NCBI GenBank assembly: GCA_937871295.1
Contig: CALMRE010000243.1
Coordinates: 1,027 to 65,026 of the forward strand
Reading direction: 5' to 3'
Source of the DNA: an uncultured bacterium
GTDB lineage: Bacteria; UBP6; UBA1177; JAKLFG01
Length of the DNA stretch: 64,000 nucleotides
The position numbers and the translations under genes were made by a program. Below are positions 1 to 64,000 of the stretch, piece by piece. Under the pieces are notes generated by a model. That model saw nothing but the letters and a program-made list of their open reading frames with translations. It was not told the origin of the DNA and searched no databases. How positions within the stretch are numbered: position 1 is the first letter of the stretch; each line of letters begins with the position of its first letter.

Positions 1-53
1 GCCTTTATCACCCGATTGCATTTACTGCATACCGCCATGAATCTCTCCCTTGA

Positions 54-1469
54 TCAGTACCGGTAGTGGTCGCTCTTGAAGGGCCCGTCCACCGGAACGC
101 CGATGTAAGCCGCCTGCTGTTTGGTGAGTTTCGTGAGTTTCGCGCCGAGTTTGGCCAGATGGAGCCGCGCCACCTCTTCGTCGAGTTTCTTGGAGAGGGT
201 GTAGACGCCGACCGCGTATTTATTCTTCCAGAGATCGAGTTGCGCGAGCACCTGATTGGTGAAGGAGTTCGACATCACGAACGAGGGATGACCCGTCGCG
301 TTGCCGAGGTTCACCAGCCGTCCTTCCGACAGCAGAAGGATCGAGTGTCCGTCGGGGAACTGGATCCGGTCGACCTGCGGCTTGATGTTGATCTTCTTGA
401 CGCCCTTGACGGCGTAGAGCGCGTCGACCTGTATCTCGTTGTCGAAATGGCCGATGTTGCAGACGATGGCCATGTTCTTCATCTTCTTCATGTGGTCGAC
501 GGTGATGACATCGCGGTTGCCGGTGGTGGTGACGAAGATGTCGGCGTCGGGCAGGACATCCTCGACGGTGAGGACATCGTAGCCCTCCATCGCCGCCTGC
601 AAAGCGCAGATCGGGTCTATCTCGGTGACCACCACGCGGGCGCCGTAGGAGCGCATCGACTGGGCGCATCCTTTGCCGACATCGCCGTAGCCGCACACCA
701 CCACCATCTTGCCCGCGATCATCACGTCGGTGCCGCGCTTGATGCCGTCGGCGAGCGATTCGCGGCAGCCGTACTTATTATCGAACTTCGACTTGGTGAC
801 CGAATCGTTGACATTGATGGCGGGGAAGAGCAGTTTTCCCTCCTTCATCATCTCGTAGAGGCGGTGGACGCCGGTGGTGGTCTCTTCGCTGACGCCGCGC
901 AGACCTTTGACCATGTCGCGCCATTTGGTCGGGTTCTTCTTCTGTTCACGGGCGAGGATGCCCATCACGATATCGAGTTCGCGGTTGCCCGTTTTTTTGC
1001 CGATGAGCTTCGGATCTTTTTCGATCTCCACCCCTTTGTGGATCATGAGCGTCGCGTCGCCGCCGTCGTCGACGATGAGGTTCGGCCCCTTCCCTTTGGG
1101 AAAACTGAGTGCTTTGAGGGTGCATTCCCAGTACTCTTCAAGCGTCTCCCCTTTCCACGCGAAGACCGGCACGCCGGCCGCCGCGATGGCCGCCGCCGCG
1201 TGATCCTGCGTCGAGAAGATGTTGCACGAGGCCCAGCGGACATCGGCGCCGAGCGCCCGAAGCGTTTCGATGAGGACCGCCGTTTCGACCGTCATGTGGA
1301 GCGAGCCGGTGATGCGCGCCCCTTTGAGCGGCTTTGTCTTCGCGTAGCGTTCCCGCACCGCCATGAGCCCCGGCATCTCGATCTCGGCCAGTTCTATCGC
1401 CTTGCGGCCCGCATCCTTGAGGGCGATGTCGCGTACCTGATAGTCTTTCACGCTCTTCTCCTTACACAA
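54..1469 (-). CDS. ahcY: S-adenosyl-L-homocysteine hydrolase (adenosylhomocysteinase)
   Basis: 471-aa ORF. N-terminal [29 protein letters not shown] and the NAD-binding [10 protein letters not shown] region are typical of the AhcY family. Confidence 0.9.
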
Positions 1470-1530
1470 TAGTTCAACGAACAGGTCCCGCTATCATAAC
1501 CGGAACGCGGTGAATGGCAAAAAAAGAGCG

Positions 1531-3018
1531 CTATTCGCTTTTCCAGAGCGGAGAGAACTGATAGGAGAGTTTCGACGGAATGCCGCGCGCGAACAGTTCT
1601 CCCAGTGTCGACGGAAGGACCTGCCGCAGAAGCGTGCCCCCCTCATCGCCGCCCGCCAGCAGATCGGCGATCCGCCCGTCCATGACCACCGTGTAGTCGC
1701 GGTCGGGATCGAACCGGCCGTCGGCGAACCGGAACACCCCGTCCGGCTGCACGGTATAATAGAGAGGAAAGAGCGAAGCGGCCATGTCGGGATATCGCTC
1801 CCACGCTCCCTGCAGCAGATCGGCCAGCCGCGATCCGGAAAGGGTCGCGAGCACCGGATGGCGGTCGACCGGCACCAGCGCGTCTATCCCGCCCAGCGTA
1901 AGCGCCGTTCCCGGCTCGTGCCGGTAGGAGGAGACCGGCGTAAGCGCGATCGAAAGTTCGGCGCTCTTTCCCGCCGCCGCCGCCGCGGCAAGAAGGGTCT
2001 CGTGCAGGAACCGGGCCGCGACCGTATCGCCCTTGCGGGAGGCCGCGAGCTCCAGCGTGAACCACGGGGTACCGATGACCCGCTCTTTGGCCCGGTTGAG
2101 CGCCCTGTCGAACGCGGCGGCGACATCGCGCGTCGGCGCGTCGGGCGCGACCTTATCGAGCGCCAGCGGGTAGGTGTCGAGCGATACGACCACCCCGCGC
2201 ATCCCGGTATCGTGCTTGATCATCCGGACCCGGGTGAGCGACAGCGCCGCCCCTTTCCGGTCAAGCGCGATGAAGCGGGTGCCGCCCGCCGTATCGGGGA
2301 CCAGCGCCGCTGGAAAACGGTCGTTCATCACCACCAGCGACAGATGGGGGAACCGGGTGTGGAGCGACAGGAGGACATCGGAGGGCTCCACGCCGAAGCG
2401 GGTCGAAAGGTCGGCCAGATCGGCCCGGAGCGTGAGTACGCTGAAGTCGGCGGGCTCCCCGTCGTGCGGCCGCGAGCCTCCGGCGAACGGATTGTCGAAG
2501 GTCATGCCGTCAAAGAGCGCCGGGGGCATGAGCGGCGCCTCCGGAGCGGCCGTCAGGCCATAAAGCGCCAGCGAAAGACCGTTCTGTTCAAGCCGCTTCC
2601 CGCCGCCGATACCGTGCAGATTGTCGGTCAGAACGGCCGCGCCCGAAGAGCGCAGGAACCGCCGTACCGTCTGCGGACCCAGCAGAAAGACATCGGGCGA
2701 CAGATTGATGAAGCGATAACCGCCCGCCGCGAGGAAGTGCGCCTCGGGGAGTTCGAGCGACGCCTCCCGCCGGGCGATACGGTCGGCGGCGGTCATAGCG
2801 AACAGCCCGCCGTTGTCGATGATGACGATATCGCCGCCGCACGAACGCGACGCCTCCTTGATCGCCGTCACGGCGCGCGGCAGGAGGCCGGGGACGCGGC
2901 CGATATCGTTGGTGACCGCGATGCAGAACTCCACCTCGCGGTACCCGGTCAATTTATCGTAGAGATAATAGCCCGCGGCGATCGCGGCGATCGCCAGCGC
3001 AAGCAGCAGTTTCTTCAC
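1531..3018 (-). CDS. membrane-anchored or secreted hypothetical protein, possibly a degenerate metallophosphatase/5'-nucleotidase-like protein
   Basis: 495-aa ORF with an N-terminal hydrophobic helix. VTNDIGR and IIDNGGLF resemble the TNDxHG and DxGD phosphoesterase motifs, but the catalytic His is missing. The function call is inference only. Confidence 0.35.
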   Translation of the reverse strand: MKKLLLALAIAAIAAGYYLYDKLTGYREVEFCIAVTNDIGRVPGLLPRAVTAIKEASRSCGGDIVIIDNGGLFAMTAADRIARREASLELPEAHFLAAGGYRFINLSPDVFLLGPQTVRRFLRSSGAAVLTDNLHGIGGGKRLEQNGLSLALYGLTAAPEAPLMPPALFDGMTFDNPFAGGSRPHDGEPADFSVLTLRADLADLSTRFGVEPSDVLLSLHTRFPHLSLVVMNDRFPAALVPDTAGGTRFIALDRKGAALSLTRVRMIKHDTGMRGVVVSLDTYPLALDKVAPDAPTRDVAAAFDRALNRAKERVIGTPWFTLELAASRKGDTVAARFLHETLLAAAAAAGKSAELSIALTPVSSYRHEPGTALTLGGIDALVPVDRHPVLATLSGSRLADLLQGAWERYPDMAASLFPLYYTVQPDGVFRFADGRFDPDRDYTVVMDGRIADLLAGGDEGGTLLRQVLPSTLGELFARGIPSKLSYQFSPLWKSE

Positions 3019-3113
3019 GGCCTTCCTCCGTCCGCGGCGATGATATATCGCTACGGCTAAAAAGTCCAGAAGCCTCTCTTTGACAAACGGCGCCGCTTTC
3101 TTATGATGGTCGC

Positions 3114-4742
3114 ATGATGCGTTATCTCCTACCCCCTTCGTTTTTCTTCGCCGCCTACTTCGCCGGCGCTCTGCTGATACTGCCGGCGGGCATCATCGCC
3201 CTTGCGCTCTTCCTCCTCAAACGCCCCGAAGCGGGTATCGTCATCGCCTGTCTCGCCTTCGCGACCGGCGGCCACCTCATCGCCCTGCGCGACACCCTGC
3301 CCGCGACCGAAACGGTGGCGGTAACCTTCGCCGACAGCGAGATCATCCGGCTCGAGAACGGCATGATCCTCCGTCACGACGGGAGCACCGTGCCGCGAGA
3401 GGGGGTCGAGATACGCTTCCTTGATTCGGCGATCGTCCGCGGTCAGGGGACACCCCTCCTCGCCGCCTTCGATATCGTGCCGGAACGGTCTGTGCGACTC
3501 CGGCTCGCCGACTTCATACGCGTTCGGAGCGACTCGACCATACTGCTCGCCTTCGCGACCGGCAAACGGCTTTTCTCCCCCGCCGAACGGGCCGCGTTCC
3601 TCAAGACCGGGACCATGCATATCGTCGCGATATCGGCGTTTCATATAGGAATGCTGTTCCTCCTGCTTCACTTTGCCGGACGGCTCCTCGCACTCCTGCG
3701 GACCGTCCCCCCGCGGACGATCCTCCTTCTCACCGTAGCGCTCAAGACGCTGGTGCTGTTCTGGTACCTCTCGCTCACCGGCTGGGCGACGCCGACCCTG
3801 CGCGCGGCGCTGTTCGTACTGCTGTTCGACCTGTTCCTCACCGTCGGCATCACCGCCCATTCGTTCCAGATATTCCTGCTGTCGCTCCTCCTCACCGCCT
3901 CGCTGATCCCGAAGAGTCTCACCAGTTGGAGTTTCGTGATGAGCGCGCTGTCGGTCTTCGCCGTCATCACCCTGTGGAGCCGCCTGTCGCGGTCGTCGAT
4001 CGTCTCGATAACGGCCCTCACGATCATCATCAACTTCCTGCTGATACCGGTCTCGGCCGAACTTTCCGGTTTTGTGCCGCTCCTCGCGCCGCTGGCGAAT
4101 CTGATCACCATACCGCTGGCGGGACTGCTTACGGCGCTCCTGCTCCCGGTGCAGATACTCTTCCCCTTCCTCCCGCGGCTCGCCGAGCTGCTGCTCCTGC
4201 CGGCCGATCTGGTGGCCCGCGTGGTCTCCGAGGATCTGCGTTATCTGGCGACCCTCTCCGACGCGACCCTCCTCCCTCTGCGGCAGGCGGGCGCGTTCTG
4301 GGCGCTTCTGTTCTACACCGCCGCCGCCGCCGCGCTTCTTTCGACCGGCGTCGTCCGCCGGATAGCCATCGCCCTCCTGTTCCTGCCGGTGCTTCCCTTC
4401 TTCATCGTACCGCTCCCCGAACGGGGCATCGAACGGATACACAGCCTGCCGGGCGAAGCCTACTGCGTCCGCGAAGGCTACGGCGCGGGGCGCATCGTCG
4501 AAACGGCGCGCTACAACTTTCCCGCCGACTATGTCCAGCGCAAGCTCGACACCTTCTCCACCGCCGTCGAACGCGATCTGGCGCGGTGCGGCATCACCCA
4601 GCTGACGACGCTCCATCTGCGCGGCCCGATACCGTCGCGGACCCTGACCGAACTGCGTAAACGGCCCCGCTTCCGCGACCTGACGCTCCACCTCATTGAA
4701 CCGGTGACCCCCGGCGCTCCGCGCGACGACCCATCTTTTTGA
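3114..4742 (+). CDS. ComEC/Rec2-family polytopic membrane protein (competence domain only, no beta-lactamase domain)
   Basis: 542-aa ORF with many transmembrane segments. The MHIVAISAFHIGML block resembles the ComEC competence-domain SGLH motif. Confidence 0.55.
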   Translation: MMRYLLPPSFFFAAYFAGALLILPAGIIALALFLLKRPEAGIVIACLAFATGGHLIALRDTLPATETVAVTFADSEIIRLENGMILRHDGSTVPREGVEIRFLDSAIVRGQGTPLLAAFDIVPERSVRLRLADFIRVRSDSTILLAFATGKRLFSPAERAAFLKTGTMHIVAISAFHIGMLFLLLHFAGRLLALLRTVPPRTILLLTVALKTLVLFWYLSLTGWATPTLRAALFVLLFDLFLTVGITAHSFQIFLLSLLLTASLIPKSLTSWSFVMSALSVFAVITLWSRLSRSSIVSITALTIIINFLLIPVSAELSGFVPLLAPLANLITIPLAGLLTALLLPVQILFPFLPRLAELLLLPADLVARVVSEDLRYLATLSDATLLPLRQAGAFWALLFYTAAAAALLSTGVVRRIAIALLFLPVLPFFIVPLPERGIERIHSLPGEAYCVREGYGAGRIVETARYNFPADYVQRKLDTFSTAVERDLARCGITQLTTLHLRGPIPSRTLTELRKRPRFRDLTLHLIEPVTPGAPRDDPSF

Positions 4743-4894
4743 GAGATGTCTGTGATAGGAAAAGGTCAAATGTCTTATGTCGAGGACTGACCCCTCTCGT
4801 CTCCTTTTCTTCTTTTTGACTTTCGCCCCTTCATCTGATACCATTCGCCGCGGTTTTCCTATTGAATTAGGGAAACGCGCGCGCTGAATGAATT

Positions 4895-6346
4895 ATGAGG
4901 ACCGAAATGCCGGCCGACACCCGCCCCAACATCCTGCTCGTCCTCGACTCGGCCCCCGAAGAACCGGGCGCGCCGAACCTCTTCAACGCGTGGGTGGCCG
5001 ATCTCATCCGCGAACTGCGCCGGTACTGCCGTCTGTCGATCTTCCATCCCGTCATATCGACCATCGGCCCCTTCTACCGTATGCGGCGCGAGTCGAAGGA
5101 AGGGATCGACCGCTTCGTCACCACGGTCCCCTACAAATACGCCTCCTTCTCCGAAACCTTCCGCAATCCGGCGATGGAGGAACTCTTCGCCGCGGTCATC
5201 GGCGAAAGCGATTTCGACCTCTGCCATATCGTATCGCTACGCAATCACTCGTTCGGCTATCCCCTCATCGCCCACGGCGCGGGACTGCCGCTCGCGCTGA
5301 CGGTCGCCGACGGCTGGCTCCGCTGCCCCCTCCGCTACCGGCGCGGCTGCGCCGACGGCTACAGCCCCCGCGACCACGCGTGCGACCTGCGGCTCTCCAA
5401 CTTCGTCGCGAGCCCCTTCTCCTTTCTCGCCACGAGCATCGAGGAACTCTTCAAGCCGCGCCGCAATCACTGGTGGTTCGAGGAGACGGGACGCTATTCC
5501 TTCTTCTACAACCGCGACCCGCTCGAACAGGTCTCCCGCGAAGCCCTGCGGCAACGCGACGCCCTCCTGCGCGAAATGCTCCCCTATGTGGACCGCTTCC
5601 ACTTCCTTTCCGAACACCTCCACCGCGCGTGGTACGGCGACCTGATACCGCCCGACCGCGTGACCGTCATGGCGCAGGGGATACCGGCCGCGCGGGTGAT
5701 CGACAGCCGCCCCTTCGAGATACACGGCGGCATCTCCTTCGGCTTCATCGGCGATCTCATCCCCGAAGAGGGTGTCGGCGAACTGATCGAGGCCTTCAAC
5801 GCGGTGCGCGATCGCGGCCTGCCCACCACGCTCCATCTGTACGGCGAACTCTATCACAACGACGACTACGCCCGGTGGCTCAAGAAACTCTGCCACAGTC
5901 CCGCCGTCACGTTCCACGGCGCGATCGACAACAGCCGTATCGGGGCGATACTCGACACCATCGATGCGCTCATCCTGCCGGCGCGCTGGCCGCGGCCCGA
6001 CACCTGGCTCGCGGCGCAGGCGATGGCCCGGCGCAAGGCGGTCATCGCGGCGGAGGGCACCGCGGCGGCCGAACTGGTCAGGAAGAAACGGCGCGGCGTG
6101 GTACTCAAGGAGACGACCCCCGCCGATATCGAACAGGTGGTCGCCGACCTTGAGATCGACCGGAAGAAGTTATATTATTTCATGCGCATCGCCGAAAGCG
6201 AACAGTTCCTCTCGATCACCGAGAACGTGCAGGAACTGCTGGCTCTTTATCTGGCGCATATGCGGCGGCCCGTCCGGGCCGAGGAAACGACGCTGACCCG
6301 GCGACTGGGCCGCAAGCGGGTCGAACGATTGAGAGGTACCGCATGA
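4895..6346 (+). CDS. glycosyltransferase family 4 (GT1-type C-terminal domain)
   Basis: 483-aa ORF. The C-terminal FGFIGDLIPEEGVGELIEAF...LHLYGE...ALILPARWP region resembles the GT4 Glycos_transf_1 domain. The start could instead be the ATG at 4907. Confidence 0.6.
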   Translation: MRTEMPADTRPNILLVLDSAPEEPGAPNLFNAWVADLIRELRRYCRLSIFHPVISTIGPFYRMRRESKEGIDRFVTTVPYKYASFSETFRNPAMEELFAAVIGESDFDLCHIVSLRNHSFGYPLIAHGAGLPLALTVADGWLRCPLRYRRGCADGYSPRDHACDLRLSNFVASPFSFLATSIEELFKPRRNHWWFEETGRYSFFYNRDPLEQVSREALRQRDALLREMLPYVDRFHFLSEHLHRAWYGDLIPPDRVTVMAQGIPAARVIDSRPFEIHGGISFGFIGDLIPEEGVGELIEAFNAVRDRGLPTTLHLYGELYHNDDYARWLKKLCHSPAVTFHGAIDNSRIGAILDTIDALILPARWPRPDTWLAAQAMARRKAVIAAEGTAAAELVRKKRRGVVLKETTPADIEQVVADLEIDRKKLYYFMRIAESEQFLSITENVQELLALYLAHMRRPVRAEETTLTRRLGRKRVERLRGTA

Positions 6347-6972
6347 CCGGAAAACGGATCGACATCGAGGTATCGACGCTGGGCAAAGCCTTCGTCATCT
6401 TCGTGCTGCTGCTCATCCTGTCGTTCGTTCTGGGCCTCTATCTCGGCCGCGAATCGAACAAGGGAGCGCCGATACCCGACGGCGGCCCGGCGCGCGACGA
6501 GCAGCTGACCGCGTGCAGTTACAAACTGCAGGAACTGACCGGAAAACTCTCCGCGCTGACCACCCTCGCCCACGACAAGGGACTGCTCGATCAGAACGGC
6601 ATGGCGGTGCGCGACATCGCCTGCACCGCTCCCGCGAAGCCGGCCCCGGTGCCGGCCGAAACGCCGAAGGTCGAGACCCCGAAGGCCGAGCCCGTGAAGG
6701 TCGAGACCCTCAAGAGCGCGCCGCCCCAGAAACCCCAGAAGACGGCCCCCTGCAAACTGGCGCTGCAATTGTTCGCCGACCGCGACCGCGACCGGGCGCT
6801 GGCGGTACAGGAGAAACTGAAGATAAAACCGACGCGGCTGGTCGAGGGGAATGTCAACGGCGTCTCTTGGTACCGGATACGCTACGGGTGTTACGCCGAT
6901 AAGGCGGCGGCCGAAGCGGGCATAGAAGAACTTATGAAATCGGGCGCCCGCCCGATCATCGTGAACGAATGA
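6343..6972 (+). CDS. SPOR-domain (peptidoglycan-binding) membrane-anchored protein
   Basis: N-terminal TM helix, a Pro/Lys/Glu-rich linker, and a C-terminal LQLFADRDRDRALAVQEKL...VSWYRIRYGCYADKAAAEAG block matching the SPOR repeat pattern. Confidence 0.6.
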   Translation: MTGKRIDIEVSTLGKAFVIFVLLLILSFVLGLYLGRESNKGAPIPDGGPARDEQLTACSYKLQELTGKLSALTTLAHDKGLLDQNGMAVRDIACTAPAKPAPVPAETPKVETPKAEPVKVETLKSAPPQKPQKTAPCKLALQLFADRDRDRALAVQEKLKIKPTRLVEGNVNGVSWYRIRYGCYADKAAAEAGIEELMKSGARPIIVNE

Positions 6973-7007
6973 GAAAAGTTGCATACCGCCATGCGGGGGA
7001 GAGCATC

Positions 7008-8987
7008 ATGAAAAAGATCGCCATCGCGTTCGCCGTTGTCGCCTGTTGCGTCACCGTCGTCGCTCAGGAACCGGCGCCCGTTGAAGCGGTCCCGGCGACC
7101 GAGACGCCGGCCGCGGCCGACCCGGCGCCCCAGACCGCCCTCGAAACACTCGAAGGCGAAGAGCCGCCCGCCCCGGAACCGATGGAGGGCGAACAGGCCC
7201 CCGCCGCGCCCGCGCCGCAGGAGGAACAACCGGAACAGGCCGCCGGCGTCGCCGAGCCGCTCCCGGCGCCTGTTGCGCCCCCCGCCGAACAGCAGCCTCC
7301 CGTAGAGGCGGCGGCGCCCGCCGAAGAGCCGCCCGCCGCCGAACAGGCCGCCGCCCCGGCGGCGGCGGAACCGCAGATCGCCGCTCCGGCGCAGGCCCAG
7401 CCGCAGGGCGAACAGAAACCGGAAGAAAAGAAAAAAGAGGAGAAGAAATTCGTCAAGGGGGAGATATCGAATGTCGGCGCCCGCGACATCGTCTACCCCT
7501 ACAACAGCCTCGGTATCGGCACCGGCATCACCTTCATCGGGCAGGACCTGTTCCTCACGCTCGATCCCCGTTTCGTCTACAACAAGAACGACTTCAACAT
7601 GCTCATGGCCTTCCATCTGCCGATCAACATCCGGATGTTCAGCACCGACCTCAACCGCGCCGCCGACGAGAACTTCACCCTGCGCGAAGAGGACTGGGAC
7701 GAGTGGCAGGACTACTTCCGCATCATCAAATACATCCAGTACGGCCGCTCCGAGGACACCTTCTACACCGCCATCGGCTCCAACATCGCACAGTCGCTCG
7801 GCCACGGCACCATCATGAAGCGCTATGTCCCCAACTTCGATCCGAACTTCACGAAGATATCGTTCAAACTGAACTACTACAACGACTATGTCGGCTTTGA
7901 GACGGTGCTGGGCGACGTGACCGACGGCAATATGTTCGGCGCGCTGTTCTTCGTCAAGCCGCTTTCGTGGCTGGCCAAGGACGAAAGCGACTACATGGCC
8001 CGCTCCTTCTCCATCGGCTTCACCTTCGCGGGAGACCGCAAGGCGCCGACGATGATCGACTATGTCGACTATGTTTTCAGCACCCCGGGCGGCGGCACCG
8101 TGGTGATGGACGGCAACGACCCCGCGTGGCCCGCCGGACTCAACCGGCGCATCCAGGTCGACAAGAAGGGTCGCCCCATCGTCATGGACGACGAATTCGT
8201 CTACCTGATGGGGCTCGATACCGAGTTCAAGTTCTTCAAGAACGAATATGTCGATCTCAAGACCTACGTCGACTACAGTTGGATGAAGACCGATCCGGCG
8301 CGCGGCGGCTTCACCTTCGGCCTGCTGGGCCGGTTCAACCTCGACAAGGAGCGCGAACACATCATGCGGACCCGGATCGAGGCGCGCGCCTACAACGGCC
8401 GCTACATCCCGTCGTTCTTCGATACCTTCTACGACATCGAACGCTACGAGATGATGACCAACATCGCCGGCGTGAGCGACTTCGCCCCCAACGGCTACAG
8501 CAAATACCATATGCTCTCGCTCCAGCCCGACAAGTTCTTCTTCTCGCTGTACGCCGAACTCACCTACACTTATGTCGACTGGATAACGATATCGCTCGGC
8601 ATGGAGCAACTCCGCAAGTCGACCTCGGTCTACGCCCACCTCGAGTTCCCCGATCTCTGGATCTTCAAGGGGATGCTCTCCTACTACCAGCGCGGCATCC
8701 TCAAGCCCGAGGACTTCGTCGAGAATTTCGACTACAGCGCCATGTTCCGCGGCGTGGTCCGCATCGAACTGCTGCCGATCCTGTTCCTCAACGCCTACAT
8801 CGGCAAACAGTGGGCCTTCTGGCCCGAGAACAAGCCGCGGCAGGATGAACTGCAGGGGCACTACCTCTCCAGTTGGGACCTCGGCGCCGATATCGAGATC
8901 GGCTGGGAATGGGGCGGCGACGACGAAGAGGAGGAAAAGAAGAAAGAGGAGGAGGCCGCGAAGGCCGAAGAGGAGAAGAAGGAGTAA
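7008..8987 (+). CDS. secreted protein with an N-terminal PAPE-rich low-complexity region, an aromatic-rich (possibly beta-barrel) domain and a C-terminal poly-Glu/Lys tail
   Basis: The ATG at 7008 follows a purine-rich SD. There is a signal peptide (MKKIAIAFAVVACCVTVVA), about 140 aa of Pro/Ala/Glu repeats, and the protein ends EEEEKKKEEEAAKAEEEKKE. No recognisable family. Confidence 0.6.
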   Translation: MKKIAIAFAVVACCVTVVAQEPAPVEAVPATETPAAADPAPQTALETLEGEEPPAPEPMEGEQAPAAPAPQEEQPEQAAGVAEPLPAPVAPPAEQQPPVEAAAPAEEPPAAEQAAAPAAAEPQIAAPAQAQPQGEQKPEEKKKEEKKFVKGEISNVGARDIVYPYNSLGIGTGITFIGQDLFLTLDPRFVYNKNDFNMLMAFHLPINIRMFSTDLNRAADENFTLREEDWDEWQDYFRIIKYIQYGRSEDTFYTAIGSNIAQSLGHGTIMKRYVPNFDPNFTKISFKLNYYNDYVGFETVLGDVTDGNMFGALFFVKPLSWLAKDESDYMARSFSIGFTFAGDRKAPTMIDYVDYVFSTPGGGTVVMDGNDPAWPAGLNRRIQVDKKGRPIVMDDEFVYLMGLDTEFKFFKNEYVDLKTYVDYSWMKTDPARGGFTFGLLGRFNLDKEREHIMRTRIEARAYNGRYIPSFFDTFYDIERYEMMTNIAGVSDFAPNGYSKYHMLSLQPDKFFFSLYAELTYTYVDWITISLGMEQLRKSTSVYAHLEFPDLWIFKGMLSYYQRGILKPEDFVENFDYSAMFRGVVRIELLPILFLNAYIGKQWAFWPENKPRQDELQGHYLSSWDLGADIEIGWEWGGDDEEEEKKKEEEAAKAEEEKKE

Positions 8988-9014
8988 CGACCGGCGACGG
9001 TGCGGGAGGTTCCC

Positions 9015-9542
9015 ATGAAAGGTTTATCCACGCTTCTTGCCGCGACGCTCTTCTGGGGCATGCTCGCGGCGGCTGATGTCTATGTCAACGGCGTCAAGGC
9101 CGACGGCCTGACCGCGCAGGAATTCAAGGACTGCACGGTCAAATTCGACGACAAGGGAAGCGTCCACATCACCGCTCCGGGCGTCAAACTGCTCTCCGAA
9201 GCGCCGGTCGACCCGGCGAAACTATCGGCGACCTACTTCGTCGCCTTCACCCTCTCCCAGCCGGCCGCGGGGCCGATACGCCTCATCGTCAACGGCACCG
9301 AGGCCGACATCGTCAAACCGGGCGAGAAAACGAAGATCACCGAGATAACGAAGTTCCTGCGCAAGGGGGTCAACAAGGTGCTGGTGATGGCGGGACCCGA
9401 GAAGACCGCCGTGCCGGTGCAGTTGCTCCTCGGCGCCGGGAAGAACAGCGCCGGCAGTCTCGAACTCACCCCCTCGGTCGACAAACTGCTGCAACTCGCC
9501 GACAAGGGACTTTCCGAAACCTTCGACCTTACGGCCCAATAG
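9015..9542 (+). CDS. secreted hypothetical protein
   Basis: GGGAGG SD at 9004-9009 and a signal peptide (MKGLSTLLAATLFWGMLAAADV). Confidence 0.55.
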   Translation: MKGLSTLLAATLFWGMLAAADVYVNGVKADGLTAQEFKDCTVKFDDKGSVHITAPGVKLLSEAPVDPAKLSATYFVAFTLSQPAAGPIRLIVNGTEADIVKPGEKTKITEITKFLRKGVNKVLVMAGPEKTAVPVQLLLGAGKNSAGSLELTPSVDKLLQLADKGLSETFDLTAQ

Positions 9543-9554
9543 GAGGCGACCCGC

Positions 9555-10385
9555 ATGATATTCCCACACCGCATCCTTCCGGCGACGCTCGCCGCGCTTT
9601 TTTTCCTCGCCTGCGCCACCACCGGCGACAAGATGGTCAGCGACGAAACAAAGGGCGACAGTTACTACCAACTCGGCATAGCGGCGCTCAACAAGGGCGA
9701 TCTGGTCAAGGCGAAACTGCAGATCATGAAGGCGATAGAACTGGCGCCGGTGGTCCCCTACTATCATAATCATCTGGGGATCGTGTATCTGCAGGAACGC
9801 GACTTCGACCGCGCTCAGGCCTGTTTCGAACTCGCCTACAAACTTGACGGCATCTATTCCGACGCGCTCAACAACCTCGGTATCCTGTTCCTCATGAAAG
9901 GCGACATCACCAAGGCGAAGGAATACTTCATGCTGGTGCTCGCCGATCAGATATATCCCTATCCGCACTACGCCGAGACCAATCTCGGCCGCGCCTTCCG
10001 GCTGGAGAAGAACTACGCCGAGGCCCAGAAACATCTGGACAAGGCGCTGAAGTTGAAGGGCACTCACTGCGACGCCTACAAGGAACTGGCCCTTATGTAC
10101 GACGAACGGGGGGAACACGAGAAATCGGTGGAGAACTTCCGGAAGACGGTGCAGTACTGCCCGCGCCATGTCGAGGCGCTCTACCGCGGCGCGGTGAAAC
10201 TGCTGGTCCTCAAGGACACCGACACCGGCACCGCGTGGCTGCGGAGCTGTCTGGAACTGGAGCGCGCCAACACCGCCTCGATAGAGATCCCCTTCCTGCG
10301 GGAATGCGCCAATCTCGCGCGGCAGTACGGCGTCGCGCTCAAGGCGGTCGACGACGGCAAACAACAGATAGACGGCGGTTACTGA
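9555..10385 (+). CDS. TPR-repeat lipoprotein (PilF/PilW-like)
   Basis: Lipobox LFFLAC. There are multiple 34-aa TPR-like repeats (YYQLGIAALNKGDLVKAKLQIMKAIEL, YNNLGILFLMKGDITKAKEYF). Confidence 0.65.
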   Translation: MIFPHRILPATLAALFFLACATTGDKMVSDETKGDSYYQLGIAALNKGDLVKAKLQIMKAIELAPVVPYYHNHLGIVYLQERDFDRAQACFELAYKLDGIYSDALNNLGILFLMKGDITKAKEYFMLVLADQIYPYPHYAETNLGRAFRLEKNYAEAQKHLDKALKLKGTHCDAYKELALMYDERGEHEKSVENFRKTVQYCPRHVEALYRGAVKLLVLKDTDTGTAWLRSCLELERANTASIEIPFLRECANLARQYGVALKAVDDGKQQIDGGY

Positions 10386-10891
10386 TGCAGACGCGCGCCG
10401 GTATCGTCACCTTCCACCGCCGCGGTCCGAAGGGTCTGTGGTACTCTCTGTTCGTGCCGGGCGAAGGCAGGGTGGACCTCTTCTCGCGGCACGACGCGTT
10501 CCTGCTGTTCGACCGCATCGAGGCGAATTTCTCGCGCCGCTGCGAGGCCTGTTTCCTTTCCGACTGGACGCTCGTCGAACGCTCGCCGCTGGCCGACCGT
10601 CCCGAACTGCTCGCCGCTGCGGGCTATTTCGGCCATCTCATCAACTGTTTCACCGACGGCGGTCCCGCCGAAGAATCTTTCGTCCACACCGCGCGACGGC
10701 TGCTCGACCGCCCGCTCACCCGGGAAACGCTCGCCGCCGCCGAAACGCTGTGGGGCCGCGCGATGGGACTAAGCGGCGCCGATACCGCGCCGGAAGGAAC
10801 GATCCTCCGCGACCATATCGGCGGTCGCGGCTTCCGTATCCGCGAACATCTTCTGAACCAACTTTCCCTGCGGGAGGAACGCCATGCCTAG
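10385..10891 (+). CDS. hypothetical protein
   Basis: 168 aa from the ATG at 10385, which overlaps the TPR gene stop as ATGA. The longer ORF from 10235 overlaps the TPR gene and is unlikely to be real. Confidence 0.45.
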   Translation: MQTRAGIVTFHRRGPKGLWYSLFVPGEGRVDLFSRHDAFLLFDRIEANFSRRCEACFLSDWTLVERSPLADRPELLAAAGYFGHLINCFTDGGPAEESFVHTARRLLDRPLTRETLAAAETLWGRAMGLSGADTAPEGTILRDHIGGRGFRIREHLLNQLSLREERHA

Positions 10892-12047
10892 CGGACCGGT
10901 CAAGGGCACCGCACTCATCACACTTCTGGACCAACTGCTTCGTCAGGAGGCGCGCGGCCGCATCGTCTTCACGCTCGACGGCAATTCGCGGTCGCTCTTC
11001 TTCGAGGATCGTCGCATCACCGGTTCGAGTTCCAACGATCCCAGCGATTATCTCGGTCAATATCTCATCAACGAAGGGGTCATCAATCTCGAACAGTTCA
11101 ACCGCGCCTACCAGACCCAACTCGAGACCGATGTCCGGATGGCGCAGGTGTTGCAACTCATCGGTCTGGCGCCGGTCGACAAACTGCGCGAAGCGATCAT
11201 CGCCAAAACTGTCGACACCGCCTTCCTCGTCTCTTCGTGGCAGGCCGGCTCGTGGGAATCGAACGACGCCTACCCCAAGGCGGTCAGCGGCGTCGAGATA
11301 AAACTGACGGTCGAGGATCTCTCGGCTCATCTGGTCAAGCGGCAGGAACAGTTCATGCGCATCATCCAGATGTTCCGGGAACTGGGCGACAGCCCCGCTA
11401 CGGCGATGAGCGACCGCGACACCTCGAACATCCGGAAACTCGACCTGATGATACTCAATCTCCTCTCCATCGGCAAAACGCTGCGCGAGACCCTCAACGC
11501 CCTGCCGGTCCACTTCTATGTCATGGCGCGCCACCTGCTCGATCTCTATCGCGAACACCTCCTCCTCCCGGGTCCCGGGACGCCTCTCAACGAGATGGAG
11601 ATATTCCAGCGGCTCACCGCCGCCAGCGGCGTTGAAAAGCCGAAGGACATAGAACAGATCTCGGCCGACGAAACGGCGAAGATATACCGCAGCGCCCACG
11701 AGGCGATGGATCGGAAAGACTACTGGAAGGCGGCGGCGCAGTTCCGTATCCTGTGCAACATCAACCCCCACAACATCGTGTTCAAGGACGCGCTCAACAA
11801 CGCCGAGTACCATTACACCCTTTCTTTCTACCGCGATATCGTCTCGCCGGCGACCCGCATCGTCAGGAATAATGCCGGCGGCATGCCGGTCGATCCGCTC
11901 GAACGGAGGATACTCGACCTGATGGAGGAACATTCCTTCACGGTGCGCGAGATCGTCGGCTATTTCGCCGACACGCTCTCCGAAGTGAAAATGCTCCACG
12001 CGCTCGAGAACCTGATCCGACGGAAACACCTCAAAGAGGAGAAATGA
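10884..12047 (+). CDS. DUF4388-domain protein
   Basis: The N-terminal GTALITLLDQLLRQEARGRIVFTLDG block matches the DUF4388 signature. 387 aa. Confidence 0.55.
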   Translation: MPSGPVKGTALITLLDQLLRQEARGRIVFTLDGNSRSLFFEDRRITGSSSNDPSDYLGQYLINEGVINLEQFNRAYQTQLETDVRMAQVLQLIGLAPVDKLREAIIAKTVDTAFLVSSWQAGSWESNDAYPKAVSGVEIKLTVEDLSAHLVKRQEQFMRIIQMFRELGDSPATAMSDRDTSNIRKLDLMILNLLSIGKTLRETLNALPVHFYVMARHLLDLYREHLLLPGPGTPLNEMEIFQRLTAASGVEKPKDIEQISADETAKIYRSAHEAMDRKDYWKAAAQFRILCNINPHNIVFKDALNNAEYHYTLSFYRDIVSPATRIVRNNAGGMPVDPLERRILDLMEEHSFTVREIVGYFADTLSEVKMLHALENLIRRKHLKEEK

Positions 12048-12883
12048 TGCGCGCCGCCGTCATACAATCCGACTGCTTCCTCGGCGATATCACCCGCAAT
12101 CTGTCGACCCACCTGCGGCTCGCCAAAGAGGCGGTGAAGGGGGGCGCGACGCTCGCGGTCTTCCCCGAACTGTCGCTGTCGGGGTATCTGCTCGAGGACC
12201 GCGTGAAGGATATCGCCCTCACCGCCCGCGCCGCGGCGGCTCTGTTCGATGACGCGGGACTGCCCGACACCGTCGTCGGCGTCGGTTTCCCCGAAAAGAC
12301 CCGCGGCGCGATCTACAACTCGTACGCACTCATCCGCTGCGGCGCGAAGAAAGCGGAACTCCTCGGCGTTCAGCGCAAGATAAATCTCCCGACCTACGGG
12401 ATGTTCGACGAAGCGCGCCATTTCCGCGCCGGTTCGTCGCTCTGCGCGTACGAACTGCCCGGCGGCGCCACCGCCGCCATCCTCATCTGCGAGGATATGT
12501 GGCACCCCGCCCTGTCGGTCTCGCTCGCGCAACTGCCCGACGGGATGCCGCACCTCCTCATCGTCCCGGCCGCCAGCCCCTCGCGCGGCTACCGCGGCAA
12601 ACGGCCCGCGAATCTCGAAGGGTGGGAACACAACGCCGAATATCTCGCCCGCGTCTACGGCGCCTCTACGCTCAACGCCCAGCGGGTCGGCGTCGAGGAC
12701 AGCCTCATCTTCGCCGGCGGCTCGGTGGCCACCGACCACGACGGTGTCATGAAGCGGGCCGACCTCTTCAAAGAAGAAATTCTTTTTGTCGACATCGATA
12801 TCGAGGCGCTCTCGCGGACCCGTGCCAAGGCGCCCGTCGTCTCGGCGCACGACCGCGAACTCCTCAGGAGTCTCTTTGCGTAG
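12044..12883 (+). CDS. carbon-nitrogen hydrolase (nitrilase superfamily), probably the glutaminase partner of NAD synthetase
   Basis: 279 aa. VFPELSLSGY and ILICEDMWHP carry the catalytic Glu and Cys of the CN-hydrolase fold. The gene sits immediately upstream of nadE. Confidence 0.75.
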   Translation: MMRAAVIQSDCFLGDITRNLSTHLRLAKEAVKGGATLAVFPELSLSGYLLEDRVKDIALTARAAAALFDDAGLPDTVVGVGFPEKTRGAIYNSYALIRCGAKKAELLGVQRKINLPTYGMFDEARHFRAGSSLCAYELPGGATAAILICEDMWHPALSVSLAQLPDGMPHLLIVPAASPSRGYRGKRPANLEGWEHNAEYLARVYGASTLNAQRVGVEDSLIFAGGSVATDHDGVMKRADLFKEEILFVDIDIEALSRTRAKAPVVSAHDRELLRSLFA

Positions 12884-12905
12884 GAAGGAGCCCCCGCCCC
12901 TCACT

Positions 12906-13733
12906 TTGCCGCCGCTCAACTGTCAACTGGCCCTCGACGCCCTTACCTTCTTCATCCGGCGCGAGACCGAACGGGCCGGGTTCGACGGCGTGGTGCTGGG
13001 CCTTTCGGGCGGCATCGATTCGGCGCTGGTCGCCTACCTCGCGGCGCGGGCGCTCGGCCCGAAGCGGGTGACGGGACTGCTCATGCCCTACCGCTCCTCG
13101 TCGAAGGGTTCGGTCGCCGACGCCAAAAAGATCGTCAAAGCGCTCGGTATCCGGCATCACCTGCTCGACATAACGGCCGCGGTCGACGGCTTTGAGAGCG
13201 GCCTCATGACCGCCCCCGACATACGCCGGGCGGGACGGCTCGGCAACGCGATGGCGCGGCTGCGGATGGTCGCGCTCTTCGACTATTCGCTCGCCCACCG
13301 CGCGATGGTGCTCGGCACCAGCAACAAAAGCGAGATAGCGCTCGGCTACGCGACGCTCTTCGGCGACAGCGCATCGGCGGTCAATCCGATCGGCGACCTC
13401 TACAAGAGCGATGTCTACGCCCTCTCGCGCCACCTCAAGATACCCGCGGCGCTCATCGACAAGGCCCCGTCGGCCGACCTGTGGGAAGGGCAGACCGACG
13501 AGGGGGAGATCGGTTTCCGCTACGCCGACATGGACCCGGTGCTCCACCAACTCCTCGACCGCCGCGAAACACCCGCCGCCGTTATCGCGCGGGGCGCCGC
13601 TCCCGAACTGGTCGGGTTCCTCTCGAAAAAAATGCTCGCGATGCACTATAAGCGCAGGATACCGGTCATCGCGAAGCTCGATACGCGGACCTTCGGGGTG
13701 GACTTCCTCTATGCAAAAGACATCCTTTCGTAG
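12906..13733 (+). CDS. nadE: NH3-dependent NAD+ synthetase
   Basis: GLSGGIDSALVAYL PP-loop and NadE-like body. There is no in-frame ATG. A TTG start at 12906 is proposed, downstream of the AGGAAGGAG SD at 12882-12890, so the start is uncertain. Confidence 0.7.
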   Translation: MPPLNCQLALDALTFFIRRETERAGFDGVVLGLSGGIDSALVAYLAARALGPKRVTGLLMPYRSSSKGSVADAKKIVKALGIRHHLLDITAAVDGFESGLMTAPDIRRAGRLGNAMARLRMVALFDYSLAHRAMVLGTSNKSEIALGYATLFGDSASAVNPIGDLYKSDVYALSRHLKIPAALIDKAPSADLWEGQTDEGEIGFRYADMDPVLHQLLDRRETPAAVIARGAAPELVGFLSKKMLAMHYKRRIPVIAKLDTRTFGVDFLYAKDILS

Positions 13734-14289
13734 AAAAAGGATCGCCCTGTTCGGCGGCAAATTCGATCCGCCCCATCTGGGGCATCAACTGACGATCTTC
13801 CTCTGTCTCGAGAAGTTCGGGATGGAGAAGGTCTGGCTCATCCCGAGCGCCGCCCATCCCTTCGGTCACCGCATGAGCCCCTTCGCCCTGCGGTTCGCGA
13901 TGTGCCGCCTCCTCGCCCTGCCGTGGCGCGGCCGCGGAAAGGTCCGCCTCCTCGACGATGAACGGCGGCTGGCGGCGCGCCCCGTCTACACCATCGATCT
14001 GGTGCGTCATCTGAAAGAAAAGTACGGCGATCACGACTATCACCTCGTCATCGGCGAGGACAACTGGAACGCCCGCGCCGAATGGAAGGAGTTCGACGAA
14101 CTGTCGAAACTGGTCACACCGCTGGTCATCGGACGCGGCGCGGCCTCGGCGATCGACCTTGCGCTTCCCGGCATATCGAGTACGGCGATACGCGAAGCGA
14201 TCGCACAGGGGGCCCCGTGGGAACACCTCGTCCCCGCCGGAGTATCCGATTTCCTGCGCAAACAGGACCTGTACCGACCAACGGATTAA
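13711..14289 (+). CDS. nadD: nicotinate-nucleotide adenylyltransferase
   Basis: IALFGGKFDPPHLGH (HxGH motif) and ISSTAIRE (ISST/SxxxxR motif). It overlaps the nadE 3' end by 23 nt. Confidence 0.85.
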   Translation: MQKTSFRRKRIALFGGKFDPPHLGHQLTIFLCLEKFGMEKVWLIPSAAHPFGHRMSPFALRFAMCRLLALPWRGRGKVRLLDDERRLAARPVYTIDLVRHLKEKYGDHDYHLVIGEDNWNARAEWKEFDELSKLVTPLVIGRGAASAIDLALPGISSTAIREAIAQGAPWEHLVPAGVSDFLRKQDLYRPTD

Positions 14290-14299
14290 GGAGGGAACC

Positions 14300-15127
14300 A
14301 TGCGCGCCTATGTGTTTCTGGCCGTTCTCACCCTGCTTTTCAGCATCTCGGTCGCCTACGAAAAACCGCCGGAGGATGGCCAGATGTTCGGCATCAACGG
14401 CGGCTACGGCGCCTACGGGGTGCTCTTCGGCCCCGGCTGTTCCAATGCGTGGAACAAGTACACCCTCTTCGACCAGTACTTCCTCAATATGCGCTACGCC
14501 AAGCGGTGGAAGGATTGGCAGATCGACGCCACGACCACCTTCTACCACGATATCGAGCGGTGGCATATCTATCTCAAGAGCGACAACTACGACGAGGCGC
14601 AGGACAAAACCCGCCCCGTCGCGAGCCGCAGCATGACCAGTATGTCGCTTTCCGAAAGCATCTTCGCGACCTACATCCACCCGAATGTCGAGGTCTCTTT
14701 CGGTCTCGGCTCGACCCAGCCGCTCCTCCAACGCAACGGCGGCGACGACGCCTCGGCCATAGACTACGGCATCTGGGGCAACGGGATATGGCTCTATCCG
14801 GTGGTCGCGGTCAAGGCGGGAAGCATGGACAAGGCCTATTTCGGCGCGGCGATGAATCTGTACGATCAGGGGATGCACACCTTCAAGGTCTGGGTCGGCG
14901 GCTATCCGCACGAAAAGGTCCATATCTTCGTCGGCAGCGGCATGGCGATCCCCAACCTGTTCAACTTCGTCGGTATCGGCAACGCGGTGAATGTCTTCTC
15001 CGGCGTCGAAGGCTGGGTCCATGACCGCGTGCTCCTGACCGCCTCTTTCTCCTACACCTTCCTCGACACCTACGCGGACCCCTCCAACAGCCTCGGCGCG
15101 AACCTCGGCGTAGCCTTCACCTTTTAG
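14300..15127 (+). CDS. outer-membrane beta-barrel protein
   Basis: SD GGAGGG, then a signal peptide, alternating aromatic/hydrophobic strands, and a C-terminal ...LGVAFTF ending in Phe. Confidence 0.5.
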   Translation: MRAYVFLAVLTLLFSISVAYEKPPEDGQMFGINGGYGAYGVLFGPGCSNAWNKYTLFDQYFLNMRYAKRWKDWQIDATTTFYHDIERWHIYLKSDNYDEAQDKTRPVASRSMTSMSLSESIFATYIHPNVEVSFGLGSTQPLLQRNGGDDASAIDYGIWGNGIWLYPVVAVKAGSMDKAYFGAAMNLYDQGMHTFKVWVGGYPHEKVHIFVGSGMAIPNLFNFVGIGNAVNVFSGVEGWVHDRVLLTASFSYTFLDTYADPSNSLGANLGVAFTF

Positions 15128-15142
15128 AAAAGAGGCCGCGGC

Positions 15143-16435
15143 ATGAAACGCCCCCTCTGCGCATGCGTCTTGTTGTTCTGCGTGAGCGCCGCCGCCGCCG
15201 AACTCGTCGTCTGGCATCCCCACCGCGGCGCGGCCGCCACGGTGCTGGAAGAACTCGCGACGCAGTTCGCCAACCACGGCAACGGCCCGCCGGTACGGCT
15301 GGTCGCCCGGTCGCCCGAAGAGCTGACCGCGCTGTTCGATGACGCCGCCGCGCGCGGCGATCTGCCCGACGCGATCATCGCGAACCACGAACACACCGGA
15401 CGCTGGGTGACCGCGGGTCGGATACTGCCCCTGCCGCTCCCCTTCGCCGGACATATCGCCGAACTGACCTTTCCGTCCGCCGTCGAGGCATTGCGATACG
15501 ACGGGCGCTCGTGGGGCATACCGCTGACCGTGTCTACCGTTGTTCTGTTCCGCCGCACCGATATCGCGCCGCATGCGCCGGCCACCACCGGCGACCTGCT
15601 CGCCGCCGCCCGCGCGTGGGTCGGGAACGACGACGAACGATCCGGTCTCGCTTTCGACACCCGTTCGATCGGCGTGCTGCGGACACTGTTGAGCGGTTTC
15701 GGCGGCGGACTCTGCATGAGCGGACCGATCGTGACCGAACGCCCCTGCATAGAGAACGACGGGAACGGCGCGGCGCTTTCGTTCCTCGCCGGATTGGTGG
15801 ACGACCGCCTGCTCCCCGCCGCCGCCGACCGGCCCGCCCTGCTCCGCTGGTTCGCCGAAGGGCGGCTCCCCTTCGTGCTGGCCGACCAGTCGTTCGCCTC
15901 CCTGCTTCCCGCCGCCATCCCCTTTGCCGCCGCACCCCTTCCCGTCGTTTCGGAGAGCGGCCTGCCGATGCGGCCGTCGCTCAAGGTCGAAGCGCTCTAT
16001 CTGGTCAACGGACCGCGGGCCGACACCGCCGCCGCGATGCGCTTCGGCGAATTCCTCGCGGCGACCCGCGGCGCCCGTCTGCGCGCGGTCCGCGGCGGGC
16101 AGACGGTCGCCACCCTGCTCACCTACGACGAGGTCGAACTTCACGACGATCCCTTTTTCGCGCTGGTGCGCCAACAGGCCGATATCGCCGAACCATTGAG
16201 TAGCCGATCCGACATGCCGCTGCTGGCCGAACCGCTCCGCAACGCCGTGCGCGCCGTACTCCAGTACGGTCATCCGCCGCAGACGGCGCTTTCCGCCGCG
16301 ATCGCCGAATATGACGAAGCGCTCCACCCTCCCTCCCTCGAGCGTCGGATCGCCCTTTCGGCGCTGGTGTTGCTGTTACTGTTCCTTCCGGCGGTGCTCT
16401 TTTCGCGGATCGCACGGAACGCGCTTCACATTTAA
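15143..16435 (+). CDS. extracellular solute-binding protein (SBP_bac_1, MalE-like) with a C-terminal TM anchor
   Basis: Signal peptide. LVVWHP...DLPDAIIANHEHTGRW...YDGRSWGIPL matches the family-1 SBP pattern. The C-terminal IALSALVLLLLFLPAVLF is a hydrophobic helix. Confidence 0.5.
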   Translation: MKRPLCACVLLFCVSAAAAELVVWHPHRGAAATVLEELATQFANHGNGPPVRLVARSPEELTALFDDAAARGDLPDAIIANHEHTGRWVTAGRILPLPLPFAGHIAELTFPSAVEALRYDGRSWGIPLTVSTVVLFRRTDIAPHAPATTGDLLAAARAWVGNDDERSGLAFDTRSIGVLRTLLSGFGGGLCMSGPIVTERPCIENDGNGAALSFLAGLVDDRLLPAAADRPALLRWFAEGRLPFVLADQSFASLLPAAIPFAAAPLPVVSESGLPMRPSLKVEALYLVNGPRADTAAAMRFGEFLAATRGARLRAVRGGQTVATLLTYDEVELHDDPFFALVRQQADIAEPLSSRSDMPLLAEPLRNAVRAVLQYGHPPQTALSAAIAEYDEALHPPSLERRIALSALVLLLLFLPAVLFSRIARNALHI

Positions 16436-16520
16436 CCATTTGTATTTCGTATACCTTTCATTTCGGACCGCGCTTTGCTGAAACAAACGGGCAACGAGAT
16501 CGCAAGGAAGGAGGTTCCCC

Positions 16521-18002
16521 ATGCGCAGAATACATATGGTGGTAACAGCGGCGTTTCTGCTCATCGCCTGCGGCGAGGAGCCGGAAAAAACACCGACCGA
16601 CAGCGCCGTCGCCACGGATGACACCGTCGTCACCGATGCCGACACCGCCGTCCCGGGCGACGATTTCTTCGCGACCGACGCCGCGAACTCCTTCCGCATG
16701 GAGTTCAAGGGGCTCATCAATTCCTACGACGACATGGCGGCAGGCAAGCAGGTGAAGGGTATCGGCAGTTTCGAATATTCCTTCAACGGCGAAAAATACT
16801 CCCCGAGCGGCGACCCCGAGGCCTACCTCAGCACCATACCCGCCGACTACGAGAACCCCGATATGGCGGGCAAGGAGTATCTGCGCATCCAACTCTACGC
16901 CGGGCCCCTCGAACAGGGGGTGAACGAGGCGGGCAACCCTTGGTACGCCTACGATTTCATTAACATCGGCACCCCGCTGGAGCGTTTCACCGCAGCGTTC
17001 GCGGACGGACAGAACATCTTCCCGCTCGACGATATCTCGTGGGCGAACCTCATGGCGCTGACGCTCACCTCGCGCGCCGACGGGAAGTATTTCTACCGCT
17101 ACTGCTACGCCGCGCTCCCGGAGCGCGACCCGACCGACGGCGCATGGTTCGTCGACCACCGCAACAACGATTCGTTCGCGGCGGGCGAGGATCTCCTCGT
17201 CTGGGCGAACCTCGCGATGGGCGAGAGACAGGTCGTGACGGCCGAGAACGAGGAGTCGATCTGCCTCTACCAGTCGCAGACGGCCGAACTTACCAAAGCG
17301 CAGTACGAGGCCGAGATAGCGAAGAGCGGAACCGAATTCGGCTGTGAGATACCGGAGAAGTACACCACCCCCTTCGCCGACGACCGGCTCCTGTTCACCT
17401 TCATCGGCGAAGTGTCGGACATCGCCAACAACGAGACGATACTCGCCTTCGCCGACTACGACATGGCGATCGGCGGCGGGGTGAAAACGGTCGCCGACTA
17501 CACCGCCTACGCCTACCACGACGACATCGGCACCGCCAACAATTATATGGTGGCGCAGACGCTCGGCAATGTCTTCGAATTCGTCCCGGGCCGCCACTTC
17601 ACCTTCGACTACACACGGCTTCTGGTGCCGCTCGCGACACTCCAAAGCCTTCCCGCCGGAGAGGGCTCGTTCGAACTATCCCTGCCGAATCTCTATTTCC
17701 AGTATATGCTGCTCGAACAGAAACTGCCCGAAAGCGGCGACTCCTACCTCAAGGGCTGCATCTACGCGATGCACACGCAGAACGAATTGAACGGCCTGTT
17801 CCTCTGCCGCGCCGGGGCGACCGATTTCCTGCCGGGCGATCCCTACCATATCGCCGGCAACATCGAAGTCTCGATGGATGCCGATTACCTGATGGAACAG
17901 AACGGCGCGGAGACCCCCGACGAACTCTGCTTCTGCTACAACGAGACGACCGGCGCGTCGATCACCTGCGAGGATTTCGATCTGATACTGGTCGATTTTT
18001 AG
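16521..18002 (+). CDS. lipoprotein with an acidic Thr/Asp-rich linker, hypothetical
   Basis: SD AAGGAAGGAGG, lipobox LLIACG, then a D/T-rich segment. No known domain recognised. Confidence 0.6.
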   Translation: MRRIHMVVTAAFLLIACGEEPEKTPTDSAVATDDTVVTDADTAVPGDDFFATDAANSFRMEFKGLINSYDDMAAGKQVKGIGSFEYSFNGEKYSPSGDPEAYLSTIPADYENPDMAGKEYLRIQLYAGPLEQGVNEAGNPWYAYDFINIGTPLERFTAAFADGQNIFPLDDISWANLMALTLTSRADGKYFYRYCYAALPERDPTDGAWFVDHRNNDSFAAGEDLLVWANLAMGERQVVTAENEESICLYQSQTAELTKAQYEAEIAKSGTEFGCEIPEKYTTPFADDRLLFTFIGEVSDIANNETILAFADYDMAIGGGVKTVADYTAYAYHDDIGTANNYMVAQTLGNVFEFVPGRHFTFDYTRLLVPLATLQSLPAGEGSFELSLPNLYFQYMLLEQKLPESGDSYLKGCIYAMHTQNELNGLFLCRAGATDFLPGDPYHIAGNIEVSMDADYLMEQNGAETPDELCFCYNETTGASITCEDFDLILVDF

Positions 18003-18011
18003 GAGGCGGTC

Positions 18012-19487
18012 ATGCGAAAGATACTATTCCTGTCGTTCATCCTCGGCGCGCTGATGCTGTCGGCCGCCGAAAAAAACCTCTTCATCGTGACAACCGATAA
18101 GATAGTCGGCTCGTCGGCGAAACTCGCCGAGTTCATCGACGCGAAGGAGGCGCGCGGGTTCACCGTAACGCTCGCCACCGAGAGCGACTACGGCGCAAAA
18201 GACAAGCAGGGCTTCGATCGGGCCGGCGCGATCCGCGCATGGCTCACGGAGAACACCGCACCGGGCGACTATCTGCTCCTCATCGGCGACGCCAACGCGC
18301 AGTACGGCGATGTTCCGATGTTCATCGTCTGGCCGCGCCACACCTACTCGGCCGACCAGTGCTTCGGCTTCGCGGTCGACTGCCGCGCCTTCGAAAGCGA
18401 CGCCCCCTACGCCGACCTCTCGGGCGACTGGGACCTAAACCAGAACGGGCAGTGGGGCGAACACGGGCTCGACGATGGCGTTGGCGGCTTCGATCTCGAC
18501 TACGAACTCATCGTCGGCCGCCTGTCGGTCCATTTCGACGACACGGGCGAACTCGACCGCATCCTCGGTCACGCCCTCGACTACATGCGCGCCCCGCAGG
18601 GTTCCATCGCATGGCGCAAGAAGATACTGCTCCCCGCCTCGTTCTACTATTTCAAGGGTCAGCAGATGCTCTCCTACACGGTGCTTAACGATATGGACGG
18701 GGCCGACACGGCCGAATGGTTCATCTACAATATCCTGTCGCAGCACGGCGGGTTCGATGTCACCCGGATGTACGAGAAGGAGGGGACGACCGTCTCCAAA
18801 TATGCGACCGATGTACCGCTGACGCGCGACAACCTCCAGAGCGAATGGCCGAAGGGCTACGGGATGGTCTTCTGGTTCGGTCACGGGCTCGATAAGGAGG
18901 TGGCGCGGACCTTCTGGAACGACGACAACGAGGACGGCGAAGTGCAGAACGAGGAGTTGCGGCAGCCGCTCTTCATCCACTCCGACGATGCGCCCGCCAT
19001 CGGGGCGCAAAGCCCCGCCTTCGTCGTGGCGGTCTCGTGCGAGGTGGGCAGCGCCCAGACGCCGTGGAACCTGACCCACGCGCTCCTCACCGAGGGGTCC
19101 GCTATCGGGATGATCGGTTCGACCAATGTGACACCGGGCGACATGACCGACTACAGCGATTTCGAGAGCGAACTCGATACCTCGACCTACGGCGCGACCA
19201 ATCTGGGGGTCAATTTCTTCGATGAGTTGATGAACGGGGAGGTAGCGGCCAAGGTCTTCGCCGATGTGCGGCGGACCGTCGGGACCTCTCCCTCCATCGA
19301 GACCTACGCCGGGAAGATGATGCTCAACTACTACGGCGACCCGACCTTATCGCTTAACAGTTCCGCCGCCGACGCGCCGGATGAAGAAATCACCCCCGAC
19401 GAAGATACGGCCACCGACACCGAAACGCCCGACATCGATACCGCCGACAATTCATCCGACGGCGGATGTGCGCTAACATTGTTGTAG
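18012..19487 (+). CDS. peptidase family C25 (gingipain-like) cysteine protease
   Basis: Signal peptide. LLLIGD..., VFWFGHGL and VAVSCEVGSAQ resemble the C25 His/Cys dyad context. The C-terminus ends abruptly (...SSDGGCALTLL) and the stop codon lies inside the TIR of the adjacent palindromic element. Confidence 0.55.
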   Translation: MRKILFLSFILGALMLSAAEKNLFIVTTDKIVGSSAKLAEFIDAKEARGFTVTLATESDYGAKDKQGFDRAGAIRAWLTENTAPGDYLLLIGDANAQYGDVPMFIVWPRHTYSADQCFGFAVDCRAFESDAPYADLSGDWDLNQNGQWGEHGLDDGVGGFDLDYELIVGRLSVHFDDTGELDRILGHALDYMRAPQGSIAWRKKILLPASFYYFKGQQMLSYTVLNDMDGADTAEWFIYNILSQHGGFDVTRMYEKEGTTVSKYATDVPLTRDNLQSEWPKGYGMVFWFGHGLDKEVARTFWNDDNEDGEVQNEELRQPLFIHSDDAPAIGAQSPAFVVAVSCEVGSAQTPWNLTHALLTEGSAIGMIGSTNVTPGDMTDYSDFESELDTSTYGATNLGVNFFDELMNGEVAAKVFADVRRTVGTSPSIETYAGKMMLNYYGDPTLSLNSSAADAPDEEITPDEDTATDTETPDIDTADNSSDGGCALTLL

Positions 19488-19643
19488 GGGCGCGCCAACG
19501 GCACGCCCTGCGTTTTTCAAACACCCACCGACGCTTCGCGTCACCTCCCTGCGACAGGGAGGCACCACGCGGAAGGCCCCCTGATGCAGGGGGCTTGCGG
19601 GGGTGTAGAGTTTAGGGCGTCCCGATGGGAACGCCCCTACAAT
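19482..19643. repeat. 161-bp palindromic MITE/REP-like element
   Basis: An 11-bp perfect terminal inverted repeat, TTGTAGGGGCG at 19482-19492 and CGCCCCTACAA at 19632-19642, with 13 of 15 matching when extended. Two internal perfect hairpins lie at 19544-19562 and 19576-19594. A TTTTT run sits at 19513-19517. Confidence 0.45.
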
Positions 19644-19704
19644 ATTGAATTTCTCCCCTTCCCCGCTATAATCCACCCAACGACCGGACGAAAGGGAGGA
19701 TATC

Positions 19705-21129
19705 ATGAAGCGCGTTCTGGTACCGACGGTGTTTGCGTTACTGCTGATCGCGGGCTGTTCCAGCTCCGATTCTAACGCCACCGACGAAGAGATCGTGAAC
19801 GATACGGCGACTGCCGACGCTGACGCTTTTGATGATCCGACCGATCAGCCTGACCTGAGCGAAGTCGAAGGTTCCGACGACCTGACCGACGACACGCTCA
19901 TCGGGGAGGACGCCGACGAAATGCCCGACACCGACGAGCCGGAATTCCTGTCGGGGTTCGACACGACGGGAAAGACCTGCCTCACCGACATCCCGGAGGG
20001 GCGGATCATCCTCGCGACGGCGAAGGACTATACCGATAGCGAGGCGCCGTGGCGCGTCTATGTGCTGGTCCTGAAAGATGATGGGACGCTCATCGACACC
20101 GGGAGCTATTTCGATACCGACAAAACGCTCGAAGGGATCGGGTTCAACGCGAACGGCCGGCTCGCCGCCGTATCGTCGTGGGATACCGGGTTTGTGACCT
20201 TGTTCGCGCTCGTCGGCCGGACGCTCTGCATCGCCGAAACGGGGATCGTACTCCCCAACCTTGCCGAGAATGAGCGGGTGATCTTCGATCAGATAACAGC
20301 CGACCCCGCCGACCCCTACCGGTTCTATCTCACCTACGGCAACCCGATAACGACCGACCAGTACAGCAATTACTCCGGCGGCATCTACACCATGACGGTC
20401 GACGACACCGGACACGCGACCATCCTGACCGACCACCCGGCGATGCATGTCCCGACCGCCTTCACGCCTCTTCCGGGGGGCACACTGGCGGTCGCACTCG
20501 GCGGGAAAGAGTTCATCCTCGATGAGGGAAGCTCCCTCGGGACGGCGGGCCCCGACGATCTCGCGCTGCTCAGCATCTCAACGAATACGCCGGAGGTGCT
20601 CCAATGGTTCGATGTCTGGGGAACGCCGGGGGCGAACGGATCGGGTCCCTCGGTGAAAAATATCGGGGTCGACGGCGGCGGTAACCTGCTGATAGCGAAT
20701 TCGAGCGAATACGCGGAGGATACGGGGGTCATCAAACTGCTCTCCTATGACGGCGGGACCGGCACCATGACCACACAGGCCGAGTTCCTCGACGCGACGA
20801 ATCTCGATTCGCCCGACTATCTCGTCCTCAACAATGCGGGCGATACGGCGGTGGTGATGAACGGCTATTTCAAGGGGGCGACGCTCGGCATCACCGCCGA
20901 CGCGATCACCTATGTCAAGAAGGAGACGCACGATCTCACGCAGCCGATGATAAAGCTGCACGGGGCGCCGTTCGTGGATCATGTGCTTATCAGTTCGTTC
21001 CACAGTTCGAACGATGAGTCGGGGTCGATAACGATCGCCGAGATAACGGCGGAAGGGCTCGTCGAAGTGTCATCCACTCAGGTGCCGCTCAGCGACAGCT
21101 ACATGCTCGACAACCTGACGGTGCAATAA
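19705..21129 (+). CDS. lipoprotein with an acidic linker, hypothetical (possibly beta-propeller-like)
   Basis: SD AAGGGAGG, lipobox LLIAGC, and a D/E/T-rich N-terminal linker. Confidence 0.6.
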   Translation: MKRVLVPTVFALLLIAGCSSSDSNATDEEIVNDTATADADAFDDPTDQPDLSEVEGSDDLTDDTLIGEDADEMPDTDEPEFLSGFDTTGKTCLTDIPEGRIILATAKDYTDSEAPWRVYVLVLKDDGTLIDTGSYFDTDKTLEGIGFNANGRLAAVSSWDTGFVTLFALVGRTLCIAETGIVLPNLAENERVIFDQITADPADPYRFYLTYGNPITTDQYSNYSGGIYTMTVDDTGHATILTDHPAMHVPTAFTPLPGGTLAVALGGKEFILDEGSSLGTAGPDDLALLSISTNTPEVLQWFDVWGTPGANGSGPSVKNIGVDGGGNLLIANSSEYAEDTGVIKLLSYDGGTGTMTTQAEFLDATNLDSPDYLVLNNAGDTAVVMNGYFKGATLGITADAITYVKKETHDLTQPMIKLHGAPFVDHVLISSFHSSNDESGSITIAEITAEGLVEVSSTQVPLSDSYMLDNLTVQ

Positions 21130-21149
21130 GACCACAGAAATCCCGTCAA

Positions 21150-21169
21150 GCCCCCTTTGACAAGGGGGC
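21150..21169. other. GC-rich perfect hairpin (GCCCCCTT-tgac-AAGGGGGC) at the junction of the lipoprotein gene and the AT-rich segment
   Basis: 8-bp perfect inverted repeat with no following U-tract. It shares the CCCT..AGGG motif with the hairpins at 19544 and 19576. Confidence 0.4.
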
Positions 21170-21191
21170 GGAAGGAAAAATGCCTAGAAAA

Positions 21192-21488
21192 TTAAAAGAG
21201 AAAGCGACTTGCGAGATATATGGCCAAAACAGCCATCACTATATTGGCGACTAGAAAAGTCAACAAGCCCAAACGAAAAAACAAAGTCAGTTTAGAATTT
21301 CGTGAAAACACTCCCAGCGTCACGCATGCTACAACCACAATAAAAGTTTGAGCCGGTGCAGCAAACACAAGCAGGTAATGCATTTGGATATTAGCGATCC
21401 AGAAAGACAGCAGAATATAATCATAAATCAATAACAGGGGAACAACCAAATATGACCATACCCGCGGATCGGGGCGTAAAATACGCAT
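21192..21488 (-). CDS. small 3-TM membrane protein, hypothetical, in AT-rich DNA
   Basis: 98 aa starting at M33 of the track ORF (MRILRPDPRVWSYLVVPLLLIY...). The upstream part of the track ORF is the duplicated malQ tail read through. Confidence 0.4.
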   Translation of the reverse strand: MRILRPDPRVWSYLVVPLLLIYDYILLSFWIANIQMHYLLVFAAPAQTFIVVVACVTLGVFSRNSKLTLFFRLGLLTFLVANIVMAVLAIYLASRFLF

Positions 21489-21531
21489 GAGTTTCGAACG
21501 CTTTTCTTCGTCCACTATTTCACTCGCTGTG

Positions 21532-21612
21532 CTCATTCCGGTTGTAGAGCCACGAGAGTTCGGCGAGTCCCCACGCCGCCTCATCGCGAATATCGTCGTG
21601 CGTGAACCGGAA
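21532..21612. repeat. decayed duplicate of the malQ 3' coding end (direct repeat partner of 23275-23355)
   Basis: About 92% identity over the 81-bp core. Weaker similarity continues on both sides, roughly 21523-21630, and the differences in this copy are mostly G-to-A. Confidence 0.8.
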
Positions 21613-21659
21613 AATCCCGTTATATTGATGAGATACGGTCATTTTGCCCATGTGTTTCA

Positions 21660-21767
21660 TCAATTACCCATCAATTACCAAGATGTCGATGAACCTTATA
21701 AATATTAGCATGTTACCACTGTCCCTGCTGACCATGATCCTTGTTCTGTCAATTACCCATCAATTAC
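21660..21767. repeat. pair of 19-bp perfect direct repeats TCAATTACCCATCAATTAC (21660-21678 and 21749-21767), each with an internal CAATTAC duplication
   Basis: The second copy lies 4 nt downstream of the AlbA_2 gene stop. Confidence 0.7.
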
Positions 21768-21770
21768 TGC

Positions 21771-23237
21771 TCAAGCCCAGAATGGAACATACTTCATAAG
21801 TTTCCTCGCCGCATCTCCATCGAAGGGTCTGATCATACCAGCATCTACCGCCTCGCGAATGTAGCGAGAGATAATAGCCTTGTTCTTTTCTTCCACTCCC
21901 AACCGTTCACGCAATGAGGCGTTGGTTAAGTAATCGCGCATGACCCACTTCAAGCAAGCGTGCAAATAACAAGCCCTTATGCGATCCTCTTTGTCCATGC
22001 GGTTCAACGGCTTGTGCGCAAACAGCACCACTCTGGTGAAATCACCCGAAACATCAGTCAACGGAGCGGGCAGTTGGTAGAGTTCTGTCTGAAAAACCAC
22101 CTTGTCCCAACCACTGCCACGCTCTTCACAGATACCGATACGCCGCATCAGCGAAGCAAGCGATTCGTTTCGCGACTTCGGCGGGGTGTCGACAAAACGC
22201 TGCGCATCCACCAATGGCACCCCCGGATTGGTTATCTCGATACGATCGGAAAAGATTTCGACCATCGGCCCGGCGCCGGTAACAAAGTAGTCTTGATGAA
22301 TAAGGGCATTCGCCACCAACTCGCGGACCGCCAGTTGGGGAAACATCGGAACGGTCTTTCGTAACGCCTGTCCAATCACCTCATTAGAGGGCACCAATCC
22401 ATTGACGAAACCGATCAATCCCTCGAATCCGCAGGCATATCCCTTGCCACCGACCTGTTCTTTGACCGTCTCGACACGGCTTGCGCCTTTATACTGGATG
22501 ACCCGCATCGCTTTGCGCTGAAGTGAGTGAAAATCTTTCAGTTGCTTGGCAAAAAGGATGGCACCCATATTCGTAATGTTCCAACCGCCCGCATCGCAGG
22601 GGCAGATCAATCGGTCCTCAGCCAACGCTTTCAGAATACCGGCACGACCTTCCGGCAACGGTCGCTTGAGCAAATCAAAGTAGGATGGATAGTCAAGCGT
22701 CCGAAGGACATCATCATCGTGCATTCGCTCTGCGGCAATTCCGTCCTCAAATGGAGTGCGATCAAATATACGCCACAACTCCCGTTCCTTTTCCGAGAAG
22801 TCTTTGAGCCGCTTCTTATAAGAACCCACACGGATGTATTCATTGTTCTGGAATTGAACCGGGTGTCTGAATGCTCTGCCGATCTCCAATAATACGGTAT
22901 GCTTTCCCTCCATGTCGATCTCATGGAAACGGAAGGTTATCTTCGGCGTAAGAAGCTTCAGAAGCCAGTTCTCTAACTCTTCGTTACCGACCTTCGTTTT
23001 TGAGGGAAAGAATGTTGTTCCCACGACCTCATGCGTGGAATCGACAACTCCCCACAGCAAATATGCGTTGGCTTTGCCACACAATGCGGCGGAATTAGAA
23101 AGGGCCGAAATATATTCTCCCAGTTCTTGTGGTTCGGCATAATTCATCTTAAATTCTACCCATTCAATCTCTTTGGGCAGTTTGAGAAGTTCGCCGAGCA
23201 AACTTATTAAATATTCTTGCCCCCGATCACTCGGCAT
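21771..23237 (-). CDS. AlbA_2 (Schlafen-like divergent AAA) + HATPase_c_4 domain protein, of the kind often annotated as a putative transcriptional regulator or RecG-related ATP-binding protein
   Basis: Started at M64 of the track ORF (MPSDRGQEYLIS...), the ATG at 23235-23237. EIEWVEFKMNYAEP...AALCGKANAYLLWGVVDSTHEVVG matches the AlbA_2 pattern. RELVANALIHQDYFVTGAGPMVEIFSDRIEITNPG matches HATPase_c_4. The gene lies in AT-rich DNA. Confidence 0.7.
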   Translation of the reverse strand: MPSDRGQEYLISLLGELLKLPKEIEWVEFKMNYAEPQELGEYISALSNSAALCGKANAYLLWGVVDSTHEVVGTTFFPSKTKVGNEELENWLLKLLTPKITFRFHEIDMEGKHTVLLEIGRAFRHPVQFQNNEYIRVGSYKKRLKDFSEKERELWRIFDRTPFEDGIAAERMHDDDVLRTLDYPSYFDLLKRPLPEGRAGILKALAEDRLICPCDAGGWNITNMGAILFAKQLKDFHSLQRKAMRVIQYKGASRVETVKEQVGGKGYACGFEGLIGFVNGLVPSNEVIGQALRKTVPMFPQLAVRELVANALIHQDYFVTGAGPMVEIFSDRIEITNPGVPLVDAQRFVDTPPKSRNESLASLMRRIGICEERGSGWDKVVFQTELYQLPAPLTDVSGDFTRVVLFAHKPLNRMDKEDRIRACYLHACLKWVMRDYLTNASLRERLGVEEKNKAIISRYIREAVDAGMIRPFDGDAARKLMKYVPFWA

Positions 23238-23262
23238 TCTTGCCCTCCCCCTACAATGAATC

Positions 23263-24768
23263 CTATTTCTCGTCGTGCTCGTTCCGGTTGTAGAGCCACG
23301 AGAGTTCGGCGAGTCCCCACGCCGCTTCGTCGCGGATGTCATCGTGCGTGAACCGGAAGGTCCAGTTGTGGAGCCCCATCGTCCCCGGCGTATTGAACCG
23401 CGCCTCAGACCCCATCCCCAGCACATCCTGCATCGGCATCACCGCGTACTGCGCCACACTCCCGTAGGCAAGCCGGATGAGCGCCCAAGCGGGGCTATCG
23501 CCCCACCGCAGGCCGAGATAACGGTTTATCTCCCGACGGTCGTGCTCGTAGATGGAGCGATACCACCCCATCACCGTGTCGTTGTCATGCGTCCCGGTGT
23601 AGACGGCGCAGTTGGTGGTCGTGTAGTTGTGCGGCAAAAAGGCATTTTCGGGCGCGTCGAATCCGAATTGGAGCACCTTCATTCCGGGGAAACCGAAGTG
23701 CTCGCGCAGTTCGACCACATCCTCCGATATGACGCCGAGATCCTCGGCGATGACCGGCAGTTCGCCGAAATGTGTTTTAAGCGCGTCGAAGAGTTTCTTG
23801 CCGGGGCTCTTTTTCCATTTCCCGTTCACCGCCGTTTCATCGCACGCGGGCACCGCCCAGCACGCCGCGAAGCCGCGGAAGTGATCGATGCGGACGATGT
23901 CGAAGAGTTTGAACGACTGCGCGAAGCGCCTCTTCCACCAGTCGAAACCGTCCTCCTCCATCCGCTTCCAGTCGTAGAGCGGGTTGCCCCACAACTGGCC
24001 GGTCGGCGAGAAGTAGTCGGGCGGCACCCCCGCGAGGAAGGTCCGCTTGCCGTTCTTGAGGAGAAAATAGTCCTGATGGGCCCAGACATCCACGCTGTCG
24101 AACGAAACGAATATCGGGATGTCGCCCACGATGCGGATGCCGCGTTCGTTGGCGTATCTCTTGAGCGCCCCCCACTGCCGGTGGAAGAGCCACTGGATGA
24201 ACTGGTGGCGCAGGATATCGTCGGCCGATTCCTGCATGAAGCGGGCGAGCGACGCCGGACGCCGCTCCCGGAACTCTATCGGCCACTCGTGCCAGCAGGT
24301 GGTGCCGAACTTCTCGCGGAGCGCCGCGTAGAGCGCGTAGTCGCCGAGCCAGTGGCTGTTGTCGGTGCGGAACTTCGCCATCTCGTCGAACCGGTCGCGC
24401 GTTTTCTGAAAAGTCGCGAAAGCGGCCCGCAGCAACGCATCGGAGAGATCGCGCGCACTATCGAAGTTGACCCGGCGCGGATCGGGCGCCGGGACCTTGA
24501 AGGGTGATGCGTCGGCGATAAGTCCCTCTTCCGCGAGGGTGTCGGCGTCTATCAGCCACGGGTTCCCGGCGAAGGCCGAATGTGAATTGTAGGGACAGCC
24601 GTCGTAGGAGGTGGGGGTGAGCGGCAGTATCTGCCAGAGCGTCTGCTTGCCGGTGGCCAACCAGTCGACGAACCGGCGCGCCGCATCGCCGAAGGTGCCG
24701 ATGGGGCCGGGGCCGGGCAGGGCCGCGGGGTGAAGAATGATGCCGCTGGAACGATGAAGAGTGGTCAT
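23263..24768 (-). CDS. malQ: 4-alpha-glucanotransferase (amylomaltase, GH77)
   Basis: 501 aa. GIILHPAALPG...QILPLTPT...NPLYDW is typical of MalQ. Confidence 0.9.
   Translation of the reverse strand: MTTLHRSSGIILHPAALPGPGPIGTFGDAARRFVDWLATGKQTLWQILPLTPTSYDGCPYNSHSAFAGNPWLIDADTLAEEGLIADASPFKVPAPDPRRVNFDSARDLSDALLRAAFATFQKTRDRFDEMAKFRTDNSHWLGDYALYAALREKFGTTCWHEWPIEFRERRPASLARFMQESADDILRHQFIQWLFHRQWGALKRYANERGIRIVGDIPIFVSFDSVDVWAHQDYFLLKNGKRTFLAGVPPDYFSPTGQLWGNPLYDWKRMEEDGFDWWKRRFAQSFKLFDIVRIDHFRGFAACWAVPACDETAVNGKWKKSPGKKLFDALKTHFGELPVIAEDLGVISEDVVELREHFGFPGMKVLQFGFDAPENAFLPHNYTTTNCAVYTGTHDNDTVMGWYRSIYEHDRREINRYLGLRWGDSPAWALIRLAYGSVAQYAVMPMQDVLGMGSEARFNTPGTMGLHNWTFRFTHDDIRDEAAWGLAELSWLYNRNEHDEK
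23275..23355. repeat. native malQ 3' end, the direct-repeat partner of 21532-21612
   Basis: Contiguous with the malQ body; see the repeat at 21532. Confidence 0.8.
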
Positions 24769-24924
24769 AATTCTACTCCATAAAGAGATCGTTGCCGTGA
24801 CTTTCCAACCTCACCCCGACCCTCTCCATCGTGTGGAGAGGGAGTATGCGGTCGCCTTTTTTTCCTTCTCCGCACGACGGAGAAGGTGGCCGCAGGCCGG
24901 ATGAGGTTGAAGGGAAAAAGGCGT

Positions 24925-26121
24925 TCATATCAGCATGCCGGCGATATTGGCGGTGACGAAACAGGCGAGCGTCCCGGCGATCATCGCCTTGATGCCGAGC
25001 GCCGCTATCTCGCCGCGCCGCGACGGGGCCATCGTCCCGATGCCGCCGATCAGTATCGCTATCGAGCCGAGATTCGCGAAGCCGCAGAGCGCATAGGTGG
25101 CGATGATTACCGAGCGCGGCGAGAGTTGGCTCGTTCCCGCCTTTATCGTATCGGAAAGATGGGCGTAGGCGACGAATTCGTTGAGTATCGTCTTCTCGCC
25201 GAGGAATACGCCGACCTGCATCGCCTCGCTCCACGGCACCCCCATGCAGAGGGCGAGCGGCGCCATCGCCCAGCCGAGCACCTCCTCCATCGTGACGCCG
25301 AAGAATCCGAAAAAGTAGTTGAAGAAGGCGACAAAGGCGATGAAGGCGAGCAGCATCGCCGCGACATTGATCGCGAGGAAGGCCCCTTCCGACGCGCCGC
25401 GCGCCGCCGCTTCGAGGGCGTTGCGGTCGGTTATCGGGATATCTATCATGCCGCCGCCCGCGGTCACCGGTTTGCCGCTCTCCGGCACCATGATCTTGGC
25501 GAACATGATCGCGGCGGGAGCCGACATGACCGACGCCGCCATCAGATGCCCCGCGCTCACCCCCATCCCGACATAGGCCGCCATCACGCCCCCCGCGATG
25601 GTGGCCATCCCGCCGGTCATCACGCACATCAGTTCCGAGCGAGTCATCGATTCGACATAGGGCCGTATCATGAGCGGCGCCTCGGTCTGGCCGATGAAAA
25701 TATTGGCCGCCGCCGAGAGCGATTCGGCCCCCGAGGTGCCGAACAAATGGCGGAACACGAACGCGAACCCCTTGACCACCTTCTGCAGGATGCCGAAGTA
25801 GTAGAGCACCGTGAAGAACGACGAGAAGAAAATGATGGTGGGAAGTATCTTGAGGGCGAAGGACCATTCTTTCAGCAGGCCGCCGAAGAGGAACTCGCTC
25901 CCGGCGTCGGTGAACTGCATCATCTTGGAAAAGACGCGGTTGACGATGTCGAAGAGCCACTCGCCCGGGGCGGTCTTGAGGATGAAGAGGGCGAAGAGCA
26001 ACTGGACGACGATCCCCATGATGACGATGCGCCAGTTGAACCGCTTGCGGTCCTCCGACAGGAGCCACGCAAGGAGCACGAACACGAATATGCCGATGAA
26101 ACTGAGGAACTGGTAAAACAT
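24925..26121 (-). CDS. NupC/CNT-family concentrative nucleoside transporter
   Basis: 399 aa from the ATG at 26119-26121 (MFYQFLSFIGIFVF...). Polytopic, with GFANLGSIAIL and LIGQTEAPLMIRPY blocks typical of the NupC family. Confidence 0.7.
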   Translation of the reverse strand: MFYQFLSFIGIFVFVLLAWLLSEDRKRFNWRIVIMGIVVQLLFALFILKTAPGEWLFDIVNRVFSKMMQFTDAGSEFLFGGLLKEWSFALKILPTIIFFSSFFTVLYYFGILQKVVKGFAFVFRHLFGTSGAESLSAAANIFIGQTEAPLMIRPYVESMTRSELMCVMTGGMATIAGGVMAAYVGMGVSAGHLMAASVMSAPAAIMFAKIMVPESGKPVTAGGGMIDIPITDRNALEAAARGASEGAFLAINVAAMLLAFIAFVAFFNYFFGFFGVTMEEVLGWAMAPLALCMGVPWSEAMQVGVFLGEKTILNEFVAYAHLSDTIKAGTSQLSPRSVIIATYALCGFANLGSIAILIGGIGTMAPSRRGEIAALGIKAMIAGTLACFVTANIAGMLI

Positions 26122-26250
26122 CGAACCCTCCGTCACAAGACGATGTCCCATTATAGTAGGTCGGCGACGCGATGCAATTTTATACGGCACGGTAAAACTT
26201 GCCATTAATCACGCATCGTTTATAGTTTTCCGAACCCGTGGAGAGTCGCC

Positions 26251-27213
26251 ATGAAACTGGTCATCCAGATACCCTGTTACAATGAGGCGCAGCACCTGCC
26301 CGCCACCGTCGCCGATCTGCCGAAAAAGATAGAAGGCATCGACGAGATAACGGTGCTGGTCATCGACGACGGATCGGCAGACGACACCTCCGAGGTCGCC
26401 CGGTCGCTCGGCGCGACGGTGGTGCGCCATACCGCCAACCGCGGGCTCGCCGCCGCCTTTATGACCGGCATCCATACGGCGCTCGGGCTCAAGGCCGACA
26501 TCATCGTCAATACCGACGCCGACAATCAGTATCGCGGCGAGTGCATCCCCGATCTGGTCCGGCCGGTGCTTGAGAAGCGGGCCGACATGGTGGTGGGGGT
26601 CCGTCCGATCACCGAGATAGAACACTTCTCGGCGGTGAAAAAAGTTCTCCAGAAACTCGGCAGCGCGGTGGTCCGGCTCGCCTCCGGGACGCGGGTCGAG
26701 GACGCCCCGAGCGGGTTCCGCGCCATGAGCCGCGAGGCGGCGCTGCGCATCAACGTCTTTTCCGACTATTCGTATACACTGGAGACGATCATCCAGAGCG
26801 GCCTCAAGAACATCGTCATCGCCACGGTGCCGGTCACCGTCAATCCGCCGACGCGGCCGTCGCGCCTGTTCCGGTCGACCTTCGGCTATGTGCTGCGGTC
26901 GCTGACCACCATCGCGCGGATATTCCTCATCTACCGGTCGTTCCGGTTCCTCGCGCTGACCGGCGGGACCATCTTCGGGGTCGGTTTCGTGCTGGGACTC
27001 CGGTTCCTGTACTATTTCATCGACGGGACCGGCGACGGCCACCTCCAGAGTTTGCTGCTCGGCGCGGTGCTTCTCATCACCGGGTTCCAGACCTTTCTGA
27101 TCGGCATCATCGCCGACCTTATCGCGGCGAATCGCAAGATGCTCGAAGAGATGCAGTACCTCCAGCGCAAGGAAGTCCTCGCGCGGCAGGAGAACGAACC
27201 CCGACGGTCATAA
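26251..27213 (+). CDS. GT2 polyprenol-phosphate glycosyltransferase (DPM1/ArnC/GtrB-like) with C-terminal TM helices
   Basis: IPCYNEAQHL, VIDDGSADDT and DADNQY (DxD) motifs, plus 2 to 4 C-terminal TM segments. Confidence 0.75.
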   Translation: MKLVIQIPCYNEAQHLPATVADLPKKIEGIDEITVLVIDDGSADDTSEVARSLGATVVRHTANRGLAAAFMTGIHTALGLKADIIVNTDADNQYRGECIPDLVRPVLEKRADMVVGVRPITEIEHFSAVKKVLQKLGSAVVRLASGTRVEDAPSGFRAMSREAALRINVFSDYSYTLETIIQSGLKNIVIATVPVTVNPPTRPSRLFRSTFGYVLRSLTTIARIFLIYRSFRFLALTGGTIFGVGFVLGLRFLYYFIDGTGDGHLQSLLLGAVLLITGFQTFLIGIIADLIAANRKMLEEMQYLQRKEVLARQENEPRRS

Positions 27214-27224
27214 GGGGAACGGAT

Positions 27225-28103
27225 ATGGCGCCTCTCTGTTCGATCATCATTCCGACGCTGGGCAGGGATTCTCTCTATCCTCTCGTGTTCGAACTGCTGA
27301 AACAGAGGACCGCTTTCTCCTTCGATATCGTTCTTCTGCCGCAGGTCCCGTTGAAGGAGGAACTCCTGCAACACCCGCAGGTCCGGCTTTTTTACGAACC
27401 TCCGGGAAAAGGCTTCGCGTACTACCGCAACAAAGGGGTGGAAAAAAGCACCGGCGCGATACTGGCCTTCATCGACGACGATGAACTGCCGCTGAACCCT
27501 GACTGGCTCAGCACCCTGACCAGCCCGATACGGGAAGGACACGAGGCGGCGGTGACCGCCGGATACCGGATAGCGCTGGGACAGGGGTATCTGACCGACT
27601 GCGGCTCCCTGCTCGGCTTCCCGGGCGGCGGGGCGGTCGGCTTCGAGACCATGTGGCCGCTCGGGGGAGGCGTCCACACCGACCATATCTGCACCGGGAA
27701 CCTCGCGCTGCGGCGCGAAACGCTGGTCGACGCCGGCGGCTTCGACCCCGAACTCCGATCGGGCAACGAGGATGTGGAACTGGGCGAACGGCTCTCCCGG
27801 GGGGGCATCCGGATACGGTACCTGCCCGAAGCGACCGTCTCCCATGTGGCGCGGCGGGGCTATCTCAATTTCCTCCGGTGGAACCGCCTGCGCGGTATCT
27901 CCGCGGCGGGCTATCTGAAGAACCGGGACGGGCGGCACAAGGTGACCGGCAGACTCTCCTCCTCACGCAGGATACTGGCAAAAGTGGCGGCGGAGCGGCC
28001 CCGCTACCTGCCGGGTGTGCTTTTTATGATGTTCTCCCAGTACCTTGCGCAGACCGTCGGCTATCTTTCCGCCAAAGGGGAACAAAAGGAGGCTCCCGCG
28101 TGA
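27225..28103 (+). CDS. glycosyltransferase family 2
   Basis: SIIIPTLGRDS, AFIDDDE and NEDVELGERL motifs of the GT2 fold. Confidence 0.7.
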   Translation: MAPLCSIIIPTLGRDSLYPLVFELLKQRTAFSFDIVLLPQVPLKEELLQHPQVRLFYEPPGKGFAYYRNKGVEKSTGAILAFIDDDELPLNPDWLSTLTSPIREGHEAAVTAGYRIALGQGYLTDCGSLLGFPGGGAVGFETMWPLGGGVHTDHICTGNLALRRETLVDAGGFDPELRSGNEDVELGERLSRGGIRIRYLPEATVSHVARRGYLNFLRWNRLRGISAAGYLKNRDGRHKVTGRLSSSRRILAKVAAERPRYLPGVLFMMFSQYLAQTVGYLSAKGEQKEAPA

Positions 28104-28262
28104 AGAACCGCCGCCGTACCGGCACGAATAAATTGCAATCGGGAAAGGCTCTTGCTATGATTCGCGAACGCTTCGACCGCCAACGGCATCCGCGGACGGT
28201 CCGGAACGCGGCGACAGGCAGGAAGAAAGGCATGGGTCAACAGCAACGGTAGGCCACAGCGC

Positions 28263-29933
28263 ATGACACGCAAACTTCTCATTCGAGACCTGACGCTCCG
28301 CGACGGTCAGCAGTCACAGTTCGCCACCCGCATGAGCCAGAAACAGGTCGACCGGGTGCTTCCTCTGTTCAAAAAAGCCCATTTCTACGCCATGGAGGTC
28401 TGGGGCGGCGCGGTCCCCGATTCGATCATGCGCTACCTGAACGAGAACCCGTGGCGGCGACTCGAATCGATACGCGACGGCATCGGCGATGCCTCGAAAC
28501 TCACGGCCCTGTCGCGCGGCCGCAACCTGTTCGGCTACAATCCCTATCCCGACGAAACGATCGAAGGCTTCTGCCGCAACGCCGTTAAAAGCGGCATCGG
28601 CATCATGCGCATCTTCGACGCCCTCAACGATCTGTCCAATCAGGCGTCGACCATCCGCTTCGTCAAGGAGAACGGCGGCATGGCCGACTGCTGTGTCTGC
28701 TACACCGTCGATCCGCACTTCTCGCTGGGCGACCGGGCACGCGCCCTTTTTTCGGGCAGAAAACTACCCGGACCGATCTTCACCGTCGACTATTTCGTCG
28801 AGAAGGCGAAGGAACTGGAGAAGATGGGCGCCGACATCATATCGGTCAAGGATATGGCGGGACTCATCCACCCCAAGACGGCGGGAGAACTGACCCGCGG
28901 CCTTAAAAATGCGGTCTCGGTGCCGATAGATCTGCACACCCACTGCACCCCCGGCTACGGCCTCGGCTCGGTGCTCATGGCGATGGTGGGCGGCGCCGAT
29001 ATCGTCGACACCGTCATCATGCCGTTCGCCGGCGGCCCGGCGGCCCCCGCCTTCGAACTGGTCCAGATCTTCGCAGACAAACTGGGGATCGACACCGGCG
29101 TCGATCTTACCGCGATAGCGCCGATGCAGGCGGAACTCATGGAGATACGCCGCGAGCTGTGTGGCTTCGACCAGTACAAGATGTTCCCGAAACTCATCAA
29201 CCCGGCCGACTATAAACTGGAACCCGCTATCAACGCGCTATTCGACGCGGCGATAGCGGCGGCGAAAAAAGAGGATATCCCCGAGGTACTGCGGACCACG
29301 CAGGCGATAGAACGGCACTACAACTTTCCTGAACCGGACGAACTGGTCCGCGTCGCGCAGGTCCCCGGCGGCATGTACACCAATATGCTTTCGCAACTCC
29401 AGCAGGCGAACCTCGGCCATCTGCTGAAAGATGTGCTCGCAAGCATCCCGCAGGTGCGGCTCGACGCCGGCTTGCCGCCGCTGGTCACCCCGACCAGCCA
29501 GATCGTCGGCATTCAGGCGGTCAACTGCATCGTCGACCGCAACGCCGGCAAGCCGTTCTATTCGAACAAGTCGGTGCAGTTCGTCAATCTCGTTAAAGGG
29601 GTGTACGGCCATACGCCCTTCCCGGTCGATCCGGAGTTCCGCCTCAAGATCGCGGGAACCCGCGTTGAAACCCCCTACGATACCACGACCCACAAGAAAG
29701 AGGATAATCCGGCATTGCCCGACTGCGGCGGAATGAAACTGGCCAAGGAGGAGAAAGAGGAATTGCTCCTTGAACTCTTTCCGCAGGTGGCGCGCAACTA
29801 TCTGAAAAAGGTTCGCGAGAGCGAATGGGCCGGGCTATACCGGCAACAGTGCGAGGAGGAGCAGCAACGGGTCGACGCAGGCAATGCGCCGATCTTCGAA
29901 GGCTTGCGGGGGAACCTCTTCGCCGGGGAATAA
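28263..29933 (+). CDS. carboxyltransferase of the pyruvate carboxylase subunit B / oxaloacetate decarboxylase alpha (5S-like) family, lacking a biotinyl domain
   Basis: LRDGQQS at the N-terminus (HMGL-like TIM barrel) and the PYC_OADA conserved region. There is no AMKM biotin-attachment motif at the C-terminus. Confidence 0.75.
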   Translation: MTRKLLIRDLTLRDGQQSQFATRMSQKQVDRVLPLFKKAHFYAMEVWGGAVPDSIMRYLNENPWRRLESIRDGIGDASKLTALSRGRNLFGYNPYPDETIEGFCRNAVKSGIGIMRIFDALNDLSNQASTIRFVKENGGMADCCVCYTVDPHFSLGDRARALFSGRKLPGPIFTVDYFVEKAKELEKMGADIISVKDMAGLIHPKTAGELTRGLKNAVSVPIDLHTHCTPGYGLGSVLMAMVGGADIVDTVIMPFAGGPAAPAFELVQIFADKLGIDTGVDLTAIAPMQAELMEIRRELCGFDQYKMFPKLINPADYKLEPAINALFDAAIAAAKKEDIPEVLRTTQAIERHYNFPEPDELVRVAQVPGGMYTNMLSQLQQANLGHLLKDVLASIPQVRLDAGLPPLVTPTSQIVGIQAVNCIVDRNAGKPFYSNKSVQFVNLVKGVYGHTPFPVDPEFRLKIAGTRVETPYDTTTHKKEDNPALPDCGGMKLAKEEKEELLLELFPQVARNYLKKVRESEWAGLYRQQCEEEQQRVDAGNAPIFEGLRGNLFAGE

Positions 29934-29954
29934 AAGGGAAACGGGGGACAGGTC

Positions 29955-31292
29955 ATGTGGGACAAGATCACGCCGTACATCAACACCGGCAAGAAGCTGA
30001 AGATAAAAGGCGACAAATTGATCGCCATTCTTCTGCAGAACCGTTTCCGCGGAACGCTCTATGTCCATGCCGGTCCGATGAACGATGAGATCGTGTTCGA
30101 AGACGAGAAGGCCTTTTCGCCCAAATCGCCCTCCTATTTCGCCTTTTCGTTGCAGAATTCGCTGTTCTCGCTTTCCACCAACTCTGCGCCTAAAGGTCCC
30201 GGTATCGACGCCTACGAATTCCTCTTCGAGGTGGTCAAGGCCTATCCCGAGGACATGCTCAAACATCTGCTCGATCAGTACAAGACCGAGAACGTCACCA
30301 TGAAGCCCGAGGTCTCCCGTTTCTCCTTCATCAAGGAACATCTGGAAAAATATGCCGGCAAGTCCTCCTTTCCCGCGCTGACGCTGTACATCGAACAGGT
30401 GCACATTCTCTACTTTCTGCTCCTGACCGAGAGCGCCGCGATCCTCCGGGCCAGCGACATAGAGAAACAGCGCGCCGCCGAAGAGGCGCAGCGCCGCGCC
30501 GAAGAGGCCAAAGAGCAGTCCGATCGCAACGCCATAGCCAACGTACAGGAATGGAACGATCTGGAGCTGTTCGTCCGGAAGATATTCAAATACGAGTCGA
30601 TACAGCAATTGGTCGGCTGGGTCGACGGTATCGACATGGGCGAGGTCCACAAGAACTATCTCCGCTTCGTCCAGAAACTCCATCCCGACAAACTTCAGCA
30701 CGCGCCCGACAGTCTCAAGGAAAAGGCGGGAGAACTGCTCGCCGTCATCAATGCCGTCTATCCGCTGATCAAGGAGGACGATTCGCGGATGAAACTGCTC
30801 GTTCTCACCAAAAAATACGGAAATATCCGCACCAAGGAACGGTTCGAGGAACTGCTCGAGGTCGACGAGATGGTCCTGCGGGCCGACCAGCTCTACAAAA
30901 TGCAGGAATTCGGCAAGGCCTACAAATACTATGTCGAGATGTTCGGCCGCACCAAGGCGGTGTGGCTGCTCGAGAAGATGGTCTACGCCTACTATAACAA
31001 CAAACGGCCCGAACAGGACGCCGCCAAGGGGATCAAGGACGACCGCCGCGTATCGCTCGAAGGCAAATACATGAAGATACGCGACTATGTCCAGCGTCTG
31101 CGCGACTACAAGACCAACCTGCCGCTGGAGATACTCTACATACTCGCCGATGTCTATGAAAAGGAGCGCAACATCGTCATGCTGCGCAAGACCCTGCAGG
31201 AGATACTGCTGATCTACCCGAGCGAGAACAAGGCCATGAGTTGGCTCAAGAAGGTCGATGAATTCCTACAGAACCGAAAAAAGCCTCAGTAG
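29955..31292 (+). CDS. J-domain protein with a DUF4388-like N-terminus
   Basis: YLRFVQKLHPDK carries the HPD motif of the DnaJ J-domain. The N-terminal KLIAILLQNRFRGTLYV resembles DUF4388. A TPR-like C-terminus follows. Confidence 0.5.
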   Translation: MWDKITPYINTGKKLKIKGDKLIAILLQNRFRGTLYVHAGPMNDEIVFEDEKAFSPKSPSYFAFSLQNSLFSLSTNSAPKGPGIDAYEFLFEVVKAYPEDMLKHLLDQYKTENVTMKPEVSRFSFIKEHLEKYAGKSSFPALTLYIEQVHILYFLLLTESAAILRASDIEKQRAAEEAQRRAEEAKEQSDRNAIANVQEWNDLELFVRKIFKYESIQQLVGWVDGIDMGEVHKNYLRFVQKLHPDKLQHAPDSLKEKAGELLAVINAVYPLIKEDDSRMKLLVLTKKYGNIRTKERFEELLEVDEMVLRADQLYKMQEFGKAYKYYVEMFGRTKAVWLLEKMVYAYYNNKRPEQDAAKGIKDDRRVSLEGKYMKIRDYVQRLRDYKTNLPLEILYILADVYEKERNIVMLRKTLQEILLIYPSENKAMSWLKKVDEFLQNRKKPQ

Positions 31293-31872
31293 CGTCCTGT
31301 GCGCGCTGCTGCTGACCGCCGCGCTGCAGGGCGAGGTCAGGATATATTACTACTACGATCCCCTCAACGATTCTTTCACGTTCACCAATCAGTGTTCCGA
31401 CCGGCGCGACTGCAAGCCGCTGTTCGAGGAAAAGGGAACGGTCATCCATAAAAAGAGTTTCGCCTACCGTCCGGGTATCGAGGGAAAATACGATCCGCTC
31501 ATTGCGCGGGCCGCCGACAAGTACGGACTCGACTTCCATCTGGTCAAAAGCGTCATCAAGGCGGAGTCGCAGTTCGATCACGACGCCCGTTCATCCAAAG
31601 GGGCGCAGGGACTCATGCAGTTGATGCCCGACACGGCGAAGATACTCGGCGTCAAGAACGCCTACGATCCCGAACAGAACATTCTGGGCGGCGCACGCTA
31701 CCTGCGCGACATGCTGAAGAGATTCAAAAGCGCCGAGAAGGCGCTCGCCGCCTACAACGCCGGACCGGCCGCCGTGGTCTATTACGAAGGGGTGCCGCCG
31801 TTCAAGGAGACGCAGGGCTATGTCGCCAAGATAAAGAGATATTACAACGAATATACCGGGAAGGATCTATGA
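31258..31872 (+). CDS. lytic transglycosylase (SLT domain)
   Basis: Signal peptide. VIKAESQFDHDARSSKGAQGLMQLMP...AYNAGP is the SLT catalytic-Glu context. Confidence 0.8.
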   Translation: MNSYRTEKSLSSVLCALLLTAALQGEVRIYYYYDPLNDSFTFTNQCSDRRDCKPLFEEKGTVIHKKSFAYRPGIEGKYDPLIARAADKYGLDFHLVKSVIKAESQFDHDARSSKGAQGLMQLMPDTAKILGVKNAYDPEQNILGGARYLRDMLKRFKSAEKALAAYNAGPAAVVYYEGVPPFKETQGYVAKIKRYYNEYTGKDL

Positions 31873-32531
31873 AGTTCAGGAAGAAAAAGGCTCCCAAAAA
31901 CGGCGGACAACGGCCGAAGATATTCTCGAAGATCCGCGACTTCAAGAAGGATGTGCTCACCATCCCCAACCTGCTCACCGCGATACGGATCGGCGCGGTG
32001 CCGCTCATCCTGTGGCTCCTCTACCTCGACTCGACCTCGGCGCGCATCTGGGCGGCGGTCGCCTACTCACTGGCGAGCATCACCGACTTCTTCGACGGCT
32101 GGATCGCCCGGAAATACGGACTGGTCACCGTAACCGGCAAACTGCTCGATCCGCTCGCCGACAAGTTCATCGTCCTGCTGACGCTGGTGATGCTCCTCGA
32201 CAAGGCGGAGGTCGCCCTGCTGCCGGTCCTGCTCATCCTCGCCCGCGAATTCTACATCTTCGGCATCCGCGGACTCGCCATCGAGAACGGGCTGGTGATA
32301 TCGGCGGGACAGGGGGGCAAATGGAAAACGACCTTTCAGATGTTCGCGATACCCCTGCTCATCCTCGACCGGCGCGTTTTCATCGAGTTCTTCAACCGCG
32401 ATTGGGACCTGCCCTACTGGGGCAATATCCTGCTATGGATCAGTGTCTTTTTCGCCCTGCAGTCGGCGTGGGTCTACACACTCACCCTGAAACGACGCCT
32501 GTTTGAAAGCACCCATCATGATGAACCGTGA
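31869..32531 (+). CDS. pgsA: CDP-diacylglycerol--glycerol-3-phosphate 3-phosphatidyltransferase
   Basis: [12 protein letters not shown]...[10 protein letters not shown] is the CDP-alcohol phosphatidyltransferase motif. About 200 aa with TM helices. Confidence 0.8.
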
Positions 32532-32979
32532 GTTACTGCCGGGCCTCTTCCTTGAATTGACGGCCCGCGACGGACTGCTCACCGCGGCCCGACTCACCGC
32601 GACGCCCGATGACCGCGGCGTGACCCCGCCGCTCGACCGCGCCGTCGGCCGTTTTATTCAACGGTGGCGCCGCGGCATCCATGAACCGCTCGGCGACGCT
32701 CTTTTCCTGTTCCCCGCGACGCTCGCGAAATGGGCTCCGCTCCTCCTGCGTCTGAAAAATGAAGTAGCCCCCAGAACGACCGTCACCTACGGCGAACTCG
32801 GCGCACCGCTGGGCATCCATCCGCGCACCGTCGGGATGACGATGGCCCGCAACCCCTTCCCGCTCCTCATCCCCTGCCACCGCGTGCTGGGCGCCGACGG
32901 CCGGCTGACCGGCTTTTCGGCCGAAGGGGGGATCGACACGAAACGCCGCCTGCTTTCCTTTGAACAGAAGCAGCGATGA
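32503..32979 (+). CDS. ogt: methylated-DNA--protein-cysteine methyltransferase
   Basis: Has the PCHRV active-site motif and a VTYGELG helix. The start could instead be 32518 or 32521. Confidence 0.8.
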
Positions 32980-34394
32980 ACGCACCGGCGACACTCTCCC
33001 GCGAAGAGATACTCGCGGGGCGGACCCTGCCGCTCATGCTGCGGCTGGGCTGGCCGGTGATGCTCTCGTCGCTGCTCGACACGATGTATCAACTGACCGA
33101 CACCTTCTGGCTCGGCCGCCTTTCCGGGACCGATAGCGGCACCGCCGTCGCCTCTCTGCAGGTCGCCTTTCCGTTCCTCTGGTTCCTGGTCGCCTTCTTC
33201 GCCGATTTCTCGGTCGCCGGGACCGCGCTCGTCTCCCAGCACACCGGCGCCGGCGACCGGAAGACCGCCAACGAGGCGGCGGGACAGGTGCTCTCCGTGG
33301 TCATCATCGGCGGCACCCTCGCGGCGCTCGCCGGGATGTTCCTGTTCCCCTTCGTCATGCCGCTTATCACCAACGATCCCGCGATACGCGACACGGCGCA
33401 CCAGTATCTCCTCTACTATCTGCCGGGGCTTCCCTTCGTCTTCATCACCGCCGTCTTCCGCGTCCTGATGGCGGCCGCAGGGAACACCTTCGTGCCGCTG
33501 CTGGTGGTATTCAGCGGGAATATCATCAACATGATCCTCGACCCGCTCTTCATCCTCGGCCTCGGACCACTGCCGGCCATGGGAGTGAAGGGTGCGGCCG
33601 TCGCCACCGTCATATCGGCCGTGATCGCGGGGCTCATCGCCCTGTATCTCCTCATGAACGGCCGCAACGCGATACACCTGACCCCGGGAGACCTCATCCC
33701 CCGGATGGCGTGGATACGGCGCATACTCAAGATAGGGCTTCCGGCGGCCGTCGGCGATTCGGCCGAGGCGCTCGGCTTCGTGGTGCTCATGGCGCTCATC
33801 GGCCGGGTCGAATCGGCGCGCGACGCGCTCGGCGGCTACGGCATCGGCAACCGGCTCACCAGCCTCATCGCCATCGCCATCGTGGGGCTCGGACAGGGAC
33901 TCAGCACCATCATCGGCCACAACCTCGGCGCGGAACGGTTCGACAACGCCCGACGGGCCGCGGGCCGCGGGATCGCCATCCTTTTCGGAGTGCTCGCCGT
34001 TGAAACGACGCTCATCATACTGTGCCGGGAACCGCTCGTGCGCCTTTTCATCCCCAACGATCCGGGGGTCATGGCCGAATCGGCCCGGTTCCTCCTCTAC
34101 TTCGGCGCCTCCGTGCCTCTTTTCGGGCTCATCCGCGGCATCACCGCCGCCTTCAACGCCGCGGGACGCAACGGCCCGGTGCTCGTGATCGGTCTTCTGC
34201 GTCTCTGGATACTGCGGCTGCCGCTCGCGTGGCTCTTCGCTTTCGGTCTGGGCTACGGGACGCCGGGTCTCTGGTTCGGCATGGCGCTTTCCAACCTCGG
34301 CGCGGCGATAGCGGCGGTGCTGTTCTTCCTGCGTTTTGACTGGAAAAGGAATCTCGTTGAAACGACCACGGCGCCCGAGCAGGCGCCGGAATAG
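32976..34394 (+). CDS. MATE-family efflux transporter
   Basis: 472 aa with 12 TM helices. [28 protein letters not shown] is typical of the MATE N-terminus. Confidence 0.8.
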
Positions 34395-34398
34395 ACGA

Positions 34399-35502
34399 TC
34401 AGCCGTTATTCTCCGGCCACTGGAGGAAGATGCAGTCGCGGTCGGCGTCGCACTGCATCCCGGTGTTCCCGTCGCCCAGCGGTTTATTGGAACAGTCGGT
34501 CGCGCAGGTGGCGGGAGTCTCTATGCCTATCGTGCCGTAATAGCAGTAATCGTAACCGTTGGTGCCGCAGTAGGAACTCGTCACCACGGCATTGCAGTAA
34601 TCCTGTCCGACGACCGCGCGGCATTCCCAGTACCCGGTGCCGCCCGCCTGCCACAGATAGAACGCACAGTCTATCTCGTCGCTGCAGGCCTTGCCCTGCC
34701 CATCCTGCGTGACAAAAGAGAGGCAGTCGGCGGGACAACTGACCGGCGATTCGCCGGTGTTGGGAGAGCAGGTACCGTTGCCGCAACCGGCGTCGCCGTA
34801 GACCGGGGTGCAGGTGTTGCTCACGCAATCCCATCGGCCGGTCTGGGGCAGAACGACGCAATCGCCGTCGTTGACCCACTGACCGAGCGTGCATATCTGG
34901 TCCTGATCGCCCGCATCGTTATCGCCGCACGGTATGGTCTGCGTATCGTCGTTCAGACAGACATCGTCGTCGACGCAGGCGCCGTCGTTGACCCACTGCC
35001 CGCTCACGCAATCCTGTGCCTGTTGCCCCGCCCCGTTGATGCCGCAGGCGATATCCTGTGTATCGCCGTTGAGGCAGACATCGTCGTCCACGCAGGTGCC
35101 CTGATCCTGCCACTCGCCCCCCAGACAGGTCTGCGACTGGAGTCCGTCGCCGTTGATCCCGCACGCTATCTGCCGCGAATCGCCGAAGGAGCAGGAGGCA
35201 TTGTCGACATCGGGTATCACGACCACATCGTCGGCGACGATCGTACCGTCGTCGGGTTCAACGGTGCCGTCATCGGTCACCACCACTTCGCCATCGTCGG
35301 GTTCAACGGTGCCGTCATCGGGCTCCACCGGATCGTCGGGGTCCACCGGATCGTCGATAAGCAGGGTGTCGCTATCGCCGGCGACGAAAACATCGGTGTC
35401 GCCGGTCGCGTTATTGTCGTAGGGGAAAATACGCCGCGTGCCGTCCTCGCAGGAAAGCACGATCGCCGCAAGAGCAATGACCAATACCAGATAGCGCTGC
35501 AT
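34399..35502 (-). CDS. lipoprotein with acidic EPDDGTV repeats and three tandem ~38-aa Cys-rich repeats
   Basis: Lipobox VLSC. The repeat unit is CLNGDTQDIACGINGAGQQAQDCVSGQWVNDGACVDDDV, present three times. The C-terminal domain is Cys-rich. Confidence 0.65.
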   Translation of the reverse strand: MQRYLVLVIALAAIVLSCEDGTRRIFPYDNNATGDTDVFVAGDSDTLLIDDPVDPDDPVEPDDGTVEPDDGEVVVTDDGTVEPDDGTIVADDVVVIPDVDNASCSFGDSRQIACGINGDGLQSQTCLGGEWQDQGTCVDDDVCLNGDTQDIACGINGAGQQAQDCVSGQWVNDGACVDDDVCLNDDTQTIPCGDNDAGDQDQICTLGQWVNDGDCVVLPQTGRWDCVSNTCTPVYGDAGCGNGTCSPNTGESPVSCPADCLSFVTQDGQGKACSDEIDCAFYLWQAGGTGYWECRAVVGQDYCNAVVTSSYCGTNGYDYCYYGTIGIETPATCATDCSNKPLGDGNTGMQCDADRDCIFLQWPENNG

Positions 35503-35635
35503 GGATGCCTCCTTTTCTTTTTCAGTCGCAGAGGCATTTTACCTTTTCTCCTTTTTTTTTCAAGCACTATTTTGTATTTATTTGTCATTCCGGGGTCTAT
35601 TTGCTATCATCGCGCCGGAAGGAGGGAGCAACACC

Positions 35636-37330
35636 ATGTCCACCCGTCGGAAAAAGAGTTCCAACAGCGATTTCAGAACGCTTGCCACCGATATCCTGCG
35701 CCGCGCCGATCAGGGAGCGCTTATCGGCGATTACCTGCGCGAGGTATTGAGTAGCATCATCGAATGCGCCGCCTGCCCGCAGGTCCGCATGACCATAGCC
35801 GATCTGACCCGTTTCTATCGTTTCACCCGGACCGCAGCGATATCGGGCAATTTTCATTTCGCCCCCATCCCCGGCTTCGGCGATGACACCCTGACCCCGC
35901 CCGCCGACGGCGTAAGCGATATCGAACTACTCGAACGGCTCGTTTATTTCGGCCGCACCGCCGACCCCGACGGCCTGTTCATCGGCGATCCGGCCGGGAC
36001 GGCCACCGTCACGATGCGTACCGGCGCCGGGAAAAAGCATACTCTGCGGCTCCCCGGCGGCATCGGCTCGCTCCTCATTCTGCCCATACGCTATGAGCAG
36101 GAGACGCTCGGCGTCCTTTCCCTTATCGCCGACAACGCCGGCTTCTTCGACAATGACGACGCCGATTTCTACCGCAACATCGCCGCCGTCATCGGCATCG
36201 CCCGAACCCACCGTCAGGCGAAATTCCATCTCCGCGAACGGATAAAGGAACTCACCTGCATCTACCGCATCACCAAACTCGGTTCCGACACCGACCGGTC
36301 GCTCGACCCCCTCCTGCGCGAGGCGGTCGACATCATCACCCCCGCCTTCCTCTTCCCCGAAGCCGCCTCCTGCCGCATCATGCTGGACCGCCGCACCTAC
36401 ACCTCCCTCCGTTACAACACGGCGAAACACACCCTGACGGTCGAACTCCGGATCGACGGCAGACCGCGCGGACTGATCGAAGTAAGTTATCCGACCGATC
36501 TGCCGACGCTCGACAAGGGACCATTCCTAAAAGAGGAGGCCTCTCTGCTGGAGGCGGTGGCCAAGGAACTTGCGGTCATCATCCAGCGCAGGGAGGCGCA
36601 GGAGGAGAAGAGCGCACTGCAGAACCAACTGCTGCACGCCGACCGGCTGGTCACCGTCGGTCAACTCTCCGCCGGCATGGCCCATGAGATCAACGAACCG
36701 CTCGGCGCCATCCTCGGGTTCGCGCAACTCATTCAGAAAACGCCCGATCTTTCCGGACAGGTCGTGAGCGATCTCGACAAGATCGTCAAGTCGGCCATCC
36801 ACGCCCGCGACATCATCCGGAAACTGATGCTCTTCAGCCGCCAGATGCCGCCGCAGAAACGGCCGACCGATCTCAACGAGCAGGTGACCGCCTGCCTCGG
36901 CCTGCTTGAGCCGCGCATCCGCAAGGGGGGCGTCCGCCTCGTGACCGAACTCGACCCCGCCATACCCCCGATCGTCGCCGATCCCGCCCAGATACACCAG
37001 ATACTCGTGAACCTCGTGGTGAACGCCGTGCAGGCCATGACCCCGGGCGGCACGCTGACCATCCGCACGCGGCACGACCGGGAACAGGTAGCGCTCATCG
37101 TCGAAGACACCGGCTGCGGCATGACCCCCGAAACGAAGGACAAGATCTTCGTCCCCTTCTTCACCACCAAGGAGATCGGCGAAGGAACGGGACTCGGCCT
37201 GCCGGTCGTGCTCGGCATCGTGACGGCTCACGGCGGCCGCATCGAGGTGGAAAGCGTTCCGGGAAGGGGAAGCCGTTTCATCGTCAGCCTGCCGCTATCG
37301 GCAGAAGAAAAAGGAGCAGAGCATGCATGA
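35636..37330 (+). CDS. cytoplasmic sensor histidine kinase (GAF-like domains + HisKA + HATPase_c)
   Basis: The ATG at 35636 follows GGAGGGAG. H-box LSAGMAHEINEPL and G-boxes GCGM / GTGLGL. No TM helix. Confidence 0.8.
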   Translation: MSTRRKKSSNSDFRTLATDILRRADQGALIGDYLREVLSSIIECAACPQVRMTIADLTRFYRFTRTAAISGNFHFAPIPGFGDDTLTPPADGVSDIELLERLVYFGRTADPDGLFIGDPAGTATVTMRTGAGKKHTLRLPGGIGSLLILPIRYEQETLGVLSLIADNAGFFDNDDADFYRNIAAVIGIARTHRQAKFHLRERIKELTCIYRITKLGSDTDRSLDPLLREAVDIITPAFLFPEAASCRIMLDRRTYTSLRYNTAKHTLTVELRIDGRPRGLIEVSYPTDLPTLDKGPFLKEEASLLEAVAKELAVIIQRREAQEEKSALQNQLLHADRLVTVGQLSAGMAHEINEPLGAILGFAQLIQKTPDLSGQVVSDLDKIVKSAIHARDIIRKLMLFSRQMPPQKRPTDLNEQVTACLGLLEPRIRKGGVRLVTELDPAIPPIVADPAQIHQILVNLVVNAVQAMTPGGTLTIRTRHDREQVALIVEDTGCGMTPETKDKIFVPFFTTKEIGEGTGLGLPVVLGIVTAHGGRIEVESVPGRGSRFIVSLPLSAEEKGAEHA

Positions 37331-37730
37331 CACCGCAGAACGGGGACTTGTCCTCGTAGTGGACGACGCGCCCGACACGCTGGAACTCATCCGGCGCAAC
37401 CTTGAACTGGCCCGCTACGCCGTCCTGACCGCCTCGAGCGTGAACGAGGCGAAAGGCCTGCTCGAACGGCAGAAGTTCGATCTCTGCATCACCGACTACC
37501 ACATGCCCTTCGCCAGCGGCATCGACCTCATCCGCCTCGTGCGGAAACAGCACCCCGACACCGCGATCATCATGATCACCGGCTACGCCTCGGTCGAAGG
37601 GGCGGTCGAGGCGATCAAGGCGGGGGCCGAGGAATATCTCTCGAAACCGTTCACCGACGACGAACTGCTCACGATGGTCGACCGTATCTTCGAAAAACGC
37701 CGCGAACGAGGCGACGCAACGGCATCATGA
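37323..37730 (+). CDS. single-domain CheY-like response regulator
   Basis: LVVDDAPDT...ITDYHMP...SKPF receiver motifs. It overlaps the kinase gene stop. Confidence 0.8.
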   Translation: MHDTAERGLVLVVDDAPDTLELIRRNLELARYAVLTASSVNEAKGLLERQKFDLCITDYHMPFASGIDLIRLVRKQHPDTAIIMITGYASVEGAVEAIKAGAEEYLSKPFTDDELLTMVDRIFEKRRERGDATAS

Positions 37731-38017
37731 GAACTTTTCTCGCCCTTCTGCTGACGCTCCTCCTGTTCGTTTCGCTCGGTGCGGCGCCGAAAAAGAAGAA
37801 GAAGGAGGAAAAGCCGCGGCCCGCCTGCCTCAACTGTCACACCAATCCCAACGCGGTTTATGTGGACGGCTACACGCGGCCCGACGGCACCTATGTGAAG
37901 CCCTACTACCGCTCGAAGAACGACCGCGACCCGAACAACAACTGGTCGCGCGACGGCAACCGGAATCCCAAGACCGGCAAACCGGGCACCAAGAAACCGA
38001 AGAAGGCGAAGCCATAA
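37727..38017 (+). CDS. small secreted Lys-rich protein carrying a single CXXCH motif
   Basis: 96 aa with a signal peptide. Its only two Cys residues form CLNCH. Its start overlaps the RR stop as ATGA. Confidence 0.5.
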   Translation: MRTFLALLLTLLLFVSLGAAPKKKKKEEKPRPACLNCHTNPNAVYVDGYTRPDGTYVKPYYRSKNDRDPNNNWSRDGNRNPKTGKPGTKKPKKAKP

Positions 38018-38051
38018 TTTCTCTCAAAGATATCGAGATGATCGACAGGCG

Positions 38052-39410
38052 CTACAGTTCCTCGTCGCCCGTCATTTTCCGGTAGATGGTGCGCTCCGAG
38101 ATGTCGAGCAGCTGGGCCGTCTTCGCCTTGTTGCCGCCGGTGAAACGGAGCGTCGCCTGTATGACCTCTTTCTCTATCTCTTTCATGTTCCGCTCACCCA
38201 GCCGGAACGAATAGATCGTCTGCGCCGCCGCCCCGTCGATGCCGGGGACCGGTTCTTCGGGCTCGGGCCGCTCGCCCGCCGTCAGCACCCAGCGCGCCAC
38301 GGCGTGTTCCAGTTCGCGGATATTGCCGGGCCAGTCGCGTTCGATGAAACGCGCCAGCGTCGCCTCGTCGGGTTGGCGCGACGGTTTTTTGTACTGCGCC
38401 GAGAAACGGTCGACGAAGAATTTCACCAGCGGCGGTATGTCCTCGCGCCGTTCCCGCAGTGACGGAACGCGGAGGGTGAAGCGCGAGATGCGATAGTAGA
38501 GATCCTGACGGAAGCGCTCCTTCACGATCTCCTTCTCGAGGTCCTTGTTGGTGGCGGCGATGACCCGCACATCGCTGCGGACCGGCGTCGAGGCGCCGAC
38601 CGGCAGATATTCCCGTTCCTGCATGAAGCGCAGGAGTTTCGGCTGAAGCGCGAGCGGCATCTCGCCGATCTCGTCGATGAACAGCGTCCCCCCCTCGGCC
38701 GCCCCGACATAGCCGGGCGAATTGCGATCGGCCCCGGTGAAGGCCCCTTTCTTGAAACCGAAGAGTTCCGATTCGATGAGGTTCGGATGGACCGCCGCCG
38801 CGTTGAAGGCGACGAAGGGACGCCGGGCGCGCGGGCTTTCATTAAGTATATAGCGGGCGATGAGTTCCTTGCCGGTCCCCGATTCGCCGGTGATGAGCGC
38901 GGTGTCGTCGGTGCGCGCCACCTCGGCCGCCGACTCCATGAGCCGCCGCATCTTCTCCGACACATGGACGATGCGGTACCGGTCCTCCTGCAACGATTCG
39001 ATCTCGCGCCGGAGCCGTTTATTCTCTTCGCGCAGGCTGAGCGTCTCGGCCGCCTTCTCTATCTGCTGGAGAAGCACCTTGTAGTTGACCGGCTTGGTCA
39101 GGAAGTTGAACGCCCCCTTCTGCATCGCCTTGACCGCCGTCTCGACGTTGCCGTAGGCGGTGATCACGATGACCGGGATGTCGGCGTCGAGTTCGTGGAC
39201 CGCCTCCATCAGGTCGATACCGTCGAACCCGCCCGGCATCAGGAGATCGGTGAGGACCAGCGACAGCGACTCGATCTCGCGCTTGAGTATCCCCATCGCC
39301 TCGATGCCCGACTGCGCGGTGAGAATGTCGTAGCCCTGCTTCTCGAGTATCTGGCGCATCGTGCCCAGAAGCGCCGCCTCGTCGTCGATAAGGAGTATGC
39401 GATGTTTCAT
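38052..39410 (-). CDS. sigma54-dependent NtrC/Fis-family transcriptional activator (receiver + AAA+ + HTH)
   Basis: From the ATG at 39408-39410. Walker A GESGTGKE, a GAFTGA-like GAFTGADRN, and a C-terminal HTH KTAQLLDISERTIYRKM. Confidence 0.85.
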   Translation of the reverse strand: MKHRILLIDDEAALLGTMRQILEKQGYDILTAQSGIEAMGILKREIESLSLVLTDLLMPGGFDGIDLMEAVHELDADIPVIVITAYGNVETAVKAMQKGAFNFLTKPVNYKVLLQQIEKAAETLSLREENKRLRREIESLQEDRYRIVHVSEKMRRLMESAAEVARTDDTALITGESGTGKELIARYILNESPRARRPFVAFNAAAVHPNLIESELFGFKKGAFTGADRNSPGYVGAAEGGTLFIDEIGEMPLALQPKLLRFMQEREYLPVGASTPVRSDVRVIAATNKDLEKEIVKERFRQDLYYRISRFTLRVPSLRERREDIPPLVKFFVDRFSAQYKKPSRQPDEATLARFIERDWPGNIRELEHAVARWVLTAGERPEPEEPVPGIDGAAAQTIYSFRLGERNMKEIEKEVIQATLRFTGGNKAKTAQLLDISERTIYRKMTGDEEL

Positions 39411-39548
39411 AACCTCTCCATTTCCCTCCGAAAACAATTCATTGTACCGATTCGGCGCATGAGCGCAAGGTATTTCTTGAAAAAAGCGTACAGGCACGGT
39501 ATAATCGCCGCGTTAGTGTTTTCGCGGCCTTATTACACGGGGGTGCCG

Positions 39549-40553
39549 ATGCGAAAGGCTCTCGTAAGCGTTTTATTCCCGCTCTTCCTGCTCCTGTCGG
39601 GGTGCGGTGCCGACGCCGAAAAAACCTACCTGCTGACGCTCGATTTCACCTTCGACGCGCAGGAGGCGACCGACTGCACCAGTTACCTCGCCGACAAGTT
39701 CGCGGTGACCGTCTATGACGATGCGTTCGATGTGCGCACCGTGAAGAGTTTCCCCTGCGCCAAGGAGCCGTCGCCCGCCGCCGTCGATCTGCCGGCCGGC
39801 ACCTACTACCTCACGGTCGCTCTGCAGGACGCCAACGGCAACATCAAGAGTTGGGGCTCGGCGCAGACCCTGCTCGCCAAGGACGGAACGCTCGCGGTCG
39901 CCATGCGGCAGTACCGCGGCGGCATCACGCTCCAGTGGGGACAAACCCTATGCGACGACCTCGGCATCGGCCTGTTCACGGTGACCGCGACGCGCGACGG
40001 CGATCCGGTCAGCGCGGTGGTCTGGGGCGCCGAAAAAGAGGTGACCGATCTCGCCATCCTCTGCAATGCCAAGAAGTTCGCGATACAGAACATCGAGGCG
40101 GGTTCCTACACCCTTTCGGTGCAGGGCTTCCGTTCGGCCGATTCCGACCGGCCCCGCGCCGGGTCCGACATTCCCCCGTTCATCGTGACCGCGGGACAGG
40201 ACTCGGCGGTGCCGCTGGGCGAACATCTCACCCTCACGGTCTCCGACCTCGCGGTCTTGTGGGAGTTCGACAGCAAGAGCATCGCCTCCTGCGCCGACGC
40301 CGGCGTTGCGGAAGTGCGCGCCACCGCCGTCCCGACGGCGGGCGAGGCCTTCACGCAGACGGCCGCATGCGACCTTGCGGGGAAACGGACCTTCTATTTC
40401 TACGACCTCCCGGCGGAGGATTACACCGTGACGGTCGACGGTCTCGACGCCGGCGGAGAGGCGACCTACACCGGACATAAAGTGCTGACCATCGAACCGG
40501 GCAAGGTGGGGAAGAACGGCTATACGGTCGACATCTTCATAAAACAAGAATAG
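39549..40553 (+). CDS. lipoprotein, hypothetical
   Basis: ATG at 39549 and lipobox LLLSGCG. The upstream part of the track ORF is antisense to the sigma54 activator gene. Confidence 0.55.
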   Translation: MRKALVSVLFPLFLLLSGCGADAEKTYLLTLDFTFDAQEATDCTSYLADKFAVTVYDDAFDVRTVKSFPCAKEPSPAAVDLPAGTYYLTVALQDANGNIKSWGSAQTLLAKDGTLAVAMRQYRGGITLQWGQTLCDDLGIGLFTVTATRDGDPVSAVVWGAEKEVTDLAILCNAKKFAIQNIEAGSYTLSVQGFRSADSDRPRAGSDIPPFIVTAGQDSAVPLGEHLTLTVSDLAVLWEFDSKSIASCADAGVAEVRATAVPTAGEAFTQTAACDLAGKRTFYFYDLPAEDYTVTVDGLDAGGEATYTGHKVLTIEPGKVGKNGYTVDIFIKQE

Positions 40554-40567
40554 TATCGGGGGAATTC

Positions 40568-40960
40568 ATGCTGACCAAGAAACAGACCGAACATTTTCGC
40601 AAGAAACTGACGGCCGAACTGCGCGAGATCGAGGAACGGAACAAGGAAAAGGTCGAAGAACTCGAAAGCGAGACCAACGACCCCTCCGAAAAATTCCACG
40701 GCGACGAGGCCGATCAGGCCAACTTCCTCGAGGAGCGCTCGCGCCTCCTGCGCCTGCGCGACCGCGACCGCAAACTCATCAACAAACTGCACGAGATGCT
40801 CGCCAAGATCGACAACGGCACCTACGGCGTCTGCGCGGCCTGCGGCATGGACATCGGCGTCGACCGGCTCGAGATGCGCCCGGTGGCGAACCTCTGCATC
40901 GAGTGCAAGAAGGAACAGGAAGAACGCGAAGAGCGCGACAAGGCGCTCAAACGGAGATAA
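40568..40960 (+). CDS. DksA/TraR-family C4 zinc-finger protein
   Basis: CAACGMDIGVDRLEMRPVANLCIEC four-Cys finger preceded by a coiled-coil region. Confidence 0.75.
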   Translation: MLTKKQTEHFRKKLTAELREIEERNKEKVEELESETNDPSEKFHGDEADQANFLEERSRLLRLRDRDRKLINKLHEMLAKIDNGTYGVCAACGMDIGVDRLEMRPVANLCIECKKEQEEREERDKALKRR

Positions 40961-40965
40961 TCCCG

Positions 40966-41820
40966 ATGCTTTCCCACGCCATCATTCCGGCCGCGGGTCT
41001 CGCCACCCGATTCCTGCCCGCATCCAAAGCGATACCCAAGGAAGCCTTCCCGCTCTACGACCGCCCCGTCATACAGCATATCGCCGAAGAGGCGGCGCAG
41101 GCGGGCATCCATAACATCGTGCTGGTCACCTCCGAAGGCAAGGAGGCCATCACCGATCATTTCGACCGCATCAACCCCAAGTTCCTGCAAGGCAAACTGC
41201 CCGAAGAGATCATGCGGGAACTCGAACGGCTCGAAGAGCTCGCCGAGGTCATCGCGGTCCGCCAGAAAAGTCAGAAAGGGCTCGGTCACGCCGTCCTGCG
41301 CGGTATGACCGCCGTTCCGACCGACCCCTTCGCGGTGATGCTCCCCGACATGTTCCTCGTATCGCGCGATCCCGACAACGTGATGGTGCGGATGAAACGG
41401 CTCTATGAGCAGCACGACCGCCCCGTGATAGCGCTGATGCGGGTCCCCGACGACGACCGCAAACGCTACGGCATGGCCGAAGGGGAGGAGCGTGACGGCT
41501 TTTTCGAGATACGGCGGCTGGTCGAAAAACCGGGCATCGCGGGGACCGCATCGAACCTCGCCATCGTCGGTCGCTACCTGCTCCCCAGCGCCATCGGGCC
41601 GATACTGGAAAAAACGATCCCCGGCGCGAAGGGGGAGATACAGCTCACCGACGCGCTCAATACGCTGTGCAGCAAACAGCCGATGCTCGGACTGGTCCTG
41701 CGCGACGACGATCTGGTGTTCGACGCGGGCGACAAGGACGGCTACGCCTACGCCAACGCCTATCTCGCCGCAAAGCGGGTCCCCGGGTTCATTGAAACAC
41801 TGCGCCGCATGACCTCATAG
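40966..41820 (+). CDS. galU: UTP--glucose-1-phosphate uridylyltransferase
   Basis: AIIPAAGLATRFLPASKAIPKE is the GalU N-terminal nucleotidyltransferase motif. VRQKSQKGLGHAV is also present. Confidence 0.85.
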   Translation: MLSHAIIPAAGLATRFLPASKAIPKEAFPLYDRPVIQHIAEEAAQAGIHNIVLVTSEGKEAITDHFDRINPKFLQGKLPEEIMRELERLEELAEVIAVRQKSQKGLGHAVLRGMTAVPTDPFAVMLPDMFLVSRDPDNVMVRMKRLYEQHDRPVIALMRVPDDDRKRYGMAEGEERDGFFEIRRLVEKPGIAGTASNLAIVGRYLLPSAIGPILEKTIPGAKGEIQLTDALNTLCSKQPMLGLVLRDDDLVFDAGDKDGYAYANAYLAAKRVPGFIETLRRMTS

Positions 41821-41827
41821 GAACACC

Positions 41828-42421
41828 ATGTACAATCATCTTCTATCGCTCCTGTTGCTTCTCGGCTTCTTCCTCACTCCCCAGCAGATGGCCCAGCAGC
41901 TGCTCAAAAAAACGGTGATCGATCTGCCGCGCATCGAAGTGAAGGGGACCCTCGAAGGAACGCCCGCCACCCCCCTCACCATTGTCTACGACCGCCAGAA
42001 GGACGAAGCGACGCTGACGGCGGGAACGACCGCGACCGTGTTCGCCGCCGAAAAGATGCCGCCGTGGCTGCGCCTCTTTTTCTGGAAGAACACCGACCTC
42101 AAAGGGACCGAACAGGCCGACCTCTTCGTCGCCTATCTGGGCAAACTCGGCATAGACACCGAAAAGAAACTGCTTGCCACCACCGGCCCCGAAGGAGAAC
42201 TCCTCTACCTGTTCGGCCGCGACGCGGCGACCTCCGACGCGCCCCATCTGGCGCTCTACCGCACCAACATGCTTCCCTTCCGCCTTTCGGCCGGCGGCGT
42301 CGAGGCGATCTTCAGCGACTACCATAAAAGCGTCCTGCCGCTCGCCTTTCCGGGGCGGATCGAACTACGGGAGAACGGCACCGTTATCACCTATTCCTTC
42401 GTGAGAGATGAATATCGCTAA
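41828..42421 (+). CDS. secreted hypothetical protein
   Basis: Signal peptide, 197 aa, no recognisable domain. Confidence 0.45.
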   Translation: MYNHLLSLLLLLGFFLTPQQMAQQLLKKTVIDLPRIEVKGTLEGTPATPLTIVYDRQKDEATLTAGTTATVFAAEKMPPWLRLFFWKNTDLKGTEQADLFVAYLGKLGIDTEKKLLATTGPEGELLYLFGRDAATSDAPHLALYRTNMLPFRLSAGGVEAIFSDYHKSVLPLAFPGRIELRENGTVITYSFVRDEYR

Positions 42422-42911
42422 GGGCATCGCCATCACCCTGTGCGCGGCGCTGCTTTTGTGCGCCTGCAAGGGCTCCTCGGATGAAACGAGGCTCAAACGG
42501 CGCGAGATCATTTACCACTTCAGCGATATGAAAGAGGACTGCGTGGCGCTCTTCGGCGAGGGGGCTATCCGCAACATCACTCCGGCGCAGGCGCTTGCCG
42601 ATCTCGGGGAAAATCTCGCCGATCTTCGCTATATCGGCATCGAGAACGGCCACATGCATATCGATCTGCCGTGGCCCTACGACGACATCGACGTTCCCGT
42701 CAACATGGAAAAGAACGCCGACGCGCTCCACATCAAGGGCATCTACGGCAAGATATCCCTTTCGTTCACCGCCTACGCATTCGACGAAAATAGCGCGGTC
42801 CTGCGGCTCGACGGCAAATTCTGTCACGCCATGCCCGACCTGCTTAAGGAGAATGTGCTGGCAAACTGCATCAAGAATGTCGTGAAAAAGATCAGGAACG
42901 TCCGTGACTGA
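42408..42911 (+). CDS. lipoprotein, hypothetical
   Basis: Lipobox LLLCAC, 167 aa. Confidence 0.45.
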   Translation: MNIAKGIAITLCAALLLCACKGSSDETRLKRREIIYHFSDMKEDCVALFGEGAIRNITPAQALADLGENLADLRYIGIENGHMHIDLPWPYDDIDVPVNMEKNADALHIKGIYGKISLSFTAYAFDENSAVLRLDGKFCHAMPDLLKENVLANCIKNVVKKIRNVRD

Positions 42912-44895
42912 TCGTTTCGCCCTTCTGGTGATACCGCGCCCCGGCATCGACGAACTCTACTACCGTCTCGACGAAGGAATGGCCGCCGGGCCGGGAGACA
43001 TCGTCGAGATAGAACTGAAGAAAGAACTCATCTGGGCCTTTGTGCGCGAAACGACCGGCGCCCTCCCCGACGCGCTGCGCGACCTCCCCTGCAAATCGGT
43101 CCGCCGCGTCATATCGGATACCCCGCTGTTCCGGGACCGGCGCGAGACCGCGTTCCTCGAATGGCTCGCCGGGTACTACCTCTTTCCCTTCCCGAAACTC
43201 ATCAAACAGATCTTCGCCCCCTTCATCTCGGCGGCGAACAATCTGCCGCGCCGCACCGAACGCGCCGAGGCGCCGCTCCGTCCCCATGAACCGGCGACCC
43301 TCACCGCCGATCAGGCGGCGGTCGCCGGACGGATAGGCGACCGCTGGCGACGCGGCGACACGCGGCCGACGCTCCTGTACGGCGTTACCGGCAGCGGCAA
43401 GAGCGAGCTCTACGCGGCGCTCTGCCGCGAACAGTTCGCCGCCGGGAAACAGGTGCTTTACCTCGTCCCCGAGGTGAGTCTTACCGCCGGGACCCTGCGC
43501 CATCTCGAGACGCGGCTCGGCGAGAAGGTGCTCCTGCTCCACAGTTACCTCACGCCGAAAAAACGTTTCGCCGCCTTCTCGCAGGCGCTCCGCGGCGAGG
43601 CGAAGATCATCGTCGGCACCCGCTCGGCGCTTCTCTATCCGCTCACCGGACTGGGGCTCATCATCGTCGACGAGGAACACGATCCGAGTTACAAGAACAT
43701 AGAACCGCCCTACTATCACGCCCGCGACGCCGCAGTGATGAAGGGGCACCTGCTCGACCTGCCGGTCCTGCTGGGAAGCGCAACACCCTCCTCCGAATCG
43801 TGGCACAACGCCCGCAGCGGCAAATATCACCTCGAACGGCTGACGCGCCGCGCCAATGACCGGCCGCCCCCGCCGGTGCGGCTATTCCCCTATCACGGCG
43901 ACACCTACCTCCCCTCGGAACTGGTCGACGCGGTCCGCGACGGCGTCGCACGGAAGGAGCAGACGCTCTTCTTCATCAACCGCCGCGGTTTTTCGACCAT
44001 CGCCCTCTGCCGCGCCTGTGAAGAGATCCAGAAATGCCCCCGCTGTCAGGTCGCCCTCGTCTATCATAAACGGAAGAACGCACTGCTGTGCCACCACTGC
44101 AACTTCTCCCGGCCGGTCGCCCCCTGCGCCGCCTGCGGAGAAGAGGACCTCTCTCTGGAGGGAGCCGGTATCGAACGACTCGCCGCTACCCTGCGCGAAC
44201 TCTTCCCCGCCGCTTCGGTCGTCTCCATCGACCGCGACAGTCTTCCCAACGAAACGGCCCTCTCGAAGGAACTGGCGGCCATAGAGACCGGCGGCCACGA
44301 TCTCATCGCCGGCACCGTCATGATCAGCAAAGGACACAACTTCCCGGCTTTGCGCCGCGTGGTGGTCAAACACGCCGATTTTCTCCTTTCGCTGTCGGAC
44401 TACCGCGCCGCCGAGCGCTGTTTCCAAGTGGTCACGCAGGTGGCCGGACGCGCCGGACGGTTCGATCTCCCCGGCGAAGTATGGGCCGAAGCGCTCAAGC
44501 GCGACCATTACATCTGGAATTATCTGCCCTCGTACGATTTCGAGGGTTTCATGACCGAAGAACTTGAGTGGCGCGAACAACTCGCATTGCCCCCCTTCTC
44601 GCGGCTCGCCGTGATCAAGATCGTCGCGCCCACCGAGGAAAAAGCGGACGCTACGGCGCGGGCGATCTATGACGACCTGCGTCGGAAATTCGCGGGAAAA
44701 AAGGTGCGCCTGCTGCCGCCGGTCGCCCCGCCGCTCCAACGCATCCACAACAAATACCGCCGCCATATCGTCCTGTCGGCGCCGAGTCTGCGGTCCGTTT
44801 CTCCGCTTCTCGCCGACCTCATCGCGCTCCACGGGAAACGGCGCGGCATCATCGTCACCTGCGATATCGACGCGCTGTCGACGGTACAGGTCTGA
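42904..44895 (+). CDS. priA: primosomal protein N' (replication restart helicase)
   Basis: GTG start. Walker A GVTGSGKSE, DEAH-like IIVDEEHD, and a Cys4 zinc-binding CRACEE...CPRCQ...CHHC...CAACGE region. Confidence 0.9.
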   Translation: MTDRFALLVIPRPGIDELYYRLDEGMAAGPGDIVEIELKKELIWAFVRETTGALPDALRDLPCKSVRRVISDTPLFRDRRETAFLEWLAGYYLFPFPKLIKQIFAPFISAANNLPRRTERAEAPLRPHEPATLTADQAAVAGRIGDRWRRGDTRPTLLYGVTGSGKSELYAALCREQFAAGKQVLYLVPEVSLTAGTLRHLETRLGEKVLLLHSYLTPKKRFAAFSQALRGEAKIIVGTRSALLYPLTGLGLIIVDEEHDPSYKNIEPPYYHARDAAVMKGHLLDLPVLLGSATPSSESWHNARSGKYHLERLTRRANDRPPPPVRLFPYHGDTYLPSELVDAVRDGVARKEQTLFFINRRGFSTIALCRACEEIQKCPRCQVALVYHKRKNALLCHHCNFSRPVAPCAACGEEDLSLEGAGIERLAATLRELFPAASVVSIDRDSLPNETALSKELAAIETGGHDLIAGTVMISKGHNFPALRRVVVKHADFLLSLSDYRAAERCFQVVTQVAGRAGRFDLPGEVWAEALKRDHYIWNYLPSYDFEGFMTEELEWREQLALPPFSRLAVIKIVAPTEEKADATARAIYDDLRRKFAGKKVRLLPPVAPPLQRIHNKYRRHIVLSAPSLRSVSPLLADLIALHGKRRGIIVTCDIDALSTVQV

Positions 44896-44909
44896 CGCTT
44901 TTTTAATTC

Positions 44910-46061
44910 TTACGAGAAAACGAGCAGATCGGGCTTGAAGACAAGGATAAGTCCGAGCGCCAGCATCAGGGCCCCCGAGACGAGTTTGAGCACCTTCGCG
45001 TGCTTCTCCTGGAACCGGTATTTACCCATCGTCGCCACGAACAGGAACACGATGACGGCGAGCGGAATGACATAGTAGACATTGTAGAGCGCCATGTAGA
45101 GATACTTCGGCAGGGTGCCGATATCCTGTATCGAAAGGACCCGCGTGTAGATGGCGGGGAGCCCTATCGTGCAGCCGAGTTCTATCAGATTGACGAAGAA
45201 GGCGAGCGCCACGGTGCCGGCAAAGGCAAGCCAGGTGTCGCCCTGATTCATGATCCGGCGCATCTTCTCGAAGAGTTTCGGCTTGGCGCTCTCCGGGATC
45301 ATGAGGCTCACCCCTTTTTTGAAGAAGAAGAACTCCTTCATGTTGATGAGACCCATGAGGACCGCGACCAATCCGAGCGTGATGGTCACATAGTCCTTGA
45401 TGCCGAGGAACATGAAGATGTTGAGCCACGCCGTCATAAAGAGAAAATAGACGATCGCCGACGAGGCGACGAATACGCTTCCGATCATGATAAGTTTTTT
45501 CCGGCTCCCGGCGTTGACCAGCAAAGTCAGCAGGAACATGAGCACCCACATCGCGCAGGGATTGATGCCGTCCAGCAGGCCGATGACGAAGGTGAACGAC
45601 GGCAGGCTCACCAGATGGGGATCTATCGTACCGAAAACGGGGATATGGATGAGTTTATCGGTACGGTCGCCGCAGGTCTGGGGACTGCTCAGATATTCGT
45701 CCAGCATCTGTTCGAGCATACGATCGTGGACCCCTTTCCGGAAACCTATCACCGATTTCGTACCAAGAATGAAGGTCGGAACGCCGCGGCTCTCTATATG
45801 GAGTTCCTCACATTTCTTCTTGAACAGTTCGCGGTTCTCTTCGCTTTTCGAGACCTCATACTCGTGAAAGGTTATCTGCGGGTAGCGCCCCTTGAGTTCC
45901 TGAATGAAGGGATGCGCCTCTTTGCAGTGGGGACAGGAGAGTGAATAGAAGAAGTAGAAATCATGGTCGTGGTCATGACCGCCGCCCGGCAGCTGCGCCG
46001 ACAGGATGAACGGCGCCGTAATAAGGAGCGCCGCCAGAAGGAGAACTATTCGACCGCGCAT
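44910..46061 (-). CDS. thioredoxin-like (CPHC) domain fused to a DsbD/CcdA-type cytochrome c biogenesis transmembrane domain
   Basis: From the ATG at 46059-46061. Signal peptide, an HDHDHD stretch, SCPHCKEA Trx motif, then polytopic TM with conserved Cys (GINPCAMW ... ELGCTIGLP). Confidence 0.7.
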   Translation of the reverse strand: MRGRIVLLLAALLITAPFILSAQLPGGGHDHDHDFYFFYSLSCPHCKEAHPFIQELKGRYPQITFHEYEVSKSEENRELFKKKCEELHIESRGVPTFILGTKSVIGFRKGVHDRMLEQMLDEYLSSPQTCGDRTDKLIHIPVFGTIDPHLVSLPSFTFVIGLLDGINPCAMWVLMFLLTLLVNAGSRKKLIMIGSVFVASSAIVYFLFMTAWLNIFMFLGIKDYVTITLGLVAVLMGLINMKEFFFFKKGVSLMIPESAKPKLFEKMRRIMNQGDTWLAFAGTVALAFFVNLIELGCTIGLPAIYTRVLSIQDIGTLPKYLYMALYNVYYVIPLAVIVFLFVATMGKYRFQEKHAKVLKLVSGALMLALGLILVFKPDLLVFS

Positions 46062-46084
46062 GGCACCTCCGGAGAAGGGACTGC

Positions 46085-46130
46085 TGTAAAACAAACCGGC
46101 GGCCGATTATATTCCAAATCGACCGCCGGT
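46085..46130 (-). terminator. probable rho-independent terminator downstream of the Cys-rich lipoprotein gene
   Basis: 12-bp stem with one mismatch (ACCGGCGGCCGA at 46095-46106, TCGACCGCCGGT at 46119-46130). On the minus strand it is followed by TTTGTTTTAC. Confidence 0.5.
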
Positions 46131-46172
46131 CAAAATTATCGCGAAACTAAGAAAGAACGGAGAGAGCGGAAC

Positions 46173-46970
46173 TTAGTAGCAGTAGCCCTGAATGCAGGGC
46201 TGGCCCGAACAGCAGGTATCGTTCTCGGAGCATACTTCGCCGGCCGGGATGCACTCCTTCGCGTTGAGAAGCATTAGCGCCGACCCGGTGTTGCAGGTGG
46301 TGGTGTTCTCGTAGCAGAGCAGGTCGCCGGTCTTGCATTCGAAGCACTTGGCGTTCGGATCGGTCGAATTGTAGGTCTGGCACTTGGTCTCGCCCACCTT
46401 GCAGGCGGCCGGGACGCACTGGGTGCCGCCCATGTACACTTCGCCCTGCTTGCAAATGCCGCAGGTGGCAAGAGCCGCGGTGGCCATGCACTTGAGGGCG
46501 GTGAAACCCTTGTCGGCGTAGCAGCAGCCGGCGGGGCAACTGGCCTCGCTGCAGGCTCCGCTCGAGGCGGTGGCGTTCACGCAGCGGCCGAGTTTGGTAT
46601 TACAGGTGGTGCCGGCGAAATTGGCGCAGTCGGCGGCGCTGGCGCACCCGGCGGCGCACTTCGCGTTGACGCAGATGAGCGGGGTCCCGCATTCGGTGTC
46701 GGTCTTGCAGTTCTTGCCGATATTCGGGCTGTCGATGTCGGACACTTCGGTGTCGGTGACCGGATCGTCGGTGACCGGCTCATCGCTGTCGGTGACCGGC
46801 GTGTCGGTGACCGGCGTATCGGTGTCGGGCAACTGGTTATCGGGTTTCACCGTGTCGGTGTCTCCGATGACGGTGGTGTCGGTGGTGATGATGTTCGGAT
46901 CCTCGGCGGAACAGGCGAGGACGAACAGGGCCATCAGGAACATCGCTGCGATGAACGCCGTTTTCTTCAT
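46173..46970 (-). CDS. lipoprotein with a DTPVTD acidic repeat linker and a Cys-rich C-terminal domain
   Basis: From the ATG at 46968-46970, preceded by GGAGG. Lipobox VLACS and about 36 Cys residues. Confidence 0.6.
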   Translation of the reverse strand: MKKTAFIAAMFLMALFVLACSAEDPNIITTDTTVIGDTDTVKPDNQLPDTDTPVTDTPVTDSDEPVTDDPVTDTEVSDIDSPNIGKNCKTDTECGTPLICVNAKCAAGCASAADCANFAGTTCNTKLGRCVNATASSGACSEASCPAGCCYADKGFTALKCMATAALATCGICKQGEVYMGGTQCVPAACKVGETKCQTYNSTDPNAKCFECKTGDLLCYENTTTCNTGSALMLLNAKECIPAGEVCSENDTCCSGQPCIQGYCY

Positions 46971-47515
46971 TGTATGACCTCCATACTGTGAAATAACATC
47001 AAGCATGATGTAGCGCGACTATAGCACAAAAGCAACAGATTTCAACTATTTTTTTGGTGTTTTGAGATGAAGTGTTTGATTTTATTAGGCCTGCGGCATT
47101 TTTAAGCTCTTTTCTCACGCACGCACCCTCAAAATGCACACACAAAACGGTACAAACATACTTTAGACCGCACTCCCGGAAAAAAAGTTCCGGTAAAAAA
47201 AAGAGAGTTTTTTTCTTGACAAGAGCCGCCGGTACACGATAAGCACAGCGCGGAACTATTCTGTGGGATGGGTGGCCCCGGTGTATCGCGCTATCATGCC
47301 TCTTTTTTTCATTACCGTTCTTTTCTCGACCGAGTTCCGCAGCATCTTCCAGACCGACGGAAAAACATACTATGCCGTTGTTTTTTCTCTTAGTTTCTCG
47401 GAAGACCCGGAGGAAAAAAGAGTCGTCGTGCCCGAACTGCTACGTGAAAATTCCGTCTATCTTTCGATACAGGAAGCGATGTACATCAGGAACCGACTTG
47501 AGGAGATACTGGACG

Positions 47516-48208
47516 ATGAAGAACCTGCGGAAGATGAACCCGACACCGCTGAAGAGACTTTTTCCGATCCTCCTGCTCCTGTTCCTCTGGGGGAATAGCG
47601 GCGCGGCCGAACTGGATCAGCTCGCCGGCTATCTGAAGGGAAAAAAGATAACGGTTGAAACACTTGAAAAGGACTACAGTTGTCATCCGCTCGACGATAC
47701 GCTCGAACGGGGCCTGCGGCAGGTGCGCGACCTAGAACGGGCGGTCCGTGACGCACGCGACAACACCCGTATCGCGGGGCTCTTCCCCAAATTCTCGGCG
47801 TGGGCGAAGTACCGCGAGGACGACCGGCTCTATCTCTATCAACAGAATAACATCAGCGTCGGCAAGGACTATATCACCGTCGGCCCCGACGATAACAACA
47901 CCACCATCGGCGATGTCAACGCCTTTGAGGTGGGCGGCAAGTTGGAGTTCGATCTCTCGCGGCTCCTCTACAATCCCGACCTCATCAAATTCAGCGATCA
48001 GGAGCAGAAACTGCACCACTTCCGGACCGAACTGGTCGAAAAGATGGTCTACGCTTATTATTATATAGCGGTGGTGAAGGCGCTGACGCTCAACGCCGTA
48101 GAGGTGCCGCCCGAGGTGATGCTACCGGCCGAGATCACGGCGAAGAAACTCGCCCAATGGTTCAAGGGACTTACCGAACTGAGGCTCGACCAATGCACCG
48201 CTCAGTAG
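47516..48208 (+). CDS. secreted hypothetical protein
   Basis: ATG at 47516, signal peptide LLLLFLWGNSGAA, 230 aa. Confidence 0.5.
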   Translation: MKNLRKMNPTPLKRLFPILLLLFLWGNSGAAELDQLAGYLKGKKITVETLEKDYSCHPLDDTLERGLRQVRDLERAVRDARDNTRIAGLFPKFSAWAKYREDDRLYLYQQNNISVGKDYITVGPDDNNTTIGDVNAFEVGGKLEFDLSRLLYNPDLIKFSDQEQKLHHFRTELVEKMVYAYYYIAVVKALTLNAVEVPPEVMLPAEITAKKLAQWFKGLTELRLDQCTAQ

Positions 48209-49572
48209 CGCTCCTTCTGGCGACGCTTTGGTGCTGTGTTGCCTGCGAAAAGTTCTCTCTGCCCAAGGATGAGTATACCTACTTCGAGGTGGTCGCCACG
48301 CCCGAAGAACGGGGCTGGTATCCCGAAGAGACGCTCTCGTTCACCTTCAGCGCCGCGCTGGACGCCGGTAGTCTTGCGGATGCCGTGACGATAGCATACG
48401 AGGGCGACCCGGTGCACGCGACCGCCGTGACGGCCGACGGCGACAAACTGCTGGTAAGCGGACTCCTTGCCGACGCGACGCTCACCCTCACCATCGAGAG
48501 CGCCCTCAAATCGGCCGACCATCAGCCGCTGGTCGCCAAGAACGACGAAGGCTACGGCTCGGAACCGCAGGTATTCCTCTTCACCATCGGCCCCGCCTTC
48601 CCGGCGGTGGCGCAGGTGCTCCCCGGCGACACGCTCCGCTCCGAGAATATCGCGCTCAAATTCACCGGCCCGGTCGACAGCGCAAAAATGACCGTCACCC
48701 CCAAACCGGTCGAAACGGTCGCGCAGGACGACGGCCTGCTCCTTTCGTTCTCCAGTGCGCCGGCAAAACTCACCATCGCCGGACTTGCCTCACCGCTCCG
48801 TCCCGGCACCGTCCCCGACATCACCCTTTCCTTTAATAATACCGCTCCCGCGTCGGCCGAACCGACCGTGACCGAAACAATACTCGACTCCGCCGTCTCG
48901 TTCACCATCGAAGGCGACGGGCTCGTCGCGGCGGCGCTGGACGATGCGCTCGCGGTGTGCGACGGCGACTGCACCCTCACCCGCGACGGACTCGATGCGG
49001 GCGCCGACTACTCGTTCGATCTGGTGCTCTACCGCACCGACGGCATCACGACCGTCACGCGGAATGTCTCCACCCTGCCGCCCGCGCCGCACATCATGAT
49101 CAGCGAGGTGATGCACACCCCGGCGGGCGAACCGGAGAAGAACTGGGAATTCGTCGAACTCTACAACTTCGGCACGCTCGATTTCGACCTCACCACCTGC
49201 ACGCTGGACGACCGTGCCGACGGCGCCGGAGAGGATCCGCTCGTCCCGCTCGTCGAGGGCGATGTCATCCTGAAGCCGGGCGAATACGCGATCATTCTCG
49301 GTAGCGAAAGCACGCTCCACCTCACCATCGATACCGATCCGCATGTCTACTTCGTCGACGATACGACGCTTGCCGACGGCGGCCTCACCTCGACCGAATC
49401 GGTGCAGATAAACTGCATCGTGAACGAGGCGATATCGCGCGAAGCCTATTACGACGGTCTGTTCAAAGGGGCCGACCGCGGGCAGTCGGTCGTTATCGAC
49501 ACCCAAGGCCGCGTCTGCGCCTCGGCGGAGCAGGGCGGCACACCGGGCGCGGCGGAAACCTGCCCGGAGTAA
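48193..49572 (+). CDS. lipoprotein with a lamin-tail domain (LTD)
   Basis: Lipobox LWCCVAC. IMISEVMHTPAGEPEKNWEFVELYNFGTLDFDLTTCTL matches the LTD signature (EFVELYN). Confidence 0.6.
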   Translation: MHRSVALLLATLWCCVACEKFSLPKDEYTYFEVVATPEERGWYPEETLSFTFSAALDAGSLADAVTIAYEGDPVHATAVTADGDKLLVSGLLADATLTLTIESALKSADHQPLVAKNDEGYGSEPQVFLFTIGPAFPAVAQVLPGDTLRSENIALKFTGPVDSAKMTVTPKPVETVAQDDGLLLSFSSAPAKLTIAGLASPLRPGTVPDITLSFNNTAPASAEPTVTETILDSAVSFTIEGDGLVAAALDDALAVCDGDCTLTRDGLDAGADYSFDLVLYRTDGITTVTRNVSTLPPAPHIMISEVMHTPAGEPEKNWEFVELYNFGTLDFDLTTCTLDDRADGAGEDPLVPLVEGDVILKPGEYAIILGSESTLHLTIDTDPHVYFVDDTTLADGGLTSTESVQINCIVNEAISREAYYDGLFKGADRGQSVVIDTQGRVCASAEQGGTPGAAETCPE

Positions 49573-49577
49573 ATAAG

Positions 49578-49593
49578 AGGTAATATATTACCT
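49578..49593. promoter_or_regulatory. 16-bp perfect palindrome AGGTAATATATTACCT between the LTD gene stop and hipB, either an operator or a weak terminator
   Basis: Perfect dyad. It is followed by TTTTATCT and lies 67 nt upstream of the hipB-like start. Confidence 0.4.
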
Positions 49594-49659
49594 TTTATCT
49601 TGCTATTTTATATTTAGCAGGTACTATATTAACTGTTATTGTTCGCATCAGGAACGGCG

Positions 49660-49971
49660 ATGCTCAAGACCGAAGTAACACTCAGAACGCCATCGGACAT
49701 AGCGCTTCATCTTGCCGAGAAATGTAAACGGCGAAGACTTTTTGAACGACTTTCCCGCAAAACGCTTGCCCGGCTTTCGGATGTCCCCGAAGAGACGATC
49801 AAGCGATTCGAACAAAGCGGGCGCATATCGCTCGAGTCACTTTTGAAGATCGCGTTCTCCCTGAACGCCCTTGTCCCCTTCGGTTCGCTTTTTGATCTGC
49901 CGGCGGCGCATAGCATGGCCGACCTTGAAAAGATGACCGAAAACCGCTTACCGCAACGCGGGAGACGCTGA
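49660..49971 (+). CDS. HipB-like XRE-family HTH antitoxin
   Basis: 103 aa. LSRKTLARLSDVPEETIKRFEQSGRISLESLLKI helix-turn-helix. Its stop is 2 nt before the hipA ATG. Confidence 0.65.
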   Translation: MLKTEVTLRTPSDIALHLAEKCKRRRLFERLSRKTLARLSDVPEETIKRFEQSGRISLESLLKIAFSLNALVPFGSLFDLPAAHSMADLEKMTENRLPQRGRR

Positions 49972-49973
49972 AC

Positions 49974-51197
49974 ATGAGAAAACTGCTCGTGAGCTACGCG
50001 CTCGACCCCCAGACACTTATTCCGGTCGGCCATCTGGCCGAGTCGGAGGGACGGGTGTTCTTTGAGTACGATCCTTCGTTCATCGAACGGGGCGTCGAAC
50101 TTTCGCCCTTCTTTCTGCCGCTCAAACCGGGACTCGTCGAACATACCGACCGGGGCTTCGGACCACTGTGGGGGGTATTCGACGATTCCCTTCCCGACGG
50201 CTGGGGGCTTTTGCTGATGGACCGCTATTTCCGGAAACGCGGACTCTCATTGCGGACCATTTCACCGCTCGACCGGCTCGCGTTCCTCGGTATGCGGACG
50301 ATGGGAGCGCTCACCTATCACCCACCGGCGGAACGCGACGAAGAGACCCACCGGACGCTTGATCTGCAAGAACTCGCGGAACAGTCGCTGAAGATACTGA
50401 ACGGCGAAGAATCGGTCGTTCTCTCTCAACTTCTCGCCGCCGGCGGCAGTCCCGGCGGAGCGCGGCCGAAGGTGCTCGTCGGCTATGACCCCCGAAAAAA
50501 AGCGTTGCTGTCGGGAGAAGCTCTTCTGCCGGAGGGGTATGAACACTGGCTGGTGAAATTCGGGGCGAAAGAGGACCCGGCCGATAGCGCGGCGATAGAA
50601 TTTGCCTATGCGCTGATGGCGCGCACCGCCGGTATCGCGTTGCCCGAGACGCGACTCTTAAGCGGAGGCAGAACGGAACGCTATTTCGGTAGCAAGCGCT
50701 TCGATCGCGATGCGCGGAACCGCCGTTACCACATACATACTTTCGGGAATCTGGTCCACGCCGACTTCCGCATACCATCGGTCGATTACACCGAACTTCT
50801 GCGGGTCACCGCCCTCATGACGCGTGATCAGAGCGCCGTCCGTGAGATGTTCCGCCGGATGGTGTTCAATGTCTTGGCCCACAACCGCGATGACCATGTG
50901 AAAAATTTCTCGTTCATGCTCGACCTTGATCAACCCGGCTGGCGCGTGTCGCCCGCCTACGACCTCACTTTCGCCGAAGGACCGGGAGGCGAGCACAGCA
51001 TGAGTGTCGACGGCAACGGAAAAGCTCCGGGGGTGCCGGACATTTTCCGGGTCGCCGAAAAAAGCGGCATCGGGAAGGCGGTCGCACGCCGTATCGTCGA
51101 TGAGGTGGCGGCGGCGGTCGGGCAATGGGCGCGGTTCGCCGACGAGGCGGGCGTCTCCAAAGGTTCAATGAAGAACATCGCCAAGTACTTGCAGTAA
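49974..51197 (+). CDS. hipA: HipA-family serine/threonine kinase toxin
   Basis: P-loop-like GGSPGGARPKVLV and catalytic loop LAHNRDDHVKNFSFMLD, which is the HipA D-x-H-x-K-N motif. Confidence 0.8.
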   Translation: MRKLLVSYALDPQTLIPVGHLAESEGRVFFEYDPSFIERGVELSPFFLPLKPGLVEHTDRGFGPLWGVFDDSLPDGWGLLLMDRYFRKRGLSLRTISPLDRLAFLGMRTMGALTYHPPAERDEETHRTLDLQELAEQSLKILNGEESVVLSQLLAAGGSPGGARPKVLVGYDPRKKALLSGEALLPEGYEHWLVKFGAKEDPADSAAIEFAYALMARTAGIALPETRLLSGGRTERYFGSKRFDRDARNRRYHIHTFGNLVHADFRIPSVDYTELLRVTALMTRDQSAVREMFRRMVFNVLAHNRDDHVKNFSFMLDLDQPGWRVSPAYDLTFAEGPGGEHSMSVDGNGKAPGVPDIFRVAEKSGIGKAVARRIVDEVAAAVGQWARFADEAGVSKGSMKNIAKYLQ

Positions 51198-51259
51198 ACT
51201 TCTTGCCTTAGATATCGCCGGTGCTATAATCACGGCATCGTCCTTTTGTACTAGGAGAC

Positions 51260-51910
51260 ATGATGGAAGATCGATCCGAAGACAAACGCAATCGCGGTAA
51301 GACATTTTTATATCTGGTTCTCTGTGTCATTTTCTTTCTTGGTGTCTATTTTCTCTTTTTTACCGAAAAAGATAGAATCATCAGCGCAGTTAGGAGAGGC
51401 GATGTTCAGACGATCAAGGCAATGTTAGAAAGCGGGACTGACCCCAATACAATATATACGCCTTTTTTGGGAACGATTACGAAGAAACAGTATCTTGAAA
51501 AGAACTTCTCATTACTAATTTTGGCTATAAGGAACAATAATAACACTTACGAAACAACGAAAGTTCTGCTGGAACATGGAGCCTCCATAGCTAACACTAA
51601 ATCCCCAGGTAGTTCCATTTTGTACTTTGCCTTTGCCAATCTCGATGTGGTCAAGTTGTTGGTGTCATACAATGCCGATCCTTTGATGAAAGATAGGCAT
51701 GGTAACAATTTATTACATGTGATGCCATGGAATCTAGCTCAATTTCCGGAACAACTTAAGGTTGCGAAGTATTATATCGACGCAGGTGTCGATCCTTTTT
51801 CTAAAAACAATTCCGGGCAAGAAGCATTGGCCAGATTAAAAGAAATGCATGCGCAGGCACATCAAATGTTGCTGGATTATATAGCAAGCAAGAAAGGCAC
51901 CGCAAAATGA
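51260..51910 (+). CDS. ankyrin-repeat protein with an N-terminal TM helix, in markedly AT-rich DNA
   Basis: 2 to 3 ANK-like repeats (KLLVSYNADPLMKDRHGNNLLHV; YYIDAGVDPFSKNNSGQEAL). Its GC content is visibly far below that of its neighbours. Confidence 0.6.
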   Translation: MMEDRSEDKRNRGKTFLYLVLCVIFFLGVYFLFFTEKDRIISAVRRGDVQTIKAMLESGTDPNTIYTPFLGTITKKQYLEKNFSLLILAIRNNNNTYETTKVLLEHGASIANTKSPGSSILYFAFANLDVVKLLVSYNADPLMKDRHGNNLLHVMPWNLAQFPEQLKVAKYYIDAGVDPFSKNNSGQEALARLKEMHAQAHQMLLDYIASKKGTAK

Positions 51911-52001
51911 ATTGCTTTCATCCCCGGCGGTAGTGAACCGTCCAGCGGCCGCCGCGATGAAGTCACACCTTGCATGACGAAGCGCCCGCTTCAAAAAAAA
52001 C

Positions 52002-52029
52002 TTGATTTTTGTCCTACCCTCAATACAGT
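52002..52029 (+). promoter_or_regulatory. putative sigma70 promoter of the tRNA operon
   Basis: TTGATT, a 16-nt spacer, then TACAGT, with an upstream A8 tract. The -10 ends 13 nt before tRNA-Pro. Confidence 0.35.
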
Positions 52030-52042
52030 CGAGCCCGCTACA

Positions 52043-52119
52043 CGGGGTGTAGCTCAGCTGGCTAGAGTGCTTGCTTTGGGAGCAAGTGGCCGGAGGTTCA
52101 AGTCCTCTCACCCCGACCA
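52043..52119 (+). tRNA. tRNA-Pro (anticodon TGG)
   Basis: Cloverleaf with acceptor CGGGGTG/CACCCCG, anticodon loop TTTGGGA, and an encoded CCA. Confidence 0.85.
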
Positions 52120-52122
52120 GCT

Positions 52123-52199
52123 GTGCCCGTAGCTCAGTTGGATAGAGCAACTGACTTCTAATCAGTAGGCCAGAGGTTCGATTCCTCTCGGGCACGCCA
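52123..52199 (+). tRNA. tRNA-Arg (anticodon TCT)
   Basis: Acceptor GTGCCCG/CGGGCAC, anticodon loop CTTCTAA, and an encoded CCA. Confidence 0.85.
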
Positions 52200-52224
52200 G
52201 GTTGTTTTTTCACATTGCGAGTAT

Positions 52225-52300
52225 GGTGGGTGTAGTTCAATGGTAGAGCACCGGATTGTGATTCCGGGCGTTGTGGGTTCGAGTCCCATTACCCACCCCA
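52225..52300 (+). tRNA. tRNA-His (anticodon GTG)
   Basis: Extra G at -1, anticodon loop TTGTGAT, discriminator C, and an encoded CCA. Confidence 0.85.
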
Positions 52301-52308
52301 TTTTTGGT

Positions 52309-52384
52309 GGGCCCTTAGCTCAGTTGGTAGAGCAACTGACTCTTAATCAGTGGGTCGAAGGTTCGAATCCTTCAGGGCCTACCA
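52309..52384 (+). tRNA. tRNA-Lys (anticodon CTT)
   Basis: Acceptor GGGCCCT/AGGGCCT, anticodon loop CTCTTAA, and an encoded CCA. Confidence 0.85.
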
Positions 52385-52444
52385 TCCATATTTCAAGCGT
52401 ACATTCCCCATCGATAGATACCGAACGGCAAAAATTCGGTCGTT

Positions 52445-52529
52445 GCGAGAGTGGCGGAATTGGCAGACGCACTGGACTTAGGATCCAGCGGGTAACACCT
52501 TGGGGGTTCGACTCCCCCCCCTCGCACCA
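52445..52529 (+). tRNA. tRNA-Leu (anticodon TAG), class II with a long variable arm
   Basis: GCGAGAGTGGCGGAATTGGCAGACGC 5' end, anticodon loop CTTAGGA, a long extra arm, and an encoded CCA. Confidence 0.85.
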
Positions 52530-52627
52530 ACTTTTTCAATTGGTGGAATATGTTGCGCTCCGAACCGTTTTTAGTAGGATGTCTCGCGCGCATGTGTGGA
52601 TAATGTAGACTATATCACGAGGAACTC

Positions 52628-53899
52628 ATGGATCACAAGATCACTCACTTGAGCAGTGTGGAAAAAGAGCTCACCGTCACCTTCACCGTTGAAGAGGTCG
52701 CCGAACAACTGGGCACCGCCTTCAAGCGCCTCTCGGCCACGGCGCAGGTCAAGGGTTTCCGCCCCGGCAAGGTGCCGATGCAGGTCATCAAGCAGTTCTA
52801 CGGCAAGAGCGTCAAGGAGGATGCCGAACAGTATTTCATCGGGACCGGCATACAGGAGACGATAACGAAGGAAAAACTGCGCCTCATCCGCTATCCGCTG
52901 GTGAGCCATAAGGACGAAGCGGCCGAAGGGAAAGCGTTCTCCTTCACCTTCCGCGTCGAGACCTTCCCCGATATCACGGTCGCGCCGAAGGAATACTCCA
53001 TCGAGTTCGTCGCGGCCGAGTTCAAGCAGGAAATGCTTGATGAGGAGCTGAACGGCTTCCGCCGCCGCCACACCGCCTTCACGGCGGTCGAGAGGCCCGC
53101 CCAGAACGGCGACCGGGTCACGGTCAACTTCACCGGCACCATCGGCGGCGTCGCGGTTGACGGCGTGACGGGTACTGCCGTCCCGGTCATACTCGGCGAG
53201 AAGAACTTCCTCCCCGCCTTCGAGGAGGCGCTCATGGGCCGCAAAGCGGGCGAGAAACTGAACACCCCCATCCCCTTCCCCGAGAACTACCATTCGAAGG
53301 AACTGGCCGGCAAGACGGTCGACTTCGCGATAGAGATAACAACCGTTGAGGAGTCGAACACGCCCGAGCTGACCGACGAGTTCATGGCCGAAAAGGGCGA
53401 CGGGGTCAAGACGGTGGCCGAGTTCACGCACAAGACGCGCGAACGGATCGAGAGTTACCTTGAGGATATCAACCGCGAGAATAAGCGCTACCTGCTGGTC
53501 GACCGCTATGTGCACGATCATGATTTCGAGGTGCCGCGCTCCTTCCTCGAGTCGGAGATCGCCGCCCGCGAGGCCGACCATCGCAAACAGCACCCCGAAG
53601 CCGAGATAACGCCCGAGGAAAAGGATAAACTGCGCGCCGACGCCACGTGGGTCGCCAAGCGCTTTATCCTCATCTCGCAACTCGCCAACGATCTCGCGAT
53701 AGAGGTCACCGAAGAGAAACTCGACGCCGAACTGCAGAAAGAGGCGGCGCGCTACAATATCCCGCTCGAATACTACAAGCGCTATTTCAACGAGGATAAA
53801 CTCGAAGAGAAGAAGCTCTCCCTCCGGGAACAGCTGGTCATCGACCGGCTGATGGAGAAGGCGGCGTTCATCAAGAAAGCGGCCGACGAGAAGAAATAG
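52628..53899 (+). CDS. tig: trigger factor
   Basis: 423 aa with ribosome-binding N-terminus, PPIase and C-terminal arms. GFRPGKVP is the trigger-factor signature. Confidence 0.9.
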
Positions 53900-53918
53900 G
53901 GAGAACAGGGAGGATACC

Positions 53919-54518
53919 ATGACCAAACGACCGCTCGCATCGCTCATACCGATCGTCGTCGAGAAGGAAGGACAGTCCGAACGGGCCTATGACATCTATT
54001 CGCGGCTCCTCAAGGACCGCATCATTTTCCTCGGCGGCGAGGTCTCCGACGATATGGCCGATCTCATCGTCGCCGAACTGCTGTTCCTCGAATCGCAGGA
54101 CCCGGCGCAGGATATCCAACTCTACATCAACAGCCCGGGCGGCTCGGTCACCGCGGGTCTGGCCATCTACGACACGATGCAGTACGTCAAGCCCGATGTG
54201 GCGACCATCTGCATCGGACAGGCGGCCTCGATGGGTGCGCTGCTGCTCACGGCGGGCGCGCCGGGGAAACGGTTCTCGCTGCCCAACTCGCGCATCATGA
54301 TCCACCAGCCGCTCGGCGGTTTCCGCGGTCAGGCGACCGACATCGAGATACACGCCAAGGAGATACTTTCGCTCAAAGAACGGCTCATCGATATCATGGC
54401 CAAGCACACCGGCGCCGAGAAGAAGAATCTGCGCAAGGATATGGAGCGCGACTACTTCCTGTCGGCCGACGAGGCGAAGAACTACGGCATCATCGACAGC
54501 GTGATCGTGAAGAAATGA
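53919..54518 (+). CDS. clpP: ATP-dependent Clp protease proteolytic subunit
   Basis: Catalytic GQAASMGA (Ser), IMIHQP (His), and ERDYF... (Asp) region. Confidence 0.95.
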
Positions 54519-55783
54519 CCGAACGCGGCAAAAAAGAAGAGCGCGTCAAGTGCTCCTTCTGCGGTAAAACGCAGACCGAGATAGGCTCCGGCGGCAAGAT
54601 CATCGCCGGGCCGGGCGTCTACATCTGCAGCGACTGCGTGGTGCTCTGCGGCGAGATCGTTCACGACACCGACGAACCGGCCTTCCCGGCCGCCGCCGGC
54701 GTGCCGATACCGTCGCAGATAAAGGGGGAACTCGACCGCTACGTCATCGGACAGGACTACGCGAAGAAAGTGCTGTCGGTGGCGGTCCACAATCACTACA
54801 AACGGGTGAACGCCGCCCCGGCCCAGAAGCCCGATGTCGAGATCCAGAAAAGCAACATCATGCTGGTGGGACCGACCGGCTGCGGCAAGACGCTGCTGGC
54901 CCGGACGCTCGCCCAGATGCTCAAGGTCCCCTTCGCCATCGCCGACGCAACGACGCTGACCGAGGCGGGCTATGTGGGCGAGGATGTCGAGAACATCCTG
55001 CTGATGCTCCTGCAGAACTGCGGGTTCGACCTCGAGCGGGCATCTAAAGGCATCGTCTACATCGACGAGATAGACAAGATAACGCGCAAGTCCGACAGCC
55101 CCTCGATCACCCGCGATGTCAGCGGCGAAGGGGTCCAGCAGGCGCTTCTCAAGATCATCGAGGGGACCGTCGCCAGCGTCCCGCCGACCGGCGGCCGCAA
55201 ACACCCGCATCAGGAATACATCAAACTCGACACGAGCAATATCCTCTTCATTGCGGGCGGCGCCTTCGTGGGGCTCGACGATATCATCAGCCGCCGCATC
55301 GGCCAGACGCGCGTCGGCTTCGGCACCGACGCGAAGAAGAACGCCGCCGATCCGCGCAAACTGCTCGAACACATACAGCCCGAAGATCTGCTGAAATACG
55401 GCCTCATTCCCGAATTCATCGGCCGCTTCCCGGTAGTGGGCCACCTGCATGAACTCGACGAGACCGATCTCCTGCGCATCCTCACCGAACCGAAGAACGC
55501 GCTGATAAAACAGTACAAGGCGCTCTTCCGGATGGACGATATCGCCCTCACGGTCCGCGAGGACGCCCTGCAGGAGATCGTGAAACGCACCGTGTCGCTC
55601 AAGACCGGGGCGCGCGGCCTGCGCCGGACGCTCGAGAAGACGATGCTCGACATCATGTTCACCGCCCCCGAGGAGAAGGAGAGCGTCAAGGAGATCGTCA
55701 TCACCCGGGGCGTGGTCGCCGCCGGCGAGGAACCGCTCCGGATACTGCGCAAGAACGCCAAGGCGAAAGAGGAGGGAGCGTGA
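54515..55783 (+). CDS. clpX: ATP-dependent Clp protease ATP-binding subunit ClpX
   Basis: Zinc-binding CSFCGK...CSDC N-domain, Walker A GPTGCGKT, and IYIDEIDKI. Confidence 0.95.
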
Positions 55784-58185
55784 TGGCCCCCGACACGACC
55801 CGTTCGGTGCCGCTCCTGCCGCTGCGCGATGCGGTGGTCTTCCCGACCGCGAACGTCACCTTCAAGGTAGGCCGCGAATTCTCCAAGCGGGCCATTGAGC
55901 AGGCGCTGCGCGAGCCCGACAAACGACTGGCGGTGGTGTCCCAGAAGAACCCGGAGGTCGAAAATCCGGCGCCGGCCGATCTGCACGAGGTGGGGACGCT
56001 CTGTACCATCATTCAGGTCATCGAAGGACCGGGCGGCGTCTACCATGTTTTCCTCGAAGGGCTGTCGCGGGTCCGCATACTCGAGGCGAGCGCGGCCCAG
56101 ATCTGCCTGCGGGCGGCGGTCGAGCAGTTCGCGACCGAACCGGGACGGAAGAAGGAGGTGGCGAAACTCCGCGCCATACTCGAATCGACCCTCATCGAAC
56201 TGACCGACGGCCGCGAACAGCAGCCGCGCGACATGGTGCAGGAAACGCTCGCCGTCGAGGACGATGAACGGTTCCTCGATCAGGTGACGGCGCTGTTCGT
56301 CGGACAGAAACTCGAGGATCATCAGCGGCTGCTCGCGACCGCCGCGCTCGAGAAGCGCTACCAGCAGGTGATCGCCGCGCTCAAGATGGAACTCGAACTG
56401 CGGGCGATGGAGGAACGGATCGAGGACAATGTCCGCAAGAAGATGGAGAACACGCAGAAGGAATACTATCTCAACGAGCGCAAGACCGCGATAGAGAACG
56501 AACTGCGCGGCAAGGACGCACCGCAGGGAGGCGGACCGCGCGACAAGCAGTCGGACGACGACCTCCTGCGCCAGCGTATCAAGAATTTCGAGGCGCCGGA
56601 ACACGTGCTGGAAAAACTGCGCGAGGAGTTCGACCGCTACCAACTGCTGCCGCCGATGAGTTCGGAATCGAGCGTCGTGCGGATGTACCTCGACACCCTC
56701 CTGACCCTGCCGTGGCGCCGGAAAAGCGACGCGGTCATCGACATCAGGCGGGCCGAGGCGGTGCTGGAGAACGACCATTTCGGGCTCGACGACATCAAGA
56801 AACGGATACTCGAATATCTCGCGGTGCTGAAACTTTCCGACACGCTCAAGGCGCCGATCATCTGTCTGGTCGGTCCCCCCGGCGTCGGCAAGACCTCCAT
56901 CGCTGCATCCATCGCCCGCGCCACGGGACGGCAGTTCATCCGCACCTCGCTGGGCGGCGTCCGCGACGAGGCGGAGATACGGGGACACCGCCGCACCTAC
57001 ATCGGTTCGATGCCGGGACGGATCATCCAGTCGATCCGCAAGGCGAAGGTGCTTAATCCGCTGTTCCTGCTCGACGAACTCGACAAATTGGGCAACGACT
57101 ACAAGGGCGATCCGGCCGCCGCGCTGCTCGAGGTGCTCGACCCGGAGCAGAACCACGCCTTCATGGATCACTATGTCGATCTCGAATTCGATCTCTCGCA
57201 GGTGCTGTTCGTAGCGACCGCCAACGACGAATCGGCCATCCCGCGCGCCCTGCACGACCGGCTCGAGATACTCCGCATCGAGGGCTACACCTACTTCGAG
57301 AAGAAACATATCGCCCGCAAGTTCCTGCTGGAGAAACAGAAGAAACTGAACGGCCTCTCCGATGTCGATATACGCCTGACCGAACCGGCGCTCGCGCGGC
57401 TCATCGACGCCCACACCTCCGAAGCGGGGGTACGCGAACTGGAGCGCAAACTGTCGGCCATCTGCCGCCGCATCGCGCTGGAACGCGTCAAGAAAGACAA
57501 GCCCGCCGCCGCCTGCCGCATCACCGAAAAGAACCTCGAGACCTATCTCGGTCCCGATATCTACAATCCCCGGAAAGAGGCGGGCCGGGGAGAGATCGGC
57601 GTGGTCAACGGGCTCGCCTGGACCCCCTACGGAGGCACGGTGCTCACCATCGAGGCGGTCCGGTACGAGGGAAAGGGAAATCACCGGATAACGGGGAGCC
57701 TCGGCGAGGTGATGAAGGAATCGGTCAGCATCGCGGCGAGTCTGGTGCGCGCGAACGGCGCCGCGCTCAAGATACCCGATGAACTCTGGGAAAAGACCGA
57801 CCTGCACATCCATTTTCCCGAAGGGGCCGTACCCAAAGACGGTCCGTCCGCCGGACTCGCCATATCGCTCGCCATCGCGTCGGTGATGACCGGCATACCG
57901 GTCAAACAGGGGATCGCCATGACCGGCGAGGTGACCCTGCGCGGGAATGTCCTGCGCATCGGCGGCCTGCAGGCGAAACTCATGGCGGCGAAAAAGGCGG
58001 GCATCAAAACCGTCCACATACCGAAAGACAACGTCCCCGAACTGGCCAAGATACCGCAAGAGATAAAGAACGGCCTCCATATCCTTCCGGTGGAACAGGC
58101 CGAGACGCTCATACGCGAGAGCCTCGCCTCCGGCGACCGCGCGCCGCATACGCGGTTCGAGGAACGGACGGCGACCCCGCAGTGA
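55780..58185 (+). CDS. lon: Lon protease
   Basis: LON N-domain, Walker [10 protein letters not shown], and protease domain DGPSAG...[11 protein letters not shown] carrying the catalytic Ser/Lys. Confidence 0.95.
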
Positions 58186-58203
58186 AAAAAGAGGATAAAA
58201 TAC

Positions 58204-58231
58204 TTGACAGAGAGCGGGCGGGCGATATGAT
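58204..58231 (+). promoter_or_regulatory. putative sigma70 promoter of rho, with a leader of about 150 nt
   Basis: TTGACA at 58204-58209, a 16-nt spacer, then TATGAT at 58226-58231. Confidence 0.4.
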
Positions 58232-58391
58232 GCCCCGTACTTACGGCGTGTATCCACGGGTTCACTCGCATCCAGCAACCCGCACGGCATTACCATGAAA
58301 CAACGCCCCTGATTGAGAGAGCGGAGTCGAGAAAGCGTTTCATCCGATGACAACGCAGTCACAAAATAACCAGGTTACCAAGGAGTAAAGA

Positions 58392-59645
58392 ATGAATCTT
58401 CAGGAACTCAAGAATCTCAAGAACGAAACGGTGGTCCAGATGGCCGAGGACATCGGCATCGAGAGCGCCTCTTCCAAACGGTCGCAGGAACTCATTTTCG
58501 AGGTGCTGCAGAAACTCGCCGAACGCAACGAGGCGATAACCGCCGACGGCGTCCTGCAGATACTGCCCGACGGCTTCGGCTTCCTCCGTTCGCCGCGCTA
58601 CAACTACCTTCCGGGTCCGGACGACATCTATGTGCCGCCGGCCATGATAAAGAAATACTACCTCCGCACCGGCATGACCATCGAAGGCGACATCCGCAGC
58701 CCCAAAGAGGGGGAGCGCTACTTCGCCCTGCAGAAGATCAACAGCATCTTCGACGAGACCGACCTCGATAAGATAAAGCATGTTCCGCTGTTCGACAACC
58801 TGACCCCCTTCTACCCCACCGAGAAGATACATCTCGAAACGCGGAAGAACTCGGTCATGTCGATGCGCATCATGGACCTGCTGGTCCCGATCGGCAAGGG
58901 CCAGCGCGGCCTCATCGTCGCGCCGCCCCGTACCGGCAAGACGGTCCTCCTGCAGGATATCGCCCACAGCGTCACCGCGAATCATCCCGAAGTGAAACTC
59001 ATCGTGCTGCTCATCGACGAACGTCCCGAAGAGGTCACCGACATGATGCGTTCGGTCGCGGCCGAGGTCGTCTCCTCGACCTTCGACGAACCGGCCACCC
59101 GCCACGTGCAGGTCGCCGAGATGGTGCTCGAGAAGGCCAAGCGGATGATCGAGTTCAAGTACGACGTGGTCATTCTGCTCGATTCGATAACCCGTCTCGC
59201 CCGCGCTTACAACACCGTCGTACCGCCGTCGGGAAAGATCCTGTCGGGCGGTGTGGACGCCAACGCGCTCCACAAACCGAAACGGTTCTTCGGCGCGGCG
59301 CGCAACATCGAAGAGGGCGGCTCGCTGACCATCATCGCCACGGCGCTCGTGGACACCGGCTCGCGTATGGACGAGGTCATCTTCGAAGAATTCAAGGGTA
59401 CCGGCAACATGGAGATCCACCTTGACCGGAAACTCATGGAAAAACGCATATTCCCGTGTCTCGACATCAACAAGTCGGCCACCAGAAAGGAAGAGCTGCT
59501 CCTCGAGAAGGACATCCTCAACAAGGTGTGGATACTCCGCAAGCTCCTCCACCCGCTCAATGTTATCGATTCGATGGAATTCCTGCTCGACAAGATGGGC
59601 CGGACCAAGGCCAACGACGACTTCCTCAAGGCGATGAACGCGTAA
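58392..59645 (+). CDS. rho: transcription termination factor Rho
   Basis: N-terminal RNA-binding OB domain ([11 protein letters not shown]), Walker A APPRTGKT, and an RecA-like ATPase. Confidence 0.95.
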
Positions 59646-60212
59646 CTACCGTTTCCCCGCGTTCGTTCTCCGCGCCCGCTGATCGCTGTTCAGATATTCC
59701 CTGCTCTTCAGCCGCAGGAACATATTGTTGGTCACGCTTTCAGGAAAGGTCCGTAACGCCCGGTTGTAAGCCAGCACCGCCGTATCGTACCGTTCGGAGG
59801 CGGCCGCGGTCTCAACCGCAAGTTGCTTGAAACGGGCGATACCGGCCGCCGGTTGGGCGTCGGACGGCTGTTCCTTGCCGGCGAACTGCCCCAACCGCTC
59901 GGCCGCCTGACCCAGCGACCGCAGATAGCGACGCGCCGGTTCGACGGCGCCGCGGTCGGTCGGGTCGACCTTGGCGAGGTCGACCGCGCCGGCGCTCTTG
60001 ATCGCCTCACGGAGGTGAACGCACGCCTCCTTCCCGGTCGCCGCCGCGCACACCGGCTCCTCGATCGAACCGAGCAACGCGACCTGTTCGGCCAGATGCC
60101 CTCCGAACTCACCCCACGCGGCGTCGGCCGCCGCACCGGCGGCGTCTATCCCCGCACGGCCGCAGCCGCAAAGCATCCCTGCGATGAACACCGAAGACAA
60201 AAAGCGCGCCAT
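59646..60212 (-). CDS. LemA-family lipoprotein
   Basis: From the ATG at 60210-60212, with lipobox AGMLCGCG. The C-terminal ERYDTAVLAYNRALRTFPESVTNNMF resembles the LemA YN.A..FP motif. Confidence 0.5.
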   Translation of the reverse strand: MARFLSSVFIAGMLCGCGRAGIDAAGAAADAAWGEFGGHLAEQVALLGSIEEPVCAAATGKEACVHLREAIKSAGAVDLAKVDPTDRGAVEPARRYLRSLGQAAERLGQFAGKEQPSDAQPAAGIARFKQLAVETAAASERYDTAVLAYNRALRTFPESVTNNMFLRLKSREYLNSDQRARRTNAGKR

Positions 60213-60346
60213 GCGGCACCTCCTCAAGACCGGCTCCATTGTACGACAGCGGGCGGCGAGGTCAAGCAAACGGTCAAATCTTGACAAAAGCGCCCTCCGG
60301 TCCGTATGATGGGAGGTCTTTACGGGATGGTTCACGGAGAGGGATC

Positions 60347-61159
60347 ATGAAACAGTTGTGTATCGCGGTGTTCCTGCTGACGGCATTGACGCTCGGCGCG
60401 CAGGAGAAGCCGGTCTTCTATTTCTTCCATTCGGAGGTCTGCCCCCACTGCGTCGAGGCGGCCCCCTTCATCGCCTTCATCAAGGAGAAGTACCCCCAGA
60501 TAGAATTCCGCGAACTGGAGGTCTACCGCAATCTCATCAACCGCGAGATCCTCAAAAAGAAGGCCAACGAACTGGGCGTGGCGAAGGTCGGCGTCCCCTT
60601 CTTCCTCATCGGCAAGAGCTACCTGTCGGGTTTTAAGAAAGGGGAATACGAGGAGAAGATACTCCTGCTTATCGAGGAACATCTCGACGCGCTGAAAAAG
60701 GGCGTTCAGCCGACCCCCGGCCCCGTCACTCCTCCCGCCCCGCCGCCGAACCCCGCCGTTCTTCTGCAGAAAGAGGCGCAGGCGATAACCGCCGCCGTGG
60801 ACGGTTGTCACGAGGGCGACCCGGCCCATGTCGGCGACTGTCTCAAAAAAGTTCAGCATCGGATAGACGAACTGATGCTGGTCATCGTCGCCCGGCTCGC
60901 CGAGATGCTCGACAAGAGCGCCAAATCGGGCAAACAGCCGGCCGGCGCGCTCCCCTCCCGCACCGCCTACTTCGATATGCAGGCGCTCTGGAAAAAACTT
61001 TCCGACCATGAAGCGGCGGCCGACGAGAAACTCTGCCGCGCCAAGAAACGGCTGTGCGACGGCATGGCGACCTATCTGACGGTGCAGAACGGACAGACCC
61101 GCATCCAGAAACTGCTCTCCGATCTTCAGACCATTCAGGAGATATCGGCGGGCAACTGA
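60347..61159 (+). CDS. secreted thioredoxin-like protein (CPHC), a paralogue of the N-terminal domain of the protein at 44910-46061
   Basis: Signal peptide. YFFHSEVCPHCVEAAPFIAFIKEKYPQIEF parallels YFFYSLSCPHCKEAHPFIQELKGRYPQITF in the other protein. Confidence 0.6.
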   Translation: MKQLCIAVFLLTALTLGAQEKPVFYFFHSEVCPHCVEAAPFIAFIKEKYPQIEFRELEVYRNLINREILKKKANELGVAKVGVPFFLIGKSYLSGFKKGEYEEKILLLIEEHLDALKKGVQPTPGPVTPPAPPPNPAVLLQKEAQAITAAVDGCHEGDPAHVGDCLKKVQHRIDELMLVIVARLAEMLDKSAKSGKQPAGALPSRTAYFDMQALWKKLSDHEAAADEKLCRAKKRLCDGMATYLTVQNGQTRIQKLLSDLQTIQEISAGN

Positions 61160-61842
61160 AGCCCCCGCGATCGCAGGAATTCCTCGGCGACCACCGCGCT
61201 CTTCTTCACGATACGCCGGTACCAGAATAACCGCAGCGCCGCACGCCGTTCCTCGTCGAGCCGCCAGTCGGGCCGTTCGGCGTGCAGACGGCGGACCAGA
61301 TGGGAGAAACTTACCGCGACGCTGACCGATATGTTGAGACTTTCGGTGAAACCGAACATCGGGATGCGGAGCGTCGCGTCGGCCGCCGCGAGCGCCGTGG
61401 CGGTCAACCCCTGTTCCTCGGTGCCGAACAGCAGCGCCACCGGCTTGTCGAGCGGCAGGTCCTCCGGCGTGTAGCCGCCCTCGTGGGGAGTGGTCGCGAC
61501 AATGCGGTAGCCCTGTTCCCGGAGCCGCGCGACGCAGGCGGCGGTATTGTCGACCGCCGGATCGCGATAACGATGGAGCGTCACCCACTTGACCGAGCCC
61601 ATCACCACATCGGGATTGACCTCGTAGCGGTTGCGGTTCTCGATGATATGGATGTTCTGGATACCGTAGCATTCGCAGGTGCGGATGGTGGCCGACGCGT
61701 TGTGCGGCTGGTAGATGTCCTCCAGCACGAGCGTCAGCCGGTCGGTGCGGTGGTCGAGCACCCGTTCGATGAGTTCCCGTTTGTGCGGGGTGATGAACGA
61801 TCCGAGATGATCGCTGAGGAGCGCCGTTATGTCGCGGTCCAT
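61135..61842 (-). CDS. trmH: SpoU/TrmH-family tRNA/rRNA 2'-O-methyltransferase
   Basis: LVLEDIYQPHNASATIRTCECYG and TESLNISVSVAV are SPOUT motifs. Confidence 0.75.
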   Translation of the reverse strand: MDRDITALLSDHLGSFITPHKRELIERVLDHRTDRLTLVLEDIYQPHNASATIRTCECYGIQNIHIIENRNRYEVNPDVVMGSVKWVTLHRYRDPAVDNTAACVARLREQGYRIVATTPHEGGYTPEDLPLDKPVALLFGTEEQGLTATALAAADATLRIPMFGFTESLNISVSVAVSFSHLVRRLHAERPDWRLDEERRAALRLFWYRRIVKKSAVVAEEFLRSRGLQLPADIS

Positions 61843-61904
61843 GCCCTTTCCTCCGTCGGTCCCTTCATGCTACTCGGCGCGCCGATTTTTGCAATGTTCG
61901 TTGA

Positions 61905-63965
<2,061 letters not shown>

Positions 63966-64000
63966 CCAGCAAAAATATCCCCGCTAAACTTTAACAGAAA

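Follow-up and report, generated by a model that had tools for sequence, protein, structure and literature searches.

Introduction

The closest described relatives of the repeat analyzed here are the GTAG REP families, the BIMEs of E. coli and the REPINs of Pseudomonas. As set out in the survey by Di Nocera et al. (2013, PMC3733652), head-to-head REP dimers carry their GTAG tags on the outside, and heterodimers join partners that differ in stems or loops. Their spacers are mostly 20-100 bp long and sometimes form stem-loops of their own, and DNA can insert between the partners; the same survey describes the TAG of a GTAG tag serving as the stop codon of a gene. In E. coli, BIMEs consist of alternating Y and Z REPs with extra-REP motifs, and REPtrons have been described (Ton-Hoang 2012, PMC3333891; Corneloup 2021, PMC8266576). 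Cleavage by TnpA_REP requires GTAG together with a hairpin on single-stranded DNA (PMC8266576). In the REPINs of Pseudomonas, two REPs of inverted orientation are able to form a single long hairpin; REPINs are presumably non-autonomous and rely on RAYTs for their movement (Bertels & Rainey 2011, PMC3116915). REPs also serve as insertion targets for other mobile elements (Tobes & Pareja 2006, PMC1525189).

Here we analyze a repeat from an uncultured bacterium, in a stretch of 64,000 nucleotides that we call the window. Very probably, positions 19477-19647 of the window hold a mosaic, non-coding repeat that belongs with the REPs, BIMEs and REPINs: a head-to-head GTAG heterodimer with a nested 86-nt module, spread by a RAYT, that ends the gene of a peptidase. 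Like the GTAG REPs of that survey (PMC3733652), its units are GC-rich imperfect palindromes of 25-26 nt with an unpaired GTAG tag. They occur solo or paired with the tags outside, and the paired partners are unlike in both stem and loop; the spacers vary and sometimes hold stem-loops or inserts, the copies are mostly extragenic, and TAG is used as a stop. In contrast, neither the unit, GTAGGGGCG-N10/11-ACGCCC, nor the host matches any of the 24 families in the text of that survey, figures aside, and the 106-nt spacer of the window exceeds the usual 20-100 bp given there.

As in the BIMEs and REPtrons of E. coli, two REP types stand opposed with conserved motifs between them, and the units have the GTAG-plus-hairpin anatomy of the substrate; however, there is no sequence similarity, and the inter-REP motif of the window is an 86-nt multi-hairpin module that is also found free-standing. 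The two inverted REPs foldable into one long hairpin, and the presumed non-autonomous, RAYT-driven movement, are shared with REPINs. The REPIN spacer is short and fairly constant and the doublet replicates, whereas in our case spacer length varies between 7 and 131 nt and recombination of the parts is free. The presence of a foreign repeat inside a REP cluster recalls the cases collected in PMC1525189, although the insert here is an 86-nt non-coding module and not an insertion sequence.

Results

Architecture of the element

An earlier note on this DNA had described 11-bp inverted termini, and these are present in the window sequence as TTGTAGGGGCG (19482-19492) and, at 19632-19642, the complementary sequence. 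With 88% complementarity, the arms lengthen to 16 nt (inverted repeat I1, 19477-19492 and 19632-19647). Each terminus contains a REP unit. Unit A, GTAGGGGCGCGCCAACGGCACGCCC, occupies 19484-19508 on the plus strand and has copies in other genomes; unit B, GTAGGGGCGTTCCCATCGGGACGCCC, occupies 19615-19640 on the minus strand, and elsewhere it is found both in further copies and paired head to head with unit A. Both unit A, of 25 nt, and unit B, of 26 nt, form a GC-rich stem of 8 of 9 bp with a 3-4-nt loop, which places both among the short (20-40 nt), imperfect, GC-rich palindromes typical of GTAG REPs, and both open with GTAG at the 5' foot of the hairpin. A 5' extension precedes each tag. That of unit A, CATTGTT (19477-19483, plus strand), lies within the left arm of the repeat and codes for the last residues of the peptidase (..aCA TTG TTG); that of unit B reads CAATATT on the minus strand (19641-19647) and belongs to the right arm.

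From unit A to unit B, the interval comprises a 12-nt linker, the 86-nt core and an 8-nt linker. The first linker, TGCGTTTTTCAA (19509-19520, plus strand), holds a run of five T residues and is unconserved among copies. The core (19521-19606, plus strand), which recurs independently of the units, is closed by the stem ACACCCACCG/CGGGGGTGT; its ends read ACACCCNCCG...CGGGGGTGT. Within it, on the same strand, are a small hairpin, GACGC-TTC-GCGTC (19530-19542), and the two perfect 8-bp hairpins that had been pointed out before, CCTCCCTG-CGA-CAGGGAGG at 19544-19562 and GCCCCCTG-ATG-CAGGGGGC at 19576-19594. The second linker, AGAGTTTA (19607-19614, plus strand), reads ..TTTA in the window; in the A/B pairs of relatives, the bases immediately before GGGCGT on the B side are mostly ..TTCA (L184, L209, L213, L220 and L229), with ..CC in L160, L162 and L169.

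Taken as the sole criterion, the 11-bp termini are at chance level, because five perfect inverted repeats of at least 11 bp within 200 nt were observed in the window versus 5.2 +/- 2.3 expected from dinucleotide-preserving shuffles of it. Folding of the RNA of 19470-19655, a check that the earlier note had proposed, gave a minimum free energy of -103.2 kcal/mol (z = -8.1), with 0 of 200 shuffles as low; the corresponding DNA fold had a z of -6.9. Units A and B form the outer stem of the minimum-free-energy fold, so that the whole is a long hairpin of the REPIN type. We regard the element as real because its complementarity is nested and because its parts recur in other genomes.

Dispersed copies in related genomes

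The search for further copies, also proposed beforehand, had a divided outcome: within the 64-kb window the element is alone, with no further copy of its termini, units or core, whereas exact units are present in related MAGs. One genome per species (596 Gb) was scanned with the pattern GTAGGGGCGYNCCN{2,4}CGGNACGCCC, which specifies ~20.5 bases. At least 111 stretches matched, against ~1-2 expected by chance according to our own arithmetic. The listed matches cluster in a few MAGs, including RA.bin151 (the genome of the 83% relative discussed below), RA.bin96, USDE_metabat.136 and a 'Spirochaetales' bin; several Chloroflexota MAGs, with stem variants of their own, are also among them. RA.bin96 carries at least 17 units in 12 blocks, and at least four contigs of RA.bin151 carry units. 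Exact copies among the matches listed number at least 15 for unit A and at least three for unit B, which is accompanied by the close variants TTCCCACCGGG and TTCCCAACGGG. A looser, general unit pattern proved too permissive, its listed matches falling in viral contigs and including many unrelated stem variants.

The copies are mainly intergenic, and the few that appeared to lie inside ORFs are at the ends of crude ORF predictions. The description 'REP-like' in the earlier note was thus apt: each terminus consists of an imperfect palindrome with a GTAG tag, and this palindrome is dispersed and mainly extragenic in the relatives, the source genome itself being seen as the window only, with one element in its 64 kb. 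Across four related MAGs, units stand alone or as inverted A/B pairs with their GTAG tags outward. Solo copies of unit A were found at L001/L142, L145, L203, L188, L193, L210 and L214; in the 83% relative, an exact 26-nt copy occupies a non-homologous intergenic site between a GH77 gene and a nucleoside transporter. Units A and B face each other head to head at L213, L229, L160, L169, L220 and L209.

Among the matches listed, nine inverted pairs of the A/B type measure 58-157 nt overall, with spans that include 58, 77, 78, 80, 80, 114, 115 and 157 nt. Their spacers cover 7-131 nt (e.g., 7, 26, 27, 29, 63, 65, 106 and 107 nt) and differ in content. The doublet with a short conserved spacer that defines a REPIN is therefore not the arrangement found here, as spacers vary and units commonly stand alone. 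The related MAGs also contain a third type of unit, GTAGGGGCGC(A/G)ATT(C/T)AT(T/C)GCGCCC, and the A, B and C types co-occur with the recurring core and with a second recurring spacer hairpin module, a composition that corresponds to the mosaic of a BIME.

The bases ahead of the tag allowed us to place the start of the unit. Over 33 units of the lineage, the 5' flank showed C at -7 (26/33), T at -2 (19/33) and T at -1 (23/33). GTAG is present in all 33 by construction, since the pattern required it, whereas the pattern left the 5' flank bases free. The conserved flank therefore indicates that the unit starts ~7 nt before GTAG, and the extensions at both ends of the window element fit this consensus.

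Association with RAYT genes

Homologs of HUH/Y1 transposases (Pfam Y1_Tnp) were present in four of the at least 111 blocks listed. RAYT genes bracketed by units of the GTAGGGGCG...CGCCC class were found at L222, L144 and L224, and the flanking unit at L224, GTAGGGGCGTCCCATCGGGACGCCC, is one base off unit B. The RAYTs with flanking units of the same class come from MAGs of Anaerolineae, Aminicenantes and Acidobacteria. The family to which these proteins belong counts at least 7,994 members at E <= 1e-15, and 'REP element-mobilizing transposase RayT' is the name given to many of them. Searches by regular expression, phmmer and profile recovered no RAYT of the window's lineage from the window or from ~340 kb of lineage sequence; a RAYT labeled '[bacterium]' (P0148) sits in a type I restriction-modification locus and is not evidently from the window's lineage. 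Because the RAYTs of these blocks all lie outside this lineage, the association applies to the class of units and not to a RAYT of the lineage's own.

The 86-nt core as a separate module

A 157-nt pair in RA.bin96 (L184) carries the core in the opposite orientation. Its interior is the reverse complement of the window interior (88/106 positions identical) and keeps both perfect hairpins, and an A-type and a B-type unit still flank it; aligned in reverse orientation, the full 157 nt match the window element at 83%. A scan of metagenomes for the two core hairpins gave 11 matches in 9 stretches. The core occurs without REP units directly after the TAA stop of a gene (L244), between convergent genes at 0-3 nt from their stops (L245 and L248) and inside paralogous ~760-nt tandem repeats of small lipoprotein genes (L241/L243/L249); at L247 it lies alongside other REP types.

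A covariance model built from seven copies recovered one divergent core, at 63 bits, in L210, where a solo unit A adjoins it and the two follow each other as they do in the window. The stems of this copy are kept by changes: GTCC-TCC-GGAC stands in for GACGC-TTC-GCGTC, a C-G pair is swapped to G-C, and there is a G.T wobble. The consensus of the core is modeled as a four-way junction with conserved loops, and two copies bear an optional extra hairpin. Over 674 kb of REP-bearing loci of other phyla, the core model did not find the core, returning one marginal 20.5-bit match, and BLAST gave no plasmid match to the element.

The genes around the core are arranged in tandem, convergently or divergently, and the downstream genes are mutually unrelated. 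We rejected a gene-linked 5' leader on the grounds that the downstream proteins have nothing in common. The three cores of L249, ~760 nt apart, were considered as integron attC sites and rejected as such: they arose as paralogous duplications, nearly identical and extending over the flanks and the small lipoprotein genes, and they are without consistent RYYYAAC/GTTRRRY ends.

The end of the peptidase gene

The ORF at 18012-19487 matches Pfam Peptidase_C25 at 2.8e-28. An exact-protein look-up of this peptidase found no record, and ~45 homologs were recovered. The earlier note had placed its stop codon within the left terminus, and the ORF list agrees: the TAG at 19485-19487 (plus strand) is donated by the GTAG tag of unit A. 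Compared in sequence with its close orthologs (89%, 83% and 82% identity), the peptidase is not truncated, since they are equal to it in length, at 491-492 aa. The tail of these orthologs reads ..GGC[A/S]L[V/T][T/L]L, and that of the wider family ..SSGC[SA]xxx[ILF]. The idea that the element had cut off a C-terminal sorting signal was rejected, as all orthologs share the short ..GC[SA]xxx[ILF] tail and the same length; a long tail, weakly MYXO-CTERM-like (16.9 bits vs a cutoff of 20), is seen only in distant homologs.

The element is absent after the peptidase in both the 89% relative (L009) and the 83% relative (L001-L008). In L009 the peptidase stop adjoins the stop of a convergent GH77 gene, and in L001-L008 a convergent gene of 555 aa lies 40 nt past the peptidase. 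Nucleotide homology between the window and L009 stops at 19475 and restarts at 21536; the DNA that separates the peptidase from the GH77 gene is a variable island, and the element lies at its edge. Of the two observations that would refute its interpretation, the earlier note had named an identical, conserved C-terminus in relatives without the inverted repeat, and a C-terminus of identical length is indeed kept in the relatives that have no element; the other was a lack of further copies, and because other copies exist, the reading as a repeat stands.

The last three codons and the stop are aca ttg ttg TAG in the window, gtt acc tta TAA in L009 and gta act ctt TAA in L001. Over these three codons the window and L009 agree at 2 of 9 positions, compared with ~86% upstream. 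The three codons look replaced because the unit begins ~7 nt ahead of GTAG, and they are most likely derived from the element. Three further genes in relatives stop on the TAG of a unit, each as TCG TAG GGGCG; they encode a TPM-domain protein (L209), a radical-SAM protein (L214) and RibF (L229), and are real genes by Pfam.

Genomic setting

The window is ordinary chromosome, with tig, clpX, lon, rho and ligA, and Rho is thus encoded within it. Relatives of its LigA from named taxa reach at most 47% identity. The relatives used here come from metagenome assemblies, one of which is titled activated sludge.

Discussion

Several features of the element would suit a functional structured RNA, with the core or the whole element kept by selection as a 3'-UTR stabilizer, an sRNA or a cis-regulator. 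The element folds strongly, the core has a four-way-junction consensus with conserved loops, and the divergent L210 copy holds its stems by compensatory and wobble changes; the optional extra hairpin of two copies, and the sense orientation of the core to neighboring genes in 3/3 informative unidirectional contexts, point the same way. We nevertheless consider such an RNA improbable. No gene is a constant neighbor, since convergent, divergent and tandem contexts all occur and the proteins encoded downstream are unrelated; the core flips its orientation relative to the flanking units and is missing from the orthologous position in the two closest relatives. Informative covariation is almost nil, because most copies of the core are nearly identical. 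A structured small RNA had been suggested in the earlier note, and Rfam lent this no support: only tRNAs passed in the window, the best local match reached 16 bits against a 45-bit threshold, and permissive thresholds were also negative. The same note had offered a MITE; a classical MITE would be a single, non-autonomous unit of ~160 bp, bounded by terminal inverted repeats and moved by a DDE transposase. Inverted termini of 11-16 bp, the small size and the alignment of L184 over its whole 157 nt at 83%, albeit reversed, are what a MITE would display, but this origin is very unlikely. Neither flanking direct repeats nor a target-site duplication was found in the nine pairs, and their lengths are uneven (58-157 nt). 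The termini also occur solo or paired across spacers of 7-131 nt, and the interior exists without them and in either orientation. Moreover, the termini have the GTAG-plus-hairpin anatomy, and their class is tied to RAYT genes.

The position of the element, directly after a stop codon, would also suit a module for intrinsic termination of the peptidase operon. As the earlier note had pointed out, the GC stem, which is the hairpin of unit A, has TTTTT behind it, and the next gene has a promoter-like site of its own (TTGAAT-16-TATAAT, 19645-19672) and a ribosome-binding site. A canonical terminator it is not, however: a scan of 19300-19850 called none, the T run starts 4 nt past the stem and is unconserved in other copies, and relatives end the same operon without the element. 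We give this module very little credence, and no more to a palindrome that arose by chance, which is excluded by a z of -8 and by recurrence. Units are seen solo, in A/B pairs over a short spacer or together with a core, and cores are seen by themselves and in either orientation, which shows that the parts recur and combine variously; therefore, the element is best described as a mosaic heterodimer, rather than as a unitary MITE, an Rfam RNA or a canonical terminator.

Within this mosaic heterodimer, the core may have an identity of its own. Our tentative suggestion, which we think somewhat doubtful, is that it represents either an undescribed family of non-autonomous mobile elements, with its own mobilizing enzyme and a preference for gene ends, 0-3 nt from the stops of convergent genes, and for the inside of REP pairs, or a new structured RNA motif confined to this lineage. 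We retain it because the core is independent of the REP units, has a four-way fold with compensatory change and is without a match in Rfam or among annotated plasmids.

The following course of events would account for the locus. A RAYT acting on the single-stranded hairpin and its GTAG tag would have spread the units. The core would then either have inserted into the spacer between A and B or have been turned around when the inverted units recombined with each other. Unit A would have landed on the extreme end of the C25 peptidase gene, its CATTGTT-GTAG replacing approximately the last three codons and the TAA stop. As unit A supplied codons and a stop of its own, the protein stays at 491 aa, ending in ..TLL rather than ..VTL.

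Transcription of the peptidase gene would probably place the element at the 3' end of the mRNA, where it would fold at ~-100 kcal/mol. By the precedent of REP biology in E. coli and Pseudomonas, the folded element would be expected to block 3' exonucleases and so stabilize the upstream mRNA, and to attenuate read-through to the next gene. By analogy, the hairpin may also hinder translation termination, because it begins at the stop codon; work by Liang, Rudd and Deutscher in 2015 reportedly concerned REPs near stop codons and trans-translation.

A REP pair that donates the stop of a gene is of an already known kind, and our understanding of how REPs work is unchanged by this finding; the nested core is the least understood part. 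For annotation, recognizing the element averts false small ORFs, false sRNA calls and false calls of a 'truncated gene', and with its parts as markers, strains can be typed and rearrangements traced. The locus is a clean natural case in which a REP swaps the last codons and the stop of a gene while the length of the protein is unchanged. More broadly, an uncultured lineage of digesters and activated sludge has a REP/BIME-type system, with at least three types of unit and two further hairpin modules.

The variable island downstream of the C25 peptidase

The interval between the C25 peptidase and GH77 genes (window 19488-23276) is a variable island, in which the GC content of the window falls to 0.54. 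In addition to the REP element and a 130-aa ORF, the window carries here a 474-aa lipoprotein gene without a Pfam match (19705-21129), a 91-nt duplicate fragment of the GH77 3' end (21531-21621) and, on the minus strand, a 551-aa gene with SLFN_AlbA_2 and HATPase_c_4 domains (21771-23426). The 89% peptidase relative L009 has nothing at this place, and the 83% relative L001 has genes of 555 and 146 aa. Elsewhere in the window, five tRNA genes are clustered (52043-52526) immediately upstream of tig-clpX-lon-rho.

At the upstream border of the island, the peptidase family (window 19440-19487; homologs P0002-P0045) has a C-terminus made up of a conserved acidic linker and then a very short tail, ..S(S/G)GC[SA]xxx[ILF]-COOH. 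The remoter homologs P0006, P0014, P0021, P0026, P0029 and P0036 end in GC, a transmembrane helix and a basic tail; P0036 matched MYXO-CTERM below threshold. The short tail is possibly a sorting signal in minimal or processed form.

Further repeat modules

Just past the stop codon of the 474-aa lipoprotein gene lies a hairpin module, AAATCCCGTCAAGCCCCCTTTGACAAGGGGGCGGAAGGA (window 21139-21176), that matches a REP-pair spacer in the related MAG RA.bin96 (L209 3563-3625). The stems of the two differ by compensatory changes, GCCCCC/GGGGGC versus GGTCCC/GGGACC. The hairpin is a further dispersed module of the same mosaic REP system, and the 474-aa gene thus has repeat modules at both ends.

Two more hairpins, CCCTCTCCA-TCGTG-TGGAGAGGG and CCTTCTCCG-CACGA-CGGAGAAGG, occupy window 24808-24887, between the GH77 start and a nucleoside transporter. 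Their 77.5% match to a separate contig of the related MAG RA.bin151 (L203 3121-3186) indicates a third dispersed repeat family. Instead of the hairpins, L001 has a solo REP unit A at the orthologous position (15293-15318).

Repeat units in other genomes and contigs

In an activated-sludge contig (L249 10733-12353), the core module occurs three times with a period of ~760 nt, each copy flanked by versions of a 71-77-aa lipoprotein gene (MKRTAYLLTILILLTACTGC..) that are nearly identical to one another; tandem cores were also found in L241 and L243. The block of lipoprotein gene and core has been amplified in tandem as a whole.

REP units were also seen inside stop-free reading frames of the RAYT transposase genes themselves, in Anaerolineae, Acidobacteria and Aminicenantes MAGs (L189 3608-4282; L222 3907-4554; L144 4910-5770). 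There the insertions contribute peptide stretches, such as ..VGAGFKPAH.. and ..GVGAGLKPAPT...

A looser unit pattern, GTAGGGGCG-N8-14-ACGCCC, was scanned in the IMG/VR viral_contigs. Among the matches listed, which include loci L010-L129, the most frequent variants were GTAGGGGCGTATTGCATACGCCC (at least 10 times) and GTAGGGGCGTACTTCAGACGCCC (at least 6 times). Judged from these pattern matches, REP-like units of this class appear to be common in contigs classed as viral.

Follow-up and report, generated by a model that had tools for sequence, protein, structure and literature searches.

The window analysed here, a stretch of 64,000 nucleotides, belongs to a single metagenome-derived contig of 65.8 kb from an uncultured bacterium whose clade is very sparsely sampled. 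In this window, the 3' end of malQ faces that of a convergent Peptidase_C25 gene, and the two genes form the walls of a slot with the following contents (positions are counted from the first letter of the window; strand in brackets).

18012-19487 (+): Peptidase_C25 gene (Pfam PF01364), convergent with malQ.
19482-19642: REP-like hairpin cluster, with GTAG-headed elements at 19482-19508 (+) and 19615-19642 (-) and two GC hairpins between them.
19705-21129 (+): lipoprotein-like gene, 474 aa, of native-like composition (GC 61%, GC3 80%).
21138-21176: 39-nt hairpin element, matched in a terminator scan and terminator-like on both strands, with a perfect 8-bp stem at 21150-21169.
21192-21488 (-): ORF call for a 98-aa hydrophobic ORFan (the "3TM" ORF), GC 41%.
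21523-21621 (-), with a stop codon at 21520-21522: copy 2 of a direct repeat, judged by allele comparison to be the displaced, intact tip of another malQ allele, ending in NRNEHSE.
21613-21651 (-): 13-codon stub MGKMTVSHQYNGI of an unrelated ORF, read from the sequence, which follows the paired-site module and is fused in frame to copy 2.
21660-21677 (-): operator-like site 2, 18/18 identical to site 1, at +94 and 89 nt downstream of site 1.
21749-21766 (-): operator-like site 1, TAATTGATGGGTAATTGA, two TAATTGA units with an 11-nt period, beginning 5 nt past the AlbA_2 stop codon.
21771-23237 (-): intact gene for an AlbA_2 (Schlafen-type) + HATPase_c_4 protein, 488 aa, GC 50% (Pfam PF04326 at residues 23-144 and PF13749 at residues 321-405).
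23248-23256 (-): head TTGTAGGGG of a GTAG-headed REP-like hairpin, a REP remnant between the malQ stop codon and the AlbA_2 ribosome-binding site.
23269-23367 (-): copy 1 of the direct repeat, the 3' end of the working malQ, with two private synonymous substitutions (GAT and GAA) and a unique tip.
23263-24768 (-): malQ, a GH77 4-alpha-glucanotransferase of 501 aa ending in NRNEHDEK (Pfam PF02446, E 3e-169).

Orthologues of malQ with 70-91% identity were found in related genomes (L001-L006, L087, and L096). In L096, the slot is empty: the malQ and Peptidase_C25 stop codons are 1 nt apart and synteny is kept on both sides, and positions 19488-23262 of the window are therefore accreted cargo. The initial annotation had proposed a foreign insertion at the malQ 3' end and a search for an empty site in relatives; L096 provides that site and shows that the window DNA is an insertion, while being silent on the mechanism. 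In seven further relatives, the slot is filled with different AT-rich cargo (41-50% GC). Taken over all lineages with the window included, the cargo is partly of a defence type (TA pairs and an R-M-linked gene). The earlier suggestion of a hotspot with successive insertions agrees with this variety and with the presence of at least three cargo layers in the window relative to L096. In this uncultured clade, the interval between malQ and the Peptidase_C25 gene is a slot whose cargo is hypervariable. Eight related loci were examined (among them L002, L003, L004, L087, L096, L097, and L099), and no integrase, transposase, or recombinase was found in their slots. Likewise, Pfam searches detected no recombinase among the slot ORFs of the window, as had been noted from the sequence, or among the tested ORFs of its other AT-rich islets. 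The AT-richness of the insertion was confirmed (41% GC in the 3TM ORF, 38% in the intergenic stretch, and 50% in the AlbA_2 gene), but the flanks, previously put at about 65% GC, are at 61-63%, with 60.9% for the whole window.

The contents next to the Peptidase_C25 gene seem to be older. The 98-aa ORF is present as annotated; it has no Pfam or PADLOC match, no homologue among 5.8 billion proteins, and no counterpart in any of the relatives, and it is either cargo of an earlier layer or, in this T-rich DNA, a spurious ORF. The perfect hairpin at 21150-21169 also exists, but its assignment as the left edge of the insertion was not sustained: the 39-nt element is a resident feature of the slot, and L087 has two inverted copies of it, 39/39 identical, on either side of another cargo gene. 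The lipoprotein-like gene has no Pfam match and no paralogue in the window and is missing from every relative's locus; it too is slot cargo, despite its native-like composition. The 9-mer TTGTAGGGG of the REP remnant also opens the REPs at 19482-19508 and 19615-19642, as well as a full REP after the malQ stop codon of L087. The element at 19615-19645 recurs directly after the malQ stop codon in L087 and is present in L002 too.

The direct repeat (21523-21621 and 23269-23367; 88/99 nt identical, blastn E 1e-32) is the sole long dispersed direct repeat in the 64 kb. Its 81-nt core, the malQ terminus at 23275-23355 that had been seen to recur at 21532-21612 with about 92% identity, is 75/81 (92.6%) identical and includes a 44-nt exact block. 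The weaker similarity described on both sides of the core amounts to an extension of just about 9 nt per side. Copy 2 had been taken for an AT-decayed pseudo-terminus in which almost all differences are G-to-A. The second point was not confirmed: on the plus strand, copy 2 has A where malQ has G at only four of the six core differences and at 6/11 over the 99 nt, with two differences in the opposite direction. Copy 2 keeps the malQ frame, reading FRFTHDDIRDEAAWGLAELSWLYNRNEHSE followed by the stop codon, and retains 27 conserved codons and the HSE tip. All six core differences between the copies are synonymous (P 6e-5 to 2e-4). Only one substitution is private to copy 2, being absent from the functional malQ of the relatives, versus two in copy 1. 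Moreover, copy 2 is 94% identical to the malQ end of L003/L088 over 106 nt, stop codon and AATA included, and 94% identical to that of L096; its closest allele is that of L003, which ends with the same HSE, stop codon, and AATA. Because the core differences are exclusively synonymous, private states are fewer in copy 2, and its end matches that of L003, the two copies are distinct alleles that did not diverge in place. Copy 2 is not a decayed duplicate; it is the tip, still intact, of another allele of malQ.

The tips of malQ vary in this clade. Six types were observed (ERQE, EHSE, GTQE, EHDEK, NSEQRSE, and NKAE), and their distribution is discordant with the phylogeny. Among 14 alleles of the clade that were inspected, the HDEK tip belongs to the working malQ alone. 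Over its first 90 nt, the window malQ is L003-like (6 differences versus 20 to L001), and the remainder is L001/L087-like. This mosaic and the scatter of the tip types show that malQ segments are exchanged within the clade by homologous recombination. Along malQ upstream of copy 1, no step in divergence that would mark a long imported anchor was detected. A second malQ tip was found in none of 12 related loci, where the cargo begins directly after the stop codon and not at a repeat boundary.

The AlbA_2/HATPase_c_4 gene, correctly recognized as cargo by the initial annotation, has at least 8000 homologues, with full-length matches of 72-77% identity at 100% coverage across phyla. These homologues usually reside within type I or type IIG R-M operons, and some plasmid homologues (L093 and L094) have no hsd neighbours. 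In type I R-M operons, COG2865-type AlbA_2 + HATPase_c_4 genes occupy a position comparable to that of the "restriction-linked" prrC and rloC. The window gene shares with these R-M-embedded genes the same two Pfam domains and the downstream paired-repeat module. The embedded genes have hsd neighbours, whereas the window gene stands alone, and the place of the restriction gene is taken by the 13-codon stub fused to the malQ tip. Neither hsdM, hsdS, hsdR, nor any other restriction gene was found beside it; its neighbours are malQ upstream and the malQ-tip stub and ORFan downstream.

The window has the operator-like site twice in exact form, where 0.03 occurrences would be expected, and the same site was also found at +5 past the AlbA_2 stop codon in L080, L089, L090, and L092. 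The pair is full in these four, partial in L083 and L084, and altered in its half-sites in L094 and L095. The paired bipartite direct-repeat sites enclose a spacer of about 70 nt with a conserved core, GTAAC..TTGAATA. In the homologues, site 2 is followed after 10-25 nt by the start codon of an hsdR, hsdS, or MmeI-like gene, and the position of the window stub corresponds to the hsdR start (ATGACC...). The stub displays no homology to malQ past AAC.GGA..TTCCGG. The newest layer (21622-23262) is an excerpt of an R-M operon that starts at about the ribosome-binding site and stops shortly after the conserved module downstream. The junction at 21613-21622 is an illegitimate joint 13 codons into an unrelated ORF, and not the end of an element. 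These features suggest that the newest cargo is a regulator-like gene of R-M operons that arrived with its own copy of a malQ end, and this imported end was most likely a handle for homologous pairing and not an attachment site used by an integrating element.

The best reading of the locus is a recombinase-free insertion anchored on malQ-tip homology, either by homology-facilitated illegitimate recombination (HFIR) or by a single crossover. We assign a probability of roughly 0.45 to HFIR as the origin of the newest layer and of the repeat. We favour it because the repeat arms are two distinct alleles, malQ segments are exchanged within the clade, the slot is empty in L096 and variable in the other relatives, the joint falls within an ORF, the cargo stems from an R-M operon, and precedents exist; no recombinase accompanies the insertion. 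One end of the insert lies in recipient homology, copy 1 being contiguous with malQ and of an allele distinct from the recipient-type copy 2, and the other is the joint at 21613-21622, with patchy microhomology only (AAC.GGA.. before TTCCGG). The ancestor probably had the order malQ (ending in HSE), 3TM ORF, hairpin, lipoprotein-like gene, and Peptidase_C25 gene. A linear fragment from a related lineage would have been taken up, carrying the donor malQ end (HDEK), the REP remnant, and the R-M operon excerpt, namely the AlbA_2/HATPase_c_4 gene, the promoter region with its paired repeats, and the opening 13 codons of the gene that follows. This fragment may have recombined homologously inside malQ at one end and been joined illegitimately at the other, 99 nt upstream of the recipient malQ stop codon. 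Such an event would leave malQ whole with an imported tip, the old tip and old cargo displaced downstream, and a 99-nt direct repeat. The duplicated malQ end would thus be a by-product of the last insertion, as had been supposed.

What we infer in this scheme is that copy 1 was imported and copy 2 is native, that the donor was linear, and that the event depended on RecA. With no step in divergence upstream of copy 1, the anchor must have been short or have come from a close relative. Searches of genome, metagenome, and protein collections for a donor retrieved no malQ(HDEK)-REP-AlbA_2 arrangement, no malQ(HDEK) allele, and no malQ-AlbA_2 adjacency, and a relative with malQ(HSE) followed directly by the 3TM ORF was not found. 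The 44-nt identical block speaks against HFIR insofar as a single crossover or a site-specific core would account for it equally. An exchange across this block could excise the cargo exactly and bring back malQ(HSE).

HFIR is known in natural transformation of Acinetobacter, Pseudomonas stutzeri, and Streptococcus pneumoniae and in E. coli conjugation (PMC3240628). The window resembles those cases in having one homologous anchor (the malQ 3' region), an illegitimate other end at patchy microhomology, and foreign DNA trapped beside a conserved gene with no dedicated recombinase. It differs in that the event is deduced from one natural scar and not observed, and in that the joint lies before the point where the anchor homology ends, which duplicated the target tip instead of deleting it.

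Within the same class, a somewhat unlikely route is a single Campbell-type RecA crossover in the tip with a circle carrying a malQ-tip fragment and the AlbA_2 module, or a larger single-crossover duplication that was later trimmed by a deletion from inside the post-module gene to 99 nt before the second malQ stop codon. A direct repeat around the insert is exactly the product of such a crossover, the 44-nt identical block was available for the exchange, and the lack of a long donor-type tract upstream of copy 1 fits short homology on a small circle. This route, however, needs a circular intermediate or one extra deletion, and RecA acts poorly on a 99-nt homology with just 44 identical nt. Either route is compatible with the present sequence to the same degree.

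The two arms had been compared to attL and attR of an integrative element targeting the malQ 3' end, and an element whose integrase was lost, or which never had one and is mobilised in cis or in trans, is an improbable source. It would account for the duplicated target end with malQ kept intact, for the AT-rich cargo, and for its stacking at a single site; it would also explain the 44-nt identical core within the 99-nt repeat, but two alleles of a conserved coding segment should share such a core just as well. No recombinase lies between or beside the repeats, among the tested ORFs of the other AT-rich islets of the window, or in the eight related slots, and no relative examined carries a second malQ tip. 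Instead of a mobile-element module, the 1.65 kb between the repeats consists wholly of a single gene from an R-M operon with its regulatory flank, the distal boundary falls within an ORF as an in-frame fusion and is no element end, and malQ homology on both sides of the putative core is unneeded by an attP. ICESt1 and ICESt3 at the fda 3' end of Streptococcus thermophilus, with their integrase-less derivatives, the CIMEs, likewise have the target 3' end as a direct repeat, leave the gene intact, and permit accretion of cargo. The window differs from them in the missing recombinase (in the related loci too), in repeat arms that are two malQ alleles, in a boundary inside an ORF, and in lacking element-end features.

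An assembly chimera joining two strains with different post-malQ cargo through the common malQ tip is very improbable, although the contig is a single metagenome-derived one, the two tips are different alleles, and the 44-nt identical block could serve as a graph repeat. Assemblers join sequences via common k-mers, and the junction at 21613-21622 links unique module sequence straight to the malQ tip; therefore, some molecule must carry the AlbA_2 module joined to a malQ tip, and a swap between strains could have affected only what lies downstream of the 44-nt block. Least credible is that the malQ end was duplicated in tandem in situ, with later cargo insertion and AT-biased decay of the redundant copy: the repeats are direct and share a strand, and GC is slightly lower in the internal copy (59.6% versus 62.6%), but a redundant copy should change faster and at all codon positions, and the allele comparison (synonymous differences only, fewer private changes than in the functional copy, and 94% identity to the relatives' functional alleles) is strongly against it.

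The insertion anchored on malQ-tip homology has further parallels. In Vibrio cholerae, T6SS effector-immunity modules are displaced sequentially with their 3' remnants retained, for which HFIR was proposed (PMC5361080). As in the orphan-tip arrays of T6SS, Rhs, and CdiA loci, a new 3' tip with cargo is found on a conserved gene, the old tip and cargo lie downstream as orphans, and the tips vary among relatives independently of phylogeny. The host gene of those arrays is a polymorphic toxin, whereas that of the window is a housekeeping GH77 glucanotransferase with a tip of 3-7 codons without known function; its cargo, an AlbA_2/HATPase_c_4 protein or an ORFan, is R-M-associated and forms no toxin-immunity pair. 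Chromosomal hotspots flanked by core genes and devoid of mobility genes, reportedly described by Oliveira, Touchon and Rocha in 2017, likewise confine lineage-specific AT-rich cargo to one core-gene interval that is empty in one lineage. Exchange via both flanks is normally scarless there, whereas the window keeps the scar of a one-sided event.

The interval between the convergent malQ and Peptidase_C25 genes (hereafter the slot) and the malQ end bordering it contain the following features.

19705–21129, convergent: lipoprotein-like gene (474 aa)
21150–21169: perfect hairpin inside a 39-nt element (21138–21176)
21192–21488: hydrophobic ORF of 98 aa (3TM ORF), left of copy 2
21523–21621: copy 2, the internal repeat of the malQ 3' end
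Before copy 2: intergenic stretch of 149 nt, 3' of the AlbA_2 gene
21660–21677 and 21749–21766, minus: paired 18-mer sites
21771–23237, minus: intact AlbA_2 + HATPase_c_4 gene (488 aa), the sole gene between both repeat copies
23263–24768, minus: malQ (GH77)
23269–23367: copy 1, the working malQ 3' end

The last 99 nt of malQ (copy 1) recur as copy 2 with 88 of 99 positions identical (blastn E 1e-32), forming the sole long dispersed direct repeat within the 64 kb. The 81-nt core of the initial annotation is identical at 75/81 positions, including a 44-nt exact block; the weaker similarity described on both sides reaches no further than about 9 nt past either end of the core. The AlbA_2 gene has a GC content of 50%, the 3TM ORF 41%, and the intergenic stretch 38%, compared with 61–63% in the flanks. 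Both the repeat of the malQ end and the AT-richness of the DNA around it are thus borne out. An Rfam search over 19400–23500 gave no credible match, and an RNA element in the intergenic region is unlikely because the predicted fold is no better than shuffled sequences (z +0.6).

Copy 2 lies on the minus strand in the malQ frame and encodes FRFTHDDIRDEAAWGLAELSWLYNRNEHSE followed by a stop codon, while copy 1 ends in NEHDEK and stop. All six differences in the 27 shared codons are synonymous, an outcome with a probability of 6e-5 to 2e-4 for six random substitutions in this segment. When the sites were polarised against the functional malQ genes of six relatives, one private state was found in copy 2 and two in copy 1. 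Copy 2, when extended by its stop codon and four further bases, is 94% identical over 106 nt to the functional malQ end of the related loci L003/L088, and copy 2 is likewise 94% identical to that of L096. Because decay in place predicts faster change at all codon positions and the opposite was seen, both copies must have diverged in functional genes of different lineages before being joined by recombination. Judged by these comparisons, copy 2 is a second malQ allele brought into contact with copy 1, and not the decayed duplicate originally proposed; nor are almost all differences G-to-A, since on the plus strand a malQ G corresponds to an A in the internal copy at only four of the six core differences.

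The AlbA_2/HATPase_c_4 protein has at least 8000 full-length homologues with 72–77% identity in Chloroflexi, Gammaproteobacteria, Nitrospirales, Acidobacteria, Desulfobacteria, and others, a spread across phyla that marks the gene as widely transferred. Homologues are located between hsdS and hsdR in type I restriction-modification (R-M) operons (L080, L083, L089, and L092), after hsdR (L084), between hsdM and hsdS (L095), before an MmeI-like type IIG enzyme (L090), and sometimes on plasmids without annotated hsd or other restriction neighbours (L093 and L094). The gene stands alone in the window. DNA homology between the window and the R-M operons runs from near the ribosome-binding site through a conserved downstream module. 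At the position of the restriction-gene start, the window has ATG ACC and 11 further codons of an unrelated ORF, which runs in frame into copy 2 at 21613–21622. At the other end, the stretch from the malQ stop to the AlbA_2 ribosome-binding site contains TTGTAGGGG, the head of a REP hairpin of the GTAG type. This hairpin follows the malQ stop directly in the related locus L087 and occurs again at window 19482–19508 and 19615–19642. The insert, which is the newest layer of the locus, is thus an R-M operon excerpt joined to a clade-type malQ end and a REP remnant, and its far boundary is an arbitrary intragenic point. The locus also shows that part of an R-M operon can move by itself. PADLOC gave only weak partial matches to Argonaute-associated SIR2-PNTD models and assigned no known defence system.

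In the downstream module, the 18-mer TAATTGATGGGTAATTGA lies 5 nt after the AlbA_2 stop and is followed by a spacer of ~70 nt (GTAAC..TTGAATA core) and a second, identical 18-mer. In the operons, the second site is placed just before hsdR, hsdS, or the MmeI-like gene (L080, L083, L084, L089, L090, L092, L094, and L095 compared), with the start codon of the restriction gene 10–25 nt further on. The architecture is kept across phyla, in distant homologues too: each site has two half-sites with an 11-nt period, and the sites are 78–89 nt apart. The half-site sequence changes along with the AlbA_2 protein, being TAATTGA in the clade above 72% protein identity, ATTTGA in Burkholderia (66%), TGCTTGA on a Providencia plasmid (60%), and TGCTTCA/TGTTTGA on an Aliarcobacter plasmid (58%). 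A protein that recognises operators downstream of its own gene, on either side of the restriction-gene promoter, would be expected to show such co-variation. We hypothesize that the AlbA_2 protein binds this operator pair and controls the restriction gene, in a manner that might correspond to C-protein control of type II systems. No description of the paired-site module was found in the searchable literature; its co-variation with a very widespread, uncharacterised Schlafen-like family offers a testable hypothesis for the role of this family in R-M operons.

The cargo protein is a putative DNA-binding protein; a Pfam search of its C-terminal 142 aa found no HTH. Only the N-terminal domain is modelled with confidence by AlphaFold. 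Beyond residue ~145 the model is unreliable, with pLDDT <50 over most of 227–437, and the predicted C-terminal helix-helix-helix-strand-strand order (pLDDT <65) is compatible with a winged helix. A sigma-70 promoter scan of the spacer between the paired sites found none. Scanning viral contigs with an operator 17-mer gave four single matches at chance level, none near an AlbA_2 gene. Integron attC sites, dif/Xer sites, terminal inverted repeats, and short target-site duplications were also considered, and none fits, because the two 18-mers are direct repeats, both downstream of the gene, and inverted ends are absent. At the restriction-gene start position, downstream of the paired sites, the window has a chimeric ORF of 43–47 codons (21520–21663, minus) composed of MGKMTVSHQYNGI and the last 30 malQ codons, and the 3TM ORF begins 31 nt after it. 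Both ORFs may now be expressed from the putative promoter of the module.

All close relatives are MAGs of uncultured organisms, a few of which carry the label Spirochaetales, and their malQ is 70–91% identical to that of the window. In L096, the TAA of malQ and the stop of the convergent Peptidase_C25 gene are 1 nt apart, and the window is syntenic on both sides (window 26108–24924, 24768–23280, and 19474–16453). All of window 19488–23262 (3.8 kb) is therefore dispensable accreted material, and the lipoprotein gene, initially taken as the native neighbour, is itself slot cargo. The proposal of foreign cargo at a hotspot was confirmed, since the slot is empty in L096 and differently filled in the other relatives, as follows.

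L002: lipoprotein and YoeB/YefM (4512–5092)
L003: one 204-aa secreted protein
L004: HIT-domain protein and 555-aa protein
L087: Cys-rich lipoprotein flanked by the window's 39-nt hairpin element in two inverted copies
L097: VapBC (9510–10135)
L099: two small ORFs

The GC content of slot cargo is 41–50%, against 59–63% for the whole loci. Toxin–antitoxin pairs thus occupy the same malQ-downstream slot in two relatives (L002 and L097), so the slot tends to gather defence- or addiction-type genes. Neither an integrase nor a transposase was found in the slots of the window and the related loci, and no relative's locus examined has a second malQ tip. A search of 5.8 billion proteins yielded no homologue of the 3TM ORF, an ORFan that may be spurious, a hydrophobic reading frame in T-rich DNA. 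No database entry matched the AlbA_2, 3TM, or MalQ protein of the window exactly.

The malQ gene itself carries marks of exchange. Its last 3–7 codons (window 23263–23280; MalQ proteins P0121–P0125 and P0241–P0250) are hypervariable in the clade (ERQE, EHSE, GTQE, EHDEK, NSEQRSE, and NKAE/G), and the distribution of these tip types does not track the gene phylogeny, as would fit repeated recombination, or illegitimate joining, at the extreme 3' end of malQ. The first 90 nt (24679–24768) are L003-like, with 6 differences compared to 20 from L001, and the remainder is L001/L087-like; this 5' patch reads as a clear homologous-recombination mosaic. These lineages therefore swap malQ segments by homologous recombination.

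Exchange at hotspots flanked by core genes usually leaves no trace, and its mechanism must be guessed. Here the scar is preserved: the two tips are different alleles, the illegitimate junction is in frame, and a relative has the empty site, so that an acquisition event can be reconstructed in an uncultured lineage. The locus is a well-preserved case of a known type of event in which foreign DNA is trapped through a homologous anchor and the old gene tip is displaced, here in a hypervariable slot between convergent core genes. For its simplest history we tentatively favor, at a probability of roughly 45%, recombinase-free, homology-facilitated illegitimate recombination (HFIR). A fragment from a related lineage would have borne malQ ending in HDEK with the REP remnant, and behind these the AlbA_2 module and the 13-codon stub. 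One end would have been resolved by homologous recombination in malQ and the other by an illegitimate joint 99 nt before the stop of the recipient malQ ending in HSE, leaving malQ intact with an imported tip, displacing the old tip and old cargo, and creating the repeat. HFIR has been described for transformable bacteria and E. coli conjugation (PMC3240628). The architecture of the locus is also comparable to that of T6SS effector-immunity arrays and Rhs/CDI orphan tips, for which sequential displacement has been proposed (PMC5361080). Neither a donor with malQ(HDEK) followed by AlbA_2 nor a genome with malQ(HSE) followed directly by the 3TM ORF was found in this sparsely sampled clade. A metagenome scan with the conserved malQ tip retrieved only four contigs, three duplicating known relatives and one new (L087), with no donor and no malQ-3TM state among them.

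The same sequence could have arisen by a single Campbell-type crossover with a small circle, or by a larger duplication from one crossover that a deletion trimmed afterwards, and we regard these Campbell variants as less probable than HFIR. Sliding identity and private-substitution density upstream of copy 1 revealed no 3'-end step, only the 5' L003-like patch; the lack of a long donor-type tract there fits a short anchor, under HFIR as well as under the Campbell variants. The initial annotation likened the copies to attL/attR of an integrative element. The 44-nt identical core agrees with this reading, but a recombinase is absent from the window slot and from every related slot examined, the repeat boundaries do not recur in other genomes, one boundary lies inside an ORF, and malQ homology flanks the putative core on both sides. 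The att reading is thus unsupported and improbable, and a duplicated gene 3' end need not imply an integrase-driven element. An assembly chimera is a very improbable source of the key junction, as the joint between the module and the malQ tip needs a real molecule carrying it. Duplication in place with decay of the redundant copy, contradicted by the allele analysis, is scarcely credible.

A more speculative extension, which we consider doubtful, is that the 1.75-kb unit of malQ tip, AlbA_2 gene, and paired-operator promoter is a recombinase-free "tip cassette". RecA acting across the 44-nt block would release a circle, and the circle or a linear copy would re-enter related genomes via the malQ tip. 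Coupled to this, AlbA_2 and its co-varying operators would form a self-contained, portable transcriptional switch that normally gates restriction genes and here would act on the displaced tip and the 3TM ORF instead. If so, conserved gene ends would be the portable landing pads of the clade, moving defence-linked cargo without mobile-element machinery.

Several minor features were also observed. The 39-nt hairpin element (window 21142–21175; L087 379–412 and 1187–1220) is 100% identical between the window and L087, while the flanking genes are only ~90% identical. In L087, the space from one core-gene stop codon to the other is taken up exactly by the cargo gene with an inverted pair of these elements around it; the element may serve as a terminator cassette or as a substrate for recombination. 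Gene ends in the clade also carry REP-like hairpins whose conserved head, TTGTAGGGGCG, is of the GTAG type found in RAYT-associated REPs: window 19482–19508 (plus), 19615–19642 (minus), and 23248–23256 (minus); L001 509–519; L002 5075–5102; and L087 1232–1259. Of those in the window, one extends over the stop codon of Peptidase_C25, and another is a remnant of 9 nt located between the malQ and AlbA_2 genes.

A second AT-rich islet (window 49974–52529, GC 40–48%) contains an ankyrin-repeat gene (51260–51910) flanked by a HipA-family kinase gene (49974–51197) and a five-tRNA cluster (52043–52529). It is probably another acquisition site; no recombinase was found in its tested ORFs. Elsewhere, a GC dip to 48% (about 46800–47400) covering two ORFs without a Pfam match adjoins short tandem repeats of 15–21 nt (GTCGGTGACCGG...) at 46731–46830, inside the ORF 46173–47006 (minus).

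Follow-up and report, generated by a model that had tools for sequence, protein, structure and literature searches.

An intact open reading frame encoding a protein of 488 amino acids occupies positions 21771-23237 on the reverse strand of the window (i.e., the entire 64-kb stretch of DNA that was analyzed), with its ATG at 23237 and its TGA at 21771-21773. The protein contains both of the peptide blocks in which an earlier note on this DNA had recognized an AlbA_2 domain and a HATPase_c_4 domain, and Pfam bears out both assignments: SLFN_AlbA_2 (PF04326) matches residues 23-144 (E = 3.3e-18; 66.8 bits versus a cut-off of 25.3) and HATPase_c_4 (PF13749) matches residues 321-405 (E = 2.2e-21; 76.1 bits versus a cut-off of 26). 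These SLFN and GHKL domains were the only ones found with Pfam, NCBIfam and PADLOC, and no HTH was matched by Pfam. Proteins of this kind are frequently annotated in the source records as RecG-like DNA helicases, but Pfam detected no DEAD or Helicase_C domain and we rejected this assignment; "RecG C-terminal" is the historical name of PF13749. RecG-type naming was called a misnomer by the authors of the TrlG study as well (PMC7554251).

An AF2 model built from 40 close homologues had a pLDDT of 61, and when a second clade was added the mean pLDDT was 87.5 (pTM 0.74). The protein is predicted to consist of an SLFN nuclease domain (residues about 20-145), a winged-helix-like linker (about 170-225), a GHKL ATPase-like domain (about 245-406) and a C-terminal winged helix (about 416-485). 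Foldseek matched the model to 3LMM, to the nuclease domains of SLFN5/11/13/14 and to histidine-kinase CA domains. The C-terminal winged helix is modeled with helices at 416-432, 439-446 and 450-465 and strands at 469-471 and 483-485, with pLDDT values of about 82-95 over 10-residue blocks, and its own Foldseek matches were weak (probability 0.94-0.96, E 0.16-0.22). The Ex4ExK motif of the nuclease domain reads E23-IEWV-E28-F-K30 and is followed by the acidic residue D66 in GVVD, while the E-x3-N motif of the GHKL domain reads R-E306-LVA-N310. Among 51 homologues, E23, E28, K30 and N310 are invariant and D66 and E306 nearly so, and the window protein has all six; the NPG (337-339) and RGSG (373-376) motifs of the GHKL domain are also conserved. 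Judged by its Pfam domains, predicted fold and conserved residues, the gene belongs, as an intact orphan, to the already known Schlatpase-wHTH family, the HisKinase-HTH class of prokaryotic Schlafens.

A low-GC island beside malQ

The Schlatpase gene lies in a 2.1-kb patch of low GC (21177-23262; GC 0.483 versus 0.609 for the whole window) next to malQ, which encodes a GH77 4-alpha-glucanotransferase (23263-24768, reverse strand), and the GC3 value of the Schlatpase gene is 0.56 versus 0.84 for malQ. Exact-sequence look-ups with the window's own proteins matched no contigs, and close relatives were reached through the 90% cluster of malQ; the gene is absent from four genomes (L007, L008, L069 and L070) in which malQ is about 90% identical. 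No hsdM, hsdS or hsdR gene occurs anywhere in the 64-kb window, PADLOC matched none of the ten flanking genes, and no defence gene was found within about 9 kb. The description of a solitary gene in foreign DNA beside malQ thus holds, on the grounds of its low GC, its absence from the four relatives and the lack of hsd genes. The island is not a recognizable mobile element, and it has no integrase or transposase: besides the Schlatpase gene it contains just a malQ fragment and an ORFan, with no gene for a tyrosine or serine recombinase.

The 3' end of malQ is duplicated, a feature that the earlier note did not mention. The two copies are 99 nt long and 89% identical with a 44-nt identical core, and they bracket the Schlatpase gene: one is formed by the last 99 nt of malQ (23269-23367) and the other (21523-21621, reverse strand) is a displaced duplicate of the last 33 malQ codons, ending in FRFTHDDIRDEAAWGLAELSWLYNRNEHSE and the stop. 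A derived His codon is present in both copies and in none of the four relatives, the differences between the copies are mostly synonymous, and the distal copy stops at the same codon as in the relatives. The displaced duplicate is included in a 41-codon chimeric open reading frame (21517-21642) that starts with ATGACC just after the second of the repeat sites described below. We considered whether an hsdR remnant follows that site, but only ATGACC matches, which is too short to claim. Direct repeats of the gene's 3' end (99 nt) flank the insertion, as in an integrase-borne island at the 3' end of a gene, but there is no recombinase gene.

On its other side, the Schlatpase gene is separated from malQ by a gap of only 25 nt that carries a ribosome-binding site (GGGGGAGGG) rated as strong, and for this reason the two genes are likely co-transcribed; no terminator-like site was found between them. 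At the far end of the island is a low-GC open reading frame for a small hydrophobic protein (21192-21488, reverse strand; 98 amino acids from an ATG at 21488), which has no Pfam, NCBIfam or PADLOC match and no homologue in 5.8 billion proteins or in metagenome contigs. On those grounds it could not be assigned as a small membrane partner effector, and it may be no gene at all. The left border of the island is marked by a 39-nt hairpin repeat, AAATCCCGTCAAGCCCCCTTTGACAAGGGGGCGGAAGG (21138-21176), which scored as terminator-like and is 100% identical to two copies that flank a variable gene downstream of malQ in L070. TA and FRG-domain genes were found in the same slot in relatives, and from these comparisons the insertion site is a variable hotspot just downstream of malQ.

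Repeated half-sites downstream of the gene

The earlier note had pointed to 19-bp direct repeats 3' of the gene. These are real and exact, forming part of two 26-nt repeats (21653-21678 and 21742-21767) that are 88% identical, and their core, TTGATGGGTAATTGA, occurs exactly twice in 64 kb as opposed to the 0.02 occurrences expected by chance. A reading of the repeats as att sites or insertion scars had to be discarded, however, since the same pair is present beside nearly every homologue in any context. Site 1 (21746-21767, reverse strand) begins 3 nt after the stop codon and consists of two tandem 11-bp half-sites, GTAATTGATGG GTAATTGACAG; site 2 (21657-21678, reverse strand) lies 89 bp downstream of site 1 and consists of the tandem half-sites GTAATTGATGG GTAATTGATGA. 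Between the two sites is a central element, GGTAACATGCTAATATTTATAAGG (21694-21717, reverse strand), that aligns with a conserved spacer motif. In an alignment of 36 units, this motif reads GTAACATATTGAAAATA in the 488-amino-acid subfamily, to which the window protein belongs, and TAGAATCAATGACTTAG in a 496-amino-acid subfamily, and only the latter has a -10-like TAnAAT hexamer.

Tandem half-site pairs lie beside almost every homologue. They accompany each of the 12 intact orphans as well as the copies on a conjugative plasmid from Providencia and in phage Musica, and the distance from site to site follows a ladder of 78-80, 87-90, 99-100, 108 and 130-131 bp. In type I restriction-modification (R-M) operons, site 2 ends 10-25 nt ahead of the hsdR start codon. 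The half-sites vary together with the putative recognition helix of the C-terminal winged helix: for example, AATTGA is found with N-K..V-S-R-Y, ACTTGA with N-I-A..A-S-R-L and ATGTGA with N-Y-S..A-S-R-I, a co-variation that is confounded with phylogeny in that there is one site class per protein clade. Judging from these alignments, the 19-bp repeats are a family-wide cis element in which tandem 11-bp half-sites form two pairs, with about 89 bp from one pair to the next, and we infer that the Schlatpase protein binds the tandem half-sites via its C-terminal winged helix.

In phage Musica no co-oriented gene comes after the repeat unit, and so control of a downstream gene cannot be its sole role. 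A strict search for a sigma-70 promoter gave no match in the window's unit, and a relaxed (weak) promoter scan returned only the -10-like TAnAAT hexamer, at GC-type loci and within the central element; as both bacterial and archaeal loci are involved, one would not expect them to have a promoter in common. A structured RNA or riboswitch was also rejected, given that the unit had no Rfam match at E<=1 and a predicted fold weaker than that of shuffled sequences (z = +1.38).

Homologues, proposed origin and possible roles

The closest homologues are 66-79% identical to the window protein and come from many bacterial phyla and from Methanothrix. Most of them are encoded in a promiscuous type I restriction operon, where the gene comes after hsdS and before hsdR and its start overlaps the hsdS stop codon (L001, L005, L013, L016, L018, L020, L024, L025 and others), and across phyla the HsdR proteins encoded alongside share 66-80% identity. 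Nucleotide homology between the window and L001 extends 114 nt beyond the stop codon into the spacer between the gene and hsdR, and another orphan, L014, retains an hsdS tail and 11 hsdR codons. The cassette looks like a piece lifted from a type I R-M operon, as far as can be judged from sequence. The homologues are not syntenic with housekeeping genes, in keeping with the earlier description of such proteins as recurring in mobile or defence-rich surroundings; their neighbourhoods include type I R-M, Eco57I/SNF2-type and BREX-like loci, and some copies are carried by plasmids, a P2-like phage or Streptococcus satellite phages.

Our preferred explanation, to which we assign a probability of roughly 0.6, is that the window carries an orphaned Schlatpase-wHTH gene from an R-M operon, the product of which would be an ATP-switched RNase with a winged helix that binds its own sites. 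What was copied out of the type I R-M operon would have been the gene with its 3' cis-regulatory unit and nothing more, and insertion just downstream of malQ would have left the 99-nt duplication of the malQ 3' end, with the join probably made by recombination anchored in malQ homology rather than by a dedicated transposase. By homology with relatives, binding of ATP by the GHKL domain would lead to oligomerization, which would assemble the active Schlafen nuclease; in response to an infection cue, the nuclease may cut tRNA (or other RNA) and stop translation, and the protein may thus serve as an abortive-infection or back-up effector. ATP-dependent oligomerization, tRNA cleavage and phage defence are known only from relatives and are putative functions of the window protein. 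The C-terminal winged helix would occupy the two half-site pairs, which offer four half-sites for a tetramer, and the bound sites may bracket or loop the promoter-like element, which immediately precedes hsdR in R-M operons. The protein could then be both effector and controller, or it could be parked on its own locus, and the window copy, probably co-transcribed with malQ, would act alone. The earlier note had suggested a single-gene defence or abortive-infection module or an element-encoded regulator; both fit the findings, and both may hold together.

A more general and more tentative idea is that every Schlatpase-wHTH protein binds DNA sequence-specifically, at an operator of its own with which it co-evolves. 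In type I R-M operons a bound tetramer might loop the hsdR promoter, with the nuclease either doubling as a controller of hsdR or being held inactive at its own locus until released by infection. As the gene and its operator travel together, the module would be functional wherever it is inserted, which would explain the intact orphans and the copies in phages and plasmids.

One alternative is that the protein is a transcription factor only, in which the Schlafen and GHKL domains sense a ligand or nucleic acid without cleavage, and that it controls hsdR in R-M operons and is a leftover regulator here. Operator-like site pairs on either side of a promoter-like element just ahead of hsdR, the winged helix recovered with AF2 and Foldseek, and the frequent annotation of homologues as "predicted HTH transcriptional regulator" are consistent with such a role, and direct-repeat-binding regulators of type I R-M islands do exist, e.g., RptR (PMC12255303). 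We consider it unlikely nonetheless, since clades that are only about 50% identical have the same nuclease triad and the same ATP-binding residues without exception, orphan, phage and plasmid copies without hsdR remain intact and keep their sites, and the relatives that share the supradomain include demonstrated tRNases.

The gene might also be a non-functional hitch-hiker, i.e., a fragment of a decayed R-M operon in which disabling mutations are still to come. It has no partner genes, no hsd genes are present in the 64 kb, an ORFan and a pseudogene fragment adjoin it, and frameshifted or truncated copies occur elsewhere (L033, L036, L046, L048, L049, L052, L057 and L061). Yet the open reading frame is full length with every family-invariant residue, the strong ribosome-binding site is in place in the 25-nt gap after malQ, and the cores of both 22-bp sites agree fully with the consensus although the adjacent malQ duplicate has diverged by 11%, all of which makes this explanation rather improbable.

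Target duplications prompt a third possibility, namely that the protein recombines at the repeat pairs and mobilizes itself. In four unrelated genomes, orphans are flanked by target duplications that are long but imperfect (99 nt in the window; 96 + 28 nt in L010; three copies of 83 nt in L012; 40 nt in L031), horizontal spread is extreme, and L010 has site pairs on both sides of the gene. At most loci, however, the sites are confined to one side of the gene, in direct orientation, the ends of the cassette vary (hsdS and hsdR stubs in L014, none in the window), and the position in R-M operons is constant. To our knowledge, neither Schlafen nor GHKL domains have recombinase chemistry. With duplications at 4 of about 12 orphans and none at the other eight, the route of insertion does not appear to be uniform, and we regard self-mobilization as highly improbable. 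Finally, an assembly artefact is scarcely credible: the contig is from a metagenome-assembled genome and the 44-nt core shared by the malQ copies could mislead a short-k assembler into a chimeric join, but a misjoin at a repeat would not account for the junction at about 21621-21642, which is unique and links the Schlatpase spacer to the malQ fragment, and analogous duplications occur in independent assemblies, some of them chromosome-level (L010 and L012).

Relation to known systems

By itself the window gene adds little, being one more copy from an abundant class of bacterial Schlafens whose function is unproven. It is the comparison that is of value, as it brings out the R-M passenger slot and a conserved, helically phased and co-varying set of four half-sites. 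The Schlatpase-wHTH class rides between hsdS and hsdR of an operon that has spread over bacterial phyla and methanogens at about 70-80% protein identity. What is new here is a conserved cis element with candidate recognition by its own protein; the gene family is not new. The sites bear on a question left open by the 2026 papers, that of the signal sensed or the target controlled by the HTH in this abundant pSlfn class, and on why no defence was seen with HisKinase-class pSlfns that were assayed away from their native locus. If the protein does control hsdR, type I restriction would be under a new kind of control.

The HisKinase-HTH composition is the second commonest among pSlfns (19.2%), whose catalytic motif was defined as Ex4(E/D)xK (Perez Taboada et al., Nat Microbiol 2026, PMC13056530). 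The window protein has the same order of domains (Slfn nuclease, histidine-kinase-like ATPase, HTH) and the class has the same patchy, defence-linked distribution, although the window copy is outside any defence island and that study describes neither a cis element nor the hsdS-hsdR slot. Single-gene pSlfns defend by tRNA cleavage (PMC13056530; PMC13552941), but defence was seen only with DUF262 and Ig-like fusions, and none of the HisKinase-fusion pSlfns assayed protected E. coli (PMC13056530), so that defence is a putative role for the class found in the window. The Schlatpase supradomain of the SLFN-pAgo RzAgo was shown to undergo ATP-driven tetramerization and to cleave tRNA, and stand-alone Schlatpase genes with a short C-terminal HTH, as well as exchange with type I R-M systems, were noted in the same study (bioRxiv 10.64898/2026.05.29.728809). 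With the class described (PMC13056530) and tRNA cleavage by a Schlatpase shown in a pAgo fusion, the earlier statement that such two-domain proteins have no established mechanism is out of date. The window protein shares the AlbA_2 (PF04326) and GHKL (PF13749) supradomain with RzAgo, with E306 and N310 corresponding to E314 and N318, but it lacks the Argonaute core and guide-RNA sensing and has a winged helix in place of the pAgo sensor.

Schlafen-minimal-HK-wHTH genes also occur inside BREX loci in at least 1017 taxa (PMC12839542). TrlG of Photorhabdus laumondii, another protein with AlbA_2 and HATPase_c_4 domains, causes growth arrest at 36 C that is relieved by its loss of function, and it is thus growth-inhibitory when activated; TrlG is patchily distributed and one homologue adjoins type I R-M genes on a Yersinia plasmid (PMC7554251). 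The likeness to TrlG is one of domain content, and TrlG differs in being encoded in an operon of three genes, the others being for a PHP-like phosphatase and a small regulator, and in having temperature as its trigger. The best whole-protein structural match is DIP2311 of Corynebacterium diphtheriae (PDB 3LMM; Foldseek E 9e-20), a longer protein of 583 amino acids whose GHKL region also matches in sequence (E 1.6e-8), with only about 16% identity. DIP2311 is a structural genomics entry of unknown function.

A parallel in position is offered by PrrC of the EcoprrI type I R-M locus, a latent anticodon nuclease that is encoded between hsdS and hsdR and backs up the restriction enzyme. Homologues of the window protein hold the same slot, and the proposed logic of a back-up tRNA nuclease is the same. 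PrrC combines an ABC-type ATPase with a HEPN-like nuclease, whereas Pfam, NCBIfam and PADLOC found no ABC-ATPase or PrrC/HEPN-like domain in the window protein, and the window copy has no R-M partner. Membership of the PrrC family was therefore rejected, and the likeness to this unrelated protein is one of position and possible function only. The C proteins of type II R-M systems and RptR (PMC12255303) offer a parallel in regulation, as they are DNA-binding proteins encoded in an R-M locus with repeated operator sites at a restriction or defence promoter. These regulators are small Xre-type HTH dimers that act at palindromes or repeats upstream of their own gene, whereas the putative binder here is a 488-amino-acid nuclease-ATPase with a winged helix, and its candidate sites are tandem direct repeats downstream of the gene.

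The Schlatpase protein and its place downstream of malQ

The open reading frame at 21771-23237 (minus strand, ATG at 23237) is genuine and encodes a 488-aa protein, and a Pfam HMM search supported both domains that the earlier note had named, each well over its gathering score. SLFN_AlbA_2 spans residues 23-144 with E 3.3e-18, and HATPase_c_4 spans 321-405 with E 2.2e-21. No NCBIfam model matches the protein, and PADLOC weakly aligned the linker and GHKL region with a pAgo-associated model and gave no other match. A first AF2 model was poor, and its replacement, built from two clades (pLDDT 87.5, pTM 0.74), has from N to C terminus an SLFN-type alpha+beta domain, a winged-helix-like linker, a GHKL domain and a C-terminal winged helix of the order helix-helix-helix-strand-strand. 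Foldseek matched 3LMM along the entire chain (E 9e-20), then SLFN14, SLFN11 and SLFN5, then histidine-kinase CA domains and, last, weak winged-helix structures. Among 51 sequences from two clades about 50% identical, E23-x4-E28-x-K30, N310, NPG and RGxG show no variation, and D66, E306 and the last-helix residues N452, S457, R458 and I460 show almost none. The identity, architecture and motif conservation of the Schlatpase protein are directly shown.

The gene begins 25 nt past the stop of malQ (GH77; 23263-24768), with the ribosome-binding site GGGGGAGGG in the gap; it is probably co-transcribed with malQ and probably acts alone in this genome. The view that it sits alone in horizontally acquired DNA proved correct. 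The island proper, at about 21177-23262, has a GC content of 0.483 versus 0.609 for the window and 0.629 for malQ, and GC3 is 0.56 in the gene versus 0.84 in malQ; four relatives carry other DNA at the slot, and there is no hsd gene (type I restriction-modification, R-M) in the 64-kb window. The DNA carrying the gene is foreign in origin. The only other island content is a malQ fragment and a 98-aa hydrophobic ORFan, for which no homologue was found anywhere. The island contains no integrase or transposase, and PADLOC matched 0 of ten flanking genes.

The malQ fragment is a displaced copy (99 nt, 21523-21621) of the last 33 malQ codons (99 nt, 23269-23367), and the two copies lie on either side of the gene plus repeat unit; they are 89% identical overall and match fully over a 44-nt core. 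A His codon (NRNEH...) is present in both where the four relatives have NRNERQE, their differences are mostly synonymous, and the stop of the distal copy falls at the codon where the relatives have theirs, so the two derive from one allele or sister alleles.

In those relatives (L007, L008, L069 and L070) malQ is about 90% identical and upstream synteny is kept (nucleoside transporter, glycosyltransferases). The DNA past the malQ stop codon differs in each of L007/L008, L069 and L070: a hypothetical gene and a YoeB/Phd toxin-antitoxin (TA) pair in L007 and L008 (L007 3409-5092), a low-GC FRG-domain gene in L069 (5030-5261; Pfam E 3e-4, a 77-aa fragment) and a 226-aa cysteine-rich protein in L070. 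Synteny is back at a C25-peptidase gene (window 18012-19487). This variety, the shared border elements and the return of synteny place the Schlatpase gene in a hypervariable hotspot, and from the FRG-domain gene and the YoeB/Phd pairs the malQ 3' flank seems to be a hotspot for defence/TA cargo in the lineage.

Several small features accompany this region. The junctions in L069 and the window alike consist of a G-rich Shine-Dalgarno sequence followed by AAGAATG. A 39-nt hairpin, AAATCCCGTCAAGCCCCCTTTGACAAGGGGGCGGAAGG, at window 21138-21176 is 100% identical to L070 4820-4858 and 5632-5669, where two copies in inverted orientation flank the variable gene (the genomes are elsewhere about 90% identical); it looks like a REP-/MITE-like element or a conserved terminator marking hotspot borders. 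A second hotspot-associated repeat, of 31-33 nt, is shared with the relatives at about 91-94% identity; it lies in the variable region downstream of malQ, at varying distance from malQ (window 19615-19645, L007 5070-5102, L008 5014-5046, L070 4782-4812). Unrelated to the Schlatpase finding, five tRNA genes (Pro, Arg, His, Lys, Leu; 52043-52529) adjoin a low-GC stretch (51001-52000, GC 0.46).

Homologues in R-M operons and as orphans

The homologue search found more than 8000 proteins, a lower bound. The best 120 of these are 71-77% identical, nearly all 488 or 496 aa long, and are spread over Chloroflexia, Gammaproteobacteria, Nitrospirales, Thermoanaerobaculia, Desulfobacteria, Geomonas and Wenzhouxiangella, among other groups; with species-representative genomes included, Methanothrix (70%) and Methanotrichaceae (75%) join the list. 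Identity so high across phyla and domains implies recent, repeated horizontal transfer. Neighbour clustering gave about 57 distinct loci, with hsdS in 26, hsdM in 20 and hsdR in about 20. At L001 and L005 hsdS precedes the homologue and hsdR follows it, and the start codon of the homologue shares bases with the hsdS stop (ATGA); the R-M slot of the homologues is directly observed. HsdR and HsdM of these operons are 64-87% identical between phyla, so the entire operon is a promiscuous module. Other homologues lie in EcoEI-type type I loci or beside Eco57I-like methyltransferases, SNF2/PLD helicases or AAA_21/SMC ATPases, and others are on 102 plasmid records, a P2-like Burkholderia phage and Streptococcus satellite phages. 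For the homologues, this neighbourhood analysis bears out the expectation of mobile or defence-rich contexts. Defence-like genes also lie between hsdM and hsdS: a SIR2-like gene, DUF87, PRTase-CE and a NADAR-HsdS fusion in L005 (1203-8004), and an M78 peptidase and DUF4411 in L001 (5015-6594).

Some intact close homologues, about twelve in all, stand as orphans in housekeeping neighbourhoods, as the window copy does (L010, L012, L014, L015, L023, L030-32, L034, L035, L053). In L014 the 3' tail of hsdS survives ahead of the gene and 11 codons of hsdR survive behind it, and homology between the window and L001 extends 114 nt past the stop codon, into the gene-hsdR spacer; on these grounds the orphans look like fragments of R-M operons. 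Four cassettes, those of the window, L010, L012 and L031, are flanked by long imperfect target duplications, which were not found in the remaining orphans. Together with the R-M remnants, these duplications point to insertion by recombination at stretches of host homology, its ends varying from case to case, and not to a dedicated element. That gene and sites form a self-mobilising element fits less well than such an R-M-derived cassette, as does the proposal that the insertion is an assembly artefact.

At L010, an Acidobacteriota chromosome, the duplication is about 155 nt (9516-9670, 11605-11762; matching blocks of 96 nt and 28 nt) and runs from a hydrolase 3' end through the intergenic region into the opening codons of a BNR gene. 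At L012 (Methanothrix), a frameshifted tyrosine-recombinase gene has its 3' end in three copies, 66-76% identical (9798-9880, 11681-11763, 12869-12951). These copies set the Schlatpase cassette apart from a DUF5677 gene, a layout that resembles a stacking of cassettes at the 3' end of the recombinase gene itself.

Paired sites beside the gene

The direct repeats downstream of the gene, described earlier as 19-bp, are present at 21653-21678 and 21742-21767, and the window has exactly two occurrences of their 15-nt core versus 0.02 expected. They hold site 2 (21657-21678) and site 1 (21746-21767). Almost all loci have a tandem pair of 11-bp half-sites that starts 0-8 nt past the stop codon (or overlaps it in the 496-aa subfamily), and a second tandem pair lies farther on, ending in R-M operons 10-25 nt ahead of the hsdR start codon. 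Start-to-start spacing of the pairs is 87-90 bp in 22 of 32 scored loci and 78-80, 99-100, 108 or 130-131 bp in the rest, a ladder with steps of about one helical turn. The spacer carries a conserved central motif, TAGAATCAATGACTTAG in GC-type loci, with a -10-like TAnAAT hexamer. On test the repeat unit gave no structured RNA, and the half-site motif is in no searchable paper.

The unit accompanies the gene in every context examined: beside 12 of 12 intact orphans, on a Providencia plasmid with an unannotated hsdR-like start next, in phage Musica with no co-oriented gene after it, and upstream of the gene in L010 and L033. The half-site shifts with protein clade, matching the putative recognition helix (residues 452-462): AATTGAYGG goes with N-K-x-x-V-S-R-Y, ACTTGAYGG with N-I/L-A-x-A-S-R-L, TCTTTGAYGG with N-S-A-x-A-S-R-L-I-K, ATTTGACKG with N-A-A-M-V-S-R-I, ATGTGAYGG with N-Y-S-x-A-S-R-I-I-A, and GCTTGATCG with N-Q-A-Q-V-S-R-V. 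That the site pairs exist, are ubiquitous and phased, and co-vary with the helix is directly observed.

Individual loci vary this arrangement. The L010 cassette has the unit on both sides of the gene (9693-9813). In a Bifidobacteriaceae MAG (L045 11446-11700), five tandem half-site pairs of two types (TATGTAA, TATGTGA) follow the homologue and may be operators for two paralogous binders. At most R-M loci Schlatpase and HsdR both begin M-T-T-D (ATGACCACCGAC...; L001 8001-8015 and 9592-9606), and at L033 the unit immediately precedes a Schlatpase start, which suggests duplication of the unit and start-codon context between the two genes. On the conjugative NDM plasmid of Providencia rettgeri (L071 8473-10676), the start MSNVGQRERATQNRIVQFF... 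past the homologue and site pair lies where the gene table has a gap and probably marks an hsdR pseudogene. In the window, a chimeric and probably meaningless 41-codon ORF (21517-21642, minus strand) begins ATGACC directly after site 2, where hsdR would start, and runs in frame into the displaced malQ fragment.

A possible mechanism and known systems

How might the protein and its sites work together? From their anatomy, the winged helix would bind the four half-sites, plausibly as a tetramer looping the approximately 89 bp between them, and the bound protein may control the promoter-like element ahead of hsdR or be tethered to its own locus. By analogy with relatives, ATP would drive oligomerisation, and RNA or tRNA cleavage would serve as an abortive-infection or back-up effector. 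One speculative possibility is that activation occurs by release from DNA, for example through anti-restriction DNA mimics or host-DNA damage. That the protein is a pure regulator fits less well than a site-bound effector of this kind, and so does the idea that the gene is a dead relic; of the four rival readings, these two keep some plausibility. The observations of the earlier note stood, and its interpretation, a single-gene defence or abortive-infection module or else an element-encoded regulator, held in part only.

The Schlatpase family and its general mechanism are already known, having been published in 2025-2026. The fixed hsdS-X-hsdR slot, in an operon mobile across domains, and the co-varying, phased operator pairs provide a testable handle on the pSlfn class that is least understood and most abundant. 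The pSlfns are phage-defence tRNases, most commonly HisKinase and HisKinase-HTH fusions, and the HisKinase fusions assayed gave no defence (PMC13056530). In the SLFN+GHKL "Schlatpase" supradomain, ATP leads to a tetramer in which the nuclease is assembled; there is exchange between the supradomain and type I R-M systems, and over 90% of the proteins that carry it have an HTH tail (bioRxiv 10.64898/2026.05.29.728809). Schlafen-minimal-HK-wHTH genes in BREX loci are proposed back-up effectors (PMC12839542), and an Enterococcus Schlafen is a single-gene abortive-infection defence (PMC13552941). The two Pfam domains of the window protein also occur in TrlG, which halts the growth of Photorhabdus at 36 C (PMC7554251).
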